NCBI RefSeq assembly: GCF_044324785.1
Contig: NZ_CP172129.1
Length of the DNA stretch: 64,000 bases
Source of the DNA: Escherichia coli
Lineage (GTDB): Bacteria; Pseudomonadota; Gammaproteobacteria; Enterobacterales; Enterobacteriaceae
Direction: 5' to 3' (one strand)
Shown here: piece after piece, positions 1 to 64,000 of the stretch
How positions within the stretch are numbered: position 1 is the stretch's first letter
Layout: every line of letters begins with the position of its first letter
Translations under genes and position numbers: made by a program
Notes under the pieces: model-generated
What the model saw: the letters and a program-made list of their open reading frames with translations, nothing else
Database searches by the model: none
What the model was told of the DNA's origin: nothing

Positions 1-889
1 CGGCACTACGGCTGAGACGATTGCACTGTCCGGAGGCCGTTTTGCCACCCTTGCCGGAAAGGCCGATCCGCTAAACAAAATGCCGGAGATCAACGTTCGG
101 GGAAACGCAAAGGAATCAGTGCTGACACTTGATAAAGCTCCCGCCCTGTCGGAATGGAACGGCGGCTTCCACACCGGACAACTGCTTACCTCCATGCGCA
201 TTATCGCCGGGAAATCTCGCCAGGTTCGGCTCTATATTCCGGATGTTGATATTTCTCAGCCCCTCGGGCTGGTCGTGCTGCCCGATGGTGAAACCTGGTT
301 TGATCACCTTGGCGTATGCGCGGCAATTGACGCCGCCATAAATAATGGGCGCATCGTGCCCGTGGCTGTACTGGGCATTGACAACATTAATGAACATGAA
401 CGCACTGAGATACTCGGCGGGCGCAGCAAACTGATAAAGGATATCGCCGGACATCTGCTGCCGATGATTCGCGCTGAACAACCGCAGCGTCAGTGGGCAG
501 ACCGTTCGCGCACAGTGCTGGCCGGGCAGAGCCTCGGCGGGATCAGTGCGCTAATGGGGGCTCGTTACGCACCGGAAACGTTCGGTCTGGTGCTCAGCCA
601 CTCTCCTTCAATGTGGTGGACGCCAGAAAGAACCAGTCGACCAGGCTTGTTCAGCGAAACCGATACCTCATGGGTGAGTGAGCATCTGCTTTCTGCCCCA
701 CCGCAGGGCGTACGTATCAGCCTGTGCGTGGGATCGCTGGAAGGTTCGACAGTGCCTCACGTTCAGCAGCTTCACCAGCGGCTGATTACCGCTGGCGTCG
801 AAAGCCATTGCGCAATCTACACCGGTGGTCACGATTACGCATGGTGGCGCGGTGCACTGATTGACGGGATTGGTTTACTACAGGGTTGA
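1..889 (+). CDS. iroD: Salmochelin/enterobactin esterase IroD, C-terminal part (5' end cut by window edge; reading frame is open back to position 2)
   Basis: Translation has the esterase serine motif GQSLGG and a Fes/IroD-like C-terminus; sits directly upstream of iroE and iroN. Confidence 0.85.
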   Translation, partial: GTTAETIALSGGRFATLAGKADPLNKMPEINVRGNAKESVLTLDKAPALSEWNGGFHTGQLLTSMRIIAGKSRQVRLYIPDVDISQPLGLVVLPDGETWFDHLGVCAAIDAAINNGRIVPVAVLGIDNINEHERTEILGGRSKLIKDIAGHLLPMIRAEQPQRQWADRSRTVLAGQSLGGISALMGARYAPETFGLVLSHSPSMWWTPERTSRPGLFSETDTSWVSEHLLSAPPQGVRISLCVGSLEGSTVPHVQQLHQRLITAGVESHCAIYTGGHDYAWWRGALIDGIGLLQG

Positions 890-973
890 GTTGACCCACA
901 AACACTTTCAGGAAACGGTACAGACTTCCTGAATAAATCAAATAGTCACCTGCGGAAAAGGAATAATCATCAG

Positions 974-1930
974 ATGTATGCCCGCGAGTATCGCTCAACA
1001 CGCCCGCATAAAGCGATTTTCTTTCATCTTTCTTGCCTCACCCTTATCTGTAGTGCGCAAGTTTATGCGAAGCCGGATATGCGGCCACTGGGGCCGAATA
1101 TAGCCGATAAAGGCTCCGTGTTTTACCATTTCAGCGTCACCTCTTTCGACTCTGTCGATGGCACACGCCATTATCGGGTATGGACGGCCGTGCCGAATAC
1201 AACCGCACCGGCATCGGGTTACCCGATTTTATATATGCTTGACGGTAACGCAGTTATGGATCGCCTGGATGACGAACTGCTCAAACAATTGTCAGAAAAA
1301 ACACCGCCAGTGATCGTGGCTGTCGGGTATCAGACCAACCTCCCTTTCGATCTCAACAGCAGGGCTTACGACTATACGCCAGCAGCAGAAAGCAGAAAAA
1401 CAGATCTCCACTCAGGGCGTTTTAGCCGTAAGAGTGGTGGCAGCAACAACTTCCGCCAGTTACTGGAAACGCGTATTGCCCCAAAAGTGGAACAGGGACT
1501 GAATATCGATCGGCAACGCCGCGGCTTATGGGGGCACTCCTACGGCGGCCTCTTCGTGCTGGATTCCTGGCTGTCCTCCTCTTACTTCCGGTCGTACTAC
1601 AGCGCCAGCCCGTCGTTGGGCAGAGGTTATGATGCTTTGCTAAGCCGCGTTACGGCGGTTGAGCCTCTGCAATTCTGCGCCAAACACCTGGCGATAATGG
1701 AAGGCTCGGCGACACAGGGTGATAACCGGGAAACGCATGCTGTCGGGGTGCTGTCGAAAATTCATACCACCCTCACTATACTGAAAGATAAAGGCGTCAA
1801 TGCCGTATTTTGGGATTTCCCCAACCTAGGACACGGGCCGATGTTCAATGCCTCCTTTCGCCAGGCACTGTTAGATATCAGTGGTGAAAACGCAAATTAC
1901 ACAGCAGGTTGTCATGAGTTAAGCCACTAA
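974..1930 (+). CDS. iroE: Periplasmic salmochelin esterase IroE (318 aa)
   Basis: 318-aa product with N-terminal signal/anchor and hydrolase motif GHSYGG; position between iroD and iroN. Confidence 0.85.
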   Translation: MYAREYRSTRPHKAIFFHLSCLTLICSAQVYAKPDMRPLGPNIADKGSVFYHFSVTSFDSVDGTRHYRVWTAVPNTTAPASGYPILYMLDGNAVMDRLDDELLKQLSEKTPPVIVAVGYQTNLPFDLNSRAYDYTPAAESRKTDLHSGRFSRKSGGSNNFRQLLETRIAPKVEQGLNIDRQRRGLWGHSYGGLFVLDSWLSSSYFRSYYSASPSLGRGYDALLSRVTAVEPLQFCAKHLAIMEGSATQGDNRETHAVGVLSKIHTTLTILKDKGVNAVFWDFPNLGHGPMFNASFRQALLDISGENANYTAGCHELSH

Positions 1931-1933
1931 ACA

Positions 1934-1955
1934 CTGCCCGCTTTTACGCGGGCAG
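1934..1955. terminator. Hairpin between convergent iroE and iroN (ctgcccgc-ttttac-gcgggcag)
   Basis: 8-bp perfect stem with 6-nt loop read directly, lying between the two convergent stop codons. Confidence 0.5.
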
Positions 1956-1974
1956 TACGCCTGAAACACTACGA

Positions 1975-4152
1975 TCAGAATGATGCGGTAACTCCGGCAT
2001 AGTAAGCCCGGCCTGGCTCGTTATAGGTATTCGCCCCTTCAGAAGATCGGAAGATCTGTTTATTGAGGATATTACTGACGCCGACATTAAGACGCAGATT
2101 TTTATTAATATCGTAATTGAAGTTCGTCCCCACCAGTGAATAAGCGCCCAGCTCTTTACCTGACAGACCGCCAGTATCTTCACTGCGGGTTTCCGCATGA
2201 GTACGCGGTTTTTGTCTGCCATATAACGTCCAGTTGACGCTGGCAGAAAACGCCTGGGTGATGGTCCAGTTAAGCGAGTTATTGATAGTATATTTCGGGA
2301 TGACCGACAGAGGATTACCGGTGTCTTTTTGCTCCGAAGTGATCATCCATGTGGCATTGGTATTCCAGTTCAGACGATCTTTCACCAGTGGGAAAGACAT
2401 ACTGGCTTCGATACCGTCCACCAGAGCTTTCCCGCCATTCTGCCACTTGAGGATATATGCGCCTGAAGCGGTTTGCCCGATAACGTTATCCCCGGCCACG
2501 ATCTTATTCTGGTAATCATTGCGGAAGTAGGTCACACTTGCGTGGTAATCTTCCCAGGTGAACTCCAGCCCAATTTCTTTATTGACGCTGATTTCCGGAT
2601 CGAGATCTTTATTACCGATCAGGTAGCACCCGCCTGATGTAATATCTTTTGGACAGCCATTGCCTTTCGAGTAGAGCAGATAGCCTTCACTGGATTGATA
2701 CAGGTTTGGGGCTTTAAAGGTTCGGGCAACCCCTGCTTTGACTTTGAAATAATCGCCCAATTCCTGCGAAAGATTCAGACTGGGGCTGAAGTTCCCGCCG
2801 GAGTCGCTGAGATAATCAAAGCGCAGGCCGGGAATGATATTCGTGCCAGGAACCGGCTCAATGTTATCTTCAATATACAGCGCACTGATTTGAGAATGAT
2901 TTTTACTGCTGCGATCCGCAGCAGAGCCAGAAATACCGCTGATATCACTGTCATTCACCGTCAGGCTGGTAGAGGAAGGATCATCGAGCTTATCGCGGTT
3001 CCACTCTGCACCAACGGTCAGCGTTTGATCAACCATCACATTCAAAGGAATATTAAGCTCGCCGCTGGTTCGCCAGGAACTCAGGCGATTGGTCGTAAAC
3101 TTTTCACCCGCTAAAATACGCCCTTCACCACCGCCGGATAATCCTTCATTCATGCGGGTATTATTGGTTTTCTCGTAATAAACACCAAAGCGACTTTGTC
3201 CCCAGTCCCAGATACCATTATGCGTAATGCCATAATTCTGTCGGTACAGGCGGTTCGTCTCTTTGCCGGATTTTGCCAGGCTTTCGGTAACTGCACTGGA
3301 AGAACTGTTTTGCGTATCGCCCGCATAGATATTCCCCTGGCGGCTATATCCGGCTTCGAAATCGAGAATCTGCTGCGGATTTAATTTCCACGAGACAACG
3401 CCGTTAATATCTTTGTTACGTACCCCTTCATGCCCGGCTGCGTTTTTCGTACCGACCGGAGAATTAATATCCCAACTGTCAGCATCCGTTTTATTCAGGT
3501 TACCATACAAACGCGTGGTAAGAGCATTACCAGCCAGAGGCCCACTAAGGCTGAAATTGGCGCGACGCGTAGCGCCCTCATCGCTACTTTCCGGCTGATT
3601 GGTGTATAACGACAGCGAACCGTGCCAGTCGTTGGTGGGACGTTTGGTAATGATGTTCACCACCCCCCCGGCTGCCCCCGAACCGTAGCGCGCCGCCGCA
3701 GGGCCGCGGATCACTTCAATACGCTCAACCTGTTCCGGTGGCACCCAGTTGGTGTCACCGCGGGTATCACGCTCTCCACGCCAGCTATAACGCACGGAGT
3801 TACGTGACGTCACCGGTACACCATCAATTAAAATTAAGGTGTTTTCCGGCCCCATACCACGAATATCGATCTGGCGGTTGTTACCGCGTGTGCCCGAGGC
3901 GCTATTGCCGGTAAGATTGACGCCAGGCATTTTACGAATAATATCTGAAAGGTCGTTTACCGGAGGGGTCTTTTTAATATCCTCGCTGGTAATAACCGAC
4001 ACGCCCGGCTGCTGTTTTAATACCTGCTCAGCGGTGGCTTCCACCACCAGAGTCTCGTCATTATCATCGTCGGAGGATTTGGCTACTGATACCTGGCTAT
4101 TCAACCCAACCAGGAGCACAGTTAGCGACCAGAGGATTTTGTTAATTCTCAT
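1975..4152 (-). CDS. iroN: TonB-dependent outer-membrane salmochelin receptor IroN (725 aa)
   Basis: 725-aa product with signal peptide, TonB box-like ETLVVEA and C-terminal aromatic residue typical of TonB-dependent receptors. Confidence 0.9.
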   Translation of the reverse strand: MRINKILWSLTVLLVGLNSQVSVAKSSDDDNDETLVVEATAEQVLKQQPGVSVITSEDIKKTPPVNDLSDIIRKMPGVNLTGNSASGTRGNNRQIDIRGMGPENTLILIDGVPVTSRNSVRYSWRGERDTRGDTNWVPPEQVERIEVIRGPAAARYGSGAAGGVVNIITKRPTNDWHGSLSLYTNQPESSDEGATRRANFSLSGPLAGNALTTRLYGNLNKTDADSWDINSPVGTKNAAGHEGVRNKDINGVVSWKLNPQQILDFEAGYSRQGNIYAGDTQNSSSSAVTESLAKSGKETNRLYRQNYGITHNGIWDWGQSRFGVYYEKTNNTRMNEGLSGGGEGRILAGEKFTTNRLSSWRTSGELNIPLNVMVDQTLTVGAEWNRDKLDDPSSTSLTVNDSDISGISGSAADRSSKNHSQISALYIEDNIEPVPGTNIIPGLRFDYLSDSGGNFSPSLNLSQELGDYFKVKAGVARTFKAPNLYQSSEGYLLYSKGNGCPKDITSGGCYLIGNKDLDPEISVNKEIGLEFTWEDYHASVTYFRNDYQNKIVAGDNVIGQTASGAYILKWQNGGKALVDGIEASMSFPLVKDRLNWNTNATWMITSEQKDTGNPLSVIPKYTINNSLNWTITQAFSASVNWTLYGRQKPRTHAETRSEDTGGLSGKELGAYSLVGTNFNYDINKNLRLNVGVSNILNKQIFRSSEGANTYNEPGRAYYAGVTASF

Positions 4153-4248
4153 ACCTATTCCCTAATAAATGCCTAACTTAAAATGTTTGATCGTTAAGCT
4201 CACATCCTTGCCAGATATTTTTTACTGCCATTATTGTTTTTATATAAG

Positions 4249-4267
4249 AATGATAATTAATATCATT
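4249..4267. promoter_or_regulatory. Fur box-like sequence upstream of iroN (aatgataattaatatcatt)
   Basis: AT-rich near-palindrome resembling the Fur consensus GATAATGATAATCATTATC, about 100 bp upstream of the iroN start. Confidence 0.45.
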
Positions 4268-5006
4268 TAGCAAAAAAAAAAGCAATCCCTCACAAGATAA
4301 ATATATCGATTTTTCATAAATATCAAATTGATATATAACATATGTTTTTTATTTCATTGCACTTGTCGATCATCGGGAATTTTGTCACAATTTCTCACGG
4401 ATAGTGTTCACATTGTTTCTGACCTGCATTTCAGGCGCGGGCGCTGCTTATGTATATAAGGGCCTGTGGTCGACGAATCAGCATAATCAGATCTTCCTGC
4501 GAGCAATTTCTTTCAGCGTATCAGGCAGCACTATCGGATTATCTACGTGCGTTTTTGATTCACATTGTGTGTGAAACTTCATACATCATGATTCGCTTTC
4601 CCTACTCAGTTCTGATGATTGTTTTTTATTCTATTAACACGGAGTTAAGATTCTACCCTCGGTGTCCTCATTATTAATGAGGAATGCTACCTATCTAAAA
4701 ACTGACCGAAACTTTGGGGCATCCCTGGAGGTTTCCAAGGAGAAAAAGGTGACAGTGATAGTGCCACATTGTGAGGAAATTCCTGAGAAACTCCTGGTTC
4801 ACACACATAATTCAGGAGTTTGCCATAGATAGTAACCAATTGTTTTATATTTTAAGACCATTAAATACGCGGCTACGATAGCGCTTTATATAATCATAAA
4901 CTGTAGAGATAAAATATCTGCTTCTCTGATAACACTAATTGAGTGTCTTAAACTAAGTAATTTCATTTTTCCCCCTTTAAAAGCAATATATGTGCAATAG
5001 TTGAAG

Positions 5007-6041
5007 TTAAAGCTGTGCTGCCAGAGTTGATAATAATTGTTCTGTCTGTTGCCATGATATGCATTCATCAGTAACAGACTGACCATACTCTAGCGGAAAA
5101 CTATCGGATTGTTTTCCATCTTGTAAAAAGCTTTCCACCATAATGCCAGCTACATATCCTGGTATTTTTTTCCGATTATCTATAACTTGACGTGCAACGG
5201 AAATTTGCCGTTTAGCCACTTTACCGCTATTACCATGGCTACAATCAATTATCAGACGATGGTTAATACCCTCATCATGCATTAATTTCACTGCCTTAGT
5301 TATATCAGACAAACCATAGTTAGGTTCTCTACCTCCACGTAATATTAGATGTCCATGTGGATTGCCATCGGTTAATAGTGTAGATATACTATTTGTTAAA
5401 GATGTCATATATACAATATGTTGTTCACGGGCTGCAATAATAGCGTCAATAGCTAAGTTAATATTTCCATCAGTACTGTTTTTAAATCCAACTGGACAAT
5501 GTAAACCAGACGCAAGTTGACGATGCGTTTGTGATTCAGTGGTTCTGGCACCAATAGCACCCCAACATATTAAATCAGCAATATAGGGAGTAAGAAAAGG
5601 ATCGAGGAATTCTGTAGCGGTTGCGACACGCATCGTTGTGATTGAAGACAAACACTGGCGAGCATATCGTATCCCTTTCTCAACATCATAACTTCCATTT
5701 AGATCAGGATCGTGCATTATTCCCTTCCAGCCTTTACGGGTTCGAGGTTTCTCAAAATAAGTGCGCATTACAATGTACATTTTCGATAAGTACTTATTCT
5801 GTAATACGAACAATCGCTTCGCATAATCAACTGCGGCCTGAACGTCATGGATTGAGCATGGACCAACAATCACAAGTAAGCGAGGATCTTTTCCCAGCAA
5901 AATATTCGCTATAATATCTCGTTGCAGAGAGATCCATGTTACGGTTTCTTCCGATACTGCGATTTCTTTATGAATCTCGCCCACAGTGGGTAAACTGCCA
6001 AGCAACTTCCCGCGGTAGATTAATTTACTAGCTGACTGCAT
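5007..6041 (-). CDS. 3-deoxy-7-phosphoheptulonate (DAHP) synthase, AroF/G/H class (344 aa)
   Basis: Full-length similarity to class I DAHP synthases (KPRT, GARTTESQ, IMVESF-type motifs). Confidence 0.85.
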   Translation of the reverse strand: MQSASKLIYRGKLLGSLPTVGEIHKEIAVSEETVTWISLQRDIIANILLGKDPRLLVIVGPCSIHDVQAAVDYAKRLFVLQNKYLSKMYIVMRTYFEKPRTRKGWKGIMHDPDLNGSYDVEKGIRYARQCLSSITTMRVATATEFLDPFLTPYIADLICWGAIGARTTESQTHRQLASGLHCPVGFKNSTDGNINLAIDAIIAAREQHIVYMTSLTNSISTLLTDGNPHGHLILRGGREPNYGLSDITKAVKLMHDEGINHRLIIDCSHGNSGKVAKRQISVARQVIDNRKKIPGYVAGIMVESFLQDGKQSDSFPLEYGQSVTDECISWQQTEQLLSTLAAQL

Positions 6042-6252
6042 CTTGTCTCCTAAAAGCGCTATTTCAGACCATCAGTTGCACACAGTAGATGATAATGATA
6101 ATCATTTACTGTATAATTGGCAATATATGGGGATTCATAGTCATTTCTGAGATAATATACGTTAGGCCTTCTCTCCCGTACGGAAATCACTTGTTTTCCG
6201 TAAATTACCTGAATCTTAATCCCTGAGCTGCGGCTAGCTGTGGAACTCACAA

Positions 6253-6590
6253 AAGCTGACCGGGCCGTGGCACAGCCTCTCTGCTGGCAGAACAGCGTAC
6301 TGCAGAAGTCGTCGTACTGCCGCTGGTCCCGGCATCAGGTCTGCCCGCAGATGGCACTTCTGCCACTGATCTGCCGGTGGAGCTGAACGGCATGACATAT
6401 CAGGCCTGCCGTGGGGATTTTGTGGTGCGCCTCGACGGCAGCACCTGTCTGCAGTTATAGAATAAAGAAGGCGGGGAGGTACGCAGGGAGGGCGATCCGC
6501 TGGAAGTGGCGTAGTGGCTGTAGGCCTGTAATGATGCAGGAATAGAAGTTCGTGTACAGGTTAATGAAAGCATCACCCCGTAAAAACATG
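6253..6590 (+). pseudogene. Decayed copy of the 3' half of the ORF at 15720..16310, with in-frame stops and small deletions
   Basis: DNA near-identical to about 15950-16310 but interrupted by TAG codons (e.g. cagttatag, gtggcgtag). Confidence 0.6.
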
Positions 6591-6600
6591 CCGGCACGGT

Positions 6601-6909
6601 TTACACATCATTCCATGGTGGCAGCCGGTTAACTTTCCTGCGCCACCAGTGGAAAGAGGCCATGAGCAGTCCGAACAAAAAACCACTCGTGATACTTATA
6701 ATAATGGCCTCACCTGCTACCATTCCTGACGGCCCCCAGTACATAAACCACATTGCACATCCCCAGGAAATACCCCATAAGCCCCCCATCAGCAGCGTAA
6801 CCTGCCAGAACGGCATAAAGGGCAATGGCGGAAGCCGGATACCCAGCCGCCAGAGAATACGCAGCAGAGGAGGAGCATAATTACTCCGCCACATCTTTTT
6901 GCTGTCCAT
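6601..6909 (-). CDS. Small hydrophobic membrane protein (102 aa), paralogue of 16330..16587
   Basis: Hydrophobic segments; shares N- and C-terminal sequence with the 85-aa ORF at 16330..16587. Confidence 0.45.
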   Translation of the reverse strand: MDSKKMWRSNYAPPLLRILWRLGIRLPPLPFMPFWQVTLLMGGLWGISWGCAMWFMYWGPSGMVAGEAIIISITSGFLFGLLMASFHWWRRKVNRLPPWNDV

Positions 6910-7007
6910 CAGGGCAATTGCCCGGGCTTTTTTTGCTCAAAAGTCACAGGAGCACCTCCGTTCCATGATGTAAACGTGACACAACTTATTGTTATTGATT
7001 ATTATTA

Positions 7008-7190
7008 TCATACCGTGATTATGTTGTCATGCACCTGTACACTGATAAAAGAAAGGGAGAACAGGAGGCTGGCTGAACAACCAATCCGTTCGTCCAGTTC
7101 AATGGCGGCTATCAGGTTCTGCTCCGCAATGTACTCACGAATGCGCTTCCTGTCCTGGCTGGTCAGCATGGTCCAGAATATCTCCATCAT
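7008..7190 (-). pseudogene. Truncated ParE/RelE-family toxin gene (first ~40 codons match 20033..20314, then diverges)
   Basis: N-terminus MMEIFWTML...IELDERIG matches the intact copy; loses homology at a deletion junction near 7055-7068. Confidence 0.65.
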
Positions 7191-7450
7191 TTACCGGCGA
7201 CTTTCCTGCTCATTTCATCCCGCCATGCAGCAGCGGAAGATTCGACCATGTCATGGGGAAGCACATCGCCGCGCTCGAGTTGCTGACGTCCTGCCTCAAC
7301 CTGGTCACGGAACCAGGTATTATGCTGCCGTTCCACGGTCTGGCGCATAAAATCCCGGATTAACTGAGAGCCATTACGGTCCATGCTTTTTGCAGGGCCA
7401 TAAAAGCATCCTTCAGTTCAGCGTCAATTCTTAAACTCATATTAACCTGT
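7187..7450 (-). pseudogene. Frameshifted RHH (ParD/CopG-like) antitoxin gene, copy of 20311..20580
   Basis: C-terminal 65 codons identical to the intact copy; a 1-bp loss near 7395 (gcagggcc versus gcagcggcc) breaks the N-terminus. Confidence 0.6.
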
Positions 7451-7477
7451 GCCATTTATCACCCCGTCATTACCACG

Positions 7478-7494
7478 TATATACACAGTATATA
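7478..7494. promoter_or_regulatory. Inverted repeat tatatac-aca-gtatata upstream of the decayed antitoxin gene (copy of 20603..20619)
   Basis: Same operator-like palindrome as upstream of the intact antitoxin. Confidence 0.4.
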
Positions 7495-8065
7495 ACGATT
7501 CAGATATCGTCACTAGGATATGCCGCGCCAGCGGCATGGAAGGCGGCACTCCGCTGTTTCATATGATACCGCCGAAGCCCGATGTAAGCCGCTACAGTCG
7601 TCCGAAAGTCACCAGCCTCCTCCCCCCTGCCGTCATCCGTGCATCAGCTATGCACTGAGTATGCCTGCCCTTCCCTAGAGAATCCTGCTAGGCTTGCCAC
7701 ACTGATATATCTTGACTTTATGTAAACGATATGACACTTTAACATGATAATGATTACCATTCTCTTTTAATATACAGAGAAACTAGGAAATAGATGAATG
7801 AGTTATGTTACTTTAATATTCTCTGACAATAACCTAAATCAGTTAGATTATTGTCATTTAATAAATAATGACATTCTTTCATCATAAATAAAAAGACTAT
7901 TGTTTATAATATTGTTCTCAGCATTATATGATTATTTATCCTGATAACTCTCCTATGCTGTATGTTTATATGATTTTCCTTGAAACATATAATGCAAATT
8001 TTCGATTTATTTTCCATCATTAATCCAGATAAACAACAAACTAATAGTATGCAAGGAGACATTAT

Positions 8066-9340
8066 TTGTTTCGCCAGGATGCTTTAGAAAACAGAAAAAT
8101 GAAGTGGCAGGGACGGGCAATATTACTTCCCGGAATACCACTGTGGTTAATCATGCTGGGAAGCATTGTGTTTATTACGGCATTTCTGATGTTCATTATT
8201 GTTGGTACCTATAGCCGCCGTGTTAATGTCAGTGGTGAGGTCACAACCTGGCCAAGAGCTGTCAATATATATTCAGGTGTACAGGGATTTGTTGTCAGGC
8301 AGTTTGTTCATGAAGGGCAGTTGATAAAAAAAGGGGATCCTGTTTATCTGATTGACATCAGTAAAAGTACACGCAATGGTATTGTCACTGATAATCATCG
8401 CCGGGATATAGAAAACCAGCTGGTTCGTGTGGACAACATTATTTCCCGTCTGGAAGAAAGTAAAAAAATAACGCTAGATACCCTGGAAAAACAACGTCTG
8501 CAATACACAGATGCGTTCCGTCGCTCATCAGACATTATACAGCGTGCAGAGGAAGGGATAAAAATAATGAAAAATAATATGGAGAATTACAGATACTATC
8601 AGTCAAAAGGACTGATTAATAAAGATCAATTAACTAACCAAGTTGCATTATATTATCAACAACAAAACAACCTTCTCAGTCTGAGCGGACAAAATGAACA
8701 AAATGCCCTGCAGATAACCACTCTGGAGAGTCAGATTCAGACTCAGGCAGCAGATTTTGATAATCGTATCTATCAGATGGAACTGCAACGACTCGAATTG
8801 CAGAAAGAACTGGTTAACACTGATGTGGAAGGCGAAATCATTATCCGGGCGTTGTCTGACGGGAAAGTTGACTCCCTGAGTGTCACTGTAGGGCAAATGG
8901 TCAATACCGGAGACAGCCTTCTGCAGGTTATTCCTGAGAACATTGAAAACTATTATCTTATTCTCTGGGTCCCGAATGATGCTGTTCCTTATATTTCGGC
9001 TGGTGACAAAGTGAATATTCGTTATGAAGCCTTCCCCTCAGAAAAATTTGGGCAGTTCTCTGCTACGGTTAAAACTATATCCAGGACTCCTGCGTCAACA
9101 CAGGAAATGTTGACCTATAAGGGAGCACCTCAAAATACGCCGGGTGCCTCTGTTCCCTGGTATAAAGTCATTGCGACGCCTGAAAAGCAGATAATCAGGT
9201 ATGACGAAAAATACCTCCCTCTGGAAAATGGAATGAAAGCCGAAAGTACACTATTTCTGGAAAAAAGGCGTATTTACCAGTGGATGCTTTCTCCTTTCTA
9301 TGACATGAAACACAGTGCAACAGGACCGATCAATGACTAA
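8066..9340 (+). CDS. cvaA: Colicin V secretion protein CvaA (HlyD-type membrane fusion protein; alternative internal start at 8099)
   Basis: Translation matches CvaA over its full length as recalled; N-terminal TM segment and coiled-coil region. Confidence 0.9.
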
Positions 9341-10109
9341 CAGGAATTTCAGACAAATTATAAATCTGCTTGATTTGCGCTGGCAACGTCGTGTTCCGGT
9401 TATTCATCAGACGGAGACCGCTGAATGTGGACTGGCCTGCCTAGCAATGATATGCGGTCATTTTGGTAAGAATATTGACCTGATATATCTTCGCCGGAAG
9501 TTTAATCTCTCTGCCCGTGGAGCAACCCTTGCAGGAATCAATGGAATAGCGGAGCAACTGGGGATGGCCACCCGGGCTCTTTCACTGGAGTTGGATGAAC
9601 TTCGAGTCCTCAAAACGCCGTGTATTCTCCACTGGGATTTCAGTCACTTCGTCGTTCTGGTCAGCGTAAAGCGTAACCGTTATGTACTGCATGATCCGGC
9701 CAGGGGCATAAGATATATCAGCCGGGAGGAAATGAGCCGATATTTTACAGGCGTTGCACTTGAGGTCTGGCCCGGAAGTGAATTCCAGTCGGAAACCCTG
9801 CAGACCCGCATAAGTCTTCGTTCACTGATTAACAGTATTTACGGTATTAAAAGAACGCTGGCGAAAATTTTCTGTCTGTCAGTTGTAATTGAAGCAATCA
9901 ATCTGCTAATGCCGGTGGGGACACAGCTGGTTATGGATCATGCTATTCCTGCGGGGGACAGAGGGCTACTGACGCTAATTTCTGCTGCTCTTATGTTTTT
10001 TATATTACTCAAAGCTGCAACGAGTACGCTGCGCGCATGGTCTTCACTGGTTATGAGCACGCTCATCAATGTACAGTGGCAGTCGGGGCTGTTCGATCAT
10101 CTTCTCAGA
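9333..10109 (+). pseudogene. cvaB: cvaB 5' fragment (C39 peptidase domain of the colicin V ABC exporter), interrupted after codons LLR by an IS
   Basis: MTNRNFRQ... with catalytic Cys in ETAECGLACLAMI; frame runs into the IS inverted repeat and stops. Confidence 0.85.
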
Positions 10110-11166
10110 GGCTTTGTTGAATAAATCGAACTTTTGCTGAGTTGAAGGATCAGATCACGTATCTTCCCGACAACGCAGACCGTTCCGTGGCAAAGCAAAA
10201 GTTCAAAATCACCAACTGGCCCACCTACAATAAAGCCCTCATCAACCGTGGCTCCATAACTTTCTGGCTGGATGATGAAGCTATTCAGGCCTGGTATGAG
10301 TCAGCAACACCTTCTTCACGAGGCAGACCTCAGCGCTATTCTGACCTTGCCATCACTACTGTGCTGGTCATTAAACGCGTATTCAGGCTGACCCTGCGGG
10401 CTGCGCAGGGCTTTATTGATTCCATTTTTTCTCTGATGAACGTTCCGCTACGCTGCCCGGATTACAGCTGTGTCAGCAGGCGGGCAAAGTCGGTTAATGT
10501 CAGTTTCAAAACGCCCACCCGGGGTGAAATCGCACACCTGGTAATTGATTCCACCGGGCTGAAGGTCTTCGGTGAAGGCGAGTGGAAAGTCAAAAAGCAT
10601 GGCCAGGAACGCCGCCGTATCTGGCGTAAGCTGCATCTCGCCGTTGACAGTAAAACACATGAAATCATCTGCGCTGACCTGTCGCTGAACAACGTTACGG
10701 ACTCAGAGGCCTTCCCCGGGTTAATCCGGCAAACCCACCGGAAAATCAGGTCAGCCGCCGCCGATGGCGCTTACGATACCCGGCTATGTCACGATGAACT
10801 GCGGCGTAAGAAAATCAGCGCGCTTATCCCTCCCCGAAAAGGTGCGGGTTACTGGCCCGGTGAATATGCAGACCGTAACCGTGCAGTGGCTAATCAGCGA
10901 ATGACCGGGAGTAATGCGCGGTGGAAATGGACAACAGATTACAACCGTCGCTCGATAGCGGAAACGGCGATGTACCGGGTAAAACAGCTGTTCGGGGGTT
11001 CACTGACGCTGCGTGACTACGATGGTCAGGTTGCGGAGGCTATGGCCCTGGTACGAGCGCTGAACAAAATGACGAAAGCAGGTATGCCTGAAAGCGTGCG
11101 TATTGCCTGAAAACACAACCCGCTACGGGGGAGACTTACCCGAAATCTGATTTATTCAACAAAGCC
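10110..11166 (+). mobile_element. IS903-group (IS5 family) insertion sequence, 1057 bp, with terminal inverted repeats and 9-bp target-site duplication CTTCTCAGA
   Basis: Ends ggctttgttgaataaatcgaa / ccgaaatctgatttattcaacaaagcc; identical 9-mer at 10101-10109 and 11167-11175. Confidence 0.85.
10142..11110 (+). CDS. IS903-group DDE transposase (322 aa)
   Basis: Motifs IDSTGLKVFGEGEWK, DGAYDT, RRSIAETAMYRVK typical of IS903/IS102 transposases. Confidence 0.8.
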   Translation: MKDQITYLPDNADRSVAKQKFKITNWPTYNKALINRGSITFWLDDEAIQAWYESATPSSRGRPQRYSDLAITTVLVIKRVFRLTLRAAQGFIDSIFSLMNVPLRCPDYSCVSRRAKSVNVSFKTPTRGEIAHLVIDSTGLKVFGEGEWKVKKHGQERRRIWRKLHLAVDSKTHEIICADLSLNNVTDSEAFPGLIRQTHRKIRSAAADGAYDTRLCHDELRRKKISALIPPRKGAGYWPGEYADRNRAVANQRMTGSNARWKWTTDYNRRSIAETAMYRVKQLFGGSLTLRDYDGQVAEAMALVRALNKMTKAGMPESVRIA

Positions 11167-12495
11167 CTTCTCAGACTACCGCTGGCGTTTTTTGAACGCC
11201 GAAAATTAGGTGATATCCAGTCACGTTTTGACTCCCTTGACACATTGAGGGCCACATTTACCACCAGTGTGATCGGGTTCATAATGGACAGCATTATGGT
11301 TGTCGGTGTTTGTGTGATGATGCTGTTATACGGAGGATATCTCACCTGGATAGTTCTCTGCTTTACCACAATTTACATTTTTATTCGTCTGGTGACATAC
11401 GGCAATTACCGACAGATATCAGAAGAATGTCTTGTCAGGGAGGCCCGTGCCGCCTCCTATTTTATGGAAACATTATATGGTATTGCCACGGTAAAAATCC
11501 AGGGGATGGTCGGAATTCGGGGGGCACACTGGCTTAATATGAAAATAGATGCGATAAATTCGGGTATTAAGCTAACCAGGATGGATTTGCTCTTCGGAGG
11601 AATAAATACCTTTGTTACCGCCTGTGATCAGATTGTAATTTTATGGCTGGGAGCAGGCCTTGTGATCGATAATCAGATGACAATAGGAATGTTTGTAGCG
11701 TTTAGTTCTTTTCGTGGGCAGTTTTCGGAAAGAGTTGCCTCTCTGACCAGTTTTCTTCTTCAGCTAAGAATAATGAGTCTGCACAATGAGCGCATTGCAG
11801 ATATTGCATTACATGAAAAGGAGGAAAAGAAACCTGAAATTGAAATCGTTGCTGATATGGGGCCAATATCCCTGGAAACCAATGGTTTAAGCTATCGTTA
11901 TGACAGTCAGTCAGCACCGATATTCAGTGCTCTGAGTTTATCTGTAGCTCCGGGGGAAAGTGTGGCTATAACTGGTGCTTCCGGTGCGGGAAAAACCACA
12001 TTAATGAAAGTACTATGTGGACTATTTGAACCTGATAGCGGGAGGGTACTGATAAATGGTATAGATATACGCCAAATTGGAATAAATAATTATCACCGGA
12101 TGATAGCCTGTGTTATGCAGGATGACCGGCTATTTTCAGGCTCAATTCGTGAAAATATCTGTGGTTTTGCAGAGGAAATGGATGAAGAGTGGATGGTAGA
12201 ATGTGCCAGAGCAAGTCATATTCATGATGTTATAATGAATATGCCAATGGGATATGAAACATTAATAGGTGAACTTGGGGAAGGTCTTTCTGGCGGTCAA
12301 AAACAGCGTATATTTATTGCACGAGCCTTATACCGGAAACCAGGAATATTATTTATGGATGAGGCAACCAGTGCTCTTGATTCAGAGAGTGAACATTTCG
12401 TGAATGTTGCCATAAAAAACATGAATATCACCAGGGTAATTATTGCACACAGAGAAACAACGTTGAGAACTGTTGATAGAGTTATTTCTATTTAA
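11167..12495 (+). pseudogene. cvaB: cvaB 3' fragment (transmembrane and ABC ATPase domains)
   Basis: Resumes in frame at the duplicated LLR codons; Walker A GASGAGKTT, ABC signature LSGGQKQR, Walker B ILFMDEATSALD. Confidence 0.85.
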
Positions 12496-12664
12496 ACCAT
12501 AGAGGAATTACAAGCGTATGAGGAATATTTCTTCCTGTTATAATTCCTCGTTATGCTCAGATATCTGTTGGAGGTGGAATGGAAGATAGACAATCCACCA
12601 AGAAGAAATATCATTCTGTGTGGATTGTCCAATAACTGTTCTTTCTTATATTAAATAATACTAT

Positions 12665-12976
12665 TTATAAACAAACATCACTAAGATTATTTGGACTCCA
12701 ATTACACAATCTTCCCGCAGCATAGTTCCATGCTTCTGAAGGTATCCCTTCGGGTTTTTGCTTAATTGTTCCCCCTAAACCGGATGGAGACATTGCAGGA
12801 TTAGGTTTGTGAGTGGATGCATAGTCATATATTGCACCTCCAGCCACACCCCCAGCAGCTGCTCCAATTCCTCCTGCAACAAATTGCCCGGATAGTGTTC
12901 CTATAGCCATCGCAATATCACGCCCTGAAGCACCACCAGAAACAGAATCTAATTCATTTAGAGTCAGAGTTCTCAT
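12665..12976 (-). CDS. cvaC: Colicin V (microcin V) precursor, 103 aa with double-glycine leader
   Basis: Leader MRTLTLNELDSVSGG followed by Gly/Ala-rich mature peptide; matches CvaC as recalled. Confidence 0.95.
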   Translation of the reverse strand: MRTLTLNELDSVSGGASGRDIAMAIGTLSGQFVAGGIGAAAGGVAGGAIYDYASTHKPNPAMSPSGLGGTIKQKPEGIPSEAWNYAAGRLCNWSPNNLSDVCL

Positions 12977-13190
12977 ATGATCTCCTTTTTATCTTATCGG
13001 ATATTGAATAATAATTATCACCAACAAAGTAACATATTGCAGACATTAATGCAGAGAAGCAAAATGTATGCATGGATAAAAAGTCCTTTCCTCTAAAAAC
13101 ACAATCATATATAGCTAATGCAATATATATTGCGGTGGCATTTATTATAAATGCAAATAACAACTCTAATTTTGTTCTTTTTCTATCCAT
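12954..13190 (-). CDS. cvi: Colicin V immunity protein Cvi (78 aa)
   Basis: 78-aa hydrophobic protein immediately upstream of and overlapping cvaC. Confidence 0.9.
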   Translation of the reverse strand: MDRKRTKLELLFAFIINATAIYIALAIYDCVFRGKDFLSMHTFCFSALMSAICYFVGDNYYSISDKIKRRSYENSDSK

Positions 13191-13235
13191 TACTTTTTAT
13201 CCCATTACTTTCTATCCCATTACCACACAAACACT

Positions 13236-13254
13236 AACGATAATGATTATCGTT
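13236..13254. promoter_or_regulatory. Fur box upstream of cvi-cvaC (aacgataatgattatcgtt)
   Basis: 19-bp palindrome close to the Fur consensus, about 45 bp upstream of the cvi start. Confidence 0.6.
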
Positions 13255-13308
13255 AACATAGTCAAGAGTGAAGGGTAGGAGGCCCTCAACCCCCTATAAG
13301 GGGTCCGC

Positions 13309-14128
13309 TTGGAAAACGGATTTCCCCACGTCAAGAGAATTGATTTGAACGAGTGGCTTCGCTACAAACAGCTCCCGTTTGTGTGTGAAAAACCCCTCTC
13401 AACAGATCTCAACTCTGCACGATATCTACAGGAGATTGCTCCAAAAGGCAGTATCGTGTCTTTTAACTACCGATATAACCCCGTCATCGACATGATAATG
13501 CGTCTGAGAAATGAGAAGAAATTAGGTGAACTGCATTTCTTCTCAGCAGAATTTAATAAAAATTCTGCACTGACCCGCCATCACCTGACCTGGCGAGACT
13601 CCGCACAACAGAGCAAAAGCAGCGGTGCTCTGGGCGATCTATCCTGTCATCTGCTTGATTTATTTTGTTTTATAGGGGAAAGCCCGGTAGTGGTTCATGG
13701 GATCAAAACGGTAAAGGGGACACGTGGGTACAAAATCAGATGGTCAGGTTGAAGTGGATGATAACGGCTATGTAATGGGCAGTTCAGAAAAGGGAGCTTA
13801 TTTCAGAGTTCATGCCAGTAAATCGGAAACAGATCATAATTTGGGACTGCATATACAGCTTGTATTTGAAAATGGTGAAATCAGATATTCAACCCACCAT
13901 GAAAATCGCCTGCTCCTGATTCTATTTAATGATACGAATACGGAAACAATTGGCTTCGACGCTCTGAAACGCTTGCCTGATCCACCACGGGAGCTTCCAT
14001 TCTGGTCTGATTCGTTTATTCATCTTCATGACGACTGGTGTGCTCTTATTAAATATGGTCACTCGTCTCCTAAGCTGGCGGACCTGTCATCCGGCCTTCA
14101 TATACAGGAAATAATTGAGGCATTCTGA
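13309..14128 (+). pseudogene. Gfo/Idh/MocA-type oxidoreductase remnant (N-terminally truncated and split over two frames near 13724-13752)
   Basis: EKP motif (FVCEKPLS) near the start of the first ORF; C-terminal domain continues in a different frame. Confidence 0.5.
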
Positions 14129-14399
14129 TATGGATACCATTCTTTTAACCGGGCTGTTTGCTGCATTTTTCACAACGTTTGCGTTCGCTCCCCAGAGCAT
14201 AAAAACTATCAGGACACGCAATACCGAAGGTATCTCCGTTGTTATGTATATCATGTTCCTGACAGGTGTAATCTCATGGATAGCGTATGGCATTATGCGA
14301 TCTGATTTTGCCGTACTGATCGCCAATATTGTCACACTGTTTCTGGCTGCACCAGTGCTTGTAATAACACTTATCAACCGCAGGAAAAAACACGTATGA
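14115..14399 (+). CDS. SemiSWEET/PQ-loop small membrane transporter (start probably at 14130)
   Basis: About 90 aa with three hydrophobic helices and a PQ motif (FAFAPQSIKTIR). Confidence 0.55.
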   Translation: MRHSDMDTILLTGLFAAFFTTFAFAPQSIKTIRTRNTEGISVVMYIMFLTGVISWIAYGIMRSDFAVLIANIVTLFLAAPVLVITLINRRKKHV

Positions 14400-14662
14400 A
14401 TATTGCAATCATCGGCGCGGGTCCTGCCGGCATCATTTCTGCCCGTAATGCGATTAAAGCAGGTCACTCCGTGGTTCTGTTTGAGAAGAATACCCGAATT
14501 GGGGGGATCTGGAACCCCTGGAGTGGTGGCGCTTACCGTAATGCCTGTATGCAGAACTCTCGTTATACATTTCATTATACTGGCTTTCCCCCTGGCGATA
14601 TCGATGAACGAAGTTGGATGCAAATGTCAGATCGTGTGCGCCTGTTAGGGCGCGGCTGGTAA
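14396..14662 (+). pseudogene. N-terminal stub (88 aa) of a flavin-dependent monooxygenase
   Basis: Dinucleotide-binding motif IAIIGAGPAGI, then a premature stop; full-length homologues are several-fold longer. Confidence 0.5.
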
Positions 14663-14689
14663 GAGAGCCTTATAGGCGCATTTGAAAAA

Positions 14690-14708
14690 CCTCCGGCTAT
14701 GCCGGAGG
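14690..14708. terminator. Hairpin cctccggc-tat-gccggagg flanked by T/A runs, between convergent genes
   Basis: 8-bp stem read directly; followed by atatttattt. Confidence 0.5.
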
Positions 14709-14717
14709 ATATTTATT

Positions 14718-15200
14718 TCATAATATTCTGAGCAGTCTTGCCGGGTTTCCTGCATAAATGCCTTTGTTCTCAATCGGTTTTACCACAACTGAACCCGCAC
14801 CAATAACAGCTCCGCTGCATATATACGGAGACAGAATAATGGCTCCACTGCCAACAGTAACCGAATCCCCCAGGGTAATGCTGATCCAGTTATCCGGTGA
14901 CGGATCTGGTGCTCCTGAACGAAACAGATCGTTGGCGAACGTCACGTTATGACCAATGAAGCAGTTCTCCCCCAGTGTTACGTTCTCACAAATAAACGTG
15001 TGCGACTGTATCCGGCTTCCACTACCAATGACACAGCCTTTCTGTATCTCAACGAAGGGGCCGACAAACACGTTGTCCCTGAGTTCACATTCATAAATGT
15101 TGACCGGTTTGACAATACGGACATTGGTCCCATAAATCACATCCCGGACAGCACATTCCATAAATTTCATACTCACACGTCCTTTAAATACAGATGACAC
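14718..15200 (-). CDS. Hexapeptide-repeat (left-handed beta-helix) acyl/acetyltransferase (start possibly at 15170)
   Basis: Repeated [LIV]-G-x-x-x-x hexapeptide pattern (VIGSGSRI, IGHNVTF, VGSGAII, IGAGSVV). Confidence 0.7.
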   Translation of the reverse strand: MSSVFKGRVSMKFMECAVRDVIYGTNVRIVKPVNIYECELRDNVFVGPFVEIQKGCVIGSGSRIQSHTFICENVTLGENCFIGHNVTFANDLFRSGAPDPSPDNWISITLGDSVTVGSGAIILSPYICSGAVIGAGSVVVKPIENKGIYAGNPARLLRIL

Positions 15201-15462
15201 TTGCCGGAATTATACAGCCCAGATTCACTTGCTATGTTTCAGAATAGCTTATAAGCCGCACTTTTACCGATACTCAGCAACAAATCAGGTCTGGATCCAC
15301 TTCAGCCGGAAACCGGATCTGCGCGGCGGGGAACGGGCATACAATATGATAATTAAGCAACTTATATAAAACCATATCTGATATTATTAATAATAAATAA
15401 CACACAAATCATGCGGGATATGATTTTTATTTGTCAGAACATTATCAGATGGAGCGTGCAGG

Positions 15463-15723
15463 ATGGATGAAGAAAGGGTGTTTTCACTCAGCTATGAACA
15501 ACTGACCCGGTTTGCGGAAAAACGCATCCGGGAATGCAATCTGGACAGCCAGGGCGTAACTTATCTCTGCGAGTCAGCCAAAGCCGGAGCTGTGCTGATC
15601 TTCTGGCATGAACTGGCCATAAATGGCTATGCCTCAATGAATGCCATAAAGAGACAGGAGATCATTGACGCCGACCATCAGCGCCTCAGAAAGCTCATCT
15701 GGCCGGAGGATGACTGGAAATGA
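15463..15723 (+). CDS. Hypothetical protein (86 aa), first gene of a two-gene GC-rich operon
   Basis: ORF with overlapping stop/start (ATGA) with the next gene; no recognisable motif. Confidence 0.4.
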   Translation: MDEERVFSLSYEQLTRFAEKRIRECNLDSQGVTYLCESAKAGAVLIFWHELAINGYASMNAIKRQEIIDADHQRLRKLIWPEDDWK

Positions 15724-16310
15724 CTCAGAGCCGCCGACCGTCGCCACTGCAGCGAAGAATGCTGATTGTGCTGGCTGCCCTTGATGAAAAACGGCCAGGA
15801 CCCGTGCTGACGCGGGACATAGAACGGGTGCTGGAGCGAAGCGGGGAAGCCCCAGTCTACGGGCCAAACCTGCGCGCCTCCTGCCGTCGTCTGGAGGATG
15901 CCGGCTGGCTGCGTACCCTGCGCGCTCCGAACCTGCAGCTGGCAGTGGAGCTGACGGACGTCGGCCGGGCCGTGGCACAGCCTCTGCTGCTGGCAGAACA
16001 GGACCGCCTCCGGGCAGAACAGCGTGCGGCAGAAGTCGTCGTACTGCCGCTGGTCCCGGCAGCAGGTCTGCCCGCAGATGGCACTTCTGCCACTGATCTG
16101 GCGGTGCAGCTGAACGGCATAACGTATCAGGCCTGCCGTGGGGATTTTGTGGTGCATCTCGACGGCAGCACCTGTCTGCAGTTATGGAATAAAGAAGGCA
16201 GGGTGGTACGCCGGGAGGGCGATCCGCTGGAAGTGGCGCAGTGGCTGCAGGCCTGTCACGATGCAGGAATGGAGGTTCGCGTACAGATAAATGAAAGTGC
16301 CGCTCCGTAA
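15720..16310 (+). CDS. Hypothetical protein (196 aa), possible N-terminal winged-helix-like domain
   Basis: Translationally coupled to the upstream ORF; a partial decayed copy exists at 6253..6590. Confidence 0.45.
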   Translation: MTQSRRPSPLQRRMLIVLAALDEKRPGPVLTRDIERVLERSGEAPVYGPNLRASCRRLEDAGWLRTLRAPNLQLAVELTDVGRAVAQPLLLAEQDRLRAEQRAAEVVVLPLVPAAGLPADGTSATDLAVQLNGITYQACRGDFVVHLDGSTCLQLWNKEGRVVRREGDPLEVAQWLQACHDAGMEVRVQINESAAP

Positions 16311-16329
16311 GAACACGCCTGTGCACGGT

Positions 16330-16587
16330 TTACACATCATCCCATGGTGGCAGCCGGTTAACTTTCCTGCGCCCCCAGTAGATAAACCACATTGCACATC
16401 CCCAGGAAATGCCCCATAAGCCCCCCGTCAGCACCGTGACCTGCCAGAACGGCATAAAGGGTAATGGCGGAAGCCGGATACCCAGCCGCCAGAGAATACA
16501 CAGAAGAGGAGGGGCATAATTGCTCCGCCACATCTTTTTGCTGTCCATCAGGGCAATGGCCCGGGCTTTTTTCTGCTCAAAGGTCAC
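16330..16587 (-). CDS. Small hydrophobic membrane protein (85 aa), paralogue of 6601..6909 with an internal deletion
   Basis: Shares termini with the 102-aa copy; lacks about 100 bp present in that copy. Confidence 0.4.
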   Translation of the reverse strand: MTFEQKKARAIALMDSKKMWRSNYAPPLLCILWRLGIRLPPLPFMPFWQVTVLTGGLWGISWGCAMWFIYWGRRKVNRLPPWDDV

Positions 16588-16715
16588 AGGAGCACCTCCG
16601 TTCCATGATGTAAACGTGACACAGCTTATTGTTATTGATTATTATTATCATGCTGTGGTTATGTTGTCATGCATCAGTACACTGACAAAAGTGCAAAAGA
16701 AAGGAAAACAGGCAG

Positions 16716-17051
16716 ATGAACAGAAAATATTATTTTAATAATATGTGGTGGGGATGGGTGACGGGGGGATATATGCTGTATATGTCATGGGATTATGATT
16801 TTAAATACAGATTACTGTTCTGGTGTATTTCTCTCTGCGGAATGGTTTTGTATCCGGTTGCAAAATGGTATATTGAAGATACAGCTCTGAAATTTACCCG
16901 GCCTGATTTCTGGAACAGCGGTTTTTTTGCTGATACACCTGGAAAAATGGGATTGCTTGCTGTTTATACGGGTACTGTTTTCATATTATCTCTTCCGTTA
17001 AGTCTGATATATATTCTTTCTGTTATTATAAAAAGGCTGTCTGTAAGATAG
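16716..17051 (+). CDS. iia: Colicin Ia immunity protein (111 aa)
   Basis: 111-aa membrane protein MNRKYYFNNMWWGW..., convergent with and adjacent to the colicin Ia gene. Confidence 0.9.
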   Translation: MNRKYYFNNMWWGWVTGGYMLYMSWDYDFKYRLLFWCISLCGMVLYPVAKWYIEDTALKFTRPDFWNSGFFADTPGKMGLLAVYTGTVFILSLPLSLIYILSVIIKRLSVR

Positions 17052-17058
17052 ACAGCCT
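17034..17058. terminator. Hairpin ggctgtc-tgtaagata-gacagcc followed by a T-rich run, between convergent imm and cia
   Basis: 7-bp stem and 9-nt loop read directly. Confidence 0.45.
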
Positions 17059-17072
17059 GTCTTATATTTTAT

Positions 17073-18953
17073 TTAAATACCCCAGAACTTATTCGCTTTT
17101 TCCACAAGCGATTCATCAATCAGCGCACCGGTGACAGCCATCAGTAAACCATACCCGATAATGCCTAAAGCGCTTCCGGTAAGAATACTGAAGACCAGTG
17201 CAACAAGAGCCGTTGCGGCATTGCCTGCTATAATGGCTTCTGTTTTAACAAAAAGAGGACGCCAGTTCTCTGTCCGGACACCCTTACCAAACTCAGTGAT
17301 CCAGTCAGCAAGACTTGTAAATTTTCCTGCATATCCCAGTCCCCGACTGAATCTGTTCAGATTAGACGATATATCAGACAGCTTCACTGACTCAAGGGCT
17401 GCGGCAATCGCTGCACGATCTTTTGCATTAATTTTTTTGTTAATGTCAGCCCGGTACTTTTCATACGTTTTTAATGCCTCTTCAACATTACGTATTTTCT
17501 TCCCTTTAGCCTGCCCGGCCATCTCTCTGGCTAACTGCTCAGCTTTTGCACCATATTTTTCTGAAACTGATTTCAGGAACTCTGTTGTGAAATTAATTGC
17601 GTCTTTCGTTGCCTTCAGTTCATCCTGTTTTCTTTTCTCTTCCGCTATCTTCTGATTGATGCCGGCAAGCTGGTTACGGATATTCTCTTTTTCCTTCAAC
17701 AGGGCATTAAGAGCGTCATTTGCATGCTTTTGCTCATTTGTTCTGGCACTGAGGTTATTTCTCGCAGAATTTACCGCAGATTCAGCAGAGGTGATTTTAT
17801 TTCTGGCATCAAGCAATCTTTGCCGTAACTTATCCCATTCAGCAACTTCAGCATTATAAATTTTCTTGTCACCTTCCACATCCTCTGTCACCACCGGATT
17901 CCGGTCATTCAGAATATTGCGTTTATAGTCCAGACCGGAATGGGTCAGAAGATAATTCAGGTTTGCACGGTTATCGATGACTGCGCTGGTTGTGATTTTT
18001 ATCGTACCGGCAAATCTCGGATCACCGCTCACAACAATAGAATGATTTGTTGATGAACGCCCCGGGAATTTTTCAGGGGAAACTATCGTTTTGCCGTCAA
18101 GCGTGTTTTTCTGTTGCGTCAGCTGTTGCTCAGCTCTGGTTAATGCATTACGGGCCGTGTTAAGCGATTCCGTCACTGAACTGAGTTTATTCCGGGCCTC
18201 TGAAATGGCCCTGTCATTCCGTGTCTGCTGCCCGAGCAGACGGGCCTGTTGTGCATCAAGAACGGCAAGGGCTGCCCCGCCATTTTTTTCCAGCTCTGAC
18301 AACCGCGTGTCCAGAATACCTTTTCTGCGCTCGTATTCAGCAAGCATATCAGCGGCCTTCTTGTCTGCGTTCTGCGCATCCTTCTGCCGTTTTTCAGCCT
18401 GTTCGATTAACGACCTGGCCTCCCGGGGAGATATACGAAGAGAATCAGCATCAGCAAAGAGCATCCGGCTCTCTGTATGCAGCCGGAGGGCATCATATCC
18501 GGCGATTTCAGTACGGAATCCGTATTCTCTCAGCTCTGCCTGCAGGAGTCTGAACTCCTGTCGTGTAATATCAGCGGCATCTGCGTTTCCGGCACGGAGT
18601 GTTTTCAGTGTGTTTTCATCTTTTTCCCTTGCAGCAATCGCCGCAGAGAGGCGTTTTGCGGCTTCAGTACGCTTATTCTCATTCTCTTTCTGCTGCGCGC
18701 TGAGCGTCATTTTGTACGCTGTGATTTCCTTGTCCCTTTTTTCGATATCACTTCGGGTTGGGGAATCATCGACCCACTCGTTTCCGCCCCAGATGGTTTT
18801 GTTCCCGAAGGAACTCCATGCAGGCGGGGTACCATGAAAGACATCGACACGTGGAGGGTTTACATAAATATCAACGGCCATAATTTCATGGCCATCTGAA
18901 TCATACCCCAGCGATTCTGCACCGGGATTTGTAATACGTACAGGGTCAGACAT
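17073..18953 (-). CDS. cia: Colicin Ia (626 aa, pore-forming)
   Basis: 626-aa product MSDPVRITNPGAESLGYDSDGHEIMAVDIY... with C-terminal hydrophobic channel-forming hairpin. Confidence 0.95.
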   Translation of the reverse strand: MSDPVRITNPGAESLGYDSDGHEIMAVDIYVNPPRVDVFHGTPPAWSSFGNKTIWGGNEWVDDSPTRSDIEKRDKEITAYKMTLSAQQKENENKRTEAAKRLSAAIAAREKDENTLKTLRAGNADAADITRQEFRLLQAELREYGFRTEIAGYDALRLHTESRMLFADADSLRISPREARSLIEQAEKRQKDAQNADKKAADMLAEYERRKGILDTRLSELEKNGGAALAVLDAQQARLLGQQTRNDRAISEARNKLSSVTESLNTARNALTRAEQQLTQQKNTLDGKTIVSPEKFPGRSSTNHSIVVSGDPRFAGTIKITTSAVIDNRANLNYLLTHSGLDYKRNILNDRNPVVTEDVEGDKKIYNAEVAEWDKLRQRLLDARNKITSAESAVNSARNNLSARTNEQKHANDALNALLKEKENIRNQLAGINQKIAEEKRKQDELKATKDAINFTTEFLKSVSEKYGAKAEQLAREMAGQAKGKKIRNVEEALKTYEKYRADINKKINAKDRAAIAAALESVKLSDISSNLNRFSRGLGYAGKFTSLADWITEFGKGVRTENWRPLFVKTEAIIAGNAATALVALVFSILTGSALGIIGYGLLMAVTGALIDESLVEKANKFWGI

Positions 18954-18995
18954 TCGGTATCTCCTTCATCCGCTGAGGAAAACAAATGAATTAAC

Positions 18996-19024
18996 TGCTT
19001 ACGTATGTGGATACATATACAGTA
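18996..19024. promoter_or_regulatory. LexA (SOS) box-like sequence upstream of cia (minus strand TACTGTATATGTATCCACATACGTAAGCAG)
   Basis: CTGTATAT half-site and AT-rich core 43-70 bp upstream of the cia start codon; colicin genes are classically SOS-regulated. Confidence 0.5.
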
Positions 19025-19138
19025 TTAATTTATTAAGGAGAAAATGGCATGTCAAGATTTAATGATAGTGATTATCATTAACATGAAGTGATTTTACGTC
19101 TGGATAACGTAAATGATTGCGGTATACAGGCCAGGCGG

Positions 19139-19987
19139 TCAGATTTTCAGCCGTGCCTGTTCCTGCAGCAGTTCCAGATGATATGCAGCAATAGCGTTTA
19201 CCACCCCTGCCGTCATCCGTGCGTCGGCGATCGCTGAGTGTGCCTGCCCTTCCCAGGTCAGTCCGGCCTGGCTGGCAGCACAGGCCAGTGAAATCGTGCC
19301 ATAGCGGTTGGTGGCCCCATAATATCCTGCAGCCAGCTCCATCGCACAATATACCGTCAGTTCTTCCAGCCAGTCAGCCGGATCGCTATGTGCGGCAGCA
19401 GTCTGTTTCAGAATGCGGATGTCGAACCGGGCATTAAAGATAATTACTGGTCGGTCCCCGATTGCATGACGCAGTTGCCGCGCCACATCTGTCCATGATG
19501 GTGCGCCGCAGAGAGCCTGCTCGCTGATACCATGCACAGCGGCGGCCTGCGCCCCGATGGCGACCGTGGGCTTCAGCCTGGTTTCAAATACCACCTGACC
19601 GGACGCATCGGTCAGGCCGATTTCCAGAGCTTCCGCGGTATTGTCCAGTCCTGTCGTTTCAGTATCCAGAAAGAGCGGTGCCAGACTCAGCCAGTCATAT
19701 GCCTGCCGTGCCATCCGGCCACTGGTGCTGTTAAGTCTGGATAAAACGGAAAGTCGCTGGCCAGCCAGAAGTTGTTTACTCGTCAGTGGGCGTTTCTCAC
19801 GCATCGGAACACAGTCTGCAATTCGGTATACAGCGAACCTGCCACCATAAGTGTTTTTATACCACTTAACCGGCTCAGCACCGGGGGCTGGCTTCATTCT
19901 GAATTCATCGCGCAGCCGTTCTTTCGAGAAACACCTGTCTTCGGCAATCGCCTGCGCACGTCTGGTGGCCAGCTCATCATTATTCAT
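19139..19987 (-). CDS. DnaQ-like DEDDh 3'-5' exonuclease domain protein (282 aa)
   Basis: Exo I motif LFLDTETTGLD, then an HxAxxD-type motif (HSAIADA) near the C-terminus. Confidence 0.7.
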   Translation of the reverse strand: MNNDELATRRAQAIAEDRCFSKERLRDEFRMKPAPGAEPVKWYKNTYGGRFAVYRIADCVPMREKRPLTSKQLLAGQRLSVLSRLNSTSGRMARQAYDWLSLAPLFLDTETTGLDNTAEALEIGLTDASGQVVFETRLKPTVAIGAQAAAVHGISEQALCGAPSWTDVARQLRHAIGDRPVIIFNARFDIRILKQTAAAHSDPADWLEELTVYCAMELAAGYYGATNRYGTISLACAASQAGLTWEGQAHSAIADARMTAGVVNAIAAYHLELLQEQARLKI

Positions 19988-20032
19988 GGTTCTTGCATCT
20001 CCGTCAGACCTTTTTATATCCGGACAGCCCCT

Positions 20033-20314
20033 CTATGGCCACTTCTGTGCAGTATGCAATACACGCAGGATATACACTTTTCCCCACTGGCTGTCGACCT
20101 CATAAACCAGAACAAAATGCGGGTGAATAACCAGTTCCCGGGTACCTTCCACACGACCGTTGCGGCCTTTATACGGCTGCCCGGCCAGGCTGCTGGCTGA
20201 ATAACCAATCCGTTCGTCCAGTTCAATGGCGGCCATCAGGTTCTGCTCCGCAATGTACTCACGAATGCGCTTCCTGTCCTGGCTGGCCAGCATGGTCCAG
20301 AATATCTCCATCAT
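20033..20314 (-). CDS. ParE/RelE-family type II toxin (93 aa)
   Basis: Small basic protein overlapping the stop of the upstream RHH antitoxin gene; typical toxin-antitoxin layout. Confidence 0.75.
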   Translation of the reverse strand: MMEIFWTMLASQDRKRIREYIAEQNLMAAIELDERIGYSASSLAGQPYKGRNGRVEGTRELVIHPHFVLVYEVDSQWGKVYILRVLHTAQKWP

Positions 20315-20580
20315 TTACCGGCGACTTTCCTGCTCATTTCATCCCGCCATGCAGCAGCGGAAGATTCGACCATGTCATGGGGAAGCACATCGCCGCGCTC
20401 GAGTTGCTGACGTCCTGCCTCAACCTGGTCACGGAACCAGGTATTATGCTGCCGTTCCACGGTCTGGCGCATAAAATCCCGGATTAACTGAGAGCCATTA
20501 CGGTCCATGCTTTTTGCAGCGGCCATAAAAGCATCCTTCAGTTCAGCGTCAATTCTTAAACTCATATTAACCTGTGCCAT
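20311..20580 (-). CDS. Ribbon-helix-helix (ParD/CopG-like) antitoxin (89 aa)
   Basis: N-terminal RHH-like segment SLRIDAELKDAF; 4-bp overlap with the toxin gene. Confidence 0.75.
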   Translation of the reverse strand: MAQVNMSLRIDAELKDAFMAAAKSMDRNGSQLIRDFMRQTVERQHNTWFRDQVEAGRQQLERGDVLPHDMVESSAAAWRDEMSRKVAGK

Positions 20581-20602
20581 TTATCACCTCGTCATTACTA
20601 CG

Positions 20603-20619
20603 TATATACACAGTATATA
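20603..20619. promoter_or_regulatory. Inverted repeat tatatac-aca-gtatata upstream of the antitoxin gene (likely autoregulatory operator)
   Basis: Palindrome about 23 bp upstream of the antitoxin start. Confidence 0.45.
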
Positions 20620-21190
20620 ACGATTCAGATATCGTCACCAGAATATGCCGCGTCAGCGGCATGGAAGGCGGCACTCTGTTGTTGCATATGACACAGGAGT
20701 AAAACCGCCGAAGCCCGGCGTAAGCCGGTACGGACTGATAGATTTCACCTTACCCATCCCCAGCCCTGCTAGGCCATATCCGCTTTCAGCCATGATAAAG
20801 CTTCTGTGCGCGGTCGGAGTGGTCCCGACGAGGGTTTACCCGAAGTCGGGGCGTATCTCCGCGTTAGCGGGCCGTCAGGGCCGCTTACGAGCGTGTACTC
20901 AATACTTTCAGCGAGAAGACTGACAGCCATGATGGAGTATAGTTACAACATTCATAATTAAAAGCGACTCTGTTCCGGCCCGAAGGGCCGGGGCGGGGCC
21001 GCTTTTCAGTTATGAGGGAGGGGCTTTGTGGTTTCAGTTCTGCGCTGGTTCGGGGTTTTTCTGGAGGTTGGTTTTGTGTGTTGTAACTAAAGTGGCTCCG
21101 GTTGGGGCCCGCCGTTTACGGTGGGAGGTGCATATCTGTCTGTCCACAGGACAGGCAGTGAATAGGTTTTCTTTTTAAATGAATGTAATT

Positions 21191-21228
21191 GGGGAGCCCG
21201 CAGAATTCGGAAAAAATCGTACGCTAAG
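21191..21228. repeat. 38-bp terminal inverted repeat of a Tn21-subgroup (Tn3-family) transposon (tnpA end)
   Basis: ggggagcccgcagaattcggaaaaaatcgtacgctaag immediately downstream of the tnpA stop. Confidence 0.75.
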
Positions 21229-24190
21229 GTTTTCCGGGCATCCGTAAGGGCCGAAACTTCCCGTCTTCCAGTCTGCGGCTCTGCCGCCAGACGTAATCGC
21301 CGGTTAGGTTGATGTGCTCCCAGCCCAGCGGCGACAGGAATTGCAGCAGCTCGCCGTCCACCGGCTTGCCGGCCTCGACCAACCCCTGGGTGGCGCGTTC
21401 CAGGTACACCGTGTTCCACAGCACGATAGCCGCCGTCACCAGGTTGAGGCCGCTGGCCCGGTAGCGCTGCTGCTCGAAGCTCCGATCCCTGATTTCCCCA
21501 AGGCGGTTGAAGAACACCGCCCTGGCCAGCGAGTTGCGCGCCTCACCTTTGTTCAGGCCGGCATGCACGCGGCGGCGCAGTTCAACACTTTGCAGCCAGT
21601 CCAGGATGAACAGCGTGCGCTCGATCCGGCCCAGCTCGCGCAGGGCCACGGCCAGTCCGTTCTGGCGCGGGTAGCTGCCGAGCTTGCGCAGCATCAGCGA
21701 GGCGGTGACGGTGCCCTGCTTGATCGAGCTGGCCAGGCGCAGGATGTCGTCCCAGTGGGCACGCACGTGCTTGATGTTCAGGGTGCCGCCGATCAGCGGG
21801 CGCAACGTCGGGTAGGCTTGCACGCCCTGCGGCACGTACAGCTTGGTTTCGCCGAGGTCGCGGATGCGCGGCGCGAAGCGGAAGCCTAGCAGGTGCATCA
21901 GGGCAAAGACGTGATCGGTGAAGCCGGCCGTGTCGGTGTAGTGCTCCTCGATCCGCAGGTCGGACTCGTGGTACAGCAGGCCGTCGAGCACATAGGTGGA
22001 ATCGCGGACGCCGACATTCACCACGCGGGTGCTGAACGGCGCGTACTGGTCGGAGATATGGGTATAGAACAGCCGTCCCGGCTCGCTACCGTACTTCGGG
22101 TTGACGTGCCCGGTGCTCTCGCCCCGGCCACCCGCGCGGAAGCGCTGGCCATCGGAGGATGAGGTCGTGCCGTCGCCCCAGTGGGCGGCAAAGGCGTGGC
22201 GATACTGGTGGTTGACCAGCTCGGCCAAGGCCGCCGAATAGGTTTCGTCGCGGATGTGCCAGGCTTGCAGCCAGGACAGCTTGGCGTAGGTCAGGCCGGG
22301 GCTCGACTCGGCCATCTTGGTCAGCCCGAGGTTGATCGCATCACCGAGGATTGCGGACAGCAGCAACGTCCTGTCTTTGGCCTCGGCCCCGTCCTTCAAG
22401 TGGGTGAAGTGGCGGCTGAAGCCCGTCCAGTCGTCCACGTCCATCAGCAGTTCGGTGATCTTGATGCGCGGCAGTAACTGGCTGGTTTGGTCGATCAGCG
22501 CCTGCGCCCGATCCGGCACCGCCGCATCCAGCGGGGTGATTTTCAGCCCTGACTCGGTGAGGATGGCATCGGGCAGCTCGTTGTCCTTGGCCAGGCGGGT
22601 GACGGTGGCCAACTGCTCGTCCAGCAGCTGCAAACGCTCTTCCAGGTACTGGTCGCTGTTCGGGTTGATCGCCAGGGGCAGGGCCTGCTCGCGCTTGAGT
22701 GCGGCGAACTTCTCGGCCGGCAGCAGGTAGTCGTCGAAGTCGCGGAACTGCCGCGAGCCCTTGACCCAGATGTCGCCGGAGCGCAGGGCGTTCTTCAGCT
22801 CGGACAGGGCGCAGATTTCGTAGAATTTCCGGTCGAGGCCTTCCGGGGTGATCACCAGCGGCTTCCAGCGCGGCTTGATGAAGGCCGTGGGTGCATCGGC
22901 CGGCACCTTGCGCAGGTTGTCGGCGTTCATCTCACGCAGGGTCTGCACGGCTGCCAGCACGCCTTGCGCGGCCGGCGCGGCGCGCAGTTCCAGCACCTCC
23001 AGCAAGGCCGGCGTGTAACGGCGCAGGGTGGCGAAGTTCTCGCCGACCAGGTGCAGGTGGTCGAAGCCTTCCGGCCGGGCCAGCAGCTCGGCCTCGCTGA
23101 CGCTCTCGGTGAACTCGTCCCAGGGAATCACCGCCTCGATGGCGGCATAGGGGTCGCTGCCGCTTTCCTTCGCTTCCAGCAGCGCCTGGCCGATCCTGGA
23201 GTACAGGCGCACCTTGTCGTTGATCGCCTTGCCCTGCTTCTGGAACTGCTGCTGATGCTTGTGCTTCGCGCCGCTGAACAGCTTGACCAGGATGCGGTCA
23301 TGCAGATCGACCAGCTCATCGATCACGGTCGCGGTGCTCTCCAGCACCACGGCGGCCAGGGTCGCGTAGCGGCGCTGCGGCTCGAACTTACCGAGGTCTT
23401 TGGGCGTCATCTGCCCACCCTCGCGGGCCAGCTTGAGCAGGCGGTTCTGGTGGATGTGCCGGCCCAGGCCTTCGGGCAAGTCCACCAACTGAAATGTCTT
23501 CAGCCGCTCGATGTGTTCCAGCATGTGCCGAGAGTTGGGTTTCAGCGGTGCCTGGCGCAGCCAGGTCAACCAGGTGATGCTGCTGCCGGCCTTGAGCTTC
23601 AACAGCTCGTCCAGCTTGGCCCGATGCGAGTCCGTGAGTGGTTCGACCAGGGCGCGGTAGACCCGCCGATTGGCTCGCGCAATGGCTTCCGAGCAGGCCC
23701 GGTCAATCACGCTCAGCGCCGGCAGGATGCGTCGTTTCTGCCGTAGGCTCTCCAGGGCCTGACCGGCCAGCAGCAAGCCTTTGTCGGTCTGCTGGGCCAG
23801 CTCGGTTAGCTCGCGCACCAGGGCGCGGAAGTCGGACAGGCCGAACGGGGCCAGTTGCAGGTAGGTGCGCAGTTCCTGGGCATGCTCGCGACGGGTCACG
23901 TCGCGCTCGCCGTACTTTGCCCAGCTCGCCGGCTCGGCCTGGACTTGCTTCGCCACCCACAGGATGACCGGCTCGGGCAGCTCGCTGTCGGTTCCCAGCG
24001 CGTAACCGGGGTAGCGCAGCAGGCAGAGCTGCACGGCGAAGCCGAGGCGGTTGGCGTCGCCGCGTCGCTGGCGGATCAGCGACAGGTCGGAGTCGTTGAA
24101 GGTGTAGTAGCGGATCAGGTCATCCTGGCTTTCCGGCAGCGCAAGCAGGGTGTCCCGCTCCGTGGCCGAGAGGATCAAGCGACGCGGCAT
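21224..24190 (-). CDS. tnpA: Tn3-family transposase TnpA (988 aa), Tn21/Tn1721 subgroup
   Basis: 988-aa product with a conserved DDE C-terminal region; followed by a serine-recombinase resolvase gene. Confidence 0.9.
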
Positions 24191-24193
24191 GTG

Positions 24194-24754
24194 TCAGTCG
24201 TCCGTGCGGAGGTACTGGTAGAGGGTTTCCCGGCTGATGTTGAACTCGCGGGCAAGCTGCGCCTTGGGCTCGCCGGCCGTCGCTCGCTGCCGCAGGGTAG
24301 CAGCCTGCTCATCGGACAGGGCTTTCTTGCGGCCCCGGTACGCGCCACGCTGCTTGGCCAAGGCGATGCCCTCACGCTGCCGCTCGCGGATCAGGGCGCG
24401 CTCGAACTCAGCGAAGGCCCCCATCACCGACAGCATCAGGTTGGCCATCGGCGAGTCCTCGCCAGTGAACACCAGGCCCTCCTTCAGGAACTCGATGCGC
24501 ACGCCGCGCTGAGTCAGCTTCTGTACCAAGCGACGCAGGTCATCGAGGTTGCGGGCCAGCCGATCCATGCTGTGCACCACCACTGTATCGCCTTCGCGGA
24601 CGAAGCTCAGCAGCGCTTCGAGCTGGGGGCGCTGGGTGTCCTTGCCCGATGCCTTGTCGGTGAACACCTTGCTCACCTGGGTTTGTTCCAGCTGGCGTTC
24701 CGGGTTCTGGTCAAAGCTGCTGACCCGGACGTAGCCGATGCGGTGCCCCTGCAC
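24194..24754 (-). CDS. tnpR: Serine-recombinase resolvase TnpR (186 aa)
   Basis: Catalytic serine motif GYVRVSSFDQN and C-terminal helix-turn-helix. Confidence 0.9.
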   Translation of the reverse strand: MQGHRIGYVRVSSFDQNPERQLEQTQVSKVFTDKASGKDTQRPQLEALLSFVREGDTVVVHSMDRLARNLDDLRRLVQKLTQRGVRIEFLKEGLVFTGEDSPMANLMLSVMGAFAEFERALIRERQREGIALAKQRGAYRGRKKALSDEQAATLRQRATAGEPKAQLAREFNISRETLYQYLRTDD

Positions 24755-24900
24755 GATGTCTCCTTGGTTGAAGGCGGCTTAAGTGCACTTTCTGTTCCGT
24801 TGTGCCTCAAAGCCCATTTCTGTCAGGCTGAAATCTATAACCTTCGCGGGCATGTGTCAAAAAATGGGAAAGCAGACTCTATTCTGACGAAGCGGCGCGG
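24755..24900. promoter_or_regulatory. Probable res site / tnpR promoter region
   Basis: Inferred from its position upstream of tnpR in a Tn21-like layout; subsites not mapped. Confidence 0.4.
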
Positions 24901-24929
24901 CCCTGCCTGACATCAAGTTAGGGTATGCC

Positions 24930-25280
24930 TCAACCTGACGGCGGCGAATCACAAGCGTCCGGTTTGACGCTGGTTTCGGTCGCAGTGCTGGCCCGCGCCT
25001 GGAAGCGCTGATAGCACTCCAGCCCGCAGAAATGCTCCACGTACTCGGCCCCTTCCGGCGTGAAGGCGGCATCGAGCGGGATTTCCTTGCAGCACACGCA
25101 GCAACTGGTGCTCGGTTCATTGGCGTTCATGGTGGTGTTCCTCCATTGGTTGACGAAGCCGACGAAGGCCGCCGCCGGCATCGGCCTGGCGAACAGGAAA
25201 CCCTGCACCGTGTCGCAACCCGCCTGCCGCAACCACGCAAGGCAGTCGGGTGTTTCCACACCCTCGGCTACCACCTCCAT
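24930..25280 (-). pseudogene. urf2/tnpM-like remnant (3' part of an EAL-domain gene cut by integron insertion)
   Basis: Translation ...[27 protein letters not shown]... is an EAL-domain C-terminus; abuts the integron IRi. Confidence 0.6.
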
Positions 25281-25305
25281 TGTCGTTTTCAGAAGACGGC
25301 TGCAC
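25281..25305. repeat. Class 1 integron inverted repeat IRi (tgtcgttttcagaagacggctgcac)
   Basis: Canonical 25-bp IRi sequence read directly. Confidence 0.8.
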
Positions 25306-25482
25306 TGAACGTCAGAAGCCGACTGCACTATAGCAGCGGAGGGGTTGGATCCATCAGGCAACGACGGGCTGCTGCCGGCCATCAGCGGACGCAGGGAGGA
25401 CTTTCCGCAACCGGCCGTTCGATGCGGCACCGATGGCCTTCGCGCAGGGGTAGTGAATCCGCCAGGATTGACTTGCGCTGCC

Positions 25483-26496
25483 CTACCTCTCACTAGTGAG
25501 GGGCGGCAGCGCATCAAGCGGTGAGCGCACTCCGGCACCGCCAACTTTCAGCACATGCGTGTAAATCATCGTCGTAGAGACGTCGGAATGGCCGAGCAGA
25601 TCCTGCACGGTTCGAATGTCGTAACCGCTGCGGAGCAAGGCCGTCGCGAACGAGTGGCGGAGGGTGTGCGGTGTGGCGGGCTTCGTGATGCCTGCTTGTT
25701 CTACGGCACGTTTGAAGGCGCGCTGAAAGGTCTGGTCATACATGTGATGGCGACGCACGACACCGCTCCGTGGATCGGTCGAATGCGTGTGCTGCGCAAA
25801 AACCCAGAACCACGGCCAGGAATGCCCGGCGCGCGGATACTTCCGCTCAAGGGCGTCGGGAAGCGCAACGCCGCTGCGGCCCTCGGCCTGGTCCTTCAGC
25901 CACCATGCCCGTGCACGCGACAGCTGCTCGCGCAGGCTGGGTGCCAAGCTCTCGGGTAACATCAAGGCCCGATCCTTGGAGCCCTTGCCCTCCCGCACGA
26001 TGATCGTGCCGTGATCGAAATCCAGATCCTTGACCCGCAGTTGCAAACCCTCACTGATCCGCATGCCCGTTCCATACAGAAGCTGGGCGAACAAACGATG
26101 CTCGCCTTCCAGAAAACCGAGGATGCGAACCACTTCATCCGGGGTCAGCACCACCGGCAAGCGCCGCGACGGCCGAGGTCTTCCGATCTCCTGAAGCCAG
26201 GGCAGATCCGTGCACAGCACCTTGCCGTAGAAGAACAGCAAGGCCGCCAATGCCTGACGATGCGTGGAGACCGAAACCTTGCGCTCGTTCGCCAGCCAGG
26301 ACAGAAATGCCTCGACTTCGCTGCTGCCCAAGGTTGCCGGGTGACGCACACCGTGGAAACGGATGAAGGCACGAACCCAGTGGACATAAGCCTGTTCGGT
26401 TCGTAAGCTGTAATGCAAGTAGCGTATGCGCTCACGCAACTGGTCCAGAACCTTGACCGAACGCAGCGGTGGTAACGGCGCAGTGGCGGTTTTCAT
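25483..26496 (-). CDS. intI1: Class 1 integron integrase IntI1 (337 aa)
   Basis: Tyrosine recombinase; full-length match to IntI1 as recalled (ends ...[24 protein letters not shown]). Confidence 0.95.
26381..26409 (+). promoter_or_regulatory. Integron cassette promoter Pc, weak variant (-35 TGGACA, 17-bp spacer, -10 TAAGCT)
   Basis: Hexamers read directly inside the 5' end of intI1 on the opposite strand. Confidence 0.7.
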
Positions 26497-26572
26497 GGCT
26501 TGTTATGACTGTTTTTTTGTACAGTCTATGCCTCGGGCATCCAAGCAGCAAGCGCGTTACGCCGTGGGTCGA

Positions 26573-26637
26573 TGTTTGATGTTATGGAGCAGCAACGATG
26601 TTACGCAGCAGGGCAGTCGCCCTAAAACAAAGTTAAC
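26573..26637. other. attI1 recombination site (approximate)
   Basis: ...cctaaaacaaag|ttaacc junction immediately before the first cassette. Confidence 0.55.
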
Positions 26638-26651
26638 CCGGAACCAAAATT

Positions 26652-27125
26652 GTGAAAGTATCATTAATGGCTGCAAAAGCGAAAAACGGAGTGATTGGTT
26701 GCGGTCCACACATACCCTGGTCCGCGAAAGGAGAGCAGCTACTCTTTAAAGCCTTGACGTACAACCAGTGGCTTTTGGTGGGCCGCAAGACGTTCGAATC
26801 TATGGGAGCACTCCCTAATAGGAAATACGCGGTCGTTACTCGCTCAGCCTGGACGGCCGATAATGACAACGTAATAGTATTCCCGTCGATCGAAGAGGCC
26901 ATGTACGGGCTGGCTGAACTCACCGATCACGTTATAGTGTCTGGTGGCGGGGAGATTTACAGAGAAACATTGCCCATGGCCTCTACGCTCCATATATCGA
27001 CGATTGATATTGAGCCGGAAGGAGATGTTTTCTTTCCGAATATTCCCAATACCTTCGAAGTTGTTTTTGAGCAACACTTTAGCTCAAACATTAACTATTG
27101 CTATCAAATTTGGCAAAAGGGTTAA
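26652..27125 (+). CDS. dfrA: Trimethoprim-resistant dihydrofolate reductase, dfrA5/dfrA14-group cassette (157 aa)
   Basis: [52 protein letters not shown]...; cannot tell dfrA5 from dfrA14 from memory. Confidence 0.85.
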
Positions 27126-27206
27126 CAAAGCTATGCAATTGACGGTAAAAAGCTTCGTTCGCTTCGCTTGCTACGCTTCTTACCGCAATTGATAACGGCG
27201 TTAGAT
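27126..27206. other. attC (59-be) of the dfrA cassette, ending in core GTTAGAT
   Basis: Imperfect inverted repeats and terminal gttagat read directly. Confidence 0.55.
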
Positions 27207-27224
27207 GCACTAAGCACATAATTG

Positions 27225-28383
<1,159 letters not shown>

Positions 28384-28495
28384 TACGCCTATTTTTATAG
28401 GTTAATGTCATGATAATAATGGTTTCTTAGACGTCAGGTGGCACTTTTCGGGGAAATGTGCGCGGAACCCCTATTTGTTTATTTTTCTAAATACA

Positions 28496-28524
28496 TTCAA
28501 ATATGTATCCGCTCATGAGACAAT
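28496..28524 (+). promoter_or_regulatory. blaTEM P3-type promoter (-35 TTCAAA, 17-bp spacer, -10 GACAAT)
   Basis: Hexamers read directly about 40 bp upstream of the blaTEM start. Confidence 0.65.
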
Positions 28525-28553
28525 AACCCTGGTAAATGCTTCAATAATATTGA

Positions 28554-29426
<873 letters not shown>

Positions 29427-29535
29427 CTGTCAGACCAAGTTTACTCATATATACTTTAGATTGATTTAAAACTTCATTTTTAATTTAAAAGGATCTAGGT
29501 GAAGATCCTTTTTGATAATCTCATGACCAAAATCC

Positions 29536-29573
29536 CTTAACGTGAGTTTTCGTTCCACTGAGCGTCAGACCCC
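29536..29573. repeat. Tn2/Tn3 38-bp terminal inverted repeat (bla-proximal end)
   Basis: cttaacgtgagttttcgttccactgagcgtcagacccc. Confidence 0.9.
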
Positions 29574-29575
29574 TT

Positions 29576-29960
29576 ATGGCAGAGCAGGGAAAGGAATTGC
29601 CGGGCTATGTGCAACGGGAATTTGAAGAATTTCTCCAATGCGGGCGGCTGGAGCATGGCTTTCTACGGGTTCGCTGCGAGTCTTGCCACGCCGAGCACCT
29701 GGTCGCTTTCAGCTGTAAGCGTCGCGGTTTCTGCCCGAGCTGTGGGGCGCGGCGGATGGCCGAAAGTGCCGCCTTGCTGGTTGATGAAGTACTGCCTGAA
29801 CAACCCATGCGTCAGTGGGTGTTGAGCTTCCCGTTTCAGCTGCGTTTCCTGTTTGGGGTCGTTTGCGGGAAGGGGCGGAATCCTACGCTAAGGCTTTGGC
29901 CAGCGATATTCTCCGGTGAGATTGATGTGTTCCCAGGGGATAGGAGAAGTCGCTTGATAT
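29576..29960 (+). pseudogene. N-terminal fragment of an IS91-family (rolling-circle) transposase, cut by IS26
   Basis: Zinc-binding CxxC...CxxC segment (RCESCHAEH...FCPSCGARR); the frame runs into IS26. Confidence 0.5.
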
Positions 29961-30780
29961 GGCACTGTTGCAAATAGTCGGTGGTGATAAACTTATCATC
30001 CCCTTTTGCTGATGGAGCTGCACATGAACCCATTCAAAGGCCGGCATTTTCAGCGTGACATCATTCTGTGGGCCGTACGCTGGTACTGCAAATACGGCAT
30101 CAGTTACCGTGAGCTGCAGGAGATGCTGGCTGAACGCGGAGTGAATGTCGATCACTCCACGATTTACCGCTGGGTTCAGCGTTATGCGCCTGAAATGGAA
30201 AAACGGCTGCGCTGGTACTGGCGTAACCCTTCCGATCTTTGCCCGTGGCACATGGATGAAACCTACGTGAAGGTCAATGGCCGCTGGGCGTATCTGTACC
30301 GGGCCGTCGACAGCCGGGGCCGCACTGTCGATTTTTATCTCTCCTCCCGTCGTAACAGCAAAGCTGCATACCGGTTTCTGGGTAAAATCCTCAACAACGT
30401 GAAGAAGTGGCAGATCCCGCGATTCATCAACACGGATAAAGCGCCCGCCTATGGTCGCGCGCTTGCTCTGCTCAAACGCGAAGGCCGGTGCCCGTCTGAC
30501 GTTGAACACCGACAGATTAAGTACCGGAACAACGTGATTGAATGCGATCATGGCAAACTGAAACGGATAATCGGCGCCACGCTGGGATTTAAATCCATGA
30601 AGACGGCTTACGCCACCATCAAAGGTATTGAGGTGATGCGTGCACTACGCAAAGGCCAGGCCTCAGCATTTTATTATGGTGATCCCCTGGGCGAAATGCG
30701 CCTGGTAAGCAGAGTTTTTGAAATGTAAGGCCTTTGAATAAGACAAAAGGCTGCCTCATCGCTAACTTTGCAACAGTGCC
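29961..30780 (+). mobile_element. IS26 copy 2 (820 bp), no target-site duplication
   Basis: Same terminal repeats; flanks cttgatat and ctcttgtc differ. Confidence 0.95.
30024..30728 (+). CDS. tnpA: IS26 transposase Tnp26
   Basis: Identical protein to the other two copies. Confidence 0.95.
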   Translation: MNPFKGRHFQRDIILWAVRWYCKYGISYRELQEMLAERGVNVDHSTIYRWVQRYAPEMEKRLRWYWRNPSDLCPWHMDETYVKVNGRWAYLYRAVDSRGRTVDFYLSSRRNSKAAYRFLGKILNNVKKWQIPRFINTDKAPAYGRALALLKREGRCPSDVEHRQIKYRNNVIECDHGKLKRIIGATLGFKSMKTAYATIKGIEVMRALRKGQASAFYYGDPLGEMRLVSRVFEM

Positions 30781-31238
30781 CTCTTGTCCTCGTCCGGTAA
30801 GAAGTCGGGATTGACGGCATTGCGGGACACCACATCAACGGCGCGTCCGAACATTCGCGACAGCCTGCGCTCAAACGGACATTGATCAACCGATAGGCTG
30901 TGAACAGCGCCAAGTTGCTGCCCCATTGACGGCCACGCTTTGAGCAAATCCGCTCCAGACAGATCAGCCGCCGGTACTCCCGGAATTGCCGTTATCACCA
31001 AGCATGCACCCTCCTGTTCCTCCTGCCAGTTGATGACCTCGGGGCAAGCCACACCTCGACCTTTGAGCCAAATGAGGCGGTCACGCTCTCCAGCGAGCTC
31101 ACCGCGGCGGGAAGCAGGTGCGATTTTCGCGAAGGCATGCCCGTCACCACGTCGAAAAACAAAATCACCAGATTCTCCGCCTCTGACAGGCAACCAGTCA
31201 GAATGCGATTCACCAAAAAAAATATTAGTTCGATTCAA
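30781..31238 (-). pseudogene. strA: strA (aph(3'')-Ib) 5' fragment, about 152 codons, 3' end removed by IS26
   Basis: MNRTNIFFGESHSDWLPVRGGESGDFVFRRGDGHAFAKIA...; the frame continues into IS26. Confidence 0.9.
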
Positions 31239-31298
31239 TGGAGGTTCCTTCAGTTTTCTGATGAAGCGCGAATATAGAGAAATATCCCGAATGTGCAG

Positions 31299-32114
31299 TT
31301 AACGAATTCTTGCGGTTTCTTTTAGCGCCGCCAATACCGCCAGCCCGTCGCGCAAGGGGCGCGGCTCGTGTGTGCGGATGAAGTCAGCTCCACCTGCGGC
31401 GGCGGCAAGCTCTGCAGCGAGTGTCGCGGCCCCGACATCCCCCGGACCACGGCCTGTGAGCGCGCGCAGAAAGGATTTGCGCGAAACAGACAGAAGCACC
31501 GGCAAATCGAAGCGCAGCCGCAATTCATCGAACCGCGCCAGCACCGAGAGCGAGGTTTCGGGAGCAGCCCCCAGAAAAAACCCCATGCCGGGATCAAGGA
31601 CAAGGCGGTTGCGTTTGATACCGGCACCCGTCAGCGCCGCGATGCGCGCGTCAAAGAACGCCGCAATGTGATCCATGATGTCGCCAGCGGGTGCCTCGCG
31701 CCGATCTGCCTGCCCGTCTTGCACCGAATGCATAACGACGAGTTTGGCAGATGATTTCGCCAATTGCGGATAGAACGCAGCGTCTGGAAAACCGCGAATA
31801 TCATTGAGATAGGCCACACCACGCGACAAGGCATAGGCTTGCGTCGCGGGTTGATAACTGTCGAGCGAGACGGGAATGCCATCTGCCTTGAGCGCGTCCA
31901 GCACCGGCGCGATACGCTCGATTTCTGTGTCGGACGAAACAGGCGCGGCGTCGGGGTTGCTGGATGCCGGACCGAGGTCGATCACATCTGCCCCCTCGGC
32001 CATCAGCTTACGCGCCTGCGCAATGGCTGCGTCTGGCGCCAGATACCGGCCTCCATCGGAGAAACTGTCCGAGGTTATGTTGACGATGCCGAAAATGATG
32101 AGCGATTTATTCAT
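31299..32114 (-). CDS. sul2: Sulfonamide-resistant dihydropteroate synthase Sul2 (271 aa)
   Basis: MNKSLIIFGIVNITSDSFSDGGRYL... full length. Confidence 0.95.
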   Translation of the reverse strand: MNKSLIIFGIVNITSDSFSDGGRYLAPDAAIAQARKLMAEGADVIDLGPASSNPDAAPVSSDTEIERIAPVLDALKADGIPVSLDSYQPATQAYALSRGVAYLNDIRGFPDAAFYPQLAKSSAKLVVMHSVQDGQADRREAPAGDIMDHIAAFFDARIAALTGAGIKRNRLVLDPGMGFFLGAAPETSLSVLARFDELRLRFDLPVLLSVSRKSFLRALTGRGPGDVGAATLAAELAAAAGGADFIRTHEPRPLRDGLAVLAALKETARIR

Positions 32115-32421
32115 GGGGGCTTCTATAATAATAATAATCGAGCATGAGTCTCATACGGATGCTCGGGTCGAAAGGGAATCCCCAGGCGAGTAACCTGTTT
32201 GCGGTGATCCATTAGCTGCAGGAGCAGAATAGCATACATCTGGAAGCAAAGCCAGGAAAGCGGCCTATGGAGCTGTGCGGCAGCGCTCAGTAGGCAATTT
32301 TTCAAAATATTGTTAAGCCTTTTCTGAGCATGGTATTTTTCATGGTATTACCAATTAGCAGGAAAATAAGTCATTGAATATAAAAGATAAAAATGTCTTG
32401 TTTACAATAGAGTGGGGGGGG

Positions 32422-33273
32422 TCAGCCTGCCGCCTTGGGCCGGGTGATGTCGTACTTGCCCGCCGCGAACTCGGTTACCGTCCAGCCCAGCGCGACCAGC
32501 TCCGGCAACGCCTCGCGCACCCGCTGGCGGCGCTTGCGCATGGTCGAACCACTGGCCTCTGACGGCCAGACATAGCCGCACAAGGTATCTATGGAAGCCT
32601 TGCCGGTTTTGCCGGGGTCGATCCAGCCACACAGCCGCTGGTGCAGCAGGCGGGCGGTTTCGCTGTCCAGCGCCCGCACCTCGTCCATGCTGATGCGCAC
32701 ATGCTGGCCGCCACCCATGACGGCCTGCGCGATCAAGGGGTTCAGGGCCACGTACAGGCGCCCGTCCGCCTCGTCGCTGGCGTACTCCGACAGCAGCCGA
32801 AACCCCTGCCGCTTGCGGCCATTCTGGGCGATGATGGATACCTTCCAAAGGCGCTCGATGCAGTCCTGTATGTGCTTGAGCGCCCCACCACTATCGACCT
32901 CTGCCCCGATTTCCTTTGCCAGCGCCCGATAGCTACCTTTGACCACCATGGCATCAGCGGTGACGGCCTCCCACTTGGGTTCCAGGAACAGCCGGAGCTG
33001 CCGTCCGCCTTCGGTCTTGGGTTCCGGGCCAAGCACTAGGCCATTAGGCCCAGCCATGGCCACCAGCCCTTGCAGGATGCGCAGATCATCAGCGCCCAGC
33101 GGCTCCGGGCCGCTGAACTCGATCCGCTTGCCGTCGCCGTAGTCATACGTCACGTCCAGCTTGCTGCGCTTGCGCTCGCCCCGCTTGAGGGCACGGAACA
33201 GGCCGGGGGCCAGACAGTGCGCCGGGTCGTGCCGGACGTGGCTGAGGCTGTGCTTGTTCTTAGGCTTCACCAC
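32422..33273 (-). CDS. repC: RSF1010-type (IncQ) replication initiator RepC (probable GTG start)
   Basis: VVKPKNKHSLSHVRHDPAHCLAPGLFRAL... matches RepC as recalled; the ORF track extends further upstream artificially. Confidence 0.8.
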   Translation of the reverse strand: MVKPKNKHSLSHVRHDPAHCLAPGLFRALKRGERKRSKLDVTYDYGDGKRIEFSGPEPLGADDLRILQGLVAMAGPNGLVLGPEPKTEGGRQLRLFLEPKWEAVTADAMVVKGSYRALAKEIGAEVDSGGALKHIQDCIERLWKVSIIAQNGRKRQGFRLLSEYASDEADGRLYVALNPLIAQAVMGGGQHVRISMDEVRALDSETARLLHQRLCGWIDPGKTGKASIDTLCGYVWPSEASGSTMRKRRQRVREALPELVALGWTVTEFAAGKYDITRPKAAG

Positions 33274-33976
33274 GGGGCACCCCCTTGCTCTTGCGCTGCC
33301 TCTCCAGCACGGCGGGCTTGAGCACCCCGCCGTCATGCCGCCTGAACCACCGATCAGCGAACGGTGCGCCATAGTTGGCCTTGCTCACACCGAAGCGGAC
33401 GAAGAACCGGCGCTGGTCGTCGTCCACACCCCATTCCTCGGCCTCGGCGCTGGTCATGCTCGACAGGTAGGACTGCCAGCGGATGTTATCGACCAGTACC
33501 GAGCTGCCCCGGCTGGCCTGCTGCTGGTCGCCTGCGCCCATCATGGCCGCGCCCTTGCTGGCATGGTGCAGGAACACGATAGAGCACCCGGTATCGGCGG
33601 CGATGGCCTCCATGCGACCGATGACCTGGGCCATGGGGCCGCTGGCGTTTTCTTCCTCGATGTGGAACCGGCGCAGCGTGTCCAGCACCATCAGGCGGCG
33701 GCCCTCGGCGGCGCGCTTGAGGCCGTCGAACCACTCCGGGGCCATGATGTTGGGCAGGCTGCCGATCAGCGGCTGGATCAGCAGGCCGTCAGCCACGGCT
33801 TGCCGTTCCTCGGCGCTGAGGTGCGCCCCAAGGGCGTGCAGGCGGTGATGAATGGCGGTGGGCGGGTCTTCGGCGGGCAGGTAGATCACCGGGCCGGTGG
33901 GCAGTTCGCCCACCTCCAGCAGATCCGGCCCGCCTGCAATCTGTGCGGCCAGTTGCAGGGCCAGCATGGATTTACC
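33260..33976 (-). pseudogene. repA: RSF1010-type helicase gene repA, 3' part (5' end removed by IS26)
   Basis: Begins mid-protein at ...MLALQLAAQIAGGPDLL...; Walker-type motifs present. Confidence 0.8.
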
Positions 33977-34796
33977 GGCACTGTTGCAAAGTTAGCGATG
34001 AGGCAGCCTTTTGTCTTATTCAAAGGCCTTACATTTCAAAAACTCTGCTTACCAGGCGCATTTCGCCCAGGGGATCACCATAATAAAATGCTGAGGCCTG
34101 GCCTTTGCGTAGTGCACGCATCACCTCAATACCTTTGATGGTGGCGTAAGCCGTCTTCATGGATTTAAATCCCAGCGTGGCGCCGATTATCCGTTTCAGT
34201 TTGCCATGATCGCATTCAATCACGTTGTTCCGGTACTTAATCTGTCGGTGTTCAACGTCAGACGGGCACCGGCCTTCGCGTTTGAGCAGAGCAAGCGCGC
34301 GACCATAGGCGGGCGCTTTATCCGTGTTGATGAATCGCGGGATCTGCCACTTCTTCACGTTGTTGAGGATTTTACCCAGAAACCGGTATGCAGCTTTGCT
34401 GTTACGACGGGAGGAGAGATAAAAATCGACAGTGCGGCCCCGGCTGTCGACGGCCCGGTACAGATACGCCCAGCGGCCATTGACCTTCACGTAGGTTTCA
34501 TCCATGTGCCACGGGCAAAGATCGGAAGGGTTACGCCAGTACCAGCGCAGCCGTTTTTCCATTTCAGGCGCATAACGCTGAACCCAGCGGTAAATCGTGG
34601 AGTGATCGACATTCACTCCGCGTTCAGCCAGCATCTCCTGCAGCTCACGGTAACTGATGCCGTATTTGCAGTACCAGCGTACGGCCCACAGAATGATGTC
34701 ACGCTGAAAATGCCGGCCTTTGAATGGGTTCATGTGCAGCTCCATCAGCAAAAGGGGATGATAAGTTTATCACCACCGACTATTTGCAACAGTGCC
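33977..34796 (-). mobile_element. IS26 copy 3 (820 bp), no target-site duplication
   Basis: Same terminal repeats; flanks gatttacc and gttttcga differ. Confidence 0.95.
34029..34733 (-). CDS. tnpA: IS26 transposase Tnp26
   Basis: Identical protein to the other two copies. Confidence 0.95.
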   Translation of the reverse strand: MNPFKGRHFQRDIILWAVRWYCKYGISYRELQEMLAERGVNVDHSTIYRWVQRYAPEMEKRLRWYWRNPSDLCPWHMDETYVKVNGRWAYLYRAVDSRGRTVDFYLSSRRNSKAAYRFLGKILNNVKKWQIPRFINTDKAPAYGRALALLKREGRCPSDVEHRQIKYRNNVIECDHGKLKRIIGATLGFKSMKTAYATIKGIEVMRALRKGQASAFYYGDPLGEMRLVSRVFEM

Positions 34797-35893
34797 GTTT
34801 TCGACGCCAGTGGCACCAACAATGCGCACAGCCCATAGCCAAGTGTGTGACTGGCCGCAAGCCAGCCCGCGCCTGCGCCGTCGGCCAGCTTATCATTCAG
34901 TAAAAGTTGATAAGCGGGTGTTGCCAGAGCGGCCCCAAATGACAGCACTGCACAGCCCAGGTAAAACAACCATAGCTGTTCAGTGAGCATGATAGCCAGA
35001 CCACTACTCATCAACACCCCGGCACTCAGGAGCAGAGCCACTGGAGTCAGGCGCTGTGGACGGAGTACCACGAACTGCGCGATAAGCGCAGCTATTGCGG
35101 ACAGCCCCAACAACCACGCCACCTGTTGGCTAATAGTGGTGGTATCAGTATCGAACTGGCGAGTAAGGGCTGGCGAAAGTCCAAGCTGCATCATGCTCAT
35201 TGCCGCAGCCAGTAACATTGCGCAAAGCAGATAAGGCAGGCAATCCCGCTTCAGGCTGACGCTCTTGCGCTCCGGTGTGGGCTGTGGTGGTGTGCCGGGC
35301 AACCGCAGAAGCATCACCACAGCCCACACCGGAGCTGCCATCAGCATCCACACTGGCGCCAGAGGGTGAATGACCAACATTGCCGCCGCGCACAGCGGCC
35401 CGAATAGCCTGCCGCAGCTCAGGCCGGAGCTGATGGTTGCCAGAGCGGCCATGCGATTCCCTTCTCCCGCTCTCTGCAATGCCCAGACCTGACAGGCTGG
35501 CACCATTGCTGACACGGTCAGACCGTAGACGATCCGGGCGATGATTAATATTCCCAACCCCACCGCTGTTGTTACGGCACCGGTAGCCATCAGCACGCTT
35601 CCCAGCCCAAGCAGGGTAAAGCTTACGCCATATCCTCCCAGAGCCCACAGCACCACAGTCTTACTGCCAGTAAGGGAAATTTGCTTTCCCCACCATGGGG
35701 AAGATGGCAGAAACAGCATTGAGCCCAGCATCAGCAGGGCAGCCCATACAGACAGACTCAGATTTGTCTGTATGACCAGAACAGGGAGTACAACCAGCAG
35801 ACCGTTCTGTCCGATACCGAGAAGACCGGCACTGAACGCCAGTGGCCAGCAGGACAGGGTTTTTTGGGGCGTATCTTCGATCTTAGATGACAT
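34797..35893 (-). CDS. MFS transporter (ShiF-like, upstream of aerobactin operon); 3' end abuts or is cut by IS26
   Basis: Multiple hydrophobic helices; the ORF's last codons are IS26 sequence. Confidence 0.6.
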
Positions 35894-35967
35894 TGTAATG
35901 TTTCAACACCATGTATTAATTGTGTTTATTTGTAAAATTAATTTTTCTGACAATAACATTTCTCATT

Positions 35968-35986
35968 GATAATGAGAATCATTATT
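35968..35986. promoter_or_regulatory. Fur box in the iucA promoter (gataatgagaatcattatt)
   Basis: Near-consensus Fur box about 45 bp upstream of the iucA start. Confidence 0.75.
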
Positions 35987-36028
35987 GACATAATTGTTAT
36001 TATTTTACTGTGTAGGAGCTGTTTGATT

Positions 36029-37753
36029 ATGATCCTGCCCTCTGAAAAATCCGCCACAGATGTGGCTGCGCAGTGCTTCCTGAATGCCTTGATTCGTGAA
36101 ACCAAAGACTGGCAACTGGCGGAATACCCGCCAGACGAATTGATTATCCCGCTGGACGAACAGAAGTCGCTCCATTTCAGAGTGGCTTATTTCTCCCCAA
36201 CCCAGCATCACCGCTTTGCATTTCCTGCTCATCTGGTCACGGCATCAGGCAGTTATCCTGTCGACTTTACCACTCTCTCCCGGCTTATTATTGATAAGCT
36301 CCGGCATCAACTTTTTCTGCCAGTTCCCCTCTGCGAAACTTTCCACCAACGCGTGCTGGAAAGCTACGCCCATACGCAACAGACAATTGATGCCCGCCAT
36401 GACTGGGCCATCCTGCGTGAAAAAGCGTTGAATTTTGGCGAGGCTGAGCAGGCACTGCTGACAGGACACGCTTTCCACCCTGCACCTAAGTCTCATGAAC
36501 CGTTTAACCGCCAGGAAGCTGAACGATACCTGCCTGACATGGCACCTCACTTCCCGCTGCGGTGGTTTTCGGTGGATAAAACGCAAATCGCTGGTGAAAG
36601 TCTGCATCTTAACCTTCAACAGCGGTTGACGCGATTTGCCGCAGAAAATGCGCCCCAGTTACTCAACGAATTAAGTGACAATCAATGGCTGTTCCCGCTG
36701 CACCCGTGGCAGGGAGAATATCTTTTGCAGCAAGTGTGGTGCCAGGCACTTTTTGCTAAAGGACTTATCAGAGACTTAGGCGAGGCCGGCACGTCGTGGC
36801 TGCCGACCACCTCTTCCCGCTCCCTCTACTGTGCTACCAGCCGCGATATGATCAAGTTCTCCCTGAGCGTTCGGCTGACCAACTCCGTCCGTACTCTGTC
36901 TGTGAAAGAGGTGGAGCGAGGAATGCGCCTGGCACGTCTGGCGCAAACCGACGGCTGGCAGATGCTACAGGCCCGCTTCCCTACTTTCCGGGTAATGCAG
37001 GAGGACGGCTGGGCCGGGCTGCGCGATCTTAACGGCAACATCATGCAGGAAAGTTTGTTTTCCCTGCGTGAAAACCTGCTGCTGGAGCAGCCGCAAAGCC
37101 AGACCAACGTTCTGGTTTCCCTGACTCAGGCCGCACCGGATGGCGGTGATTCGCTGCTGGTTTCGGCGGTAAAACGCCTGAGCGATCGCCTCGGTATCAC
37201 TGTGCAACAGGCCGCCCACGCATGGGTCGATGCTTACTGTCAGCAGGTGCTGAAGCCTCTGTTTACGGCTGAAGCGGATTACGGCCTGGTGCTGCTGGCG
37301 CATCAGCAAAATATTCTTGTGCAGATGCTTGGGGATCTGCCGGTCGGATTTATTTACCGTGACTGCCAGGGCAGCGCGTTTATGCCTCACGCGACAGAGT
37401 GGCTCGATACCATTGACGAGGCGCAGGCGGAAAATATTTTCACCCGTGAGCAGTTGCTGCGCTATTTCCCTTATTACCTGCTGGTTAACTCCACTTTTGC
37501 CGTAACTGCTGCGCTGGGTGCTGCCGGGCTGGACAGCGAAGCGAATCTGATGGCTCGTGTACGAACATTGCTGGCTGAAGTGCGTGACCAGGTGACTCAT
37601 AAAACCTGTCTCAACTATGTTCTGGAAAGTCCGTACTGGAACGTAAAAGGTAACTTTTTCTGTTATCTGAACGATCATAACGAGAACACCATCGTTGACC
37701 CTTCGGTGATCTATTTTGATTTCGCTAACCCGCTGCAGGCTCAGGAGGTCTGA
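36029..37753 (+). CDS. iucA: Aerobactin synthetase IucA (start at MILPSEK; ORF track begins earlier at 35966)
   Basis: IucA/IucC-family siderophore synthetase, first gene of the operon. Confidence 0.9.
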   Translation: MILPSEKSATDVAAQCFLNALIRETKDWQLAEYPPDELIIPLDEQKSLHFRVAYFSPTQHHRFAFPAHLVTASGSYPVDFTTLSRLIIDKLRHQLFLPVPLCETFHQRVLESYAHTQQTIDARHDWAILREKALNFGEAEQALLTGHAFHPAPKSHEPFNRQEAERYLPDMAPHFPLRWFSVDKTQIAGESLHLNLQQRLTRFAAENAPQLLNELSDNQWLFPLHPWQGEYLLQQVWCQALFAKGLIRDLGEAGTSWLPTTSSRSLYCATSRDMIKFSLSVRLTNSVRTLSVKEVERGMRLARLAQTDGWQMLQARFPTFRVMQEDGWAGLRDLNGNIMQESLFSLRENLLLEQPQSQTNVLVSLTQAAPDGGDSLLVSAVKRLSDRLGITVQQAAHAWVDAYCQQVLKPLFTAEADYGLVLLAHQQNILVQMLGDLPVGFIYRDCQGSAFMPHATEWLDTIDEAQAENIFTREQLLRYFPYYLLVNSTFAVTAALGAAGLDSEANLMARVRTLLAEVRDQVTHKTCLNYVLESPYWNVKGNFFCYLNDHNENTIVDPSVIYFDFANPLQAQEV

Positions 37754-38701
37754 ATGTCTGGGGCAAACATTGTTCACAGCGGATATGGACTGCGCTGTGA
37801 AAAACTCGACAAGCCTCTGAATCTTGGCTGGGGGCTGGACAATAGCGCGGTGTTGCACTGGCCCGGGGAGCTGCCAACAGGGTGGCTGTGCGACGCGCTG
37901 GATCAGATATTTATCGCCGCACCACAACTTTCAGCAGTGGTTCTTCCCTGGTCCGAATGGTGTGAGGAGCCACAGGCGCTGACGCTTTTCGGACAGGTAC
38001 AAAGCGACATTATCCATCGTTCCGCTTTCTGGCAGTTACCGTTATGGCTGAGTTCTCCGGCAAACCGGGCCTCCGGTGAAATGGTTTTTGATGCAGAGCG
38101 TGAGATTTATTTCCCGCAGCGCCCCCCCCGTCCGCAGGGTGAAGTTTATCGTCGTTACGATCCACGCATTCGCAGGATGCTGAGTTTCCGCATTGCCGAT
38201 CCCGTTTCTGATGCAGAACGTTTCACTCGCTGGATGAACGATCCGCGCGTTGAGTATTTCTGGGAGCAAAGTGGCTCACTGGAGGTACAGATCGCCTATC
38301 TGGAACGCCAGCTCACCAGTAAACATGCATTCCCGCTGATTGGTTGTTTCGACGATCGGCCGTTCAGTTATTTCGAAATCTACTGGGCGGCGGAAGACCG
38401 CATTGGTCGCCACTATTCGTGGCAGCCCTTTGACCGTGGCCTGCATCTGCTGGTTGGTGAACAGCAATGGCGCGGAGCCCACTATGTGCAAAGCTGGCTG
38501 CGCGGGGTGACACATTACCTGCTGCTGAATGAGCCACGTACGCAGCGCACAGTACTGGAGCCACGCATCGATAACCAGCGCCTGTTCCGCCATCTTGAGC
38601 CTGCGGGATACCGGACAATTAAAGAGTTCGACTTCCCACATAAACGCTCGCGCATGGTGATGGCGGATCGTCATCACTTCTTCACGGAGGTCGGTCTGTA
38701 A
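37754..38701 (+). CDS. iucB: N6-hydroxylysine acetyltransferase IucB (315 aa)
   Basis: Size and position; acyltransferase. Confidence 0.9.
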   Translation: MSGANIVHSGYGLRCEKLDKPLNLGWGLDNSAVLHWPGELPTGWLCDALDQIFIAAPQLSAVVLPWSEWCEEPQALTLFGQVQSDIIHRSAFWQLPLWLSSPANRASGEMVFDAEREIYFPQRPPRPQGEVYRRYDPRIRRMLSFRIADPVSDAERFTRWMNDPRVEYFWEQSGSLEVQIAYLERQLTSKHAFPLIGCFDDRPFSYFEIYWAAEDRIGRHYSWQPFDRGLHLLVGEQQWRGAHYVQSWLRGVTHYLLLNEPRTQRTVLEPRIDNQRLFRHLEPAGYRTIKEFDFPHKRSRMVMADRHHFFTEVGL

Positions 38702-40443
38702 TGAATCACAAAGACTGGGATTTGGTCAACCGCCGCCTGGTGGCAAAAATGTTGTCTGAGCTGGAGTATGAGCAGGTTTTCCACGCGGAATCTCAGGGCG
38801 ATGACCGCTACTGCATTAACCTGCCGGGAGCACAATGGCGCTTCATCGCTGAACGTGGTATCTGGGGCTGGCTCTGGATTGATGCTCAAACTCTGCGCTG
38901 CGCGGACGAGCCAGTACTGGCTCAGACGCTGCTGATGCAGCTAAAGCAGGTACTGTCAATGAGCGATGCAACCGTTGCTGAGCATATGCAGGATTTGTAT
39001 GCCACGCTGCTGGGCGACCTGCAACTACTGAAAGCCCGTCGCGGGCTGAGCGCCAGTGACCTGATTAATCTTAATGCCGACCGCCTGCAATGCCTGCTGA
39101 GCGGTCATCCTAAATTCGTTTTTAATAAAGGTCGCCGTGGCTGGGGTAAAGAGGCGCTGGAACGATATGCGCCAGAGTATGCCAACACCTTCAGACTGCA
39201 CTGGCTGGCGGTAAAACGTGAACATATGATCTGGCGCTGTGATAACGAGATGGATATTCATCAGTTGTTGACGGCCGCAATGGATCCGCAGGAGTTTGCC
39301 CGCTTCAGTCAGGTCTGGCAGGAAAACGGACTGGATCATAACTGGCTGCCGCTGCCGGTACATCCGTGGCAGTGGCAGCAAAAAATCGCTACCGACTTCA
39401 TCGCTGATTTTGCCGAAGGCAGGATGGTGTCTCTCGGCGAGTTTGGCGACCAGTGGCTCGCCCAGCAGTCGCTGCGTACCCTGACCAACGCCAGTCGCCG
39501 GGGCGGGCTGGATATCAAGCTGCCGCTGACCATCTACAACACCTCATGCTACCGGGGGATCCCTGGCAGATACATCGCTGCCGGACCACTGGCTTCACGC
39601 TGGCTACAACAGGTTTTTGCGACCGACGCCACCCTAGTGCAAAGCGGCGCAGTGATACTTGGTGAACCGGCTGCAGGCTATGTCTCCCATGAAGGCTATG
39701 CCGCGCTTGCCTGGGCTCCCTATCGCTACCAGGAAATGCTTGGTGTTATCTGGCGGGAGAATCCGTGCCGCTGGCTGAAACCGGATGAAAGTCCGGTTCT
39801 GATGGCAACACTGATGGAGTGCGACGAAAACAATCAGCCGCTGGCAGGCGCATATATAGACCGCTCCGGGCTGGACGCTGAAACCTGGCTTACGCAACTG
39901 TTCCGGGTGGTCGTGGTTCCTCTGTATCACCTGCTTTGCCGCTACGGTGTCGCGCTTATTGCACATGGACAAAATATAACTCTCGCCATGAAAGAGGGGG
40001 TTCCACAGCGTGTTCTGCTGAAAGACTTCCAGGGCGATATGCGACTGGTGAAAGAAGAGTTCCCCGAAATGGACTCTTTGCCTCAGGAGGTTCGTGATGT
40101 TACATCCCGCCTGAGTGCGGACTACTTAATCCATGATTTGCAGACGGGTCACTTCGTGACAGTACTGCGTTTTATTTCGCCACTGATGGTTCGTCTTGGC
40201 GTACCTGAAAGGCGATTTTATCAACTGCTGGCAGCAGTGTTGAGTGATTACATGAAAAAACATCCACAAATGTCAGAGCGTTTTGCGCTTTTCTCACTTT
40301 TCAGGCCACAAATCATTCGCGTGGTGCTGAACCCGGTAAAACTGACCTGGCCTGATCTGGATGGCGGCAGCCGCATGCTGCCGAATTACCTTGAGGATCT
40401 GCAAAATCCGCTGTGGCTGGTAACTCAGGAATATGAATCATGA
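38701..40443 (+). CDS. iucC: Aerobactin synthetase IucC (580 aa)
   Basis: IucA/IucC family; overlapping start/stop with neighbours. Confidence 0.9.
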   Translation: MNHKDWDLVNRRLVAKMLSELEYEQVFHAESQGDDRYCINLPGAQWRFIAERGIWGWLWIDAQTLRCADEPVLAQTLLMQLKQVLSMSDATVAEHMQDLYATLLGDLQLLKARRGLSASDLINLNADRLQCLLSGHPKFVFNKGRRGWGKEALERYAPEYANTFRLHWLAVKREHMIWRCDNEMDIHQLLTAAMDPQEFARFSQVWQENGLDHNWLPLPVHPWQWQQKIATDFIADFAEGRMVSLGEFGDQWLAQQSLRTLTNASRRGGLDIKLPLTIYNTSCYRGIPGRYIAAGPLASRWLQQVFATDATLVQSGAVILGEPAAGYVSHEGYAALAWAPYRYQEMLGVIWRENPCRWLKPDESPVLMATLMECDENNQPLAGAYIDRSGLDAETWLTQLFRVVVVPLYHLLCRYGVALIAHGQNITLAMKEGVPQRVLLKDFQGDMRLVKEEFPEMDSLPQEVRDVTSRLSADYLIHDLQTGHFVTVLRFISPLMVRLGVPERRFYQLLAAVLSDYMKKHPQMSERFALFSLFRPQIIRVVLNPVKLTWPDLDGGSRMLPNYLEDLQNPLWLVTQEYES

Positions 40444-41717
40444 AAAAAAGTGTCGATTTTATTGGTGTAGGGACAGGGCCATTTAATCTCAGCATTGCTG
40501 CGTTGTCACATCAGATCGAAGAACTGGACTGTCTCTTCTTTGATGAACATCCTCATTTTTCCTGGCATCCGGGTATGCTGGTACCGGATTGTCATATGCA
40601 GACCGTCTTTCTGAAAGATCTGGTCAGTGCTGTTGCACCTACAAATCCCTACAGTTTTGTTAACTATCTGGTGAAGCACAAAAAGTTCTATCGCTTCCTT
40701 ACAAGCAGACTACGTACAGTATCCCGTGAAGAGTTTTCTGACTACCTCCGCTGGGCTGCTGAAGATATGAATAACCTGTATTTCAGTCATACCGTTGAAA
40801 ACATTGATTTCGATAAAAAACGTCGATTGTTTCTGGTGCAAACCAGCCAGGGAGAATATTTTGCCCGCAATATCTGCCTTGGTACAGGAAAACAACCTTA
40901 TTTACCACCCTGTGTGAAGCATATGACACAATCCTGTTTCCATGCCAGTGAAATGAATCTTCGTCGGCCGGACCTTAGTGGAAAACGGATAACCGTGGTT
41001 GGTGGAGGACAGAGTGGTGCAGACCTGTTCCTTAATGCATTACGCGGGGAATGGGGAGAAGCGGCGGAAATAAACTGGGTCTCCCGGCGTAATAATTTTA
41101 ACGCACTGGATGAGGCTGCTTTTGCTGATGAGTATTTTACACCTGAATATATTTCAGGCTTCTCCGGACTGGAGGAAGATATTCGCCATCAGTTACTGGA
41201 TGAGCAGAAAATGACATCGGATGGCATCACTGCCGATTCTTTACTGACCATTTATCGTGAGTTGTACCACCGTTTTGAAGTTCTGAGAAAACCAAGAAAT
41301 ATCCGTCTGCTACCCAGCCGCTCGGTAACAACTCTGGAAAGTAGTGGTCCTGGCTGGAAGTTGCTGATGGAGCATCATCTGGATCAGGGCAGGGAGAGCC
41401 TGGAAAGTGATGTGGTGATTTTCGCCACAGGTTACCGTTCTGCGTTGCCACAAATACTTCCCTCACTGATGCCCCTGATCACCATGCACGATAAGAACAC
41501 CTTTAAAGTGCGTGATGACTTCACTCTGGAATGGAGTGGCCCGAAAGAGAACAACATCTTCGTGGTCAACGCCAGTATGCAAACCCATGGCATCGCCGAA
41601 CCCCAGCTCAGCCTGATGGCATGGAGATCTGCACGTATTCTTAATCGCGTAATGGGACGTGATTTATTCGATCTCAGTATGCCGCCCGCCCTGATTCAGT
41701 GGCGCAGCGGCACCTAG
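40440..41717 (+). CDS. iucD: L-lysine N6-monooxygenase IucD (425 aa)
   Basis: FAD-binding N-terminus IGVGTGPFNLSIAA; operon position. Confidence 0.9.
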   Translation: MKKSVDFIGVGTGPFNLSIAALSHQIEELDCLFFDEHPHFSWHPGMLVPDCHMQTVFLKDLVSAVAPTNPYSFVNYLVKHKKFYRFLTSRLRTVSREEFSDYLRWAAEDMNNLYFSHTVENIDFDKKRRLFLVQTSQGEYFARNICLGTGKQPYLPPCVKHMTQSCFHASEMNLRRPDLSGKRITVVGGGQSGADLFLNALRGEWGEAAEINWVSRRNNFNALDEAAFADEYFTPEYISGFSGLEEDIRHQLLDEQKMTSDGITADSLLTIYRELYHRFEVLRKPRNIRLLPSRSVTTLESSGPGWKLLMEHHLDQGRESLESDVVIFATGYRSALPQILPSLMPLITMHDKNTFKVRDDFTLEWSGPKENNIFVVNASMQTHGIAEPQLSLMAWRSARILNRVMGRDLFDLSMPPALIQWRSGT

Positions 41718-41798
41718 GGAAAACGCAGCCGGAGGCTGCTTCTTTAACTCGCTACACAGCATCTTTGGGCTGATTTTTTCCGCCCGTATGGAGGAATA

Positions 41799-44000
41799 AT
41801 GATGATAAGCAAAAAGTATACGCTTTGGGCTCTCAACCCACTGCTTCTTACCATGATGGCGCCAGCAGTCGCTCAACAAACCGATGATGAAACGTTCGTG
41901 GTGTCTGCCAACCGCAGCAATCGCACCGTAGCGGAGATGGCGCAAACCACCTGGGTTATCGAAAACGCCGAACTGGAACAGCAGATTCAGGGCGGCAAAG
42001 AGCTTAAAGACGCACTGGCTCAGCTGATCCCTGGCCTTGACGTCAGCAGCCGGAGCCGCACCAACTACGGTATGAATGTGCGTGGCCGCCCGCTGGTCGT
42101 GCTGGTTGACGGCGTGCGTCTCAACTCTTCACGTACCGACAGCCGACAACTGGACTCTATAGATCCTTTTAATATCGACCATATTGAAGTGATCTCCGGT
42201 GCGACGTCCCTGTACGGCGGCGGCAGTACCGGTGGCCTGATCAACATCGTGACCAAAAAAGGCCAGCCGGAAACCATGATGGAGTTTGAGGCTGGCACCA
42301 AAAGTGGCTTTAGCAGCAGTAAAGATCACGATGAACGCATTGCCGGAGCTGTCTCCGGCGGAAATGAGCATATCTCCGGACGTCTTTCCGTGGCATATCA
42401 GAAATTTGGCGGCTGGTTTGACGGTAACGGCGATGCCACCTTGCTTGATAACACCCAGACCGGCCTGCAGTACTCCGATCGGCTGGACATCATGGGAACT
42501 GGTACGCTGAACATCGATGAATCCCGGCAGCTTCAGTTGATCACACAGTACTATAAAAGCCAGGGCGACGACGATTACGGGCTTAATCTCGGGAAAGGCT
42601 TCTCTGCCATCAGAGGGACCAGCACGCCATTCGTCAGTAACGGGCTGAATTCCGACCGTATTCCCGGCACTGAGCGGCATTTGATCAGCCTGCAGTACTC
42701 TGACAGCGCTTTTCTGGGACAGGAGCTGGTCGGTCAGGTTTACTACCGCGATGAGTCGTTGCGATTCTACCCGTTCCCGACGGTAAATGCGAACAAACAG
42801 GTGACGGCTTTCTCTTCGTCACAGCAGGACACCGACCAGTACGGCATGAAACTGACTCTGAACAGCAAACCGATGGACGGCTGGCAAATCACCTGGGGGC
42901 TGGATGCTGATCATGAGCGCTTTACCTCCAACCAGATGTTCTTCGACCTGGCTCAGGCAAGCGCTTCCGGAGGGCTGAACAACAAGAAGATTTACACCAC
43001 CGGGCGCTATCCGTCGTATGACATCACCAACCTGGCGGCCTTCCTGCAATCAGGCTATGACATCAATAATCTCTTTACCCTCAACGGTGGCGTACGCTAT
43101 CAGTACACTGAAAACAAGATTGATGATTTCATCGGCTACGCGCAGCAACGGCAGATTGCCGCCGGGAAGGCTACATCCGCCGACGCCATTCCTGGCGGCT
43201 CAGTCGATTACGACAACTTCCTGTTCAACGCCGGTCTGCTGATGCACATCACCGAACGCCAGCAGGCATGGCTCAACTTCTCCCAGGGCGTGGAGCTGCC
43301 GGACCCGGGTAAATACTATGGTCGCGGCATCTATGGTGCTGCAGTGAACGGCCATCTTCCTCTAACAAAGAGTGTGAACGTCAGCGACAGCAAGCTGGAA
43401 GGCGTGAAAGTCGATTCTTATGAGCTGGGCTGGCGCTTTACTGGCAATAATCTGCGTACCCAAATCGCGGCCTACTATTCGATTTCTGATAAGAGCGTGG
43501 TGGCGAATAAAGATCTGACCATCAGCGTGGTGGACGACAAACGCCGTATTTACGGCGTGGAAGGTGCGGTGGACTACCTGATTCCTGATACTGACTGGAG
43601 TACCGGAGTGAACTTCAACGTGCTGAAAACTGAGTCGAAAGTGAACGGTACCTGGCAGAAATACGATGTGAAGACAGCAAGCCCATCAAAAGCGACAGCC
43701 TACATTGGCTGGGCACCGGACCCGTGGAGTCTGCGCGTGCAGAGCACCACCTCCTTTGACGTGAGCGACGCGCAGGGCTACAAGGTCGATGGCTATACCA
43801 CCGCGGATCTGCTCGGCAGTTATCAGCTTCCGGTGGGTACACTCAGCTTCAGCATTGAAAACCTCTTCGACCGTGACTACACCACTGTCTGGGGGCAGCG
43901 TGCACCACTGTACTACAGCCCGGGTTACGGCCCAGCGTCACTGTACGACTACAAAGGCAGGGGCCGAACCTTTGGTCTGAACTACTCTGTGCTGTTCTGA
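41799..44000 (+). CDS. iutA: TonB-dependent ferric aerobactin receptor IutA (733 aa)
   Basis: Signal peptide, TonB box-like ETFVVSA, C-terminal F. Confidence 0.9.
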   Translation: MMISKKYTLWALNPLLLTMMAPAVAQQTDDETFVVSANRSNRTVAEMAQTTWVIENAELEQQIQGGKELKDALAQLIPGLDVSSRSRTNYGMNVRGRPLVVLVDGVRLNSSRTDSRQLDSIDPFNIDHIEVISGATSLYGGGSTGGLINIVTKKGQPETMMEFEAGTKSGFSSSKDHDERIAGAVSGGNEHISGRLSVAYQKFGGWFDGNGDATLLDNTQTGLQYSDRLDIMGTGTLNIDESRQLQLITQYYKSQGDDDYGLNLGKGFSAIRGTSTPFVSNGLNSDRIPGTERHLISLQYSDSAFLGQELVGQVYYRDESLRFYPFPTVNANKQVTAFSSSQQDTDQYGMKLTLNSKPMDGWQITWGLDADHERFTSNQMFFDLAQASASGGLNNKKIYTTGRYPSYDITNLAAFLQSGYDINNLFTLNGGVRYQYTENKIDDFIGYAQQRQIAAGKATSADAIPGGSVDYDNFLFNAGLLMHITERQQAWLNFSQGVELPDPGKYYGRGIYGAAVNGHLPLTKSVNVSDSKLEGVKVDSYELGWRFTGNNLRTQIAAYYSISDKSVVANKDLTISVVDDKRRIYGVEGAVDYLIPDTDWSTGVNFNVLKTESKVNGTWQKYDVKTASPSKATAYIGWAPDPWSLRVQSTTSFDVSDAQGYKVDGYTTADLLGSYQLPVGTLSFSIENLFDRDYTTVWGQRAPLYYSPGYGPASLYDYKGRGRTFGLNYSVLF

Positions 44001-44072
44001 CCGGTATTCCTTTACAACAAAGGTACGCTGATATCAACATGGCCGCTGACAGCCAAGTTGATATCATATAAT

Positions 44073-44133
44073 ACACGACATAATCTGTAGTCAGGGAGGA
44101 TAGACTCTTTACTGACTACAGATTATGTCGTGT
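44073..44133. repeat. Perfect 22-bp inverted repeat with 17-nt spacer downstream of iutA
   Basis: acacgacataatctgtagtcag ... ctgactacagattatgtcgtgt. Confidence 0.8.
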
Positions 44134-44524
44134 TCCGTGCTCATTTCCTCAAAAAATACAAGAAAAGAATTAGTATTCTAACAAAAAGTGAAATAAATTG
44201 TATCAAACTCCCTCTTTTAATCCTGTTGAGTAAATCAGCTTTTGCAATAGGATTGAAAGAGTGTAAGTGGAATCTCTTCCGGATACTCGTTACCACCGTG
44301 GCTAGAATATCTACGGCTGCGGGCCAGTAATAGATTAAGTGATAACAGCTGTCTGGAAATGTAGGGGCGTATCCACTAATCATAATCATTGTGAGATAAA
44401 TATTACGGGGCATTTTATAATGAATAAAATATACTCTCTAAAATATTGTCATATTACCAATACCATGAAGGTGATGCTGCCAACTTACTGATTTAGTGTA
44501 TGATGGTGTTTTTGAGGTGCTCCA

Positions 44525-44800
44525 GTGGCTTCTGTTTCTATCAGCTGTCCCTCCTGTTCAGCTACTGACGGGGTGGTGCGTAACGGCAAAAGCACCGCCG
44601 GACATCAGCGCTATCTCTGCTCTCACTGCCGTAAAACATGGCAACTGCAGTTCACTTACACCGCTTCTCAACCCGGTACGCACCAGAAAATCATTGATAT
44701 GGCCATGAATGGCGTTGGATGCCGGGCAACTGCCCGCATTATGGGCGTTGGCCTCAACACGATTTTACGTCACTTAAAAAACTCAGGCCGCAGTCGGTAA
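44525..44800 (+). CDS. insA: IS1 InsA
   Basis: [43 protein letters not shown]... Confidence 0.9.
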
Positions 44801-45222
44801 CCTCGCGCATACAGCCGGGCAGTGACGTCATCGTCTGCGCGGAAATGGACGAACAGTGGGGCTATGTCGGGGCTAAATCGCGCCAGCGCTGGCTGTTTTA
44901 CGCGTATGACAGTCTCCGGAAGACGGTTGTTGCGCACGTATTCGGTGAACGCACTATGGCGACGCTGGGGCGTCTTATGAGCCTGCTGTCACCCTTTGAC
45001 GTGGTGATATGGATGACGGATGGCTGGCCGCTGTATGAATCCCGCCTGAAGGGAAAGCTGCACGTAATCAGCAAGCGATATACGCAGCGAATTGAGCGGC
45101 ATAACCTGAATCTGAGGCAGCACCTGGCACGGCTGGGACGGAAGTCGCTGTCGTTTTCAAAATCGGTGGAGCTGCATGACAAAGTCATCGGGCATTATCT
45201 GAACATAAAACACTATCAATAA
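44719..45222 (+). CDS. insB: IS1 InsB (expressed as InsAB' by frameshift)
   Basis: Overlapping -1 frame ORF typical of IS1. Confidence 0.85.
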
Positions 45223-45521
45223 GTTGGAGTCATTACCGCCTTGACCATCAGATAGTTATTTTGGTGCTAGGGATACTGAGTGTGAACAGTTAGCGCGCGT
45301 CCTCGCCAGTTAGCTCGCTACGCTCGGTTACACGACGGCTACGAGTACTAGTGATAATTATTGACTGAGGTATGTGCTCTTCCTGTTTCCTTTTTTGATG
45401 TGTTGCTCTCATTTTAAACAACTTTGCGGTTTTTTGACTACTTTGCAATTTTGTTGTTGCTTTGCAATAAAATGCAAGATTAAATGAAAATATGCAAAGC
45501 AATGATTAAAGGATGTTCAGA

Positions 45522-46688
45522 ATGAGACTCATGGAAACACTTAACCAGTGCATAAACGCTGGTCATGAAATGACGAAGGCTATCGCCATTGCACAGTTTA
45601 ATGATGACAGCCCGGAAGCGAGGAAAATCACCCGACGCTGGAGAATAGGTGAAGCAGCGGATTTAGTTGGAGTATCTTCTCAGGCTATCAGGGATGCCGA
45701 GAAAGCAGGCCGGCTACCGCACCCGGATATGGAAATACGAGGACGGGTTGAGCAACGTGTTGGTTATACAATTGAACAAATTAATCATATGCGTGACGTG
45801 TTTGGTACGAGACTACGACGTGCTGAAGACGTATTTCCGCCGGTGATTGGAGTTGCTGCTCATAAAGGGGGCGTTTACAAAACCTCTGTTTCTGTTCATC
45901 TTGCTCAGGATCTGGCTCTGAAGGGATTACGTGTTCTGCTCGTGGAAGGTAACGACCCCCAGGGAACAGCATCGATGTATCACGGCTGGGTGCCAGATCT
46001 TCATATTCATGCAGAGGATACTCTCCTTCCCTTCTATCTTGGGGAAAAGGACGATGTCACTTATGCAATAAAGCCTACTTGCTGGCCTGGGCTTGACATT
46101 ATTCCTTCCTGTTTGGCTCTGCACCGCATTGAAACTGAGCTAATGGGCAAATTTGATGAAGGTAAATTGCCCACCGATCCACACCTGATGCTCCGACTGG
46201 CCATTGAAACCGTCGCTCATGACTATGATGTCATTGTCATTGACAGCGCGCCTAACCTAGGTATCGGCACGATTAATGTTGTATGTGCTGCTGATGTGTT
46301 GATTGTCCCCACGCCTGCTGAGTTGTTCGACTACACTTCCGCTCTGCAGTTTTTCGATATGCTTCGTGATCTGCTCAAAAACGTAGATCTTAAAGGATTC
46401 GAGCCTGATGTACGTATTTTGCTTACCAAATACAGTAATAGTAATGGTTCTCAGTCCCCGTGGATGGAGGAGCAAATTCGGGACGCCTGGGGAAGCATGG
46501 TCCTAAAAAATGTTGTGCGTGAAACGGATGAAGTTGGTAAAGGTCAGATCCGGATGAGAACTGTTTTTGAACAGGCTATTGATCAACGCTCTTCAACAGG
46601 TGCCTGGAGAAATGCCCTTTCTATTTGGGAACCTGTCTGCAATGAAATTTTCGATCGTTTGATTAAACCACGCTGGGAGATTAGATAA
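45522..46688 (+). CDS. sopA: Partition ATPase SopA (ParA family)
   Basis: Matches F SopA as recalled; deviant Walker [17 protein letters not shown] repeats in the promoter. Confidence 0.9.
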
Positions 46689-47659
46689 TGAAGCGTGCGC
46701 CTGTCATTCCAAAACATACGATTAAGACTCAACCGCTTGAAGATACTCCGTCATCGGCACCAGCTGCACCGATGGTGGATTCGTTAATTGCGCGCGTAGG
46801 AGCTATGGCTCGTGGCAATGCTATTACTTTGCCTGTATGTGGTAGGGACGTGAAATTTACCCTTGAGGTGCTCCGGGGAGATAGTGTTGAGAAGACCTCT
46901 CGGGTATGGTCAGGTAATGAACGTGACCAGGAACTGCTTACCGAAGACGCCCTGGATGATCTTATCCCTTCTTTTCTACTGACAGGTCAGCAGACACCAG
47001 CATTCGGTCGAAGAGTGTCTGGGGTCATAGAAATTGCCGATGGGAGCCGCCGTCGTAAAGCTGCTGCACTTACAGAAAGTGATTATCGAGTTCTGGTTGG
47101 TGAGCTGGATGATGAGCAGATGGCTGCATTGTCCAGATTGGGTAACGATTATAGGCCAACAAGTGCTTATGAACGTGGTCAGCGTTATGCAAGCCGATTG
47201 CAGAATGAATTTGCTGGAAATATTTCTGCGCTGGCTGATGCAGAAAATATTTCACGTAAGATTATTACCCGCTGTATCAACACAGCTAAACTGCCTAAAT
47301 CAGTTGTTGCTCTTTTTTCTCATCCCGGTGAACTATCTGCCCGGTCAGGTGATGCACTTCAAAGAGCTTTTACAGATAAAGAAGAATTACTTAAGCAGCA
47401 GGCATCTAACCTTCACGAGCAGAAAAAAGCAGGAGTGATATTTGAAGCTGAAGAAGTCATCACTCTTTTAACGTCTGTGCTTAAAACGTCATCTGCCTCA
47501 AGAACTAGCTTAAGCTCACGACATCAGTTTGCTCCTGGAGCGACAGTGTTGTACAAGGGCGATAAAATGGTGTTAAACCTAGATAGATCTCGTATTCCAA
47601 CTGAGTGTATAGAGAGAATTGAAGCCATTCTTAAGGAACTTGAAAAAGCGGCACTTTGA
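46688..47659 (+). CDS. sopB: Centromere-binding protein SopB (ParB family, 323 aa)
   Basis: Matches F SopB as recalled; immediately downstream of sopA. Confidence 0.9.
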
Positions 47660-47749
47660 TGCGGCACGTTTTAGTCTACATTTATCTGTCTTTACTTAAT
47701 TTCCTTTAGCACAGGCTAGAAAACATAACTAACTGGCCTGAATATTATA

Positions 47750-48093
47750 TCTGGGACCACGGTCCCAGTTGTATTGTCGGTCTGATAATCAGTCTGGGAC
47801 CACGGTCCCACTCATATTGTCGGTCTGATAATCAGTCTGGGACCACGGTCCCACTCATATTGTTGGTCTGCTAATCAGTCTGGGACCACGGTCCCACTCA
47901 TATTGTCGGTCTGCTAATCAGTCTGGGACCACGGTCCCACTCATATTGTTGGTCTGATTATCGGTCTGGGACCACGGTCCCACTCATATTGTTAGTCTGA
48001 TAATCAGTCTGGGACCGCGGTCCCACTCGTATTGTTGGTCTGCTAATCAGTCTGGGACCACGGTCTCACTTGTATTGTCGATCTGATTATCAG
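47750..48093. repeat. sopC: sopC centromere: 8 tandem 43-bp repeats, each with the inverted repeat tgggaccacggtccca
   Basis: Counted directly; repeats abut with no spacers (not CRISPR). Confidence 0.9.
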
Positions 48094-48699
48094 CGTGAGA
48101 CTACGATTCCATTAATGCCTGCCAGTGAGTGTGTGGAACATATCTTGGCCAGTGGCTTGGTCTGTGATGTGCTGCGTATACCGGGTGAACCGCCCCGCCG
48201 CTTGTTTGACCGCTATATTCTGCGGGAGTTTTCTTGGAGGCACGGGATGAAATCCGCAGCATGGCGGATGCCCTGGCAAAAATCCGGAAATGATGACGAT
48301 GGCGGGGAAAATCCCCGCCTTTTTCCTGCCGGTCCCCGGACAGAGCACAAAGGAAGTCGCCGCCGGCTCCGCTTTACCCGGCCATGCGGAGCATGGCCTT
48401 GTGGGGGTTCAGTTATGTGGACGTCGAGTCGTGTGCGGGCTGTGCCGTGCCTCCATCTTAGCCGGGCTGGCGTTGATGCAAGCAACTGTCTTAATGGGAG
48501 GCGGTTATCTGAAAAAAGTACGGGATAATATTATGGAATCGCCCATCTCAAGCAAAAAACTGACTCGCTTCGATACTACGCTGACAGGCTGTTTTGAGCG
48601 AGATATCTCTCGTGTCGGGCATCGACATTTTAAATGATTCTAAATAATATGAGCAGGGTCAGTCTTATTAAAGATTAAAACACCGGATAACAAGTTTTA

Positions 48700-49281
48700 T
48701 TGATTATGGATGAAGAGAAAACTCGTGCTGAAGTGGCACACATAGAATTTATTTCATATGGTACGTCTCGAATTTTTGATAGGCGTATGAGATCCTTAGA
48801 CTGGAAGCGTAAGGTTGTCACCTTCCTTGGGGTCTTTGTTCCACTGATGATAGGTTGTGCAGTTTTATCATTCGGACTTGAAGCTCCATTTCTGCCGCTT
48901 TGCATCACAATTGCCGGTGTGGCAAGTATCATGCAATTGGGGTTCTCGCTGTGGTCTTTGGTTTCCGGATGGGATCGCTCATATAGTGATTGCATGGCTT
49001 CCGTTAAGGAAAATACAGCCATTTATAACCTAGCTGGTAGTGTTCGCAAGAAAATAGGTAAGCTTGACGAAGCCAAATTGGAAATTTTGATAGACGATTT
49101 GACGGAAAAATTTGAGCGAAGGGAGCAGGAAGACTTAACTTTGTGTGTGAGTGATAAAGAACTTCGTTATGCAAACCGTATGTCCTGTTTCTACTTCAAA
49201 AAAAAATGCCATATTTGTAATGTCGTTCCCCTAACTTTGAAACCGGGAAAATGTGTTTGTGATGGTTGTGGGAAATTTTAA
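48700..49281 (+). CDS. Hypothetical protein (193 aa) with two central hydrophobic helices and a C-terminal Cys cluster (CHIC...CVCDGC)
   Basis: Hydrophobic stretches VVTFLGVFVPLMIGCAVLSF and LPLCITIAGVASIMQLGFSLWSLV; region is AT-richer than its flanks. Confidence 0.5.
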   Translation: MIMDEEKTRAEVAHIEFISYGTSRIFDRRMRSLDWKRKVVTFLGVFVPLMIGCAVLSFGLEAPFLPLCITIAGVASIMQLGFSLWSLVSGWDRSYSDCMASVKENTAIYNLAGSVRKKIGKLDEAKLEILIDDLTEKFERREQEDLTLCVSDKELRYANRMSCFYFKKKCHICNVVPLTLKPGKCVCDGCGKF

Positions 49282-49293
49282 CAAGGAGAACAT

Positions 49294-49506
49294 ATGAGTA
49301 GTGCAAAAATTCTTAACGCTTACTTCGAGGCTTCTGAAGAAGATCGAAAGGAGTTCCTACGGGTTCTTAGTCATTTTTATAAGGATAACCGAAGAGTACC
49401 TCTGCAAGAGGGCATGGAGAGCTTTGCCGTCAATGAAAGCATCCGTAAATCGCAGTCAATTAACTTTGCCCCTATGCAAGGTGGGTGTCCACTCTGCGGC
49501 AAGTAA
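49294..49506 (+). CDS. Hypothetical small protein (70 aa) ending in CPLCGK
   Basis: 13 bp downstream of the previous ORF, same strand, with a ribosome-binding site (aaggag); likely co-transcribed. Confidence 0.4.
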   Translation: MSSAKILNAYFEASEEDRKEFLRVLSHFYKDNRRVPLQEGMESFAVNESIRKSQSINFAPMQGGCPLCGK

Positions 49507-49766
49507 CGACCAAAGCCGCTTGACTAGCGGCTTGATAGATTTCTTTATATTGTAACTAGCATCTTTACATCCTGTTAAAAAAGTGGCTATTGCCCGCTAT
49601 CTTGCAATTCTCCGTATTTGGTACAAAAACAGCCGAAAGCTGCACTATCAGCAGCTATGAGCAGCGGCCCCACTGACATCGCGGATGCTTTGTCCGTGGG
49701 AGGGCGGATCACAACAGGCCTGCGGGATAAGTTGTTCTTTCTGTCATTATGTAAAATGACCGGCAG

Positions 49767-50768
<1,002 letters not shown>

Positions 50769-51139
50769 TCAATCAACTGTACGGATTTGTGATGAGTGAC
50801 TCAGCTCATGCGCGGGACGCTTGCATGCGGGCTTAATACCCTCGGGTTCGCACGTGCTGCATGAGCTTTGCCAGACCTACAGATTCAGTTTATGCCATCT
50901 TCAAGATATAAGGATACGCTTCGCCGCTGCGGTCACCCGGTCCCTCCTTCCCGTCTGCCGTGATTTTCCGGTCGTTTACCCGCTCAGATTTCGCGGTCTC
51001 ACCCTCCAACTCCCGCCAGCCGTGTGTGTCAGGCTGCGGCTTCCCTTGCGCCCTTTGCATCCCCGCCTTATCGCCCGGCTTTTATGGAGGCACGGCACAG
51101 CCCGGTGTCGCGGAATATGTGAACAACGGAGGAAATCCC

Positions 51140-51565
51140 ATGCAGTATGCGAAACCTGTCACTCTGAATGTTGAAGAGTGCGACCGTCTGTCTTTTCTGC
51201 CTTACCTGTTTGGCAACGATTTTCTGTATGCCGAAGCATATGTGTACGCGCTGGCGCAAAAAATGATGCCGGAATATCAGGGAGGCTTCTGGCACTTCAT
51301 CCGCCTGCCGGACGGTGGCGGTTACATGATGCCGGATGGCGACCGTTTTCATCTGGTTAACGGTGAAAACTGGTTTGACCGCACGGTCAGTGCCGATGCC
51401 GCAGGCATCATTCTGACTTCCCTTGTGATTAACCGCCAGTTGTGGCTGTACCACGACAGCGGTAACGCAGGGCTGACACACCTGTACCGGATGCGTGATG
51501 CGCAGTTGTGGAGCCACATCGAATTTCACCCCGAATGTAACGCGATTTACGCGGCGCTGGACTGA
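51140..51565 (+). CDS. klcA: ArdB/KlcA-family antirestriction protein (141 aa)
   Basis: [16 protein letters not shown] region resembles the KlcA/ArdB core; leading-region position. Confidence 0.65.
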
Positions 51566-51654
51566 TTAACGGACGGGGCGGCAATGCCGCCCCTGTAAAG
51601 GAGACGAGAACATGTACTGTTAAAGAAATTATCCGCGATGTACTGGATACAGAC

Positions 51655-52026
51655 GTGCCGGACAGTGAATGCGTTTTTGCCGTGGTGCTGACCCGTGGGA
51701 ATGTGCGCCATATGGCTCAGGACTGGAACCTGTCAGACGATGAGCTGGAAACCGTCATGCAGCGGCTGGACGATGCTTTTGTATATGGCGCATGTGACAG
51801 AGTTGTTTCCGATATTGTCAATGAACTGATGGAGGAAAAGCGCGTAAACCGCCTTGTAACAGTCCCTGCGGTGCTGCTGGAAAAAGTGATGGTGATGGCT
51901 GGTAGTGAAATTTATCGCCTCCATGCTGTCGGGAGCGAGAACGGGGGCGACGGTGACGCATTTGTCAGGGAAGAACGTGAGATTATGCGGGTGATGCGTC
52001 AGGCGCTGGACGGGGAGAACGGGTAA
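51655..52026 (+). CDS. Hypothetical leading-region protein (123 aa)
   Basis: ORF with a stop/start overlap (TAATG) with the next ORF. Confidence 0.4.
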   Translation: MPDSECVFAVVLTRGNVRHMAQDWNLSDDELETVMQRLDDAFVYGACDRVVSDIVNELMEEKRVNRLVTVPAVLLEKVMVMAGSEIYRLHAVGSENGGDGDAFVREEREIMRVMRQALDGENG

Positions 52027-52208
52027 TGAATATCAGCACGGAAACCCGCGAAATTCTGCGTAATTACAAAACCGTGATTAATGCGCGGCGTCGTGAGATG
52101 GGGCAGAAACCGCTCACCACCGCGCAGATTGTTGATGAAATCTGCGATTTTGTGACGAATCAGCAGGCGGTTTTCCTCGGTGGTCACTATATCCTTCAGG
52201 GCAGCTGA
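52026..52208 (+). CDS. Hypothetical leading-region protein (60 aa)
   Basis: Translationally coupled small ORF. Confidence 0.3.
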   Translation: MNISTETREILRNYKTVINARRREMGQKPLTTAQIVDEICDFVTNQQAVFLGGHYILQGS

Positions 52209-52442
52209 AACAGGTGATACAGGGCAGGCGGTGGAGGCCGCCTGTCAGCCCGCGCGAACCCCCCTGGCAGGCTGACGCCTGCCGGAAGGGAAGCGGGCCA
52301 CGCTGACGCGTCGCCCGTTACCCTTCCCGTTAGTGATGTGTCCGGAATGTTTTTTCTGATGTTATTTTTCTGTGGTTACCGTGTTTGTTATTGTTCTTCT
52401 TCTTTTTCCTCTTCCTCTTCTTTCCGTTCCTCTCCTGTTTAT

Positions 52443-52972
52443 GGCTTTTCCGGGCGTCCCCCTGGCGGGGCGGGCTGTCGTGAACGGAGCCAGCGGAGCT
52501 GTCTCCGCCCTGGCGGGCTTCCATCCCTGACGCGAAACCATGGCTTGCAGCGACCGTTCCGGTCGCGCCGCCTCTGTCGCGCCGTGGCCTGCGCTCCCGG
52601 CATCCCGGCAAAAGGCGCCGGAATGTAAGGAGCAACGCCGTTTCGCAAACCGCGCTTCACGTCGTTGCGGCGGGTCCCTGCTCATTGCCTGCCAAGTGCC
52701 ACACACCCGTATGAGTCCCTGTCGCCGGGGGCTGAGACAGCCACAACCTGCCGCACTGACTGTCCAGGGTAAATGAACAGCCCACAAAATTTTTTACCCA
52801 GAACCCGGTAAAAAATTTTGCGTTCTGCCCAGGACAGGTGCGTCAGGCCGTGGCAGTGATGCCCCTTGCGGCGAAGGTTCTCAAACGGGTGAAGTTCATA
52901 CCACAGGGAATACAGCAGCAGGTTCCCGCGAAACGTCAAAACCGCGGCTCCCGAAACTCAACGGGTGATGTT
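52443..52972 (+). repeat. Structured ~530-bp repeat, copy A (Frpo/ssi-like single-strand promoter element)
   Basis: Near-identical to 55701-56228 and 61091-61618; internal palindromes such as caaaattttttaccc...gggtaaaaaattttg. Confidence 0.6.
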
Positions 52973-53201
52973 CTTTAAAAATCAGGATTTATTTCAGGCT
53001 CCGGCAATACGCATTTATTTGTTCTGTCAGTCATCCGGCTGGCAGGTAATGAGAACGCAGGAACAGAAGGAGGAAAACACCGGAAAGCGTCAGATGCAGA
53101 TATGAAAAAAGCAGGTCAGGGACCTGCTTAATCCACGCCGTAGAAATCGCCGCAATCGATTTTCACGGCTTCACTAACCTGTGTCATAAGGAGTTTCATT
53201 T

Positions 53202-53432
53202 ATGACAGTAAGTATTGTTTCACCTTCCGCAGCGGCTGTAAAGCCCCGCCGTCATCCCCGTTTCAGACGCGAAGACATCCCCGCGCCGGAAATTGACCCC
53301 GTGCTGAAAGCATTCGGGCGACACATAGCCCGGAGTTTTCACCGGGGACGTGGTGTACACATCCCCGCCATGAAAAACACGGCTTTCGGGCAGGTGCTCC
53401 GCACACTTGAACTGAAACGCGCTTTTAACTGA
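53202..53432 (+). CDS. Hypothetical small basic protein (76 aa)
   Basis: ORF downstream of repeat copy A with an upstream ribosome-binding site (aaggag). Confidence 0.35.
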   Translation: MTVSIVSPSAAAVKPRRHPRFRREDIPAPEIDPVLKAFGRHIARSFHRGRGVHIPAMKNTAFGQVLRTLELKRAFN

Positions 53433-53483
53433 TGAGGTGAGCCGCCCCGCGAGGGGCGGCAACAGACGGAAGGAGAACATTTT

Positions 53484-54845
53484 ATGACATTAGCAGCAAT
53501 CACCATGACCGCCCCAGAAGCCGCCAGCCCTGTGCAGATGTACCGCGCGACCTACTCACCGGATGACAACAAACTGCGCCTGTATGCTGCGTCACGTCTT
53601 GACCCGGAGACGTATAAAAAAGTGCATGATGCCGGTTTTCGCTGGGCACCAAAACAGGCGCTGTTTGTGGCTCCAGCCTGGACACCGGGCCGGGAAGACG
53701 TGCTCCTCTCACTTGCCGGAGAGATTGAGGATGAAGACAGCACGCTCGCTGAACGTCAGGAAGCACGGGCGGAGCGGTTTACCGGATACAGCGGAAAGCG
53801 GGCCAGTGAATCCGCACAGGCACTTGATGAAGTGGAAAGACTGGCCGCGATGATCCCGCCCGGTCAGCCCATTCTTGTGGGGCATCACAGCGAACGCCGC
53901 GCCCGTCGTGATGCGCAGCGTATTGAAAACGGCATGAAACGTGCCGTGATGCTCGTTGAACGTGCGGAATACTGGGAAGAGCGGGCGCGGTCGGCACTGC
54001 TTCACGCGAAGTATAAAGAACGTCCGGACGTTCGCTGGCGTCGTATCAAAAAAATCGAAGCTGATTTGCGCAAGGCTGAAAAGACCATCGCGCAGTCGCA
54101 GAAATATCTGACGATATGGCGGGCTGAATCGCTGGATCTGAATATGGCAAAACTCATCAGTAGTCATGACCGTATCAGTGCCTGTTTCCCGCTGGATACG
54201 TATCCGCGCCCGGCAGAAAAAAGCCAGTATGAAGGAAGTCGATCGTTATGGTCGGCCCTGGATGATGACATCATCACCACGGAGCAGGCCCGCGAAATTG
54301 CGATCCGCTGTCATAAACGGCAGATTCAGCATCAGCAACGCTGGGTTAACCACTATCAGAACCGCCTGATCTATGAGCGTGCCATGCTGGACGAAAGCGG
54401 CGGCGTGGTTACCCGGACACAGGATTTTGAGCCGGGCGGACAGGTTTTCAGCCGGGGCGAGTGGCTGACCATCATCCGCGTGAACAAAAGCAACGGGACG
54501 GTGAGTTCAGTCACAACGCCGAATTACAGTTTTCTCGGGTACAGTGGCACGATGAAAGTGACGCCCGATCGCATTACGGACTACAAAGCACCATCGGCAG
54601 AAGAGGCTGCCGTCGCCAGTCAGGCCGCTAAGCGTCCGCCTGTTGTCAACTATCCGGGAGAAGGTTTCCGGGAAATGACAAAGGCACAGTGGGCTGCCCT
54701 GCCCCGGGACTGTAAGGCCGTGCGCAGTGTGGCAGAGGCAGAAGACCACGGGGCATATCGTTACCGCCGCACAATGGACAATAATTTCCGCCTGGTGAAT
54801 GTGTATATCACCGACATGAAGATTACGGAAATCCCACAGAAATAA
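53484..54845 (+). CDS. Conserved leading-region protein of unknown function (453 aa)
   Basis: Long ORF with ribosome-binding site ggagaa; no catalytic motif recognised. Confidence 0.55.
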   Translation: MTLAAITMTAPEAASPVQMYRATYSPDDNKLRLYAASRLDPETYKKVHDAGFRWAPKQALFVAPAWTPGREDVLLSLAGEIEDEDSTLAERQEARAERFTGYSGKRASESAQALDEVERLAAMIPPGQPILVGHHSERRARRDAQRIENGMKRAVMLVERAEYWEERARSALLHAKYKERPDVRWRRIKKIEADLRKAEKTIAQSQKYLTIWRAESLDLNMAKLISSHDRISACFPLDTYPRPAEKSQYEGSRSLWSALDDDIITTEQAREIAIRCHKRQIQHQQRWVNHYQNRLIYERAMLDESGGVVTRTQDFEPGGQVFSRGEWLTIIRVNKSNGTVSSVTTPNYSFLGYSGTMKVTPDRITDYKAPSAEEAAVASQAAKRPPVVNYPGEGFREMTKAQWAALPRDCKAVRSVAEAEDHGAYRYRRTMDNNFRLVNVYITDMKITEIPQK

Positions 54846-54892
54846 GGTATATCCTCCCGGGAAAATCCCCGGGGGATGACGGAGATAATGAC

Positions 54893-55456
54893 ATGTACAG
54901 TCAGTTAAGAGAACGTATCCGGCTGATGCGCGCAAGGCTGGATAACGCCGCGCCGGTTGCTGAAATCCGGGCTGAATCTCAGCTTTTTGTGACTCCTGCC
55001 CCGGTCTGTGATCGCCTGGTGACGCTGGCGGGGATCAGCAACCGTGATCACATTCTGGAACCCTCTGCCGGCACCGGGGCCATACTGCGGGCGATTAGGG
55101 ATACCGCGCCGGTAGCCATGTGTGATGCGGTGGAAATCAACAGCGGGCTGGTCCGGTATCTGCGGGAAAATTTTAACGGTGTCAGGGTTCAGTGTGGCGA
55201 CTTCATGGAATGGCAGCCGGTGCAGTATTACAGCCGGGTTATCATGAATCCGCCGTTCAGCCACGGGCAGGATATCCGGCATATCCTGCGGGCCTTTTCC
55301 CTGTTGCGTCCGGGTGGCGTGCTGGTCGCCGTCTGTCTCAACGGGCCACGCCAGCAGGAGAAGCTGTTACCGTTTTCTGACGTCCGCGAGGAGCTGCCGC
55401 GCGGCACATTTGCTTATACCGATGTCCCGACGATGATTATTCGTCTGCGTGCCTGA
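54893..55456 (+). CDS. Orphan DNA N6-adenine methyltransferase (187 aa)
   Basis: SAM-binding EPSAGTGAI and catalytic NPPF motifs. Confidence 0.75.
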   Translation: MYSQLRERIRLMRARLDNAAPVAEIRAESQLFVTPAPVCDRLVTLAGISNRDHILEPSAGTGAILRAIRDTAPVAMCDAVEINSGLVRYLRENFNGVRVQCGDFMEWQPVQYYSRVIMNPPFSHGQDIRHILRAFSLLRPGGVLVAVCLNGPRQQEKLLPFSDVREELPRGTFAYTDVPTMIIRLRA

Positions 55457-55700
55457 AGACTCCGGGCAGGCGGGAGGATAAATGCTCGTCTGCCCGCGCC
55501 GGGAAAAGACCGCGCGCCGGTGGCGCTGAAAGGGGCCGCGCTCACGCGCCGCCCCTTTCATTACGCGGAAATTCTGCTGTGGGCTTCTGTCTTTTCAGAT
55601 CTGTCATTTGTCTGTTACTGATGATGTTCCTGCTACTGCTACTGTTTTTCTTTTTTCTGCTGCTCTGATTACTGTCTGTCTTGTTCTTCTTCTGCCTGTG

Positions 55701-56228
55701 CCTTTTCCGGGCGTCCCCCTGGCGGGGCGGGCTGTCGTGAACGGAGCCAGCGGAGCTGTCTCCGCCCTGGCGGGCTTCCATCCCTGACGCAAAACCCCTG
55801 GCTTGCAGCGACTGTTCCGGTCGCGCGCCTCTGTCGCGCCGTGGCCTGCGCTCCTGGCATCCCGGCAAAAGGCCGCCGGGATGTAAGGCGCAACGCCGTT
55901 TCGCAAACCGCGCTTCACGTCGTTGCGGCGGGTCCCTGCCCGTTGTTATGTCCGGTGCCATTCACCTGTTTAAGCCCCTGTCGCCGGGGGCAAAGACAGC
56001 CACAACCGTCTCCGCCAGTCCAGGGGTGAAATGCACATCCCGCAAAACTTTTTGCCCAAAAGCAGGCAAAAACTTTTGCGGTCTGCCCCCGGACAGTCGT
56101 TTCCTGCCGTGGCAGTGATGCCCCTTGCGGCGAAGGTTTTCAAAAAGGTGATGGTGAATACCGGAGGGAACAAAAGGCAGGTCCCCGCAAAACGTCAAAA
56201 CCGCGGCTCCCGAAACTCAAAAGATGAT
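55701..56228 (+). repeat. Structured ~530-bp repeat, copy B (Frpo/ssi-like), upstream of ssb
   Basis: See copy A. Confidence 0.6.
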
Positions 56229-56261
56229 GGGGCTGAAAACATCAACAGAAGGAGACACATC

Positions 56262-57090
<829 letters not shown>

Positions 57091-57153
57091 GAGAGGTGCC
57101 GGACGGGAATGCGTCCGGCAGACATACAACCATCCCGGTCAAAGGAGAAATAT

Positions 57154-59112
57154 ATGTCGGTTACAGAGTCTAAGACAAAAACGGAGCGTAAATCCAGCCG
57201 TAAACCGTCAAAAGAGCAGGAGACTGCCCTGTCTGCCCTGCTGGCGCAGACGGCGGAAGTGAGCGTGCCGCTGGCCTCACTGATTAAATCACCACTGAAT
57301 GTGCGCACGGTGCCGTATTCTGCGGAGTCTGTCAGCGAACTGGCGGAGTCCATTAAGGGCGTTGGCCTGTTGCAGAATCTGGTCGTGCATACCCTGCCTG
57401 GTGACCGTTACGGTGTCGCCGCAGGTGGTCGCCGACTGGCTGCACTCAACATGCTGGCAGAGCGTGGCATCATTCCGGCTGACTGGCCTGTCCGTGTGAA
57501 GGTCATTCCGCAGGAGCTGGCGACGGCGGCATCAATGACTGAAAACGGTCATCGTCGGGATATGCACCCTGCTGAACAGATTGCCGGATTCCGCGCAATG
57601 GCGCAGGAAGGCAAAACACCTGCACAAATCGGTGATTTGCTGGGCTATTCACCCCGCTATGTCCAGCGAATGCTGAAACTGGCTGACCTTGCGCCTGTCA
57701 TCCTCGATGCGCTGGCAGAAGACCGCATCACTACCGAACACTGTCAGGCGCTGGCGCTGGAGAACGACACCGCGCGTCAGGTACAGGTGTTTGAAGCCGC
57801 CTGTCAGTCGGGATGGGGCGGAAAACCGGATGTGCGGGTTATCCGCAATCTGATTACGGAAAGTGAAGTGGCGGTGGCGGGGAACAGTAAATTCCGCTTC
57901 GTGGGGGCTGATGCTTTCTCACCTGACGAACTGCGTACTGATTTGTTCAGCGATGACGGGGACGGTTATGTCGACCGCGTGGCGCTCGATGCTGCCCTGC
58001 TGGAAAAACTCCAGGCTGTCGCTGAACACCTTCGGGAAGCCGAAGGCTGGGAATGGTGCGCCGGACGCATGGAGCCTGTCGGTGAGTGCCGTGAGGATGC
58101 CGGAACATACCGCTGTTTGCCGGAGCCGGACGCGGTGCTGACGGAGGCGGAAGAAGAACGCCTGAACGAACTGATGACGCGTTACGACGCGCTGGAAAAC
58201 CAGTGTGAGGAATCCGACCTGCTGGAAGCAGAAATGAAGCTGATGCGCTGCATGGCGAAGGTCAGAGCGTGGACGCCGGAGATGCGTACCGGAAGCGGTG
58301 TGGTGGTGTCCTGGCGTTACGGTAATGTGTGTGTCCAGCGTGGTGTGCAGTTGCGCAGCGAGGATGACGCGGCTGACGACGCTGACCGCACGGAACAGGT
58401 GCAGGAGAAAGCATCAGTGGAGGAAATCAGTCTGCCACTGCTGACGAAAATGTCTTCCGAACGCACGCTGGCAGTCCAGGCGGCACTCATGCAGCAACCG
58501 GACAAATCCCTGGCACTGCTGGCATGGACGCTCTGCCTGAATGTGTTTGGCAGCGGAGCGTACAGTAAACCAGCACAAATCAGCCTGGAATGTAAACATT
58601 ATTCGCTGACCAGCGATGCGCCGTCAGGGAAGGAAGGTGCCGCGTTCATGGCGATGATGGCAGAAAAAGCCCGTCTTGCGGCCCTGTTACCGGAGGGATG
58701 GTCACGGGACATGACGACGTTCCTGTCACTCAGTCAGGAGGTGCTGTTATCCCTGCTCAGTTTCTGCACCGCGTGCAGCATCCACGGCGTTCAGACCCGC
58801 GAGTGTGGTCACACGTCACGCAGCCCGCTGGACACGCTGGAGAGCGCCATCGGTTTTCACATGCGTGACTGGTGGCAGCCGACAAAAGCAAACTTCTTCG
58901 GACACCTGAAAAAGCCGCAGATTATCGCAGCTCTGAATGATGCCGGACTGTCCGGTGCCGCACGGGATGCAGAGAAGATGAAGAAAGGTGATGCGGCTGA
59001 ACATGCAGAGCACCATATGAAAGACAACCGCTGGGTGCCTGGCTGGATGTGTGCACCACATCCACAGACGGATACCACTGAACGCACCGATAACCTGGCT
59101 GATGCCGCCTGA
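57154..59112 (+). CDS. ParB-like nuclease domain protein of the leading region (652 aa)
   Basis: N-terminal ParB/Srx-like segment (NLVVHTLPGDRYGVAAGGRRLAAL); long acidic C-terminal region. Confidence 0.7.
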   Translation: MSVTESKTKTERKSSRKPSKEQETALSALLAQTAEVSVPLASLIKSPLNVRTVPYSAESVSELAESIKGVGLLQNLVVHTLPGDRYGVAAGGRRLAALNMLAERGIIPADWPVRVKVIPQELATAASMTENGHRRDMHPAEQIAGFRAMAQEGKTPAQIGDLLGYSPRYVQRMLKLADLAPVILDALAEDRITTEHCQALALENDTARQVQVFEAACQSGWGGKPDVRVIRNLITESEVAVAGNSKFRFVGADAFSPDELRTDLFSDDGDGYVDRVALDAALLEKLQAVAEHLREAEGWEWCAGRMEPVGECREDAGTYRCLPEPDAVLTEAEEERLNELMTRYDALENQCEESDLLEAEMKLMRCMAKVRAWTPEMRTGSGVVVSWRYGNVCVQRGVQLRSEDDAADDADRTEQVQEKASVEEISLPLLTKMSSERTLAVQAALMQQPDKSLALLAWTLCLNVFGSGAYSKPAQISLECKHYSLTSDAPSGKEGAAFMAMMAEKARLAALLPEGWSRDMTTFLSLSQEVLLSLLSFCTACSIHGVQTRECGHTSRSPLDTLESAIGFHMRDWWQPTKANFFGHLKKPQIIAALNDAGLSGAARDAEKMKKGDAAEHAEHHMKDNRWVPGWMCAPHPQTDTTERTDNLADAA

Positions 59113-59166
59113 TGAACAACCACACCGCCCCGCCGGAGACGGGGCAGCAGCAAGGGAGATACCGTG

Positions 59167-59601
59167 ATGAAAACTGAACTGACCCTGAATGTATTACAGA
59201 CCATGAACGCACAGGAATATGAAGATATCAGGGCTGCCGGAAGTGATGAACGCCGTGAGCTGACACACGCCGTGATGCGGGAACTGGATGCGCCGGACAA
59301 CTGGACGATGAATGGCGAGTACGGCAGCGAGTTCGGCGGCTTTTTCCCCGTCCAGGTCCGTTTCACGCCTGCCCACGAACGTTTTCACCTGGCGTTATGT
59401 TCACCGGGTGATGTCTCCCAGGTCTGGGTGCTGGTTCTGGTGAATGCCGGTGGTGAGCCGTTTGCGGTGGTTCAGGTACAGCGGCGGTTTGCACCGGAAG
59501 CAGTCAGCCATTCACTGGCACTGGCGGCGTCACTGGATGCGCAGGGGTACAGCGTTAACGACATCATCCATATCCTGATGGCGGAAGGAGGTCAGGTATG
59601 A
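59167..59601 (+). CDS. psiB: Plasmid SOS inhibition protein PsiB (144 aa)
   Basis: [32 protein letters not shown]... matches PsiB as recalled. Confidence 0.9.
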
Positions 59602-60317
59602 ACGCACGTTCACGGGCACTGGTTCCCCTCAGCACAGAGCAACAGGCCGCATGGCGGGCGGTGGCGGAGACGGAAAAACGCCGCCATCAGGGAAACACGC
59701 TGGCGGAATATCCGTATGCGGGAGCATTTTTCCGCTGTCTGAACGGAAGCCGCCGGATTTCGCTGTCTGACCTGCGATTTTTCATGCCGTCCCTGACCGC
59801 AGAAGAACTGCACGGCAACCGTCTTCAGTGGCTGTGTGCCATCGATGTGCTGATTGAAACACAGGGCGAGGTCTGCCTCCTTCCCCTTCCCGGCGATGCA
59901 GCAGAACGCTTGTTCCCGTCGGTGCGGTTTCGTGTCAGGGAACGCAGTCGCCATAAATCCGCGCTGGTCATGCAGAAGTACAGCCGCCAGCAAGCGAGGG
60001 AGGCAGAGCAGAAAGCCCGTGCGTACCAGGTGCTGGTTGCTCAGGCTGAAATCGAACTGGCATTTCATTCACCGGAAACAGTCGGAAGCTGGCATGCACG
60101 CTGGAGTGACCGGGTGGCAGAGCATGACCTGGAACCCCTGTTCTGGCAGTGGGGCGAGCGTTTTCCGTCACTGGCCGGAATGGAACGCTGGCAGTGGCAG
60201 GATATGCCATTCTGGCAGGTTATCGCGGAAGCCAGTCTGGCAGCCAGAGAGGCCGGTCATGCTGTCCGTGAGATGGAGCGGTGGATGGTGCCGAACAAAC
60301 TCCGGGAGGCAGCGTGA
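59598..60317 (+). CDS. psiA: PsiA (239 aa)
   Basis: Overlaps the psiB stop; matches PsiA as recalled. Confidence 0.85.
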
Positions 60318-60450
60318 TGCGGCAATAATCACACGGATTACCCGTGAACTGGTTGAACGACCAGATTATTTTCAGGGAAAGTGAGTGTGGTCAGCGTGCA
60401 GGGATATGAGCTATGATGTGCCCGGCGCTTGAGGCTTTCTGCCTCATGAC

Positions 60451-60750
60451 GTGAAGGTGGTTTGTTACCGTGTTGTGTGGCAGAAGGCAGAAAGCCCCGT
60501 AGTTAATTTTTCATTAACCCACGAGGCCCCCTGTATGTCTGATCAACAACAGTATGGCCTCTTACCGTGCTTAATGCAAGGAGGAGTAAACCATGAAACT
60601 ACCGGGAAACGCCCTTATCTGGTGCGTATTAATCGTGTGCTGCACGTTGTTAATATTCACACTCCTGACCCGGAATCGTCTGTGCGAAGTCCGGCTGAAG
60701 GACGGATACAGGGAGGTTACGGCAAGTTTGGCTTACGAATCCAGCGGTAA
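60451..60750 (+). CDS. mok-like overlapping reading frame of the hok-type locus
   Basis: ORF in a different frame overlapping the toxin gene and ending 4 bp before its stop. Confidence 0.4.
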
Positions 60751-60754
60751 GTAG
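60593..60754 (+). CDS. hok: Hok/Gef-family membrane toxin (53 aa)
   Basis: Self-translated: [53 protein letters not shown]; below the ORF-track size cutoff. Confidence 0.85.
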
Positions 60755-60763
60755 CAACCTGGA

Positions 60764-60785
60764 GGCGGGCGCAGGCCCGCCTTTT
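60764..60785 (+). terminator. Rho-independent terminator after hok (ggcgggc-gcag-gcccgcc-tttt)
   Basis: GC-rich 7-bp stem followed by a T run. Confidence 0.55.
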
Positions 60786-61090
60786 CAGGGCTGATGCTGG
60801 TCTGACTGCACTGAAGCGCCTTTATAAAGGGGCTGCTGGTTCGCCGGTGGCCCCTTTCTCCTTGCTGGCATTGTGCGGGCATGAACAACCAGACTGCCAG
60901 GAAGGCCGTTTCCCTCCGGGAACGGGGATGAACGTGCGCCTGCGGCGCCCGTTCTTTTCCCCCGCCTTCTCTGTTTATGACCTGTCAGAAATCACATCAC
61001 CTTCCCTTTGATTATTCTCTTTTTCCTCCTGTTCTGACTCTGATTACTGCTGCCCTGATTATTGTCTGTTTTGTTGTTCTCCTGCTTATG

Positions 61091-61618
61091 CCTTTTCCGG
61101 GCGTCCCCCTGGCGGGGCGGGCTGTCGTGAACGGAGCCAGCGGAGCTGTCTCCGCCCTGGCGGGCTTCCATCCCTGACGCGAAACCCCGGGCTTGCAGCG
61201 ACCGTTCCGGTCGCGCCGCCTCTGTCGCGCCGTGGCCTGCGCTCCCGGCATCCCGGCAAAAGGCCGCCGGGATGTAAGGGGCAACGCCGTTTCGCAAACC
61301 GCGCTTCACGTCGTTGCGGCGGGTTCCTGCCCGTTGTTGTGTCCGGTGCCATTCACCTGTTTAAGCCCCTGTCGCCGGGAGCTGATACAGCCACAACCTG
61401 CCGCACTGACTGTCCAGGGTAAATGAACAGCCCACAAAATTTTTTACCCAAAACCCGGTAAAAAATTTTGCGTTCTGCCCAGGACAGGTGCGTCAGGCCG
61501 TGGCAGTGATGCCCCTTGCGGCGAAGGTTCTCAAACAGGTGATGGTGAATACCGGAGGGAACAAACGGCAGGTCCCCGCAAAACGTCAAAACCGCGGCTC
61601 CCGAAACTCAACAGATGA
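61091..61618 (+). repeat. Structured ~530-bp repeat, copy C (Frpo/ssi-like)
   Basis: See copy A. Confidence 0.6.
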
Positions 61619-61652
61619 TGGGGGCTGAAAACCAGAGAGAGGAGAAAGCAGG

Positions 61653-61940
61653 ATGAGTACCCGAAATATCCACGTTAACATCGCGTCGTACACGCTTCTT
61701 GTTGCCGGGAAGAAAAAATACACCGGGGAAGAGTGGGACGTCCTGGAATTCAGCAGCCTGACTGAGCTGAAAAAATATCGCAAAAGCCACCCGGAAAAGA
61801 TGGCCTTCAGCTATAGCTATGCGCTCAGCCGGGGTGTGGATACGCAGTTCCGCCATATCAACATTGCGGAAGCCGATCACTTCAAACAGTTCCTGCGTCA
61901 GATTAAGCGTACCGGCCTCGATATCCGGGCTATCTGCTGA
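61653..61940 (+). CDS. Hypothetical leading-region protein (95 aa)
   Basis: ORF directly downstream of repeat copy C. Confidence 0.45.
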   Translation: MSTRNIHVNIASYTLLVAGKKKYTGEEWDVLEFSSLTELKKYRKSHPEKMAFSYSYALSRGVDTQFRHINIAEADHFKQFLRQIKRTGLDIRAIC

Positions 61941-62058
61941 CCGGATGTGATGAATATCCCTCCTGATTGTTGCAATCTTGTTAATGGAGATCGGGAGGGA
62001 TGATATTAAGCGGAAAAATTTTTTATTAAATTTATTCTTTCATAAAGGAGTAGCTGTT

Positions 62059-62880
62059 ATGCGATTAGCTTCCCGTTTTGGTCGGTATAATTCCATCCGC
62101 CGTGAACGTCCTTTAACGGATGATGAATTAATGCAGTTTGTGCCTTCGGTGTTTTCCGGTGATAAACATGAGTCCCGGAGTGAACGTTATACGTATATTC
62201 CAACAATCAATATCATCAATAAGTTACGTGATGAAGGTTTCCAGCCATTCTTTGCCTGTCAGAGTCGGGTTCGTGATTTGGGACGTCGCGAATACAGTAA
62301 ACATATGTTACGTCTTCGCAGGGAAGGGCATATTAACGGGCAGGAAGTTCCTGAAATTATCCTGCTTAATTCACATGATGGTTCATCCAGTTATCAGATG
62401 ATCCCCGGAATTTTTCGTTTTGTCTGCACAAATGGCCTGGTGTGCGGAAATAATTTTGGCGAAATCCGCGTTCCACATAAAGGTGATATTGTCGGGCAGG
62501 TTATCGAGGGAGCGTATGAAGTGCTCGGTGTCTTTGATAAGGTCACTGATAATATGGAGGCGATGAAAGAAATTCATCTTAACAGTGACGAGCAACATTT
62601 ATTTGGCAGAGCTGCACTGATGGTCAGGTATGAAGATGAAAATAAAACGCCGGTGACGCCTGAACAGATAATTACTCCCCGTCGTCGGGAGGATAAACAG
62701 AACGATCTCTGGACAACCTGGCAGCGGGTTCAGGAGAATATGATAAAAGGTGGATTATCGGGGCGAAGTGCCTCCGGGAAAAATACCAGGACAAGAGCCA
62801 TTACAGGTATTGATGGTGATATAAGAATCAACAAAGCATTATGGATGATTGCCGAACAGTTCAGGGAGTGGAAGTCGTGA
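62059..62880 (+). CDS. Leading-region protein, F orf273-like (273 aa from MRLASRF)
   Basis: Length and position next to the lytic transglycosylase gene and oriT; function unknown. Confidence 0.5.
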   Translation: MRLASRFGRYNSIRRERPLTDDELMQFVPSVFSGDKHESRSERYTYIPTINIINKLRDEGFQPFFACQSRVRDLGRREYSKHMLRLRREGHINGQEVPEIILLNSHDGSSSYQMIPGIFRFVCTNGLVCGNNFGEIRVPHKGDIVGQVIEGAYEVLGVFDKVTDNMEAMKEIHLNSDEQHLFGRAALMVRYEDENKTPVTPEQIITPRRREDKQNDLWTTWQRVQENMIKGGLSGRSASGKNTRTRAITGIDGDIRINKALWMIAEQFREWKS

Positions 62881-63175
62881 TAATATAGGTAAAGCCCCGA
62901 AAAATTTTCGGGGCTTTACTTATATTGTCATCCTTCGGCATTGCTATGTCGTCTGATATGCCTCAATTTCATCAACTGGCTTTTCGGTAGTCTGTAAATA
63001 TTGTGCCCGCGAAAAATGGTCTGGCAGGAGGCTACGCAGTTACCGGATATATATAATATGGGTTCCCGCTTTGCGGGGCTTCGGCCAGTCAGCATTATCA
63101 CTCATATGATATTTTTGTGTGTGGCCTTCCATGCCGCTGTCGCGGCATAACCGGTATTTGACAATGTATACAATA

Positions 63176-63685
63176 TTAATTGTTCTGCACACTGTTCATT
63201 TGGGAAAGTGATTTCTTCGTGGTCGGAACCCGGATACCTTTACTGCTTTTTATCCCGGTATAAATCCGGTAAACATCTGATGCGTAGGCAAGACGCCTCT
63301 GGTTCTGGCGTTCGGTTTTCCTGAATCCGGCATTGTATGCACCAACGGCCTCCCAGGTGACGCCCCATTTTTTAAATGCTATTGCCAGATAATAAGCACC
63401 GGTATAAATGTTCATGCAGGGATCTGTTGTCATATGTTCCGGCTTAATTCCGTAGCGGGCCAGTTCGTTAAAATGCTGGGAATCTACCTGCATCAGTCCG
63501 CTGCCATATCCCGTTACCGGATTAATACCGATGGCATTAACCCGGTAACGGGATTCTTGCCATGATATTGCTCTCAGTAAATCAGGATCTATTTTGTAAT
63601 CCCTGCCTGCAAGATCAAAGCAATCAGTGGCCAGACAGATCTCATTTATAAACATCAGGCAGATGGCTAACATCCATTTTTTCAT
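63176..63685 (-). CDS. Lytic transglycosylase (SLT domain), F orf169/gene X-like (169 aa)
   Basis: Signal peptide plus SLT motifs [19 protein letters not shown]. Confidence 0.85.
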
Positions 63686-63719
63686 TTTTCCACCTCTGGT
63701 GACTTTATCCGTAAATAAT

Positions 63720-64000
63720 TTAACTCACTCCACAAAAAGGCTCAACAGGTTGGTGGTTCTCACCACCAAAAGCACCACACCCCACGCAAAAACAAGTTTT
63801 TGCTGATTTTTCTTTATAAATAGAGTGTTATGAAAAATTAGTTTCTCTTACTCTCTTTATGATATTTAAAAAAGCGGTGTCGGCGCGGCTACAACAACGC
63901 GCCGACACCGTTTTGTAGGGGTGGTACTGACTATTTTTATAAAAAACATTATTTTATATTAGGGGGGGCTGCTAGCGGCGCGGTGTGTTTTTTTATAGGA
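63720..64000. other. oriT: F-type origin of transfer (oriT) with nic region
   Basis: Reverse complement of 63750-63790 reads ttgcgtggggtgtggtgcttttggtggtgagaacc (F nic region); inverted repeat gcggtgtcggcgcg...cgcgccgacaccg at 63884-63915. Confidence 0.8.

Follow-up and report, generated by a model that had tools for sequence, protein, structure and literature searches.

Two versions of one IncI/IncF backbone module on a ColV-ColIa plasmid of Escherichia coli, one of them very probably an older relic that decayed in steps

Gene content of the region

From its sequence, the window (the whole stretch of 64,000 nucleotides that was analysed) is assigned to the pS88 / pSF-088-1 type of IncF ColV-ColIa virulence plasmids. 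Its first 25 kb are 99.7% identical to IncF plasmids of ~150 kb such as pSF-088-1. The gene order in the window is iroN, DAHP synthase, relic, cvaA, cvaB, cvaC, cvi, ..., ydfA, ydeA, ybaA, imm, cia, yacC, yacB, yacA. It agrees with that reported for the ColV-ColIa plasmid pS88, namely repA1-yacA-yacB-yacC-cia-imm-ybaA-ydeA-ydfA ... cvaA-(ORF118)-ORF123-iroN (PMC3438092). The gene names ydfA and ydeA were taken from the annotation of pS88 and from plasmid records.

The segment 6000-7800 was used as query with BLASTN against the whole window and gave three matches, all on the same strand. Positions 6228-6653 match 15933-16382 (84.9% identity, E 3e-147), positions 6732-7051 match 16371-16691 (93.8%, E 4e-139) and positions 7062-7595 match 20186-20731 (94.7%, E 0). 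The two copies, hereafter copy A and copy B, are in direct orientation, lie ~9-13 kb apart and share their gene order. The left and right parts are separated by 3494 bp in copy B versus ~10 bp in copy A. Nothing in copy A corresponds to the spacer of copy B, which contains imm, cia, yacC and the last 52 codons (3' part) of yacB. A first-pass annotation of this DNA had presented 6253-7500 as the decayed counterpart of 15950-20650, with a junction mapping to both 16690 and 20190 and with about 3.5 kb of imm, cia, exonuclease gene and toxin 3' part between the two halves of the intact copy. BLASTN and the base-level alignment bear this out, the matches ending at 16691 and resuming at 20186. The left limit that it proposed was correct within 25 bp, whereas the homology on the right runs ~95 bp further, to 7595.

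The features of copy A are the following:

6228..6583, plus strand: 3' part of a ydeA-like gene, a pseudogene aligning to 15933-16310 of the intact 196-aa ORF
6601..6909, minus strand: ybaA, encoding a DUF6404 small membrane protein (ORF list; alignment with 115-aa YbaA proteins)
6910..7067, no strand: promoter region of ybaA and former ybaA-imm intergenic region, aligning to 16550-16700
7062..7190, minus strand: 5' remnant of yacB (RelE/ParE-type toxin), codons 1-41 of 93 from the alignment with intact YacB
7068..7076, no strand: deletion junction, the lone surviving copy of a 9-bp direct repeat, GCTGGCTGA
7187..7455, minus strand: yacA (antitoxin) with a 1-bp deletion at ~7396; ORFs 7360-7455 and 7187-7384
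7456..7595, minus strand: upstream region of yacA, aligning to 20581-20731
7624..7675, minus strand: fragment of a yacC-like DEDDh exonuclease gene (region encoding EGQAHSAIADA), 88% identical to 19204-19254 (E 5e-12)

The ydeA-like pseudogene lacks ~213 bp of its 5' end, contains a 21-bp indel and is interrupted by in-frame stops, for example TAG near 6457, 6512 and 6521. In ybaA, the first 13 codons were lost through a 1-bp deletion in a T-run near 6933, and the frame is open from Met14 onwards. From Met14 on, the ORF is identical to the 115-aa allele of plasmid pCP55-IncFIB, and this A-lineage protein matches Pfam DUF6404 (PF19942) over positions 1-114 of 115 (E 7e-37). Upstream of ybaA, promoter-like hexamers are found at 7030-7001 on the minus strand, and Fur-box-like sites occur at 6991-7009 in copy A and 16631-16649 in copy B. 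The 60-aa ORF that holds the yacB remnant has no match in NCBIfam. The antitoxin gene yacA is split into ORFs of 31 and 65 aa; outside the frameshift most of the gene does not differ from copy B, with 100% identity across 200 bp. This stretch of complete identity possibly reflects gene conversion between the copies or recent common ancestry. A 7-bp inverted repeat, TATATAC-N3-GTATATA, lies upstream of yacA at 7478-7494 and is a candidate yacA operator; copies A and B have the same inverted repeats.

Copy A contains neither a complete toxin ORF nor a complete antitoxin ORF of a type II system, and neither cia nor imm of a colicin Ia operon. Judged by its reading frames, its toxin-antitoxin pair is dead. 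The in-frame stops, the frameshifted antitoxin and the toxin cut at the junction, all noticed in the first-pass annotation, were recovered in our alignments and ORF lists. Additional to it are the 21-bp indel in ydeA, the 1-bp deletion in ybaA, the 52-bp yacC-like match and, in copy B, a 90-bp deletion in ybaA.

The 52-bp yacC-like fragment is located upstream of the yacA promoter, at the right edge of copy A. A distant-mode search with 7570-7900 for the context of this scar returned ordinary yacC genes and ColV plasmids only.

Copy A is already marked as pseudogenes in RefSeq. On pSF-088-1, PGAP annotates the ydeA part as [quoted passage not shown], ybaA as an intact "DUF6404 family protein", and the toxin and antitoxin as "yacB; incomplete; missing C-terminus" and "yacA; frameshifted". 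A literature search on ybaA and the IncI1 colicin and on ColV-ColIa plasmids found nothing on the copy A relic; the gene table of pS88 and one toxin-antitoxin survey were the relevant sources.

The features of copy B are the following:

15463..16310, plus strand: ydfA (86 aa) and ydeA (196 aa), both intact in the ORF list
16330..16587, minus strand: ybaA with 90 bp deleted in frame, encoding 85 aa rather than 115
16716-17051, plus strand: imm, colicin Ia immunity (PGAP, neighbour: "colicin 1A immunity protein")
17073-18953, minus strand: cia, colicin Ia, with a 626-aa product matching residues 23-624 of PDB 1CII (1268 bits)
19139..19987, minus strand: yacC, DnaQ-like 3'-5' exonuclease (NCBIfam DEDDh / DnaQ-family models; PGAP)
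20033..20731, minus strand: yacB (20033-20314), yacA (20311-20580) and upstream region, both genes intact and bearing these names in PGAP

Both cia and the convergent imm are present in copy B. YacB scores 31.8 bits against the RelE_StbE model TIGR02385 (cut-off 27.9), and the N-terminus of YacA resembles the RelB_DinJ model, below cut-off. The yacA gene is an intact ORF of 89 aa that overlaps yacB by 4 bp, so that a complete toxin above cut-off is accompanied by a complete, upstream and overlapping antitoxin. From these features, copy B (~15.3-21.2 kb) is taken to be a working module for colicin Ia whose yacAB pair is intact. No significant Pfam or NCBIfam family was found for the 196-aa YdeA. 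In pS88, copy B is located beside repA1; homology of the window to this FII-type flank stops at ~21190, where a Tn1721/TnAs1-type inverted repeat starts.

Compared with the module of pS88 and of the IncI complex, copy B shares genes and order, with 96-98% identity to IncI-gamma/K1 over ydfA-cia, and differs by a private 90-bp deletion in ybaA. The missing segment corresponds to 6644-6733 of copy A, and its loss removes residues 73-102 of YbaA; the deletion is specific to copy B relative to copy A and all other alleles examined. Copy A is a diverged and broken version of the same module, without imm, cia, yacC and the 3' part of yacB, and it occupies a different site, between the DAHP-synthase gene and cvaA.

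An undeleted form of copy A in related plasmids

A search with 6000-8100 revealed that plasmid pI66 (LC620533.1) matches copy A only as far as the junction. In pCP55-IncFIB (NZ_CP053732.1), which is better preserved than pI66, the same locus is present with the same flanks and without the deletion. The undeleted locus was also found in NC_025175.1 and in a total of 95 PLSDB records. The window and these relatives have in common the DAHP-synthase gene, the left truncation of ydeA, the region upstream of cvaA and the yacC-like scar, which in the relatives stands beside a complete yacC. The flanks are 99-99.7% identical (98.9% for the right flank of pCP55).

In the numbering of the pCP55-IncFIB locus (L007), positions 1-3622 correspond to 3455-7076 of the window (99.7%) and positions 5441-6265 to 7062-7885 (98.9%). 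These two alignments overlap on the 9-mer GCTGGCTGA, and the length difference is 1833 bp. The 9-mer is found twice in the pCP55 locus, at 3614 (directly before the ATG of imm) and at 5447 (inside yacB), versus once in the window, at the junction. The plasmid pI66 yields the same result. The 1833-bp segment comprises the first 24 bp of imm, an ORF of 160 aa, an intact yacC and the rest of yacB. Searches of Pfam and NCBIfam with the 160-aa ORF gave no significant family. Apart from this segment, the undeleted locus differs from copy A in that yacA and ybaA are intact in pCP55, where ybaA, yacC, yacB and yacA are all annotated as such.

The window copy equals the undeleted form minus the 1833 bp between the two 9-bp direct repeats, of which one copy is left. 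On this comparison, copy A arose by deletion and not by insertion. Deletions between short direct repeats can occur independently of RecA, by slipped-strand or illegitimate recombination. Copy A shares all the traits of such events, i.e. a perfect 9-bp repeat at both ends, one repeat kept and collinear flanks, and no difference was found; a slipped-strand or short-homology mechanism would account for the 1833-bp loss. The 90-bp deletion in ybaA of copy B appears to be of the same character, sitting between the imperfect repeats TTCCTGCGCC and TTCCTGACGGCC (6+3 bp). By far the simplest reading is that the undeleted form is the ancestor of the deleted form, or identical to that ancestor, and the geometry of the 9-bp repeats favours this descendant relation over a sister relation.

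The first-pass annotation had left the choice between an insertion of the colicin Ia block into one copy and its deletion from the other by short-homology recombination. The mechanism of deletion stands, but the colicin block was not the piece lost. In the nearest undeleted relative, cia is absent and imm is reduced to its first 24 bp, so that the last deletion would have taken out the 160-aa ORF, yacC and the 3' portion of yacB. The same allele, GGAGGCTGGCTGATGAACAGGAAATATTATCTTAAT, precedes a full-length imm in an IncI-gamma/K1 plasmid, and the 24 bp in the A lineage are therefore a true imm remnant. The colicin operon was probably lost from this lineage in an earlier and separate event. No plasmid was found that combines the flanks of copy A with a complete imm-cia, so that the argument for a past colicin gene at the A site consists of the 24-bp remnant and the IncI-type arrangement.

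Distribution of the two copies

The deletion junction (query 6950-7180) is fully covered in 286 PLSDB records, 283 of them at 99% identity or more, and was detected in 339 of 5426 complete E. coli genomes. Copy B is present over at least 80% of its length in 113 PLSDB records, and the whole 25-kb arrangement with both copies in 66. Consequently, at least ~170 plasmids (286 versus at most 113) harbour copy A without a complete copy B. In these plasmids and genomes, copy A is a constant element between the DAHP-synthase gene and cvaA, as in the window.

Proposed history of copy A

The window very probably contains two versions of one IncI/IncF backbone module, with the gene order ydfA-ydeA-ybaA-(imm-cia)-yacC-yacB-yacA, of which copy A would be an older relic that decayed in four steps. 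The relic extends over 6228-7595, with the scar at 7624-7675, and lies between the DAHP-synthase gene, which is iron-regulated, and cvaA. In the first step, the left end would have been cut inside ydeA. In the second, imm would have been cut after 24 bp, with loss of the colicin gene and joining of the 160-aa ORF and yacC-yacB-yacA; the resulting state appears to survive with intact genes in ~95 plasmids. We infer the order of these first two steps. In the third step, a RecA-independent deletion between the GCTGGCTGA repeats would have removed the 1833 bp carrying the 160-aa ORF, yacC and the final 52 yacB codons. Finally, single-base deletions would have broken yacA and clipped the start of ybaA. 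The history builds on what was observed here, namely the homology of the copies, the undeleted relative, the repeats at the junction, the frequencies of the forms and the finding that neither copy has the other as its nearest relative. These four steps do not account for the yacC-like fragment at 7624-7675.

Possible functions of the relic

The relic is probably without function, apart from ybaA, which is possibly still expressed. This is the only gene of copy A for which activity can be argued, from its open frame, its promoter-like hexamers, the Fur-box-like site and a pN/pS of 0.2-0.3 against other alleles, a ratio calculated from small counts. That the remnant was kept because it is useful is very unlikely. 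Three forms of such usefulness are possible. The 65-aa C-terminal fragment of YacA (7187-7384) might neutralise YacB of incoming IncI/IncF plasmids and so act in anti-addiction; the retained candidate operator might titrate YacA-YacB as a decoy; or ybaA might be the selected gene. The chance that the YacA fragment and the operator serve against YacAB competitors, or that an iron-regulated ybaA takes part in bacteriocin biology, is rated as equally slight.

The occurrence of the junction form at 99% identity or more in 283 plasmids speaks for a useful remnant, but the recent spread of one plasmid lineage explains this high identity equally well. The open frame of ybaA with its promoter-like and Fur-box-like sites, and the low pN/pS along its history, point in the same direction, as does ORF118 of pS88, located beside cvaA and induced ~4-fold in iron-poor media (PMC3438092), whose equivalence to ybaA is only putative. 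Against it are the disabling lesions in yacA, yacB and ydeA, and ybaA itself has lost its first codons in the window form. For the YacA fragments and the retained operator-like inverted repeat, a role is possible but unsupported.

Copies A and B as separate lineages

The first-pass annotation regarded copy A as a segmental duplicate, which would mean that copy B was duplicated within this plasmid and that the duplicate then lost imm-cia-yacC and decayed. The direct orientation of the copies, their spacing of ~9-13 kb, their common gene order and the near identity of yacA agree with such an event, which we nevertheless consider highly unlikely. Copy A is widespread with identical flanks in plasmids without copy B, the junction records (286) outnumbering those of copy B (at most 113), and records H108 and H235 have one matching place each. 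From the identity matrix, we observe that ydeA of copy B is 98.3% identical to the IncI-gamma/K1 allele versus 90.8% to copy A, and that ybaA of copy B is 98.2% identical to the IncF allele versus 94.1% to copy A; in the yacBA segment, B and A are 97% identical. Copy B is therefore closer to alleles of other plasmids (98%) than to copy A (91-94%), and the two are not closest relatives. Moreover, the ydeA parts of A and B are only 85% identical, and the undeleted A form has the 160-aa ORF where copy B has imm-cia. As A-only plasmids exist and B is nearer to other alleles, the sequences indicate that A and B represent two versions of one backbone module, each inherited or acquired on its own, rather than the products of a duplication in this plasmid.

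Insertion and other arrangements without colicin

The converse reading, in which the ancestral site was empty, with ybaA adjacent to yacBA, and copy B was formed by insertion of imm-cia-yacC, is hardly credible: the junction of copy A lies inside yacB at codon 41, within a reading frame that all undeleted relatives have without interruption, so that an insertion would also have to bring the missing 52 codons in frame, and this in-frame 3' part of yacB in copy B is left unaccounted for. The 9-bp repeat geometry and the undeleted relative show a deletion instead, and the A lineage has kept the first 24 bp of imm. Boundaries of a mobile element (inverted repeats, target duplications) were not seen in the alignments around 16692-20185 of copy B.

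The observation that comes closest to an empty site is the pHNBS17e type (53 plasmids in PLSDB), where ybaA and yacB, both intact, are separated by 84 bp and imm, cia and yacC are all missing from the gap. The block missing there includes yacC, which is found linked to yacB-yacA in a very large number of colicin-less plasmids, and a deletion is consequently the simpler reading for this type too. The pHNBS17e type shares with copy A a module without the colicin block; it differs in its breakpoints (16657 / 20016 of copy B) and in that ybaA and yacB are both intact. Its junction was rejected as the ancestral empty site for copy A, whose breakpoint is elsewhere, inside yacB, and from its position it represents an event independent of copy A. 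Many other plasmids contain hyp160-yacC-yacB-yacA or yacC-yacB-yacA without any colicin. Taken together, these arrangements depict the region as a mosaic of three repeatedly reshuffled sub-modules (ydfA-ydeA-ybaA; imm-cia; yacCBA), of which copy A would be one frozen outcome.

Significance for ColV plasmid evolution

Copy A is a case of ordinary plasmid decay that public annotation had already recorded. New here, and of value as lineage markers only, are the junction at the 9-bp repeat, the ancestor-like form without the deletion, the probable loss of the colicin operon at an earlier stage and the 90 bp missing from the otherwise "intact" copy. The significance goes little beyond bookkeeping, apart from three points. 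Firstly, the presence or absence of the deletion and the precise 9-bp junction can conveniently serve as lineage markers for the evolution of ColV plasmids. Secondly, yacA/yacB figures among the toxin-antitoxin systems scored as "over-represented in ColV plasmids" (PMC4707298). In about three quarters of the ColV-linked PLSDB loci (286 versus 95 records), yacAB is a pseudogene, and surveys of this kind may be counting the broken yacA/yacB of copy A. Thirdly, A and B form direct repeats of ~0.3-0.5 kb with 94-95% identity around the whole ColV operon, and they are a plausible substrate for the homologous deletion of cvaABC-cvi in ColV-ColIa plasmids.

Colicin-less junctions and breakpoints of the colicin Ia module

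A ybaA/yacB junction devoid of the colicin block is found in plasmid pHNBS17e (L006) and in 52 other PLSDB records. Intact ybaA and intact yacB are separated there by 84 bp, imm, cia and yacC are missing, and the breakpoints correspond to window positions 16657 and 20016. This is a second colicin-less junction, independent of that of copy A, the decayed ydeA-ybaA-yacB-yacA relic. The features concerned here are the following:

L006 3100-3340: ybaA/yacB junction without colicin block
Window 16330-16587: ybaA of copy B (colicin Ia module), with a 90-bp in-frame deletion
Window 20858-20897 and L007 3645-3684: 40-bp GC-rich motif with hairpin, CCGCGTTAGCGGGCCGTCAGGGCCGCTTACGAGCGTGTA
L007 3795-4277 (pCP55-IncFIB) and L002 7180-7770 (pI66): 160-aa ORF replacing imm-cia
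Window 7624-7675 (weaker homology to 7704): internal fragment (52-81 bp) of a yacC-like exonuclease gene

The deletion in copy-B ybaA removes residues 73-102 of 115 and lies between two short, imperfect repeats (TTCCTGCGCC and TTCCTGACGGCC); the missing 90 bp are still present in the decayed copy A. In copy B, the hairpin motif is located upstream of yacA. In the undeleted relatives pCP55 and pI66, imm is cut after 24 bp and the motif constitutes the precise breakpoint on the right-hand side; it may represent a recurrent recombination point. The 160-aa ORF (hyp160), flanked in the undeleted copy-A lineage by two near-identical palindromes of ~36 bp each (CATTAATGCTAATGTATGCATACATTAGCATTAATG), has no family match in Pfam or NCBIfam, and the unit hyp160-yacC-yacB-yacA is frequent on other plasmids. 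The yacC-like fragment, localized upstream of the copy-A yacA promoter, displays 77-88% identity with yacC. The undeleted relatives carry this fragment together with a complete yacC; an earlier rearrangement, or a second cassette, may have left it behind as a scar.

Mobile elements

Window 10110-11166: IS903-type insertion sequence (1057 bp) inside cvaB
Window from ~21191: Tn1721/TnAs1-type terminal inverted repeat (38 bp), GGGGAGCCCGCAGAATTCGGAAAAAATCGTACGCTAAG
Window 21224-24190: Tn3-family transposase gene (988 aa)

The IncFII-type flank of copy B is broken by the Tn1721/TnAs1-type repeat and the transposase gene; in pS88 this flank runs straight into repA1 (PMC3438092). The IS903-type element, with terminal repeats GGCTTTGTTGAATAAATC... 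and a 9-bp target duplication (CTTCTCAGA), is absent from pSF-088-1, where the surrounding sequence is otherwise 100% identical. It interrupts the ColV export ABC transporter gene, and this plasmid is probably unable to export colicin V.

Fur-box-like sites

Sites with at most 3 mismatches to GATAATGATAATCATTATC gave 12 strand matches at 7 loci (chance expectation 0.01):

Window 6091-6109, 6991-7009, 7746-7764, 13239-13257, 16631-16649, 19064-19082, 35968-35986: Fur-box-like sites

Such sites precede both ybaA copies, cvaA, the cvi/cvaC region, cia and the DAHP-synthase gene; the latter is ORF123 of pS88, reported to be induced >100-fold in iron-poor media (PMC3438092).

Follow-up and report, generated by a model that had tools for sequence, protein, structure and literature searches.

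An IS903B insertion splits the exporter gene cvaB of a pSF-088-1-type ColV plasmid of Escherichia coli and probably abolishes plasmid-encoded colicin V export with immunity kept

Introduction

The secretion system of colicin V consists of CvaB, CvaA, and TolC, and colicin V secretion suffers severely from point mutations in CvaB, whether these affect its peptidase domain or its nucleotide-binding motif (PMC3335142, PMC11465617, PMC10233263). CvaB has been described as a protein of 698 aa (PMC11465617) with the catalytic triad Cys32-His105-Asp121, and its isolated N-terminal domain exhibits protease activity in vitro (PMC3335142). Colicin V itself, whose receptor is Cir, is bactericidal only once it has been exported (PMC6795089). 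The genes are arranged in two convergent operons (PMC11465617, PMC2626276), and plasmids of the pSF-088-1 type that carry them are common in the ST95 lineage of phylogroup B2 (PMC8788324).

Public genomes commonly contain other IS-disrupted alleles of cvaB or cvaC, truncated ColV loci, and ColV remnants, and many plasmids retain only cvaC/cvi or cvi. The current study concerns a window of 64,000 nt, i.e., the whole stretch of DNA that was analyzed, from contig NZ_CP172129.1 of Escherichia coli (assembly GCF_044324785.1), in which cvaB is interrupted by IS903B. Both halves of cvaB and intact cvaA, cvaC, and cvi genes are likewise present in p20KM0223_1 (NZ_CP151046.1), but there the gene was split by ISEc48, an element of the IS3 family in the opposite orientation, at about nucleotide 1626 in the ATPase region, and the halves are called pseudogenes by PGAP. 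In p10_578_1 (NZ_CP087565.1), IS1 with the duplication AGACTACCG (reference 10107-10115) destroyed the exporter while cvaC was kept, as in the window; its target lies 6 bp from that of our IS903B, with a 3-bp overlap. This plasmid differs in that cvaA and the 5' portion of cvaB were later lost in association with IS26, cvi is a pseudogene, and colicin B/M genes are located downstream. The exporter is also lost and cvaC kept in ColBM-type plasmids with a truncated cvaB, and NZ_CP116243.1 exemplifies a different cvaB truncation, by IS421. The same locus on the same type of plasmid was hit by IS903B in CP098992.1 (2 mismatches in 1057 bp, i.e., 99.8% identity to the copy described here; 9-bp duplication CCTCCAGCC), but the insertion struck the toxin precursor gene cvaC and not the exporter, so that an intact exporter without toxin is the predicted phenotype. 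Comparable losses in siderophore-microcin islands, e.g., the truncated mchF of E. coli 536 and an IS in the island of strain CA58, have been read as lost microcin secretion or production (PMC7472721), but these are chromosomal class IIb microcin islands and not a plasmid-borne ColV locus.

Results

The original prediction, made from the sequence of the window, had asked for a comparison with a plasmid carrying an intact cvaB. Plasmid pSF-088-1 (NZ_CP012636.1) matches both flanks of the IS, with 0 mismatches in 10,109 bp to the left and 1 in 13,825 bp to the right, and has an empty cvaB site. By this alignment, the first 25 kb of the window are the same as pSF-088-1 save for the IS903B insertion and one SNP. 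The genes are ordered as in pSF-088-1 and other intact ColV F plasmids, with cvaA-cvaB and cvi-cvaC as two convergent operons, and they specify the same CvaA, CvaC, and Cvi; the window differs from these loci in the interruption of cvaB after codon 259 (Table 1). CvaA has the sequence of WP_000489608.1 (pSF-088-1), PF17508 (MccV) has been assigned to the same cvaC gene in L008, and the anticipated integrity of cvaC and cvi was borne out by translations identical to those of pSF-088-1. The genes for colicin Ia and its immunity protein are located 4 kb away on the same plasmid. A polar effect on downstream genes was rejected, as no gene follows cvaB in its operon and transcription of cvi-cvaC is convergent.

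Table 1. Features of the interrupted colicin V locus and its surroundings (positions in the 64,000-nt window)
Feature	Position	Strand	Description
cvaA	8066-9340	+	424 aa; HlyD-family membrane-fusion adaptor of the colicin V exporter; TIGR01843 match; intact
cvaB, 5' fragment	9333-10124	+	Native codons 1-259 (9333-10109), then 4 IS codons (Gly-Phe-Val-Glu) and TAA
Target-site duplication, left	10101-10109		CTTCTCAGA; 9 bp
IS903B	10110-11166	+ (as cvaB)	IS5 family, IS903 group; 1057 bp
IRL; IRR	10110-10127; 11149-11166		IS903B ends; 18-bp perfect inverted repeats GGCTTTGTTGAATAAATC
IS903B transposase ORF	10187-11110	+	307 aa from GTG; longest ORF from TTG 10142
Target-site duplication, right	11167-11175		CTTCTCAGA; 9 bp
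cvaB, 3' fragment	11167-12495	+	Codons 257-698; TM3-TM6 and ABC ATPase; without own start codon or ribosome-binding site
cvaC	12665-12976	-	103-aa precursor of colicin V (microcin V); intact; identical to pSF-088-1
cvi	12954-13190	-	78-aa immunity protein against colicin V, the same as WP_001323890.1 of pSF-088-1; intact
Colicin Ia immunity gene	16716-17051	+	Intact; translation identical to the colicin 1A immunity protein of pSF-088-1
Colicin Ia structural gene	17073-18953	-	626 aa; intact; translation identical to colicin Ia of pSF-088-1

The assignment of the inserted element to the IS903 group was confirmed by its inverted repeats, its transposase, and its identity to known copies, and all coordinates originally given proved correct when the sequence was re-examined. 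The first 18 nt are the exact reverse complement of the last 18 nt, and the predicted transposase, the single full-length IS5-family DDE transposase ORF of the element, covers positions 1 to 289 of the 289 positions of profile NF033579 with 357.6 bits (cut-off, 140). Over its 1057 bp the element is 100% identical to many copies in E. coli genomes that are annotated in RefSeq as "IS5-like element IS903B family transposase." The hallmarks of IS903B, i.e., a length of about 1057 bp with 18-bp inverted repeats, a 9-bp target-site duplication, the transposase, and near-identity to annotated copies, are hence all present. Full-length IS903B is found in 1,536 of the 5,426 complete E. coli genomes, with as many as 47 locations in a single genome. 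The possibilities of a second IS903 copy and of a composite transposon were rejected, since the inverted repeat occurs in the window only at the two ends of one element.

The 9-mer CTTCTCAGA is present exactly twice in the window when both strands are searched, namely, at the two borders of the IS. The left copy represents codons 257 to 259 (Leu-Leu-Arg) of the ORF starting with ATG 9333, and the right copy shares the reading frame of the ORF ending at 12495. Removal of the IS and one repeat, i.e., the joining of 9333-10109 to 11176-12495, yields 2097 nt that encode a CvaB of 698 aa without an internal stop, and the empty site of pSF-088-1 carries one copy of CTTCTCAGA. The proposed clean transposition with a perfect repeat encoding Leu-Leu-Arg on both sides was thus upheld: IS903B transposed into cvaB as a single copy and duplicated the 9-bp target. 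The insertion is recent, because 24 kb of flanking sequence contain one SNP relative to pSF-088-1 and the IS matches circulating copies of IS903B exactly.

Among the PLSDB plasmids, 371 carry the site uninterrupted, as do 416 of the complete E. coli genomes. With 200-bp probes, neither junction was found in the 72,556 PLSDB plasmids or the 5,426 complete E. coli genomes, from which the exact IS903B-cvaB allele is, as judged by these searches, absent. No paper was retrieved when the literature was searched for cvaB in combination with IS903.

The restored cvaB is identical to that of pSF-088-1, which in turn shows 100% identity to the AMRFinderPlus reference, and its product can be aligned over its full length with PCAT1 structures, e.g., 4RY2. 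Peptidase_C39 (PF03412) comprises residues 21 to 149 with Cys32, His105, and Asp121 all in place, followed by ABC_membrane (PF00664; 179 to 444) and ABC_tran (PF00005; 511 to 658) with Walker A at residue 526 and LSGGQ at 630. Two hydrophobic peaks, at about residues 179 to 200 and 211 to 229, fall in the 5' fragment, whose predicted product of 263 aa contains the C39 peptidase and TM1-TM2. The break after residue 259 is located in the transmembrane domain between TM2 and TM3, so that the peptidase stays with TM1-2 on one side of the IS and the ATPase with TM3-6 on the other. The N-terminal C39 peptidase of a peptidase-containing ABC transporter (PCAT) with its triad is present, but the six-helix transmembrane domain and the C-terminal ATPase are not united in one polypeptide. 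The gene as found encodes no complete PCAT and is a disrupted cvaB. A second CvaB- or CvaA-like gene was not found within the 64-kb window, outside of which lies the host chromosome.

Discussion

The insertion of IS903B into a pSF-088-1-type IncF ColV virulence plasmid has most probably (with a probability of about 0.87) resulted in null plasmid-encoded colicin V export with cvi-cvaC retained, and thereby in an immune colicin V non-secretor that is colicin Ia-capable. Translation of cvaB would end four codons into the IS and give a protein with the leader-cleaving C39 domain and the first two transmembrane helices, and the remaining 439 codons for helices 3 to 6 and the ATPase would be left without a start signal. 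A CvaA-CvaB-TolC channel that lacks a complete membrane domain and ATPase should be unable to move colicin V, so that the plasmid-encoded route would be null. The convergent cvi-cvaC operon is untouched, and the precursor should therefore still be made and the cell should be immune. As colicin V is bactericidal only after export, a precursor that stays inside should be harmless to the host. Cleavage of the leader by the 263-aa fragment may still take place, as suggested by the in vitro proteolytic activity of the isolated N-terminal domain (PMC3335142), without giving export. The inactive exporter and the immune non-secretor host of the original prediction are accordingly the best-supported reading of the sequence, given the split between C39 with TM1-2 and TM3-6 with the ATPase, the missing ribosome-binding site for a restart, and the lack of a second exporter in the window; loss of plasmid-encoded colicin V export with immunity kept is a well-supported inference. 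A simple halo assay would be confounded by the intact colicin Ia and immunity genes on the same plasmid. Colicin Ia enters through Cir, the same receptor as colicin V.

Read-level data had been named as the check on whether the IS is a misplaced repeat in a cvaB that is really intact. IS903B is highly repetitive in E. coli and such repeats are open to misassembly, but a duplication of the length expected for IS903 that is single at the empty site is a signature that misassembly does not produce, and both junctions were separately recovered in the short-read de Bruijn assembly of SRR31073010. One Logan contig crosses the left junction (window 7524-10138) and another one the right junction (window 11137-14703), each with 0 mismatches; both reach about 30 nt into the IS and show no branch at the junction, which fits a sample in which the interrupted allele predominates. 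Among the proteins called on a Logan contig of SRR31073010 is the exact ATG-start N-fragment of 263 aa. Exact-protein look-ups matched only this fragment and the partial product from 11137; no match was obtained for the GTG-start N-fragment, the TTG-start and Met-substituted C-fragments, or the partial product from 11140. A 403-aa product from ATG 11284 matched the unrelated contig L006 (SRR12122722), which is uninformative on the junction, as this contig simply begins at window position 11282. SRR31073010 may represent the same isolate as the source of the window and would then be an independent type of data but not an independent strain. Since both junctions recur without mismatch in this assembly, an artefact is unlikely, and an actually intact cvaB has next to no probability.

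It is just as hard to believe that both cvaB fragments are produced and come together as a functional split transporter with persisting export. Several internal start codons are available in the frame of the 3' fragment, weak promoter-like matches are located at 11257-11285, and read-through transcription is possible from an IS that is co-oriented with cvaB. However, a Shine-Dalgarno-like sequence is missing at every restart codon, including the first in-frame starts (TTG 11245, GTG 11269, and ATG 11284), and the first ATG lies within the predicted TM3, so that its product would be short of part of this helix and the preceding intracellular loop. The promoter matches reach 9 of 12 consensus positions, and shuffled sequences give similar counts, so that these matches carry no weight as evidence. 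We know of no precedent for a split CvaB that works. Somewhat less remote, but still improbable, is a real insertion with continued secretion of colicin V, in which CvaAB is replaced in trans by a homologous chromosomal exporter, either MchE/MchF of the microcin H47/M island or another peptidase-ABC system of this kind. A study by Azpiroz et al. from 2001 is reported to have found functional relatedness or interchangeability of the MchEF and CvaAB exporters. In the closely related microcin H47 system, MchF acts as peptidase-ABC exporter (PMC8277102, PMC7472721), mchEF loci with about 92% DNA identity to cvaAB occur at 370 chromosomal places among the 5,426 complete E. coli genomes, with CFT073, Nissle 1917, and an ST131 strain among the carriers, and ST95 of phylogroup B2 often carries pSF-088-1-type plasmids (PMC8788324). 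Such a chromosomal copy is, however, present in just about 7% of the complete E. coli genomes, and the 64-kb window contains no mchEF-like gene.

The probable loss of plasmid-encoded export by insertion of IS903B into cvaB is routine gene decay and represents no new mechanism, family, or system. A broader scenario, which we consider rather doubtful, is that the ColV locus is under recurrent selection for the loss of export or toxin with immunity kept ("immune cheaters") and that cvaB codons ~257 to 262 are a preferred landing site for unrelated ISs. It is based on the neighboring targets of IS903B in the window (10101-10109) and IS1 in p10_578_1 (10107-10115), on IS903B in cvaC, on ISEc48 and IS421 elsewhere in cvaB, and on the plasmids with only cvaC/cvi or cvi.

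Both cvaC and cvaB serve as PCR or in silico markers of ColV virulence plasmids. The plasmid of the window would score positive for cvaA, cvaC, cvi, and both ends of cvaB, with colicin V secretion probably lost, and gene presence would therefore overstate the phenotype. On an ExPEC/APEC plasmid lineage with global spread (PMC8788324), it would provide a further case in which a bacteriocin producer has become immune but non-secreting.

Insertion of IS903B into cvaB

The 9-bp sequence CTTCTCAGA has exactly two copies in the 64-kb window (script check), at 10101-10109 and 11167-11175, and the 1057 bp between both copies (10110-11166) end in perfect 18-bp inverted repeats, GGCTTTGTTGAATAAATC. The NCBIfam IS5-family transposase model NF033579 is matched over its full length by the transposase ORF of this element (357.6 bits; cut-off, 140 bits), and the element in its whole length is 100% identical to IS903B-annotated elements in many complete E. 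coli genomes, 1,536 of 5,426 of which contain a full-length IS903B. Such a length, together with 18-bp inverted repeats and a 9-bp duplication, typifies IS903 elements, and the proposed affiliation with this group is hence confirmed. A composite transposon was rejected, because no further copy of the inverted repeat was found in the window (script check), which indicates a simple insertion.

The left copy of CTTCTCAGA represents codons 257 to 259 (Leu-Leu-Arg) of the ORF starting with ATG at 9333, and the right copy shares the reading frame of the ORF that ends at 12495. In silico removal of the element and one repeat copy restored a 2097-nt ORF of 698 aa without an internal stop codon. Plasmid pSF-088-1 (NZ_CP012636.1) contains only one copy of CTTCTCAGA at the uninterrupted site, and its gene at this position is cvaB, 100% identical to the AMRFinderPlus reference. 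The original prediction, i.e., a clean transposition into cvaB with Leu-Leu-Arg encoded on both sides and with cvaC and cvi left intact, was correct in all its coordinates (sequence reading and script) and in the state of the neighboring genes.

Features of the window, with comparison to pSF-088-1 where available
Feature	Position	Strand	Remark
cvaA	8066-9340		Translation identical to reference
IS transposase ORF	GTG 10187		307 aa; longest ORF from TTG 10142 (ORF reading)
cvaC	12665-12976	-	Translation identical to reference
cvi	12954-13190	-	Translation identical to reference
Colicin Ia immunity gene	16716-17051	+	Intact, identical to reference
Colicin Ia gene	17073-18953	-	626 aa, intact, identical to reference
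TnAs1/Tn21-type tnpA	21224-24190	-	
Resolvase	24194-24754	-	
intI1	25483-26496	-	
dfrA5	26652-27125		
IS26, three copies	27225-28044, 29961-30780, 33977-34796		
blaTEM-1	28566-29426		

The possibility of an assembly artifact was addressed with Logan contigs from the short-read run SRR31073010, which were located by exact-sequence look-up of the predicted junction-spanning protein products. The IS-terminated product of 263 aa retrieved one contig, which equals window 7524-10138 with 0 mismatches and stops 29 nt into the IS, and the partial product expected from a contig that begins within the right IS end retrieved a second contig of the same run that equals 11137-14703, also with 0 mismatches. 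Neither junction is branched, as expected if the interrupted allele dominates in the sample. Both junctions are thus supported by a separate type of data, and the run may share its isolate with the source of the window. Given these contigs and the target duplication, a misassembled IS is very unlikely.

Plasmid background

The window is part of an IncF ColV virulence plasmid of the pSF-088-1 lineage, and E. coli ST95 is reported to carry this lineage more often than any other ColV-like plasmid type (PMC8788324). The suggested comparison with an intact-cvaB plasmid showed that the first 25 kb match NZ_CP012636.1 55880-79813 with two exceptions, namely, the IS together with one repeat copy (1066 bp) and one SNP (19477); the insertion into this otherwise unchanged pSF-088-1-type backbone is therefore recent. 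The SNP, the sole point difference in this stretch, is a G where the reference has a T and replaces Lys171 with Gln in a 282-aa ORF (19139-19987, minus strand) annotated as a 3'-5' exonuclease. Downstream of cvi, two overlapping ORFs of 147 and 134 aa (13309-14128) resemble a Gfo/Idh/MocA oxidoreductase gene with a frameshift or truncation, which is annotated as a pseudogene in NZ_CP151046.1. This decay is older than the IS903B event, because pSF-088-1 has the same state.

ColV-type virulence cargo is located on both sides of the locus (80-4152 and 35966-44000), comprising the salmochelin genes iroD (part), iroE, and iroN and the aerobactin genes iucC, iucD, and iutA, as annotated in matching records, together with iucA and iucB, assigned by ORF size only. 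Several other complete ColV plasmids contain the stretch 39001-64000 with 100% identity. In the multiresistance region (21224-34796), the segment 30781-34796 with a truncated aph(3'')-Ib, sul2, and the IncQ repC is inverted relative to pSF-088-1 and, unlike there, is not adjoined by aph(6)-Id and the mer module, which points to a putative IS26-mediated rearrangement.

Disruption of other ColV loci

The exact allele is absent from PLSDB (72,556 plasmids) and from 5,426 complete RefSeq E. coli genomes, while the uninterrupted site is present in 371 and 416 of them, respectively. Only this insertion allele is uncatalogued in these collections; the type of event and all its components are already known. 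Disruptions of this kind are common: among 60 records, sampled at even spacing from the 1,079 matches in E. coli, about 21 plasmid ColV loci are intact, and about 18 are interrupted, truncated, or mere remnants (cvaC/cvi or cvi). In p20KM0223_1 (NZ_CP151046.1, 1568-5015), ISEc48 divides cvaB in two at about nucleotide 1626 and leaves cvaA, cvaC, and cvi intact, and in the ColBM-type plasmid NZ_CP116243.1 (4268-5821), IS421 truncates cvaB at about nucleotide 570. Of the ColV locus, many additional plasmids retain no more than cvaC/cvi or cvi. The related ColV plasmid CP098992.1 from a UK poultry farm harbors an IS903B (5281-6337) with 2 mismatches in 1057 bp to the window copy and the 9-bp duplication CCTCCAGCC on both sides, but it strikes the toxin gene cvaC, whereas the window's copy strikes the exporter gene.

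An independent IS1 with the 9-bp duplication AGACTACCG resides in cvaB of p10_578_1 (NZ_CP087565.1, 3145-4010, corresponding to 10027-10115 of the reference stretch), a plasmid that has since lost cvaA and the 5' portion of cvaB to an IS26 and whose cvi is a pseudogene. The IS1 duplication (reference 10107-10115) is shifted 6 bp downstream relative to the IS903B target, with an overlap of 3 bp, which could reflect coincidence or a local insertion hot spot. Recurrent selection for immune nonproducers or a hot spot near codons 257 to 262 has a low probability, because the cases are few and were found with a 200-bp probe that favors detection near the insertion site of the window.

Predicted consequences for colicin V export

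The restored CvaB comprises the Pfam domains Peptidase_C39 (21-149), ABC_membrane (179-444), and ABC_tran (511-658), and its hydrophobicity peaks indicate TM1 (~179-200), TM2 (~211-229), and TM3 (~291-309), so that CvaB is interrupted, after residue 259, in the cytoplasmic loop that joins TM2 to TM3. The predicted 5' product of 263 aa, i.e., 259 native residues plus the IS-encoded Gly-Phe-Val-Glu, still carries the catalytic residues Cys32, His105, and Asp121 in addition to two helices. The 3' fragment contains TM3 to TM6, Walker A at 526, and LSGGQ at 630; its frame differs from that of the transposase, and no Shine-Dalgarno sequence was found ahead of its start codons. Colicin V is secreted jointly by CvaB, CvaA, and TolC with leader cleavage during export, and secretion is severely impaired by point mutations that affect CvaB either in its peptidase domain or in its nucleotide-binding motif (PMC3335142, PMC11465617, PMC10233263). 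An interruption between these two domains hence almost certainly abolishes export; in microcin islands, reviews have already read the truncation of exporter genes and the insertion of an IS as a loss of secretion or production (PMC7472721).

Polar effects on immunity or precursor synthesis are not expected, since cvaB is the final gene of its operon and cvi-cvaC transcription is convergent. As bactericidal action requires prior export (PMC6795089), the precursor left in the cell is not expected to damage the host. The predicted combination of an inactive exporter and retained immunity is accordingly supported, with the loss of export deduced from gene structure, and is refined by two caveats.

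No second CvaB- or CvaA-like gene is present in the window, but chromosomal mchEF loci with about 92% DNA identity to cvaAB occur at 370 chromosomal places among the 5,426 complete genomes, and Azpiroz et al. (2001) are reported to have found both exporters functionally related; in a host with mchEF, some colicin V secretion might persist in trans. The second caveat is colicin Ia, whose toxin and immunity genes are located about 4 kb from the ColV locus on the same plasmid. Colicin Ia uses the receptor Cir. Colicin V is recognized by Cir as well (PMC6795089), so that a cir indicator cannot separate the two toxins and indicators carrying immunity genes are needed. A plain colicin V halo assay would still show a misleading zone due to the intact colicin Ia genes, through which the strain should, judging from its sequence, still be bacteriocinogenic.

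Follow-up and report, generated by a model that had tools for sequence, protein, structure and literature searches.

A probable relic of a kanosamine-type gene module on Escherichia coli ColV plasmids

Positions 13357-15170 of the window (the whole 64,000-nucleotide stretch of Escherichia coli DNA analysed here, from NZ_CP172129.1) very probably hold what is left of a mobile module of six genes of the kanosamine type, inactivated and reduced by ordinary decay. We put this reading at roughly 85%, on the strength of sequence comparisons. The initial annotation had taken the locus for what looked like the remains of an operon that modified or transported a small molecule; this was borne out, and sharpened to a kanosamine-type operon by the discovery of an intact cluster and by the matches of its enzymes to NtdA and NtdB. 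The search that had been suggested, for an intact operon and for the deletion and frameshift points, succeeded through an alignment to the plasmid pAPEC-O1-ColBM. Biosynthesis from the remaining genes is impossible, and the open reading frames of a SemiSWEET transporter and an acyltransferase are intact. As a pseudogene scar the remnant is common, has been annotated before and marks lineages of ColV plasmids. Its junction was found in 340 of the 5,426 complete E. coli genomes, and the intact cluster in 65 of them. Alone the remnant is of little weight, and its worth lies in the other questions to which it points.

Structure of the relic and comparison with the intact cluster

The features of the locus, which is surrounded by bacteriocin and immunity genes, are listed in Table 1.

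Table 1 Features of the relic and its immediate flanks in the window.
Feature	Coordinates	Strand	Remarks
cvi-proximal ColV flank	13191..13356	.	native; contains the artefactual TTG 'start' at 13309
ntdC-like Gfo/Idh/MocA dehydrogenase pseudogene, part A	13357..13723	+	covers codons 82-204 (full-length protein, 338 aa)
2-bp deletion site	13723..13724	+	CGGGTGGG -> CGTGGG; dehydrogenase frame shifted
ntdC-like dehydrogenase pseudogene, part B	13724..14128	+	C-terminal 134 aa, +1 frame
SemiSWEET transporter gene, intact, 89 aa	14130..14399	+	same protein as EcSemiSWEET
FMO-type flavin monooxygenase stub, first 71 of 510 codons, FAD-binding motif	14396..14608	+	
IS200 right-end remnant, final 111 bp, 3' of the tnpA stop codon	14607..14717	+	
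Hexapeptide-repeat acyltransferase, intact, 150 aa, convergent	14718..15170	-	Pfam Hexapep 1.4e-15

Between 13352 and 14608 the window shares 99.4% identity with part of an intact cluster of six genes on pAPEC-O1-ColBM, where the module spans NC_009837.1 69980-75332. Genes one to three encode a DegT aminotransferase, a HAD phosphatase and a Gfo/Idh/MocA dehydrogenase (338 aa), and the others encode SemiSWEET (89 aa), an FMO-type monooxygenase (510 aa) and a convergent hexapeptide acyltransferase (150 aa). The aminotransferase, phosphatase and dehydrogenase genes are contiguous and co-directional, with overlapping or abutting stops and starts (pAPEC-O1-ColBM segment 1707-4775). Their order is kept in seven genera, and the gene order of the cluster is common to Rahnella, Erwinia, Rodentibacter and Pantoea. 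The intact six-gene module was found on APEC ColBM plasmids and in Pantoea ananatis, Rahnella and Rodentibacter, and the copy in Erwinia amylovora is partly decayed. Between the plasmid copies from E. coli and from Rahnella, dN/dS was 0.06-0.11 for each of the six genes, all of which are constrained where the cluster is intact.

On its left side, the window is collinear from 12001 to 13356 with the ColV plasmid CP056305.1, which itself does not carry the cluster. The breakpoint falls at about 13352-13356 in an AGTG microhomology, and window position 13357 corresponds to position 4002 of the pAPEC-O1-ColBM segment. The 147-aa open reading frame that spans this junction (13309-13752) matched only the C-terminal domain of Gfo/Idh/MocA proteins in Pfam (6.8e-08); the Rossmann N-terminus is absent and 82 N-terminal codons are gone. 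The 134-aa frame that follows (13724-14128) aligned colinearly at the protein level with residues 205-338 of the intact dehydrogenase and of its orthologues. The DNA match and the 2-bp deletion uphold the N-terminally truncated, frame-split dehydrogenase proposed at the outset, but its TTG start and first 16 codons are cvi flank and lie outside the gene. The same 2-bp deletion is present in paAPEC5202 and is therefore ancestral to both decayed forms. The four substitutions that separate the dehydrogenase of the window from the intact copy are at positions that vary among orthologues, and RefSeq/PGAP labels the gene as a pseudogene ('frameshifted; incomplete; missing N-terminus'). The head-to-tail arrangement with overlapping stops and starts was seen as described, both at 14126-14130, where the SemiSWEET ATG comes just after the dehydrogenase TGA (14126-14128), and at 14396-14399, where an ATGA forms the overlap between SemiSWEET and the monooxygenase stub.

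On the right side, homology to the pAPEC-O1-ColBM cluster stops at 14608 (segment position 5255). The 88-aa frame that crosses this point (14396-14662) had been recognised as a monooxygenase stub, and the homologues of 510-512 aa agree with this, with the correction that its last 17 codons and stop are IS200 sequence. It retains monooxygenase residues 1-71, that is, the FAD GxGxxG motif only and not the architecture of two dinucleotide-binding domains. The adjoining 111 bp were 100% identical to a reference segment (1501-1611) immediately 3' of IS200 tnpA, and share with IS200 (IS200/IS605 family) the right end and its subterminal hairpin. In contrast to a full element, in which tnpA, encoding the Y1 transposase, is flanked by both ends with subterminal hairpins, the remnant has neither tnpA nor the left end and is therefore immobile. 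A bidirectional hairpin shared by the convergent genes had been described, and a strong one is present at 14690-14708 (8 bp, 7 of them G-C, z = -3.45). It matches the rho-independent terminator pattern on both strands, with the better tail on the minus strand, the acyltransferase side. However, it lies inside the IS200 remnant and is the right-end hairpin of that element, not the native terminator of the operon, which is deleted. The IS200 remnant is likely to act as junction filler and terminator between the stub and the acyltransferase. An Rfam search over 12900-15500 gave one sub-threshold match (Ysr202, 30.8 bits, gathering score 315), which overlaps the IS200 remnant and is uninformative. 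Beyond the remnant, window 14716-15326 corresponds to pAPEC-O1-ColBM segment 6605-7215, and the acyltransferase, by this correspondence the sixth gene of the ancestral module, differs from the pAPEC-O1 copy by two residues.

NZ_CP076711.1, which represents an intermediate, carries a full IS200 at the same site, together with the monooxygenase 3' end, the native terminator and the acyltransferase. Sequence comparison shows that the relic arose in four steps. Illegitimate recombination first fused the cvi flank to dehydrogenase codon 82, with loss of the promoter, of both ntdA and ntdB and of the NAD-binding fold of the dehydrogenase, and a 2-bp deletion then shifted the frame of what was left. 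IS200 next entered the T-tract of the native bidirectional terminator. Finally, a deletion that runs from codon 72 of the monooxygenase as far as the tnpA stop of IS200 took out 1,349 bp of the cluster together with about 600 bp of IS200, so that the IS200 hairpin now stands in place of the deleted native terminator.

The retained transporter and acyltransferase

The transporter had been called apparently intact, and this proved correct. From its true ATG at 14130 to its end at 14399 it encodes 89 aa, which scored above the curated cut-offs of both NCBIfam (SemiSWEET_2, 96.9 bits, cut-off 80) and Pfam (PQ-loop, 1.5e-11, 44.3 bits, cut-off 22) and have the size of about 90 aa, the three transmembrane helices and the PQ-loop motif of the SemiSWEET family. 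The intact cluster encodes the very same protein (WP_000379710.1), which also agrees at 89 of 89 residues (100%) with EcSemiSWEET of PDB entries 4X5M and 4X5N (Lee et al. 2015). In the structural paper, EcSemiSWEET is treated as a transporter of sugar (sucrose) in E. coli whose uptake is slow and does not saturate; its authors question sucrose as the physiological substrate and do not take up the genomic context of the gene (PMC4309421). Here, by contrast, the gene is plasmid-borne, belongs to a putative kanosamine-type operon and sits in the decayed remnant in about 84% of carrier genomes. A genomic home has thereby been found for a structural model of the SWEET/PQ-loop superfamily. The suggestion that the transporter may be the only functional part of the locus holds as far as its intact reading frame goes, but it is not the sole intact gene, as the acyltransferase of the same module is also intact.

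The survival of these two genes could be read as the work of selection. SemiSWEET (efflux) and the acyltransferase (N-acetylation) would then form a 'resist but do not produce' module on ColV plasmids, giving protection against the kanosamine-type compounds of competitors with the intact cluster, in parallel to orphan colicin immunity genes. It is precisely the two non-biosynthetic genes that are intact, all four enzyme genes having been lost or disrupted; many plasmids and some chromosomes also have the acyltransferase by itself, and the neighbouring genes encode bacteriocins and their immunity proteins. In pS88, qRT-PCR detected transcripts over the remnant reading frames (PMC3438092), which shows that the relic is not silent, and some SemiSWEET function may persist. 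Across 404 genomes every SemiSWEET copy is at least 99% identical to the others, although the remnant as a whole reaches at least 99% everywhere and is thus simply young. We nevertheless consider selection of such a module unlikely. Form B plasmids have kept SemiSWEET and lost the acyltransferase, the NZ_CP076711.1 form has kept the acyltransferase and lost SemiSWEET, and truncated, fused and IS-interrupted SemiSWEET variants also occur in E. coli. None of the five substitutions between the window and the intact copy falls in SemiSWEET, which is not significant (P = 0.30 under uniformity), and this test, which gave no evidence of selection on SemiSWEET, had no power. A scan for sigma-70-like promoters found 5 sites where 6.1 were expected; the signal upstream of SemiSWEET is not above chance, and no promoter could be assigned to the gene. 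Efflux against a gradient is, moreover, impossible for a uniporter. Most likely, the SemiSWEET reading frame has survived through too little time to decay and not through selection, as in a relic of ordinary decay. With an intact reading frame and a product that shows activity in vitro, the gene may also function in the context of the remnant.

The ancestral pathway

Among PDB entries, the aminotransferase of the intact cluster matched 7kz3 (4.2e-91, 44% identity) and NtdA (4k2b; 3.2e-88, 41% identity) over about 380-400 aa, with WbpE as the next best match (2.6e-50). It is closer to the NtdA/KabA type than to nucleotide-sugar aminotransferases. Similarly, the phosphatase is of the NtdB type, matching NtdB (3gyg) at 5.7e-47 with 37% identity, and the next PDB match was at 1e-06. 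The homologues of the dehydrogenase at 31-55% identity are named NtdC or glucose-6-phosphate 3-dehydrogenase, names that are annotation transfers, and scores fall sharply beyond this NtdC-named family. Its best PDB relatives are Gfo/Idh/MocA sugar dehydrogenases, including 6a3f, and its top NCBIfam model is levoglucosan dehydrogenase. An NCBIfam search with the six intact proteins gave no equivalog-level assignment. In ntdABC order, the first three genes correspond to NtdA/KabA, to NtdB and, putatively, to the NtdC family, and the remnant therefore appears to come from a kanosamine-type pathway.

The ancestor was probably an ntdABC/kabABC-like cluster of the kanosamine type with added genes for SemiSWEET, a monooxygenase and an N-acetyltransferase, as indicated by 37-44% identity and by gene order. 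The ntdABC genes of Bacillus subtilis and the kabABC genes of the Bacillus cereus group encode the same three enzyme families in the same order as the intact cluster. NtdA/7kz3 and NtdB are the best solved-structure relatives by wide margins, although the identity is only 37-44%. In B. subtilis, ntdC is likewise followed by glcP, which encodes a sugar transporter. The transporter of the intact cluster is a SemiSWEET, whereas that of the ntdABC system is an MFS protein, and the FMO-type monooxygenase and the convergent acyltransferase are additional to ntdABC/kabABC; the end product may thus be a modified kanosamine. In the window itself, ntdA and ntdB are absent, just the ntdC-like gene is left, truncated and frameshifted, and the pathway is dead. 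Kanosamine-pathway genes ntdABC beside the N-acetyltransferase gene phnO have been mentioned in passing for the EAEC plasmid pAA(C700-09) (PMC5320562). They resemble the cluster by description, not by sequence, and the paper mentions neither SemiSWEET nor the monooxygenase nor the decayed ColV form.

By homology, the intact module would most likely convert glucose-6-phosphate to kanosamine (3-amino-3-deoxy-D-glucose) through C3 oxidation, transamination and dephosphorylation. The amine would then probably be oxygenated and/or acetylated, with exit of the product through the SemiSWEET uniporter. The intact 510-aa monooxygenase scored 153.6 bits against the Pfam FMO-like model, and its best PDB match is 8odw, perhaps an oxime-forming domain of a polyketide synthase, to which we give no weight as evidence. 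The best PDB matches of the acyltransferase, all weak, are amino-sugar N-acetyltransferases, including QdtC and the lipopolysaccharide-biosynthesis acetyltransferase 3mqg. Family membership and weak PDB similarity are all that suggest the chemistry of these two enzymes.

The ancestral cluster might instead have been a nucleotide-sugar pathway of the WbpB/WbpE/WbpD type that modifies lipopolysaccharide or capsule. Its dehydrogenase, aminotransferase and N-acetyltransferase belong to the same three families as WbpB, WbpE and WbpD, the aminotransferase does match WbpE (3e-50), and QdtC and 3mqg are among the best PDB matches of the acyltransferase. We regard this origin as quite improbable: NtdA/KabA match some 40 orders of magnitude better than WbpE, an NtdB-type sugar-phosphate phosphatase (6e-47) would be useless to a nucleotide-sugar route, the operon includes a sugar uniporter, and in seven contexts no nucleotidyltransferase, glycosyltransferase or flippase was found in or beside the module.

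For a kanosamine-type ancestor, the transporter points further. Each sampled member of this SemiSWEET subfamily sits directly 3' of an ntdC-like gene, which makes kanosamine or a derivative a concrete candidate substrate. We tentatively propose that the natural role of EcSemiSWEET could be that of a dedicated facilitator for kanosamine or an N-oxygenated or N-acetylated derivative, and not for sucrose, the compound being supplied by the ntdABC-like genes with which its translation would be coupled, and that the module could make an undescribed amino-sugar antibiotic; we give this somewhat less than an even chance. If so, the monooxygenase would oxidise the C3 amine, and ColV plasmids would hold only the leftovers of export and modification. 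A literature search found no paper combining 'kanosamine' with 'SemiSWEET', and 'kanosamine' with 'ColV' gave irrelevant co-occurrences only. The comparison also draws attention to an extended cluster of the kanosamine type that is carried by APEC virulence plasmids and by Enterobacterales associated with plants.

Short reading frames and the left flank

That the short reading frames are genuine products of a small operon of short proteins is scarcely credible: they are open, head to tail and coupled at their stops and starts, and PGAP still calls the 88-aa stub a protein ('FAD-dependent oxidoreductase'), but homologues across genera are 337-342 aa for the dehydrogenase (all full-length ones, from more than eight genera) and never of the short sizes for the monooxygenase either, one frame begins in cvi flank and the other ends in IS200, and the dehydrogenase lacks its Rossmann fold and is split by the 2-bp deletion, so that homologue lengths and alignments together rule this out. 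A 60-bp stretch at 13299-13356 was considered as the end of a mobile element and rejected; it has an 88% match to many IncF plasmids and carries no annotation in pKPC2_115069. It appears to be ordinary backbone in which the junction happened to fall.

Intact cluster and breakpoints of the remnant

The intact operon that the initial annotation had suggested looking for was found complete, by BLAST against plasmids, on pAPEC-O1-ColBM (NC_009837.1, hereafter L004). It comprises a DegT aminotransferase (412 aa), a HAD-IIB hydrolase (275 aa), a Gfo/Idh/MocA oxidoreductase (338 aa), a SemiSWEET transporter (89 aa), an FAD-dependent (FMO-like) oxidoreductase (510 aa) and a convergent acyltransferase (150 aa). 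Pairwise alignments resolved window 12001-15326 into four pieces and located both the deletion and the frameshift points. The left junction carries AGTG microhomology, and everything upstream of dehydrogenase codon 82 is gone, including the Rossmann GxGxxG fold; the TTG 'start' at 13309 is sequence of the cvi flank. A 2-bp deletion at 13723/13724 changes CGGGTGGG of the intact cluster to CGTGGG in the dehydrogenase gene. On the right, the IS200 right end stands in place of L004 5256-6604, with AA microhomology at the junction, and 71 of the 510 monooxygenase codons are left; IS200 supplies the final 17 codons of the 88-aa stub. SemiSWEET is identical to the pAPEC-O1-ColBM copy and the acyltransferase differs from it by 2 residues. 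The head-to-tail ORFs with abutting or overlapping stops and starts described in the initial annotation are all present, and their reading as an operon remnant is supported and sharpened by the intact cluster and the mapped breakpoints.

Features and homologous pieces in the window
Feature	Position	Strand	Remarks
ColV flank	12001-13356		same as ColV plasmid CP056305.1, which lacks the cluster
cvaB			present left of remnant
cvaC	12665-12976	minus
cvi	12954-13190	minus
Dehydrogenase piece, 147 aa	13309-13752		Pfam: only C-terminal domains of Gfo/Idh/MocA oxidoreductases match
Cluster piece	13352-14608		L004 3998-5255, 99.4% identity
Dehydrogenase piece, 134 aa	13724-14128		+1 frame relative to 13309-13752; no Pfam match
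SemiSWEET, 89 aa	14130-14399		true ATG at 14130; above curated NCBIfam SemiSWEET_2 cut-off
Monooxygenase stub, 88 aa	14396-14662		only N-terminal FAD-binding motif
IS200 piece	14607-14717		last 111 bp of IS200, directly after tnpA stop; 100% identity
Cluster piece	14716-15326		L004 6605-7215
Hexapeptide acyltransferase	14718-15170	opposite to remnant ORFs

In the flank immediately left of the junction, a minus-strand sigma-70-like site (TTGACT-17-TATCGT, 13237-13265) is directed at cvi/cvaC, away from the remnant, and is plausibly the cvi-cvaC promoter.

IS200 and the order of decay

The bidirectional hairpin thought to be shared with the acyltransferase gene is indeed a strong one (CCTCCGGCTATGCCGGAGG, 14690-14708), but it comes from the right end of IS200, as that element's subterminal hairpin, and is not the operon's own terminator. 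The native bidirectional terminator AAAAAGGGCCAGTAACGGCCCTTTTCTTTTT, which in L004 lies in the 31 bp separating the monooxygenase and acyltransferase stops, has been deleted from the window. Complete IS200 adjoins the acyltransferase at the window's junction in 17 plasmids. On one of these, NZ_CP076711.1, the order is monooxygenase 3' end, native terminator, complete IS200 and acyltransferase, with IS200 sitting within the T-tract of the terminator. This plasmid is an evolutionary intermediate, and the state of the window is therefore the result of IS200 inserting first and of a later deletion that extended from codon 72 of the monooxygenase to the tnpA stop of IS200. The same plasmid has an internal deletion (5282-6901 of the extracted locus) joining the aminotransferase 5' part (L004 2035) to the monooxygenase at L004 5763, which takes out the HAD, dehydrogenase and SemiSWEET genes. 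The E. coli chromosomes NZ_CP056036.1 and NZ_CM185153.1 carry acyltransferase segments whose limits coincide with those of window 14716-15326: they start precisely at the IS200 junction (L004 6605) and stop at L004 7215. This stretch of 611 bp may move as a single unit beside IS200.

A second decayed form occurs on paAPEC5202 and many other plasmids, in which the monooxygenase gene extends to L004 6006 and is followed by an IS66 element. It has the left junction in common with the window, and likewise the 2-bp deletion; these two lesions are therefore ancestral, and those on the right arose independently. Among 5,426 complete RefSeq E. coli genomes, the SemiSWEET gene was found in 404, nearly always plasmid-borne (412/416 places, all at least 99% identical), the decayed left junction in 340, the window's monooxygenase::IS200 junction in 113 and a near-intact cluster in 65. 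Window 13101-15400 is 100% identical to both pS88 and the type strain ATCC 11775 plasmid, and the pS88 dehydrogenase is already annotated in RefSeq as 'frameshifted; incomplete; missing N-terminus'. In CP069936.1, OY856297.1 and OY856304.1, plasmids otherwise identical, an IS3-family element (IS1203) lies within SemiSWEET at about codon 33, an additional decay step.

A kanosamine-type cluster as the native context of EcSemiSWEET

Compared with its counterpart on a Rahnella aceris plasmid, the six-gene block of the E. coli plasmid shows 78.8% DNA identity and dN/dS of 0.06-0.11 across all six genes, and the intact genes are under strong purifying selection. Homology between the two plasmids is bounded by the borders of the block, which is therefore a functional mobile module. 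In the PDB the aminotransferase has its best matches in 7kz3 (4e-91, 44% identity) and B. subtilis NtdA (3e-88, 41%), with nucleotide-sugar aminotransferases such as WbpE far behind (3e-50). For the HAD protein the best match is NtdB (6e-47, 37%; next PDB match 1e-06). Some members of the dehydrogenase family bear the database names NtdC or glucose-6-phosphate 3-dehydrogenase; among solved structures its relatives are Gfo/Idh/MocA sugar dehydrogenases, for instance 6a3f, and its top NCBIfam model is levoglucosan dehydrogenase. The gene order ntdA-ntdB-ntdC is the same in the ancestral cluster, and the three ntd/kab enzymes reportedly turn glucose-6-phosphate into kanosamine (Vetter et al. 2013, cited in PMC5320562). 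The monooxygenase belongs to the class B flavin monooxygenases (Pfam FMO-like, 153.6 bits; its best PDB match, 8odw, carries no name beyond 'Polyketide synthase modules-related protein') and the acyltransferase is weakly similar to amino-sugar N-acetyltransferases (WxcM-like, QdtC, 3mqg, VioB). These two enzymes would modify the C3 amine, and the product could leave the cell through the SemiSWEET uniporter. An EAEC plasmid with ntdABC and an N-acetyltransferase is mentioned in passing in one paper (PMC5320562).

The window SemiSWEET matches PDB 4X5M/4X5N over 89/89 residues with 100% identity; these are the structures that Lee et al. (2015) reported for the E. coli SemiSWEET, for which sucrose uptake was slow and unsaturable up to 300 mM (PMC4309421). 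No link between kanosamine and SemiSWEET was found in the literature searched. In every context inspected, this SemiSWEET subfamily lies directly 3' of an ntdC-like gene: the cluster is intact on the E. coli and Rahnella plasmids and in Pantoea ananatis (all six genes), and five genes are present in Rodentibacter ratti, where the acyltransferase was not called. The module is decaying independently in Erwinia amylovora (monooxygenase split, 47 + 481 aa; acyltransferase shorter, 130 aa), Photobacterium leiognathi (aminotransferase, dehydrogenase in three pieces and an 80-aa SemiSWEET decayed) and Xenorhabdus bovienii (an IS splits the dehydrogenase, and the monooxygenase is gone). In Vibrio hepatarius only the three ntd-like genes are present.

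Residual function and surroundings

The biosynthetic capacity of the remnant is gone, and evidence that SemiSWEET still works is mixed. Its ORF and GAGG Shine-Dalgarno sequence are intact, and neighbouring ORFs pS88110-113 gave transcripts in a qRT-PCR study of pS88 (strand-specificity not reported), with fold changes of 0.3-3.0 and no response to iron depletion, serum or urine (PMC3438092). Upstream of SemiSWEET, promoter-like signals do not exceed chance, its zero substitutions relative to the intact copy are not significant (P = 0.30), truncated, fused and IS-interrupted variants are seen in E. coli, and other decayed forms keep SemiSWEET or the acyltransferase, never both. Because of this mixed evidence we favour recent neutral decay; retention by selection in a 'resistance leftovers' role is improbable. 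The remnant is an ordinary relic, widespread and in part annotated; it is of interest only because it points to the setting in which EcSemiSWEET natively occurs and to an extended kanosamine-type cluster that is uncharacterised.

Two diverged direct-repeat copies, each about 0.7 kb long (6260-7051 and 15965-16691, 91-93% identity), enclose the cvaA-cvaB-cvaC-cvi operon, the remnant, the acyltransferase gene and a pair of hypothetical genes; recombination between the copies may have inserted or rearranged this roughly 9-kb block. At 15600-16400, between the genes for the acyltransferase and colicin Ia immunity, G+C is high (0.59-0.65 versus about 0.43 around it); the patch takes in a hypothetical ORF of 196 aa (15720-16310) and some of an ORF of 86 aa.

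Follow-up and report, generated by a model that had tools for sequence, protein, structure and literature searches.

The open reading frame at positions 19139..19987 (minus strand) of the 64,000-nt stretch of Escherichia coli DNA analyzed here, hereafter the window, is yacC, the third gene of a yacA-yacB-yacC module lying downstream of IncI and IncFII replicons, and its product is predicted to be a two-domain DEDDh 3′-5′ exonuclease of the same family as EcTon, an enzyme recently reported to protect E. coli from single-stranded RNA phages. We consider that YacC might be an EcTon-type 3′ exonuclease that most plausibly protects the pilus-bearing host against such phages, with a target range, a partner, or an expression unlike those of EcTon, and we give this tentative reading a probability of about 40%.

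yacC is a common gene of plasmid backbones

The open reading frame begins with ATG, is intact, and encodes 282 aa that are 100% identical to WP_001057989.1; the motifs LFLDTETTGLD and HSAIADA, quoted in the original prediction, are present in the translation. That prediction had described a 282-aa frame between the colicin Ia gene and a toxin-antitoxin pair, with which both the open reading frame listing and the profile matches agree. A GGAG at 19999..20002 (minus strand), read from the sequence 11 nt upstream of the start codon and within the spacer that separates yacC from yacB, is a possible Shine-Dalgarno sequence. The name yacC is already used for the gene in IncI plasmids and in connection with pS88/pECOS88, whose annotation lists yacA, yacB, and a “3′-5′ exonuclease” called “putative exoribonuclease YacC” in the pS88 paper. 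The arrangement had been thought unusual, a view that does not stand, because yacC is a named backbone gene with homologs in 4,032 of the 72,556 plasmids of PLSDB (~5.6%, by tblastn) and because a 1.8-kb yacABC segment is 100% identical across many ColV-Ia-type plasmids, for example, pECOS88/pS88. The gene is thus long annotated, very common, and already known.

Exonuclease domain and catalytic residues

The DEDDh exonuclease domain extends over aa 105-270 (19178..19675, minus strand), as delimited by Pfam PF00929 and by PDB sequence and fold matches. The Pfam profile itself (RNase_T) matches aa 106-262 with an E-value of 3.4e-15 and a score of 57 bits (cut-off, 24) and leaves aa 1-104 unmatched, which bears out the earlier description of a free-standing DEDDh core preceded by an N-terminal region of ∼100 aa. 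In an alignment with Pol III epsilon, PolC, and ExoX, the ExoI motif falls on codons D108-T109-E110 (19658..19666), and the ExoII aspartate, D189 (19421..19423), which corresponds to D191 of EcTon, and the ExoIII-epsilon motif H250-x4-D255 (19223..19240) were also located by alignment, all on the minus strand. The exonuclease assignment had been made to depend on conservation of the DEDDh residues in a proper alignment; all five catalytic residues (D108, E110, D189, H250, and D255) are present in YacC and are kept together in 32 of 37 homologs of 29-86% identity, while the Asp and the Glu of ExoI are each retained in 36 of them.

An AlphaFold2 model of YacC (pLDDT 96.7, pTM 0.86) gives the domain an RNase H-like exonuclease fold, and the Foldseek matches 2ido, 2gui, and 1j53 have TM scores of ∼0.8 when normalized to the target. 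When the matches to aa 105-270 are ranked by fold, E. coli Pol III epsilon is the closest, followed by a streptococcal CRISPR-associated DnaQ domain, PolC, the exonuclease domain of DinG, ExoX, and RNase T. The motifs and the modeled fold together place YacC in the DEDDh (DnaQ-like) 3′-5′ exonuclease superfamily. Both domains are under purifying selection: in the comparison with the IncL/M copy, dN/dS is ∼0.14 for the whole gene, 0.11 for its N-terminal domain, and 0.16 for its exonuclease domain.

Pol III epsilon (DnaQ) shares with YacC the DEDDh motif set, the fold similarity given above, and 23-24% identity, and the exonuclease domain of PolC shares the same motif set and 27-28% identity; epsilon differs, however, in carrying an alpha-binding C-terminal segment, whereas YacC has the extra N-terminal domain. 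YacC was rejected as a Pol III epsilon because it scored 55.3 bits against a cut-off of 222.7 with TIGR01406 and 52.8 against 196 with NF004316. The match spans only profile positions 4-170 of 231, and YacC is without the C-terminal polymerase-binding segment of epsilon. The label “DNA polymerase III subunit epsilon,” which is frequent in databases, is an over-annotation. Exodeoxyribonuclease X was likewise rejected (30.3 bits against a cut-off of 202 with NF005937), as was RNase T, which is only a distant PDB match (1e-8 with the family profile), and the curated models for the other named equivalogs exclude YacC as well. Human ISG20, a DEDDh RNA exonuclease (PDB 1wlj), belongs to the same superfamily (E = 2.9e-7 with the family profile) but is a single-domain protein and a distant sequence relative of YacC. 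Among the PADLOC defense models, no full-length, system-specific model matched YacC, and the matches found, to the generic cas-associated DEDDh model and to the exonuclease part of the PDC-S48 models, are confined to aa 105-268. Searches of the literature for exonucleases of leading regions or of anti-defense yielded nothing specific.

N-terminal accessory domain

In the model, the N-terminal accessory domain (aa 1-104; 19676..19987, minus strand) starts with a helix, continues into a small sheet of five strands with an accompanying helix, and then forms a helical hairpin at aa 70-101. The beta subdomain at aa 17-63 (nt 19799-19939) is the best-conserved segment of YacC in the alignment of 37 homologs. 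A domain search of this region, which the original prediction had proposed, found no match in Pfam, NCBIfam, PADLOC, PDB sequences, or viral folds, and PHROGs gave only the unannotated phrog_25825, so that no annotated domain emerged from these collections. The domain is restricted to one family: only 127 of 1.84 billion clusters give a match, many of the matches are short fragments, and the full-length ones are nearly all proteins of ∼280-300 aa with the same architecture. The motif RLRDEFRMKP...YR..DC.P of this domain, fused to a DEDDh domain, defines the EcTon-type family; YacC has both, and the accessory domain is found throughout the homolog alignments.

Relationship of YacC to EcTon and other TONDOs

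Santos et al. (bioRxiv, 2026-07-01; PMC13344964), who took ISG20 as their functional template, screened 27 bacterial DEDDh homologs at an MOI of 0.1 and reported that eight of them, termed TONDOs, as well as human ISG20, protect E. coli from the single-stranded RNA phage MS2; 19 of the 27 genes gave no protection. ISG20 and the four TONDOs that were followed up also protected from Qβ. Trimming of RNA in vitro was examined with EcTon and ISG20; in purified form, EcTon shortens the MS2 and Qβ 3′ UTRs from their single-stranded 3′ end, is stopped by a structured end, and shows no sequence preference, and its protective effect requires the catalytic aspartate altered in the D191A mutant (EcTon-DEAD). 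The same authors noted that TONDOs usually bear auxiliary domains of unknown origin. With this study, the family has its first functional characterization.

We compared the supplementary construct table of that study with the present sequences over the first 399 nt of each insert. The EcTon construct is identical at 399 of 399 nt to the IncC gene encoding WP_000997323.1 (plasmid pPG010208, locus L015), in which the ExoII aspartate is residue 191, and the construct named “Can C” is identical at 399 of 399 nt to the yacC frame of the window. Because “Can C” kept its candidate name and stands outside the eight protective genes, it is among the 19 without protection against MS2, and YacC is therefore not a TONDO by the definition of the authors (PMC13344964). 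YacC and WP_000997323.1 are 50% identical over 283 columns that include the N-terminal domain (E = 3e-96), and, on sequence comparison, they belong to the same two-domain family. They have the same architecture, identical catalytic residues, and an especially similar N-terminal beta subdomain, and both genes reside on conjugative plasmids. They differ in that EcTon protects against MS2 and Qβ, whereas “Can C” gave no MS2 protection, and in their genetic neighbors, which are a tyrosine recombinase, a Tus-like protein, and KfrA for EcTon and YacAB and colicin Ia for YacC. On the IncC plasmid pPG010208 (L015 7986-14560), the genes for the tyrosine recombinase, EcTon, a small protein, the Tus-like terminus-binding protein, the KfrA-like DNA-binding protein, and a UvrD-like helicase form an apparent operon just upstream of traF/H/G, in which EcTon starts 4 nt past the recombinase gene and the small frame overlaps.

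Relatives in phages that consist of the exonuclease domain only match the same study as well. Candidate G, or VPhiTon, is a protein of Vibrio phage vB_VpaM_MAR, and SeTon is similar to VP882 gp46, whose corresponding aspartate is D100; together with VpTon, they correspond to the exonuclease-only phage relatives found here. These proteins, from VP882-/MAR-type phage-plasmids of Vibrio and Salmonella, are 37-40% identical to YacC in the exonuclease domain and have the CAM and NA.FD motifs in common with it; they differ in being without the N-terminal domain and in having a short Cys-rich C-terminal tail or, as with VPhiTon, in needing a separate small open reading frame.

Five of the 37 family representatives (P0151, P0194, P0207, P0219, and P0230) keep the N-terminal domain and have lost at least one catalytic residue, as exemplified by the residue sets ARESD and DEHND. 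Such members could be pseudogenes or, as has been reported for some TONDOs, variants that act independently of nuclease activity.

Neighbors of yacC in the window and in other plasmids

Upstream of yacC, on the same minus strand, lie yacB (20033..20314), encoding a toxin of the ParE/RelE family, and yacA (20311..20580), the first gene of the operon, encoding a ribbon-helix-helix antitoxin, both identified by profile and sequence matches; downstream lies cia, encoding colicin Ia (17073..18953, minus strand, from the open reading frame listing). The spacer between yacB and yacC is 45 nt, no terminator was predicted in it, and the two genes share a reading frame, with one stop codon and 15 codons between them (19988-20035). 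In the pS88 transcriptome table, three of the four conditions give values below 1 for each of yacA, yacB, and yacC, and in the fourth, yacA diverges (4.30, compared with 1.57 and 0.95). Given the short spacer, the lack of a predicted terminator, the shared frame, and the same direction of change in three of the four pS88 conditions, yacC is probably cotranscribed with yacAB. A protein database also contains a 384-aa product (P0001) that combines ParE_toxin and RNase_T, is 98% identical, and represents 11 member sequences; it is presumably a stop-codon variant or a fusion made in gene calling. In the spacer between yacC and cia, a near-consensus sigma-70 promoter, TTGACA-17-TAAATT (19027-19055, minus strand), is presumably that of colicin Ia, which suggests that cia is transcribed independently of yacABC.

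The order of genes is repA2-tap-repA1 (IncFII)-yacA-yacB-yacC-cia in pECOS88 and repY-repZ-yacA-yacB-yacC-yadA in the IncI plasmid pSTM709, so that yacABC is a standard backbone module downstream of replicons of the I and FII types. Among 22 loci with a YacC homolog, however, YacA and YacB adjoin it in just two, the IncI and IncF copies of at least 98% identity, and are absent from all 20 loci whose homolog is at most 86% identical, a count that includes some duplicate contexts; the linkage to the toxin-antitoxin pair is therefore lineage-specific. We rejected the idea of yacC as an obligate toxin-antitoxin component, or of a three-component YacABC system, on the ground that co-occurrence with yacAB is confined to these near-identical IncI and IncF copies. 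A functional adjacency of colicin Ia and yacC was also rejected, since no colicin gene lies beside the homolog in the loci examined outside the ColV-Ia backbone, namely those of IncI pSTM709, IncL/M, IncC, a pESI-like Salmonella megaplasmid, a Pseudomonas megaplasmid, and ICEs. The proximity of cia is a trait of the ColV-Ia/IncI-derived backbone, in which yacC occupies its ordinary position.

pECOS88 also carries a second yacA that is 100% identical, behind which a yacB-like gene of 81% identity breaks off after its first 48 codons (L001 1213-1622; record positions 96549-96958); this second copy is a remnant of a duplicated module and lacks yacC. According to the literature, yacAB, or yacA alone, occurs without yacC on the Shigella plasmid pINV.

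Beyond the module in the window, a 38-bp inverted repeat of the Tn3 family, GGGGAGCCCGCAGAATTCGGAAAAAATCGTACGCTAAG, which is Tn1721-like, starts at 21191 and is followed by tnpA (21224-24190, minus strand), a resolvase gene in the Tn3-family region (24194-24754, minus strand), and, beyond the resolvase, an integron-type integrase gene (25483-26496, minus strand). From the point equivalent to 21191, which is ∼305 bp downstream of the repA stop codon, the pECOS88 sequence runs on to the IncFII repA. Neither repA nor a second copy of the 38-bp repeat was found within the 64-kb window, so that yacABC is separated from its replicon here. Elsewhere in the window, cvaB, which encodes the colicin V exporter, appears to be split into a Peptidase_C39/ABC_membrane frame (9315-10124) and an ABC frame (11245-12495), with a DDE_Tnp_1 insertion sequence transposase gene (10142-11110) between the two, so that this plasmid probably does not support the export of colicin V.

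Distribution and decay of the family

As an accessory gene, yacC is conserved among conjugative plasmids, ICEs, and phage-plasmids. Conjugative plasmids make up 3,038 of the 4,032 PLSDB carriers, ICEs also carry the family, and the family is thus enriched on conjugative elements and resides mostly on elements that encode pili. The IncI and IncF copies are 95-100% identical to YacC, and identity falls to 86% for the IncL/M copy, 59% for the homolog of the pESI-like Salmonella megaplasmid, 50% for that of IncC, 49% for that of a Pseudomonas megaplasmid, and 39% for that of a Shewanella plasmid. Two ICE lineages that diverge from each other carry homologs of 70 and 49% identity; in both, the gene lies just upstream of a TraI_2 relaxase gene, amid genes for ArdA/KlcA-type (PF03230) and ArdC proteins, an orphan N6 methyltransferase, and HigBA. 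The exonuclease domain alone occurs in P2-like phages and in VP882/MAR phage-plasmids, and both domains occur in a few Vibrio phage-plasmids, in one case adjoining genes for a helicase-primase and a telomere resolvase. On a 270-kb Salmonella plasmid, a kfrA gene overlaps at its end with the homolog (L002 7039-8858). The neighbors of family members differ widely between contexts, as would be expected of an autonomous, single-gene function.

The match covers at least 80% of the query in 2,674 of the 4,032 plasmid records and less than 80% in the other 1,358. In Salmonella plasmids of ∼55-94 kb, one of them from Paratyphi C, the gene is reduced to an N-terminal piece of 63% identity (aa 15-156) that is annotated as a hypothetical protein, and we take these plasmids to be pSLT-type virulence plasmids. 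In many Klebsiella plasmids, what is left is an unannotated C-terminal piece of 68% identity (aa 154-276). Such fragments (matches H90-H95 and H96-H100) indicate repeated decay of yacC, apparently mostly in IncF-type lineages.

Proposed function and its alternatives

If YacC is an EcTon-type enzyme, its action can be envisaged as follows. The N-terminal accessory domain would pack against a two-metal DEDDh domain, in which D108, E110, D189, and D255 would bind the metals and H250 would serve as the general base. Although yacC is probably expressed from the yacAB transcript, YacC would act alone. By homology with EcTon, it would most likely strip nucleotides from the 3′ ends of single-stranded RNA and halt at a duplex, and its role would be to guard the pilus-bearing host against single-stranded RNA phages, whose replicase needs an intact 3′ end to start. 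Because yacC alone gave no protection against MS2, its target range would have to differ from that of EcTon, or a native partner or the native level of expression would have to be required. Of the two proteins, it is only EcTon for which RNA trimming and phage defense have been demonstrated, by others, and we infer the substrate and the role of YacC by analogy. The original prediction had suggested plasmid maintenance, anti-defense, or the degradation of nucleic acids as possible roles; the experiments available for the family, those with EcTon and “Can C,” point in another direction.

The negative MS2 result may be explained in several ways. The target range might differ, given that the natural home of the module is IncI plasmids and that other phages use the pili of these plasmids; YacC might depend on a partner or on its native context, as VPhiTon does; the construct might have been poorly expressed; or the native role of the family might be something else. 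Some observations do stand against a role in RNA defense: in sequence as well as in fold, the solved structures nearest to YacC are those of DNA exonucleases (epsilon, PolC, and ExoX), with ISG20 a weaker match; the protection by EcTon could be an effect of overexpression, because EcTon has no sequence preference in vitro; and about a third of the plasmid copies are truncated remnants.

One alternative, which we think unlikely but deserving of serious attention, is that YacC is a DNA 3′-5′ exonuclease that trims 3′ ends or flaps of the element's own DNA during replication, termination, multimer resolution, or establishment after transfer, and that the effect of its relatives on RNA phages is a side activity. 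Against such a role, EcTon acts as an RNA 3′ exonuclease in vitro and its antiviral phenotype is nuclease-dependent (PMC13344964), YacC is without the hallmarks of a proofreading subunit, as seen in its low dnaQ profile score (55 bits against 222.7) and missing epsilon C-terminal segment, and no single neighbor involved in DNA metabolism recurs across contexts. Genes that are expressed in the carried state gather in such regions anyway.

A bolder version of the RNA-defense reading, which seems improbable to us, is that YacC is an RNA-phage-defense exonuclease of diverged specificity that works only against single-stranded RNA phages of other pili (IncI and IncL/M) or only together with the RelE/ParE-type YacAB, and that its N-terminal beta subdomain is a new fold for the recognition of nucleic acids or of a partner. 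If this were true, yacABC would be a three-gene RNA-phage defense operon present on thousands of resistance and virulence plasmids.

Two further explanations have, in our estimation, only a slim chance. One is that YacC is an anti-defense or establishment factor that degrades nucleic acids of host immunity, such as signaling oligonucleotides, the cDNA of retrons or DRTs, or CRISPR prespacers. The company of Ard-type genes, the methyltransferase gene, and HigBA near the relaxase in the two ICE lineages would agree with this, as would the restriction of the PADLOC matches to the generic cas-associated DEDDh model and the PDC-S48 models; those matches are, however, at the level of the domain only, yacC of IncF and IncI plasmids is located beside the replicon and outside the leading region, and the characterized homolog EcTon acts in defense rather than counter-defense. 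The other, for which we see similarly little prospect, is that yacC on the IncF ColV-Ia plasmid is a hitchhiking passenger with no current function. The failure of “Can C” against MS2, the many plasmids that keep only fragments (including the 1,358 records of low coverage), and the loss of catalytic residues in five of 37 representatives would be expected of such a gene, but the frame is intact and identical in many plasmids, and dN/dS values of 0.13-0.20 in both domains show continuing selection in the lineage. Least probable of all is that YacC is a third component of the YacAB toxin-antitoxin system, for example, one that processes RNA cleaved by the RelE/ParE-type toxin or modulates the module, because the arguments for it (the same strand and frame, the 45-nt spacer with no predicted terminator, the parallel shifts in three of four pS88 conditions, and the 384-aa fusion product) are outweighed by the adjacency of YacA/YacB in only two of 22 loci, by its absence at 86% identity and below, and by the existence of yacAB or yacA alone without yacC in the second copy on pECOS88 and on Shigella pINV. 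YacC may nevertheless depend on a neighboring gene in the manner of Candidate G.

What interest yacC retains stems from the contrast between EcTon and YacC and from the N-terminal domain. The protective EcTon and the nonprotective YacC, which are 50% identical and have the same architecture, make a ready pair for mapping the determinant of protection. Carriers of the family include IncI, IncF, IncL/M, and IncC plasmids of resistance and virulence, and a defense against pilus-specific RNA phages would be relevant to the use of phages against bacteria that carry plasmids. The newly found relationship with EcTon raises the possibility that conjugative elements offset the exposure brought by their pili with exonucleases that disarm pilus-specific RNA phages.

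Follow-up and report, generated by a model that had tools for sequence, protein, structure and literature searches.

Anatomy of a dfrA5-IS26 type class 1 integron and its IS26 array on an F-type plasmid of Escherichia coli

The stretch of DNA analysed here (64,000 nucleotides, hereafter the window) contains a class 1 integron with dfrA5 as its sole cassette, which is almost certainly the known "dfrA5-IS26" atypical class 1 integron, acquired by descent and not newly formed. From IRi to the end of IS26 (25281–28044; 2,764 bp) the sequence is 100% identical to pO26-CRL (NC_013728) and to many ColV-type F plasmids, so the resemblance is not due to chance. The identity to pO26-CRL is unbroken over 24907–28100 (with one mismatch, at 24916), which takes in the Tn21 flank on one side and extends 56 bp past IS26 on the other, and the sharing of both flanks indicates descent. 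The combination of dfrA5, 24 bp of 3'-CS and IS26, with a trimethoprim-resistance phenotype, was described by Dawes (2010, PMC2939871) and Venturini (2013, PMC3817090), and according to the authors pO26-CRL125 and pO111-CRL115 carry the same modified integron (PMC3817090). The integron is thus already published and offers no conceptual novelty; it is an ordinary trimethoprim-resistance element. The dfrA5-IS26 signature has reportedly been published also by Reid (2022), who dealt with ST58 ColV plasmids.

The element is of practical importance. In the window, trimethoprim resistance is linked, on an F-type virulence plasmid (aerobactin, colicin Ia), with blaTEM-1 and sul2, and the standard 5'-CS/3'-CS cassette PCR misses the integron, because the 3'-CS primer site has been lost. 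The junction is a tracking marker, already published, in the epidemiology of human, livestock and environmental E. coli. What the present analysis adds is the exact anatomy of this copy (Table 1), corrections as to the placement of sul2 and the hybrid Tn1721/Tn21 backbone, and the caveat that the scar also occurs without dfrA5, behind other cassette arrays.

Table 1. Features of the integron and of its surroundings, with positions in the window
Feature	Position	Strand	Evidence or remark
Tn1721/Tn21 hybrid backbone	21191–25280	-	comparison with Tn21 and Tn1721
Tn1721 38-bp IR	21191–21228		exact
Tn1721-type tnpA	21224–24190	-	Tn3-family transposase, 1289 bits
Tn1721-type tnpR	24194–24754	-	
Tn21 tnpM/urf2 remnant	24930–25280	-	
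IRi, 25-bp integrase-end inverted repeat, start of 5'-CS	25281–25305	+	exact match to TGTCGTTTTCAGAAGACGGCTGCAC
intI1, full-length integrase, 337 aa, R32/H39	25483–26496	-	NF011946, 799.5 bits (cut-off 435), residues 1–337
Pc, weak variant PcW, TGGACA / 17-bp spacer / TAAGCT	26381–26409	+	pattern match; lies within intI1
P2 hexamers TTGTTA/TACAGT, 14-bp spacer, inactive form	26500–26525	+	pattern match
LexA-box-like palindrome CTGT-N8-ACAG, intact, in intI1 promoter region; putative LexA site	26509–26524	.	sequence match
attI1, extent presumed from established knowledge of attI1, left limit approximate	26568–26638	+	crossover G/TT at 26632/26633 in GTTAACC; 5'-CS agrees 100% with references as far as 26635
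ORF-11, short attI1 ORF	26598–26636	+	translated sequence: MLRSRAVALKQS, then stop
dfrA5 gene cassette, 568 bp, sole cassette of array	26633–27200	+	G/TT crossovers in GTTAACC (26632) and GTTAGAT (27200)
dfrA5 ORF, 157 aa, GTG start, trimethoprim-insensitive dihydrofolate reductase	26652–27125	+	NF000330, 302.5 bits (cut-off 250)
attC (59-be) of dfrA5, 87 bp, R'' GGTTAAC to R' GTTAGAT	27120–27206	+	bottom-strand fold
3'-CS remnant, 24 bp	27201–27224	+	collinear with complete reference 3'-CS up to 27224, then divergent
IS26 copy 1, 820 bp, 14-bp terminal repeats, truncates 3'-CS	27225–28044	-	NF033587, 275.5 bits; IS6-family transposase on minus strand
First IS26-bounded fragment: delta-tnpR of Tn2, blaTEM-1 (28566–29426), ISCR2 fragment, short remnant	28045–29960	+	blaTEM HMM, 668 bits
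IS26 copy 2, inverted relative to copy 1	29961–30780	+	reverse complement matches copy 1 with 0 mismatches
Second IS26-bounded fragment, RSF1010-derived: delta-strA, sul2, repC, delta-repA	30781–33976	-	HMM matches
strA, cut to 152 of 267 codons	30781–31238	-	APH(3'')-Ib HMM over 1–154 of 267 only
sul2, intact	31299–32114	-	Sul2 HMM, 615.7 bits over 1–271; DNA equals AMRFinder 100% sul2
IS26 copy 3, direct orientation relative to copy 1	33977–34796	-	adjoins truncated MFS gene upstream of iucA

A full-length intI1, an attI1 joined to the cassette at GTT and a Pc facing the cassettes are all present, and the original prediction of a class 1 integron with a single dfrA5-group cassette is borne out by the anatomy, by the profile scores, which for the IntI1, DfrA, IS6, TEM and Sul2 families exceed the curated cut-offs, and by the 100% identity to references; alignment to reference integrons gave the same agreement for the 5'-CS, up to 26635, in three independent references. 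The features of the sul1-type (Tn402-derived) clinical class 1 integron are absent: there is neither qacEdelta1/sul1 nor an IRi-IRt pair, and no IRt was detected in the whole 64-kb window with up to 6 substitutions allowed. The integrase is identical to IntI1 of pO26-CRL (WP_000845048.1), with R at residue 32 and H at residue 39.

The cassette itself could be assigned more precisely than to the dfrA5 group. Its DNA is 100% identical to reference dfrA5 cassettes, AMRFinderPlus reports dfrA5 at 100% in DNA-identical records, and the protein is identical to DfrA5 WP_001317507.1 in 157 of 157 residues. Another allele of the dfrA5/dfrA14 group, which would alter the phenotype or the epidemiological label, would be compatible with the match to NF000330, which works at the family level only, and dfrA14 cassettes do align, at a DNA identity of only 88.7%, on which dfrA14 was rejected; in view of the identity of both protein and DNA to DfrA5, we regard the chance of a different allele as negligible. 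The allele is dfrA5, and the different dfr allele that was to overturn the prediction did not turn up. The attC site has the R''/L''/L'/R' architecture, and its bottom strand folds into a bulged hairpin, in which an internal loop separates the R stem (5 bp) from a long L stem where two bases bulge out. The site is assigned by this architecture and not by energy, the z-score of its folding energy (-1.3) being not significant.

The reading of a weak cassette promoter likewise proved correct, as the hexamers and the 17-bp spacer match PcW among the Pc variants defined in Table 1 of PMC2791841. The trinucleotide before the -10 hexamer is TCG rather than TGN, so there is no extended -10; this is a difference from the comparator integron of a Serratia IncA plasmid, which carries the TGN form of Pc (TGGTAAGCT). 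An active P2 requires a spacer of 17 bp (PMC2791841). Since the P2 spacer in the window has 14 bp, it contains no GGG insertion, and the second promoter that such an insertion would create, for which a check had been suggested, does not exist here. The same insertion would break the LexA box (PMC2791841; PMC8876359). The R32_H39 form of IntI1 is linked to PcW (Table 3 of PMC2791841, Jove 2010), so that hexamers, spacer, lack of TGN, lack of an active P2 and integrase variant all agree with the PcW configuration.

We propose that dfrA5, whose cassette has no promoter, is transcribed from the PcW that lies within intI1. As P2, with its 14-bp spacer, is inactive, there would be no other sigma-70-like cassette promoter. 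Translation would begin at the GTG codon, which is preceded 8 nt upstream by a weak SD-like GGAA, and is probably aided by ORF-11 (for its role see PMC8876359), which has its own SD (GGAG, 26586–26589) 8 bp ahead of the ATG and ends at a TAA stop codon that the core of the cassette contributes, 15 nt upstream of the dfrA5 GTG. As DfrA5 is a trimethoprim-insensitive dihydrofolate reductase, weak transcription from the first position should be enough for clinical trimethoprim resistance, and the retention of an intact R32/H39 integrase and of the LexA box suggests that cassette exchange under SOS should remain possible. The anatomy, the identity to characterised plasmids and the loss of the 3'-CS are shown directly by the sequence; the expression level, the coupling to ORF-11, SOS control and the integrase activity of this copy are inferred.

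A competing explanation is that dfrA5 is effectively silent, or is driven by some other promoter (derived from IS26 or internal to the cassette), so that the weak Pc would be irrelevant to the phenotype. Of the common configurations, PcW by itself is the weakest, roughly 25-fold below PcS (PMC2791841), and the GTG start with its poor SD-like sequence would fit a silent gene. IS26, however, lies downstream of the cassette, and any outward promoter would read antisense to dfrA5; the candidate hybrid promoter at the cassette-facing IS26 end (TTGCAA-17-CTTAGT) was rejected for its poor -10 and for this direction, and it is the only one that the junction provides. A consensus scan of both strands over 26200–27400, which is crude and has thresholds that miss PcW too, yielded no further sigma-70-like site. 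Moreover, the integron of pO26-CRL111 is 100% identical here, and plasmids of the pO26-CRL family with the same integron confer trimethoprim resistance, with dfrA5 as the sole trimethoprim determinant named in the resistance region (PMC3817090). We therefore consider a silent or otherwise driven dfrA5 very improbable; transcription from PcW remains the preferred reading, and by analogy with these plasmids the cassette would confer trimethoprim resistance here, a weak Pc not being expected to entail a weak phenotype.

Downstream of the cassette, the attC core GTTAGAT (27200–27206) is followed by 18 bp, GCACTAAGCACATAATTG (27207–27224), and the IS26 terminal repeat GGCACTGTTGCAAA begins at 27225, just as the original prediction had placed it. 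These 18 bp correspond to the 24 bp of 3'-CS of the literature, which are counted from TTAGAT at 27201. In the dfrA5-IS26 signature (PMC2939871), IS26 likewise cuts off the 3'-CS after 24 bp, immediately behind the attC of dfrA5. A useful comparator with a complete 3'-CS is the Klebsiella pneumoniae plasmid of FDAARGOS_1305 (NZ_CP069845), in which Pc, attI1, dfrA5 and the first 24 bp are identical to the window (26366–27224, 100%); its integron runs on into qacEdelta1-sul1-orf5, whereas the window changes to IS26 at 27225. The predicted absence of the qacE-delta/sul1 segment is supported both by this kind of reference alignment and by tblastn over the 64-kb window, in which QacEdelta1 of the reference dfrA5-qacEdelta1-sul1 integron found no match and the reference Sul1 matched only sul2, with 53.5% identity; probes for qacEdelta1 and sul1 gave no matches in the window either. 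Presumably IS26 and an associated deletion took out qacEdelta1-sul1-orf5 along with the tni/IRt end, and the loss of the latter would leave the integron unable to transpose by itself. An 8-bp target duplication is not present at IS26 copy 1 (the flanking 8-mers are CATAATTG and GCCGATAT), and the flanking 8-mers are unlike at all three IS26 copies of the window. Deletion or recombination mediated by IS26 is expected to leave no such duplication, and its lack is not evidence against the identity of IS26.

The exact junction was searched for with a 60-bp query (E <= 1e-15). PLSDB has 42 plasmids with it, 40 of them with dfrA5 ahead of the junction, and of 5,426 complete E. coli genomes 34 contain it. 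The higher counts obtained with a 300-bp query (70 plasmids, 75 genomes) were discarded as inflated, for they took in two-piece matches with IS26 cutting inside qacE. Neither the JGI metagenome contigs nor the GTDB species-representative genomes contained an exact match to the 38-nt scar. The same scar with the same IS26 orientation was also observed after an aadB-aadA2 array with PcW-TGN-10 in the Serratia IncA plasmid mentioned above, and after an aacA4cr-arr-3-dfrA27 array in a K. michiganensis plasmid, both integrons being located at other sites. There is some possibility, though we hold it only tentatively, that the 24-bp 3'-CS/IS26 scar does not mark a single dfrA5 integron lineage in a strictly clonal way. 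It is possible that the scar moves between integrons as a unit, by a single IntI1-catalysed attC x attC exchange that would connect any array with the 'TTAGAT...-IS26' segment downstream; this, if true, would be natural evidence that truncated integrons are still recombinationally active. It is also possible that IS26 repeatedly targets this position of the 3'-CS.

If position 24 of the 3'-CS were such a preferred target, the junction in the window could have formed here independently, and the recurrence of one breakpoint and one IS26 orientation behind unrelated arrays, in Serratia and K. michiganensis, would agree with this. But IS26 has no marked target specificity (PMC2939871), dfrA5 stands at nearly all of the PLSDB junctions, and the stretch of identity to pO26-CRL covers both flanks, including the delta-tnpR of Tn2, which a separate insertion would not recreate. 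An independent origin of this particular junction thus appears highly unlikely to us, and we saw nothing in the sequence that speaks against the reading as the known dfrA5-IS26 integron.

The dfrA5-IS26 integron is carried by E. coli D22 (EU914098), pO26-CRL (GQ259888 / NC_013728), pO26-CRL125 and pO111-CRL115 (Dawes 2010; Venturini 2010, 2013). With the pO26-CRL group the window shares the tnpM flank of Tn21 and the Tn2 delta-tnpR-blaTEM-1 fragment after IS26. It differs from pO26-CRL in that the RSF1010 fragment is inverted and lacks strB together with the 3' portion of strA, in the absence of Tn4352 (aphA1), of a tni/IRt remnant and of the mer module, and in its tnpA/tnpR genes, which are of the Tn1721 type and about 78% identical to those of Tn21. 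The switch to Tn21 sequence lies at about 24907, in res, with an identity to Tn21 of about 77–79% to its left and 99.97% to its right. Hence Tn21 sequence is found on the tnpM side only, and not throughout, as in the Tn21 linkage that belongs to the dfrA5-IS26 signature; this linkage was variable in the original study too (20 of 31 strains; PMC2939871). Since tnpA/tnpR are not those of Tn21 as originally described, comparison of the sequences argues that the element has gone through at least one exchange, at the res site or homologous, after it arose.

Other close relatives are ColV/ColIa-type IncF virulence-resistance plasmids with intI1-dfrA5-IS26, for example pDB4277 (KP398867), EcPF20 p1 (CP071442) and the ST58 ColV plasmids of Reid (2022). 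They have in common with the window colicin Ia, yacAB, a 3'-5' exonuclease, Tn1721-type tnpA/tnpR, the integron and IS26-blaTEM-1-IS26, and the identity amounts to 99.99–100% over 19000–30782 and 30781–34796. In contrast to EcPF20 p1 the window has no tet(A) module, and its third IS26 adjoins the MFS gene upstream of iucA, whereas aphA1 or sitABCD is found there in the ColV/ColIa-type plasmids.

The array downstream of the integron consists of two fragments bounded by three identical IS26 copies, and it would be the source of sulfonamide resistance, through the sul2 gene of this Tn6029-type array. The original prediction was right that sul2 is supplied from outside the integron, but wrong in assigning it to the adjacent IS26-bounded fragment, which holds blaTEM-1; sul2 is in the second one. 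The TEM protein does not differ from the one annotated as TEM-1 in EcPF20 p1, a match to ISCR clade Ia was found in the first fragment, and the short remnant in the same fragment was read by eye as a probable end of Tn5393. The order of modules (IS26, delta-tnpR(Tn2)-blaTEM-1 with the ISCR2 fragment, IS26, RSF1010 repA/repC-sul2-strA, IS26) is shared with Tn6029 and Tn6026, but the window has no strB, its strA breaks off at codon 152, and the aphA1 arm (Tn4352) that defines Tn6026 is missing. Judged by its sequence, the array is best described as a deletion derivative of Tn6029/Tn6026 and not as the canonical transposon.

Measured against EcPF20 p1, a deletion of 1,188 bp beside the middle IS26 removes strB and part of strA. 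The resulting delta-strA/IS26 junction (30780/30781) appears to be an unreported deletion, private to this plasmid. A single-base difference from EcPF20 p1 was also noted at 32422, where RepC of the window ends in ...KAAG, while the frame in EcPF20 p1 runs 16 residues further. We considered a premature stop in repC at this position and dismissed it, as this is the standard end of RSF1010 RepC.

The element at 25281-27224 is a class 1 integron with a dfrA5 cassette, in which IS26 cuts the 3' conserved segment (3'-CS). Direct reading of positions 23800-28600 together with pattern matching located every feature of the original prediction in its place; the observation is thus confirmed, and its interpretation is supported with minor corrections. 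From IRi through IS26 (2,764 bp), the sequence is 100% identical to pO26-CRL (NC_013728), pO26-CRL125, pO111-CRL115 and many F-type plasmids. This arrangement was described in 31 E. coli strains of bovine and human origin by Dawes et al. 2010 (PMC2939871): a typical 5'-CS, a complete dfrA5 cassette, and IS26 following the first 24 bp of the 3'-CS. The plasmids pO26-CRL125 and pO111-CRL115 were sequenced by Venturini et al. 2013 (PMC3817090). In a screen for the "dfrA5-IS26 deletion signature", Reid et al. 2022 (PMC8813906) found it on ColV contigs in nearly one third of ColV-positive ST58 and termed it globally disseminated. The dfrA5-IS26 finding is therefore already known, and so is the integron structure in every respect that the prediction raised. 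A census that used as query 60 bp with the junction in the middle, under an E-value limit that shut out matches to IS26 only, returned 42 positive PLSDB plasmids, of which 39 come from E. coli; the same 60 bp occur in 34 of 5,426 complete E. coli genomes, plasmid-borne at 33 of the 34 places. An independent origin of the integron/IS26 junction in this copy is disfavoured, since both flanks of the integron are common to pO26-CRL.

Features of the integron and its surroundings (window coordinates unless a plasmid is named)
Feature	Position	Strand	Remarks
Tn1721 38-bp IR	21191-21228		exact
IRi, 25 bp, TGTCGTTTTCAGAAGACGGCTGCAC	25281-25305		pattern match
intI1 ORF, 337 aa	25483-26496	minus	NF011946 integron-integrase equivalog, 799.5 bits (cut-off 435), full length
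Pc	26381-26409	plus	TGGACA, 17-bp spacer, TAAGCT; inside intI1; pattern match
P2 hexamers	26500-26525		TTGTTA and TACAGT, 14 bp apart
LexA-type palindrome	26509-26524		CTGT-N8-ACAG, uninterrupted
ORF-11 (short attI1 ORF)	SD 26586; ATG 26598; TAA 26634-26636		intact; SD GGAG
attI1/cassette junction	26632		GTTAACC
dfrA5 cassette, 568 bp	26633-27200		bounds from G|TT crossover
dfrA5 ORF, 157 aa	26652-27125		GTG start; DfrA family NF000330, 302.5 bits (cut-off 250)
attC, 87 bp	27120-27206		overlaps dfrA5 stop codon
Downstream attC core	27200-27206		GTTAGAT
18 bp after GTTAGAT	27207-27224		GCACTAAGCACATAATTG
Scar (24 bp of 3'-CS and IS26 start)	27201-27238		
Scar in plasmid NZ_OW849492.1	3506-3543		
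Scar in plasmid NZ_OM938014.1	3506-3543		
IS26 terminal repeat	starts 27225		GGCACTGTTGCAAA
IS26 copy 1, 820 bp	27225-28044		transposase on minus
ISCR transposase gene fragment	within 29576-29960		clade Ia, ISCR2-like; between Tn2 end past blaTEM-1 and middle IS26
IS26 copy 2	29961-30780		inverted
IS26/ΔstrA junction	30780/30781		
ΔstrA	30781-31238		
sul2, full length	31299-32114	minus	615.7 bits (cut-off 575)
IS26 copy 3	33977-34796		direct relative to copy 1
iucA-D, iutA (aerobactin)	35966-44000		
sopA	45513-46688		

The reading of Pc as the weak variant agrees with the definition of PcW (TGGACA/17/TAAGCT) by Jové et al. 2010 (PMC2791841), and the three bases preceding its -10 hexamer are TCG, so that a TGN extended -10 is lacking. 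The GGG insertion that would create a second promoter is absent, leaving the P2 hexamers at a distance of 14 bp, while an active P2 requires a 17-bp spacer (Jové et al. 2010, PMC2791841). Because this insertion is absent, the LexA-type palindrome is uninterrupted, and since the LexA box is intact, intI1 may be under SOS (LexA) control. In the survey of 321 integrons by Jové et al. 2010 (PMC2791841), 16.5% had plain PcW, with neither TGN nor P2. IntI1 possesses here R32 and H39, a variant that accompanies PcW or PcH1 and exhibited the highest excision activity in the same study. The possibility that dfrA5 is driven by a promoter other than Pc finds no support, as a scan of both strands of 26200-27400 revealed no further sigma-70-like site, and PcW is the sole recognisable cassette promoter in this region. 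The integrase/attI1/Pc platform is intact and carries dfrA5 as its single, first-position cassette, which we propose is transcribed from PcW; the platform would retain the ability to exchange cassettes. The same element confers trimethoprim resistance despite its weak promoter (PMC3817090).

The label "dfrA5-group" can be sharpened to dfrA5 itself: the cassette ORF product is identical in all residues to WP_001317507.1 (annotated as DfrA5), and in records that match the window's DNA at 100%, AMRFinderPlus calls dfrA5 at 100%. This excludes a different dfr allele; dfrA14, the next closest allele among the collected plasmids, shows 88.7% DNA identity. The bottom strand of attC adopts the canonical fold (short R-box stem, internal loop, long L-box stem and two bulged bases), with a folding energy that is unremarkable taken alone (z = -1.3). 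The stop codon of ORF-11 is supplied by the cassette core, 15 nt ahead of the dfrA5 GTG, which is preceded at 8 nt by GGAA only. According to evidence reviewed in PMC8876359, ORF-11 enhances the translation of cassettes in first position whose initiation regions are poor. Given that only the weak GGAA precedes dfrA5, translational coupling to ORF-11 is plausible and could help dfrA5 translation.

IS26 begins 18 bp past the attC core, as predicted, and the same stretch amounts to 24 bp of the 3'-CS if counted from the crossover (TTAGAT...). The integron of the Klebsiella pneumoniae FDAARGOS_1305 plasmid (NZ_CP069845.1), which carries dfrA5 and complete qacEΔ1-sul1-orf5, is 100% identical to the window over 26366-27224 and diverges exactly at that end. 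The absence of qacEΔ1 and sul1 holds for the whole 64 kb: in tblastn searches QacEΔ1 of this plasmid found no match, and its Sul1 matched sul2 alone (53.5% identity). A search for IRt in the window likewise found none; the entire 3'-CS beyond the 24-bp stub and the tni/IRt end are lost. The element is unable to transpose as an integron, and its mobility now relies on IS26 and the plasmid. All three 820-bp IS26 copies are identical in sequence and lack an 8-bp target duplication, a pattern consistent with past deletion or recombination mediated by IS26, not with simple insertion.

To the left of the integron, tnpA and tnpR are of the Tn1721 type (about 77-79% identity to the Tn21 genes of pO26-CRL), and the switch to Tn21 sequence occurs at ~24907, inside the res region. 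From there through 28100, identity to pO26-CRL is 99.97%, with a single mismatch at 24916. With Tn1721-type genes joined to Tn21 sequence, the backbone 21191-25280 is identified as a Tn1721/Tn21 hybrid. ColV/ColIa-type plasmids such as pDB4277 (KP398867) and EcPF20 p1 (CP071442) carry this hybrid too and have the colicin Ia, yacAB and exonuclease neighbours in common with the window, but the tet(A) module of EcPF20 p1 is missing from the window. No right-hand Tn3-family IR was found within the window.

Beyond the first IS26 lies a Tn6029-type array: ΔtnpR(Tn2)-blaTEM-1 and an ISCR2 fragment, inverted IS26, ΔstrA-sul2-repC-ΔrepA and the third IS26. The ISCR fragment is followed, ahead of the middle IS26, by a short putative Tn5393-end remnant (read by eye), a composite junction typical of Tn6029. 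The original prediction correctly had sul2 in place of sul1 (its DNA is identical to sul2 called at 100%) but placed it in the adjacent IS26-bounded fragment; it sits in the second one. Compared with EcPF20 p1, 1,188 bp are missing beside the middle IS26, with strB gone and strA cut to 152 of 267 codons, and streptomycin resistance has presumably been lost with them. As a 60-bp query spanning the IS26/ΔstrA junction matched nothing in PLSDB or the 5,426 complete E. coli genomes, this deletion appears private to the window's plasmid. The third IS26 cuts the 3' end of an MFS transporter gene upstream of iucA (region 33977-35966), where IS26 and iucA are separated by IS1-sitABCD-crcB-MFS in the related plasmid NZ_CP062858.1; the sit operon region would be either lost from here or located elsewhere. 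The aerobactin genes and sopA indicate an F-type virulence plasmid.

In two of the 42 junction-positive PLSDB plasmids, the identical 24-bp/IS26 scar, in the same orientation, is preceded by other cassette arrays: aadB-aadA2 in a Serratia IncA plasmid (with PcW-TGN-10) and aacA4cr-arr-3-dfrA27 in a K. michiganensis plasmid (with PcW). Both integrons have their IRi at another site than here, and to the right of IS26 both differ from the window. The scar may have moved by attC x attC recombination or cassette exchange, as a single IntI1-catalysed attC x attC event would bring the stub together with IS26; alternatively, IS26 may have inserted repeatedly at one and the same base. The 38-nt scar had no exact match in JGI metagenomes or GTDB representative genomes. 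In the K. pneumoniae plasmid NZ_CP069845.1, IS26 truncates a dfrA5 integron in another way, at the 5'-CS rather than the 3'-CS: at 3700-3733 (~26366 of the window) it cuts just 15 bp ahead of the Pc -35, so that most of intI1 is gone and Pc-attI1-dfrA5-qacEΔ1-sul1 is kept, and the IS26-flanked unit occurs in tandem.
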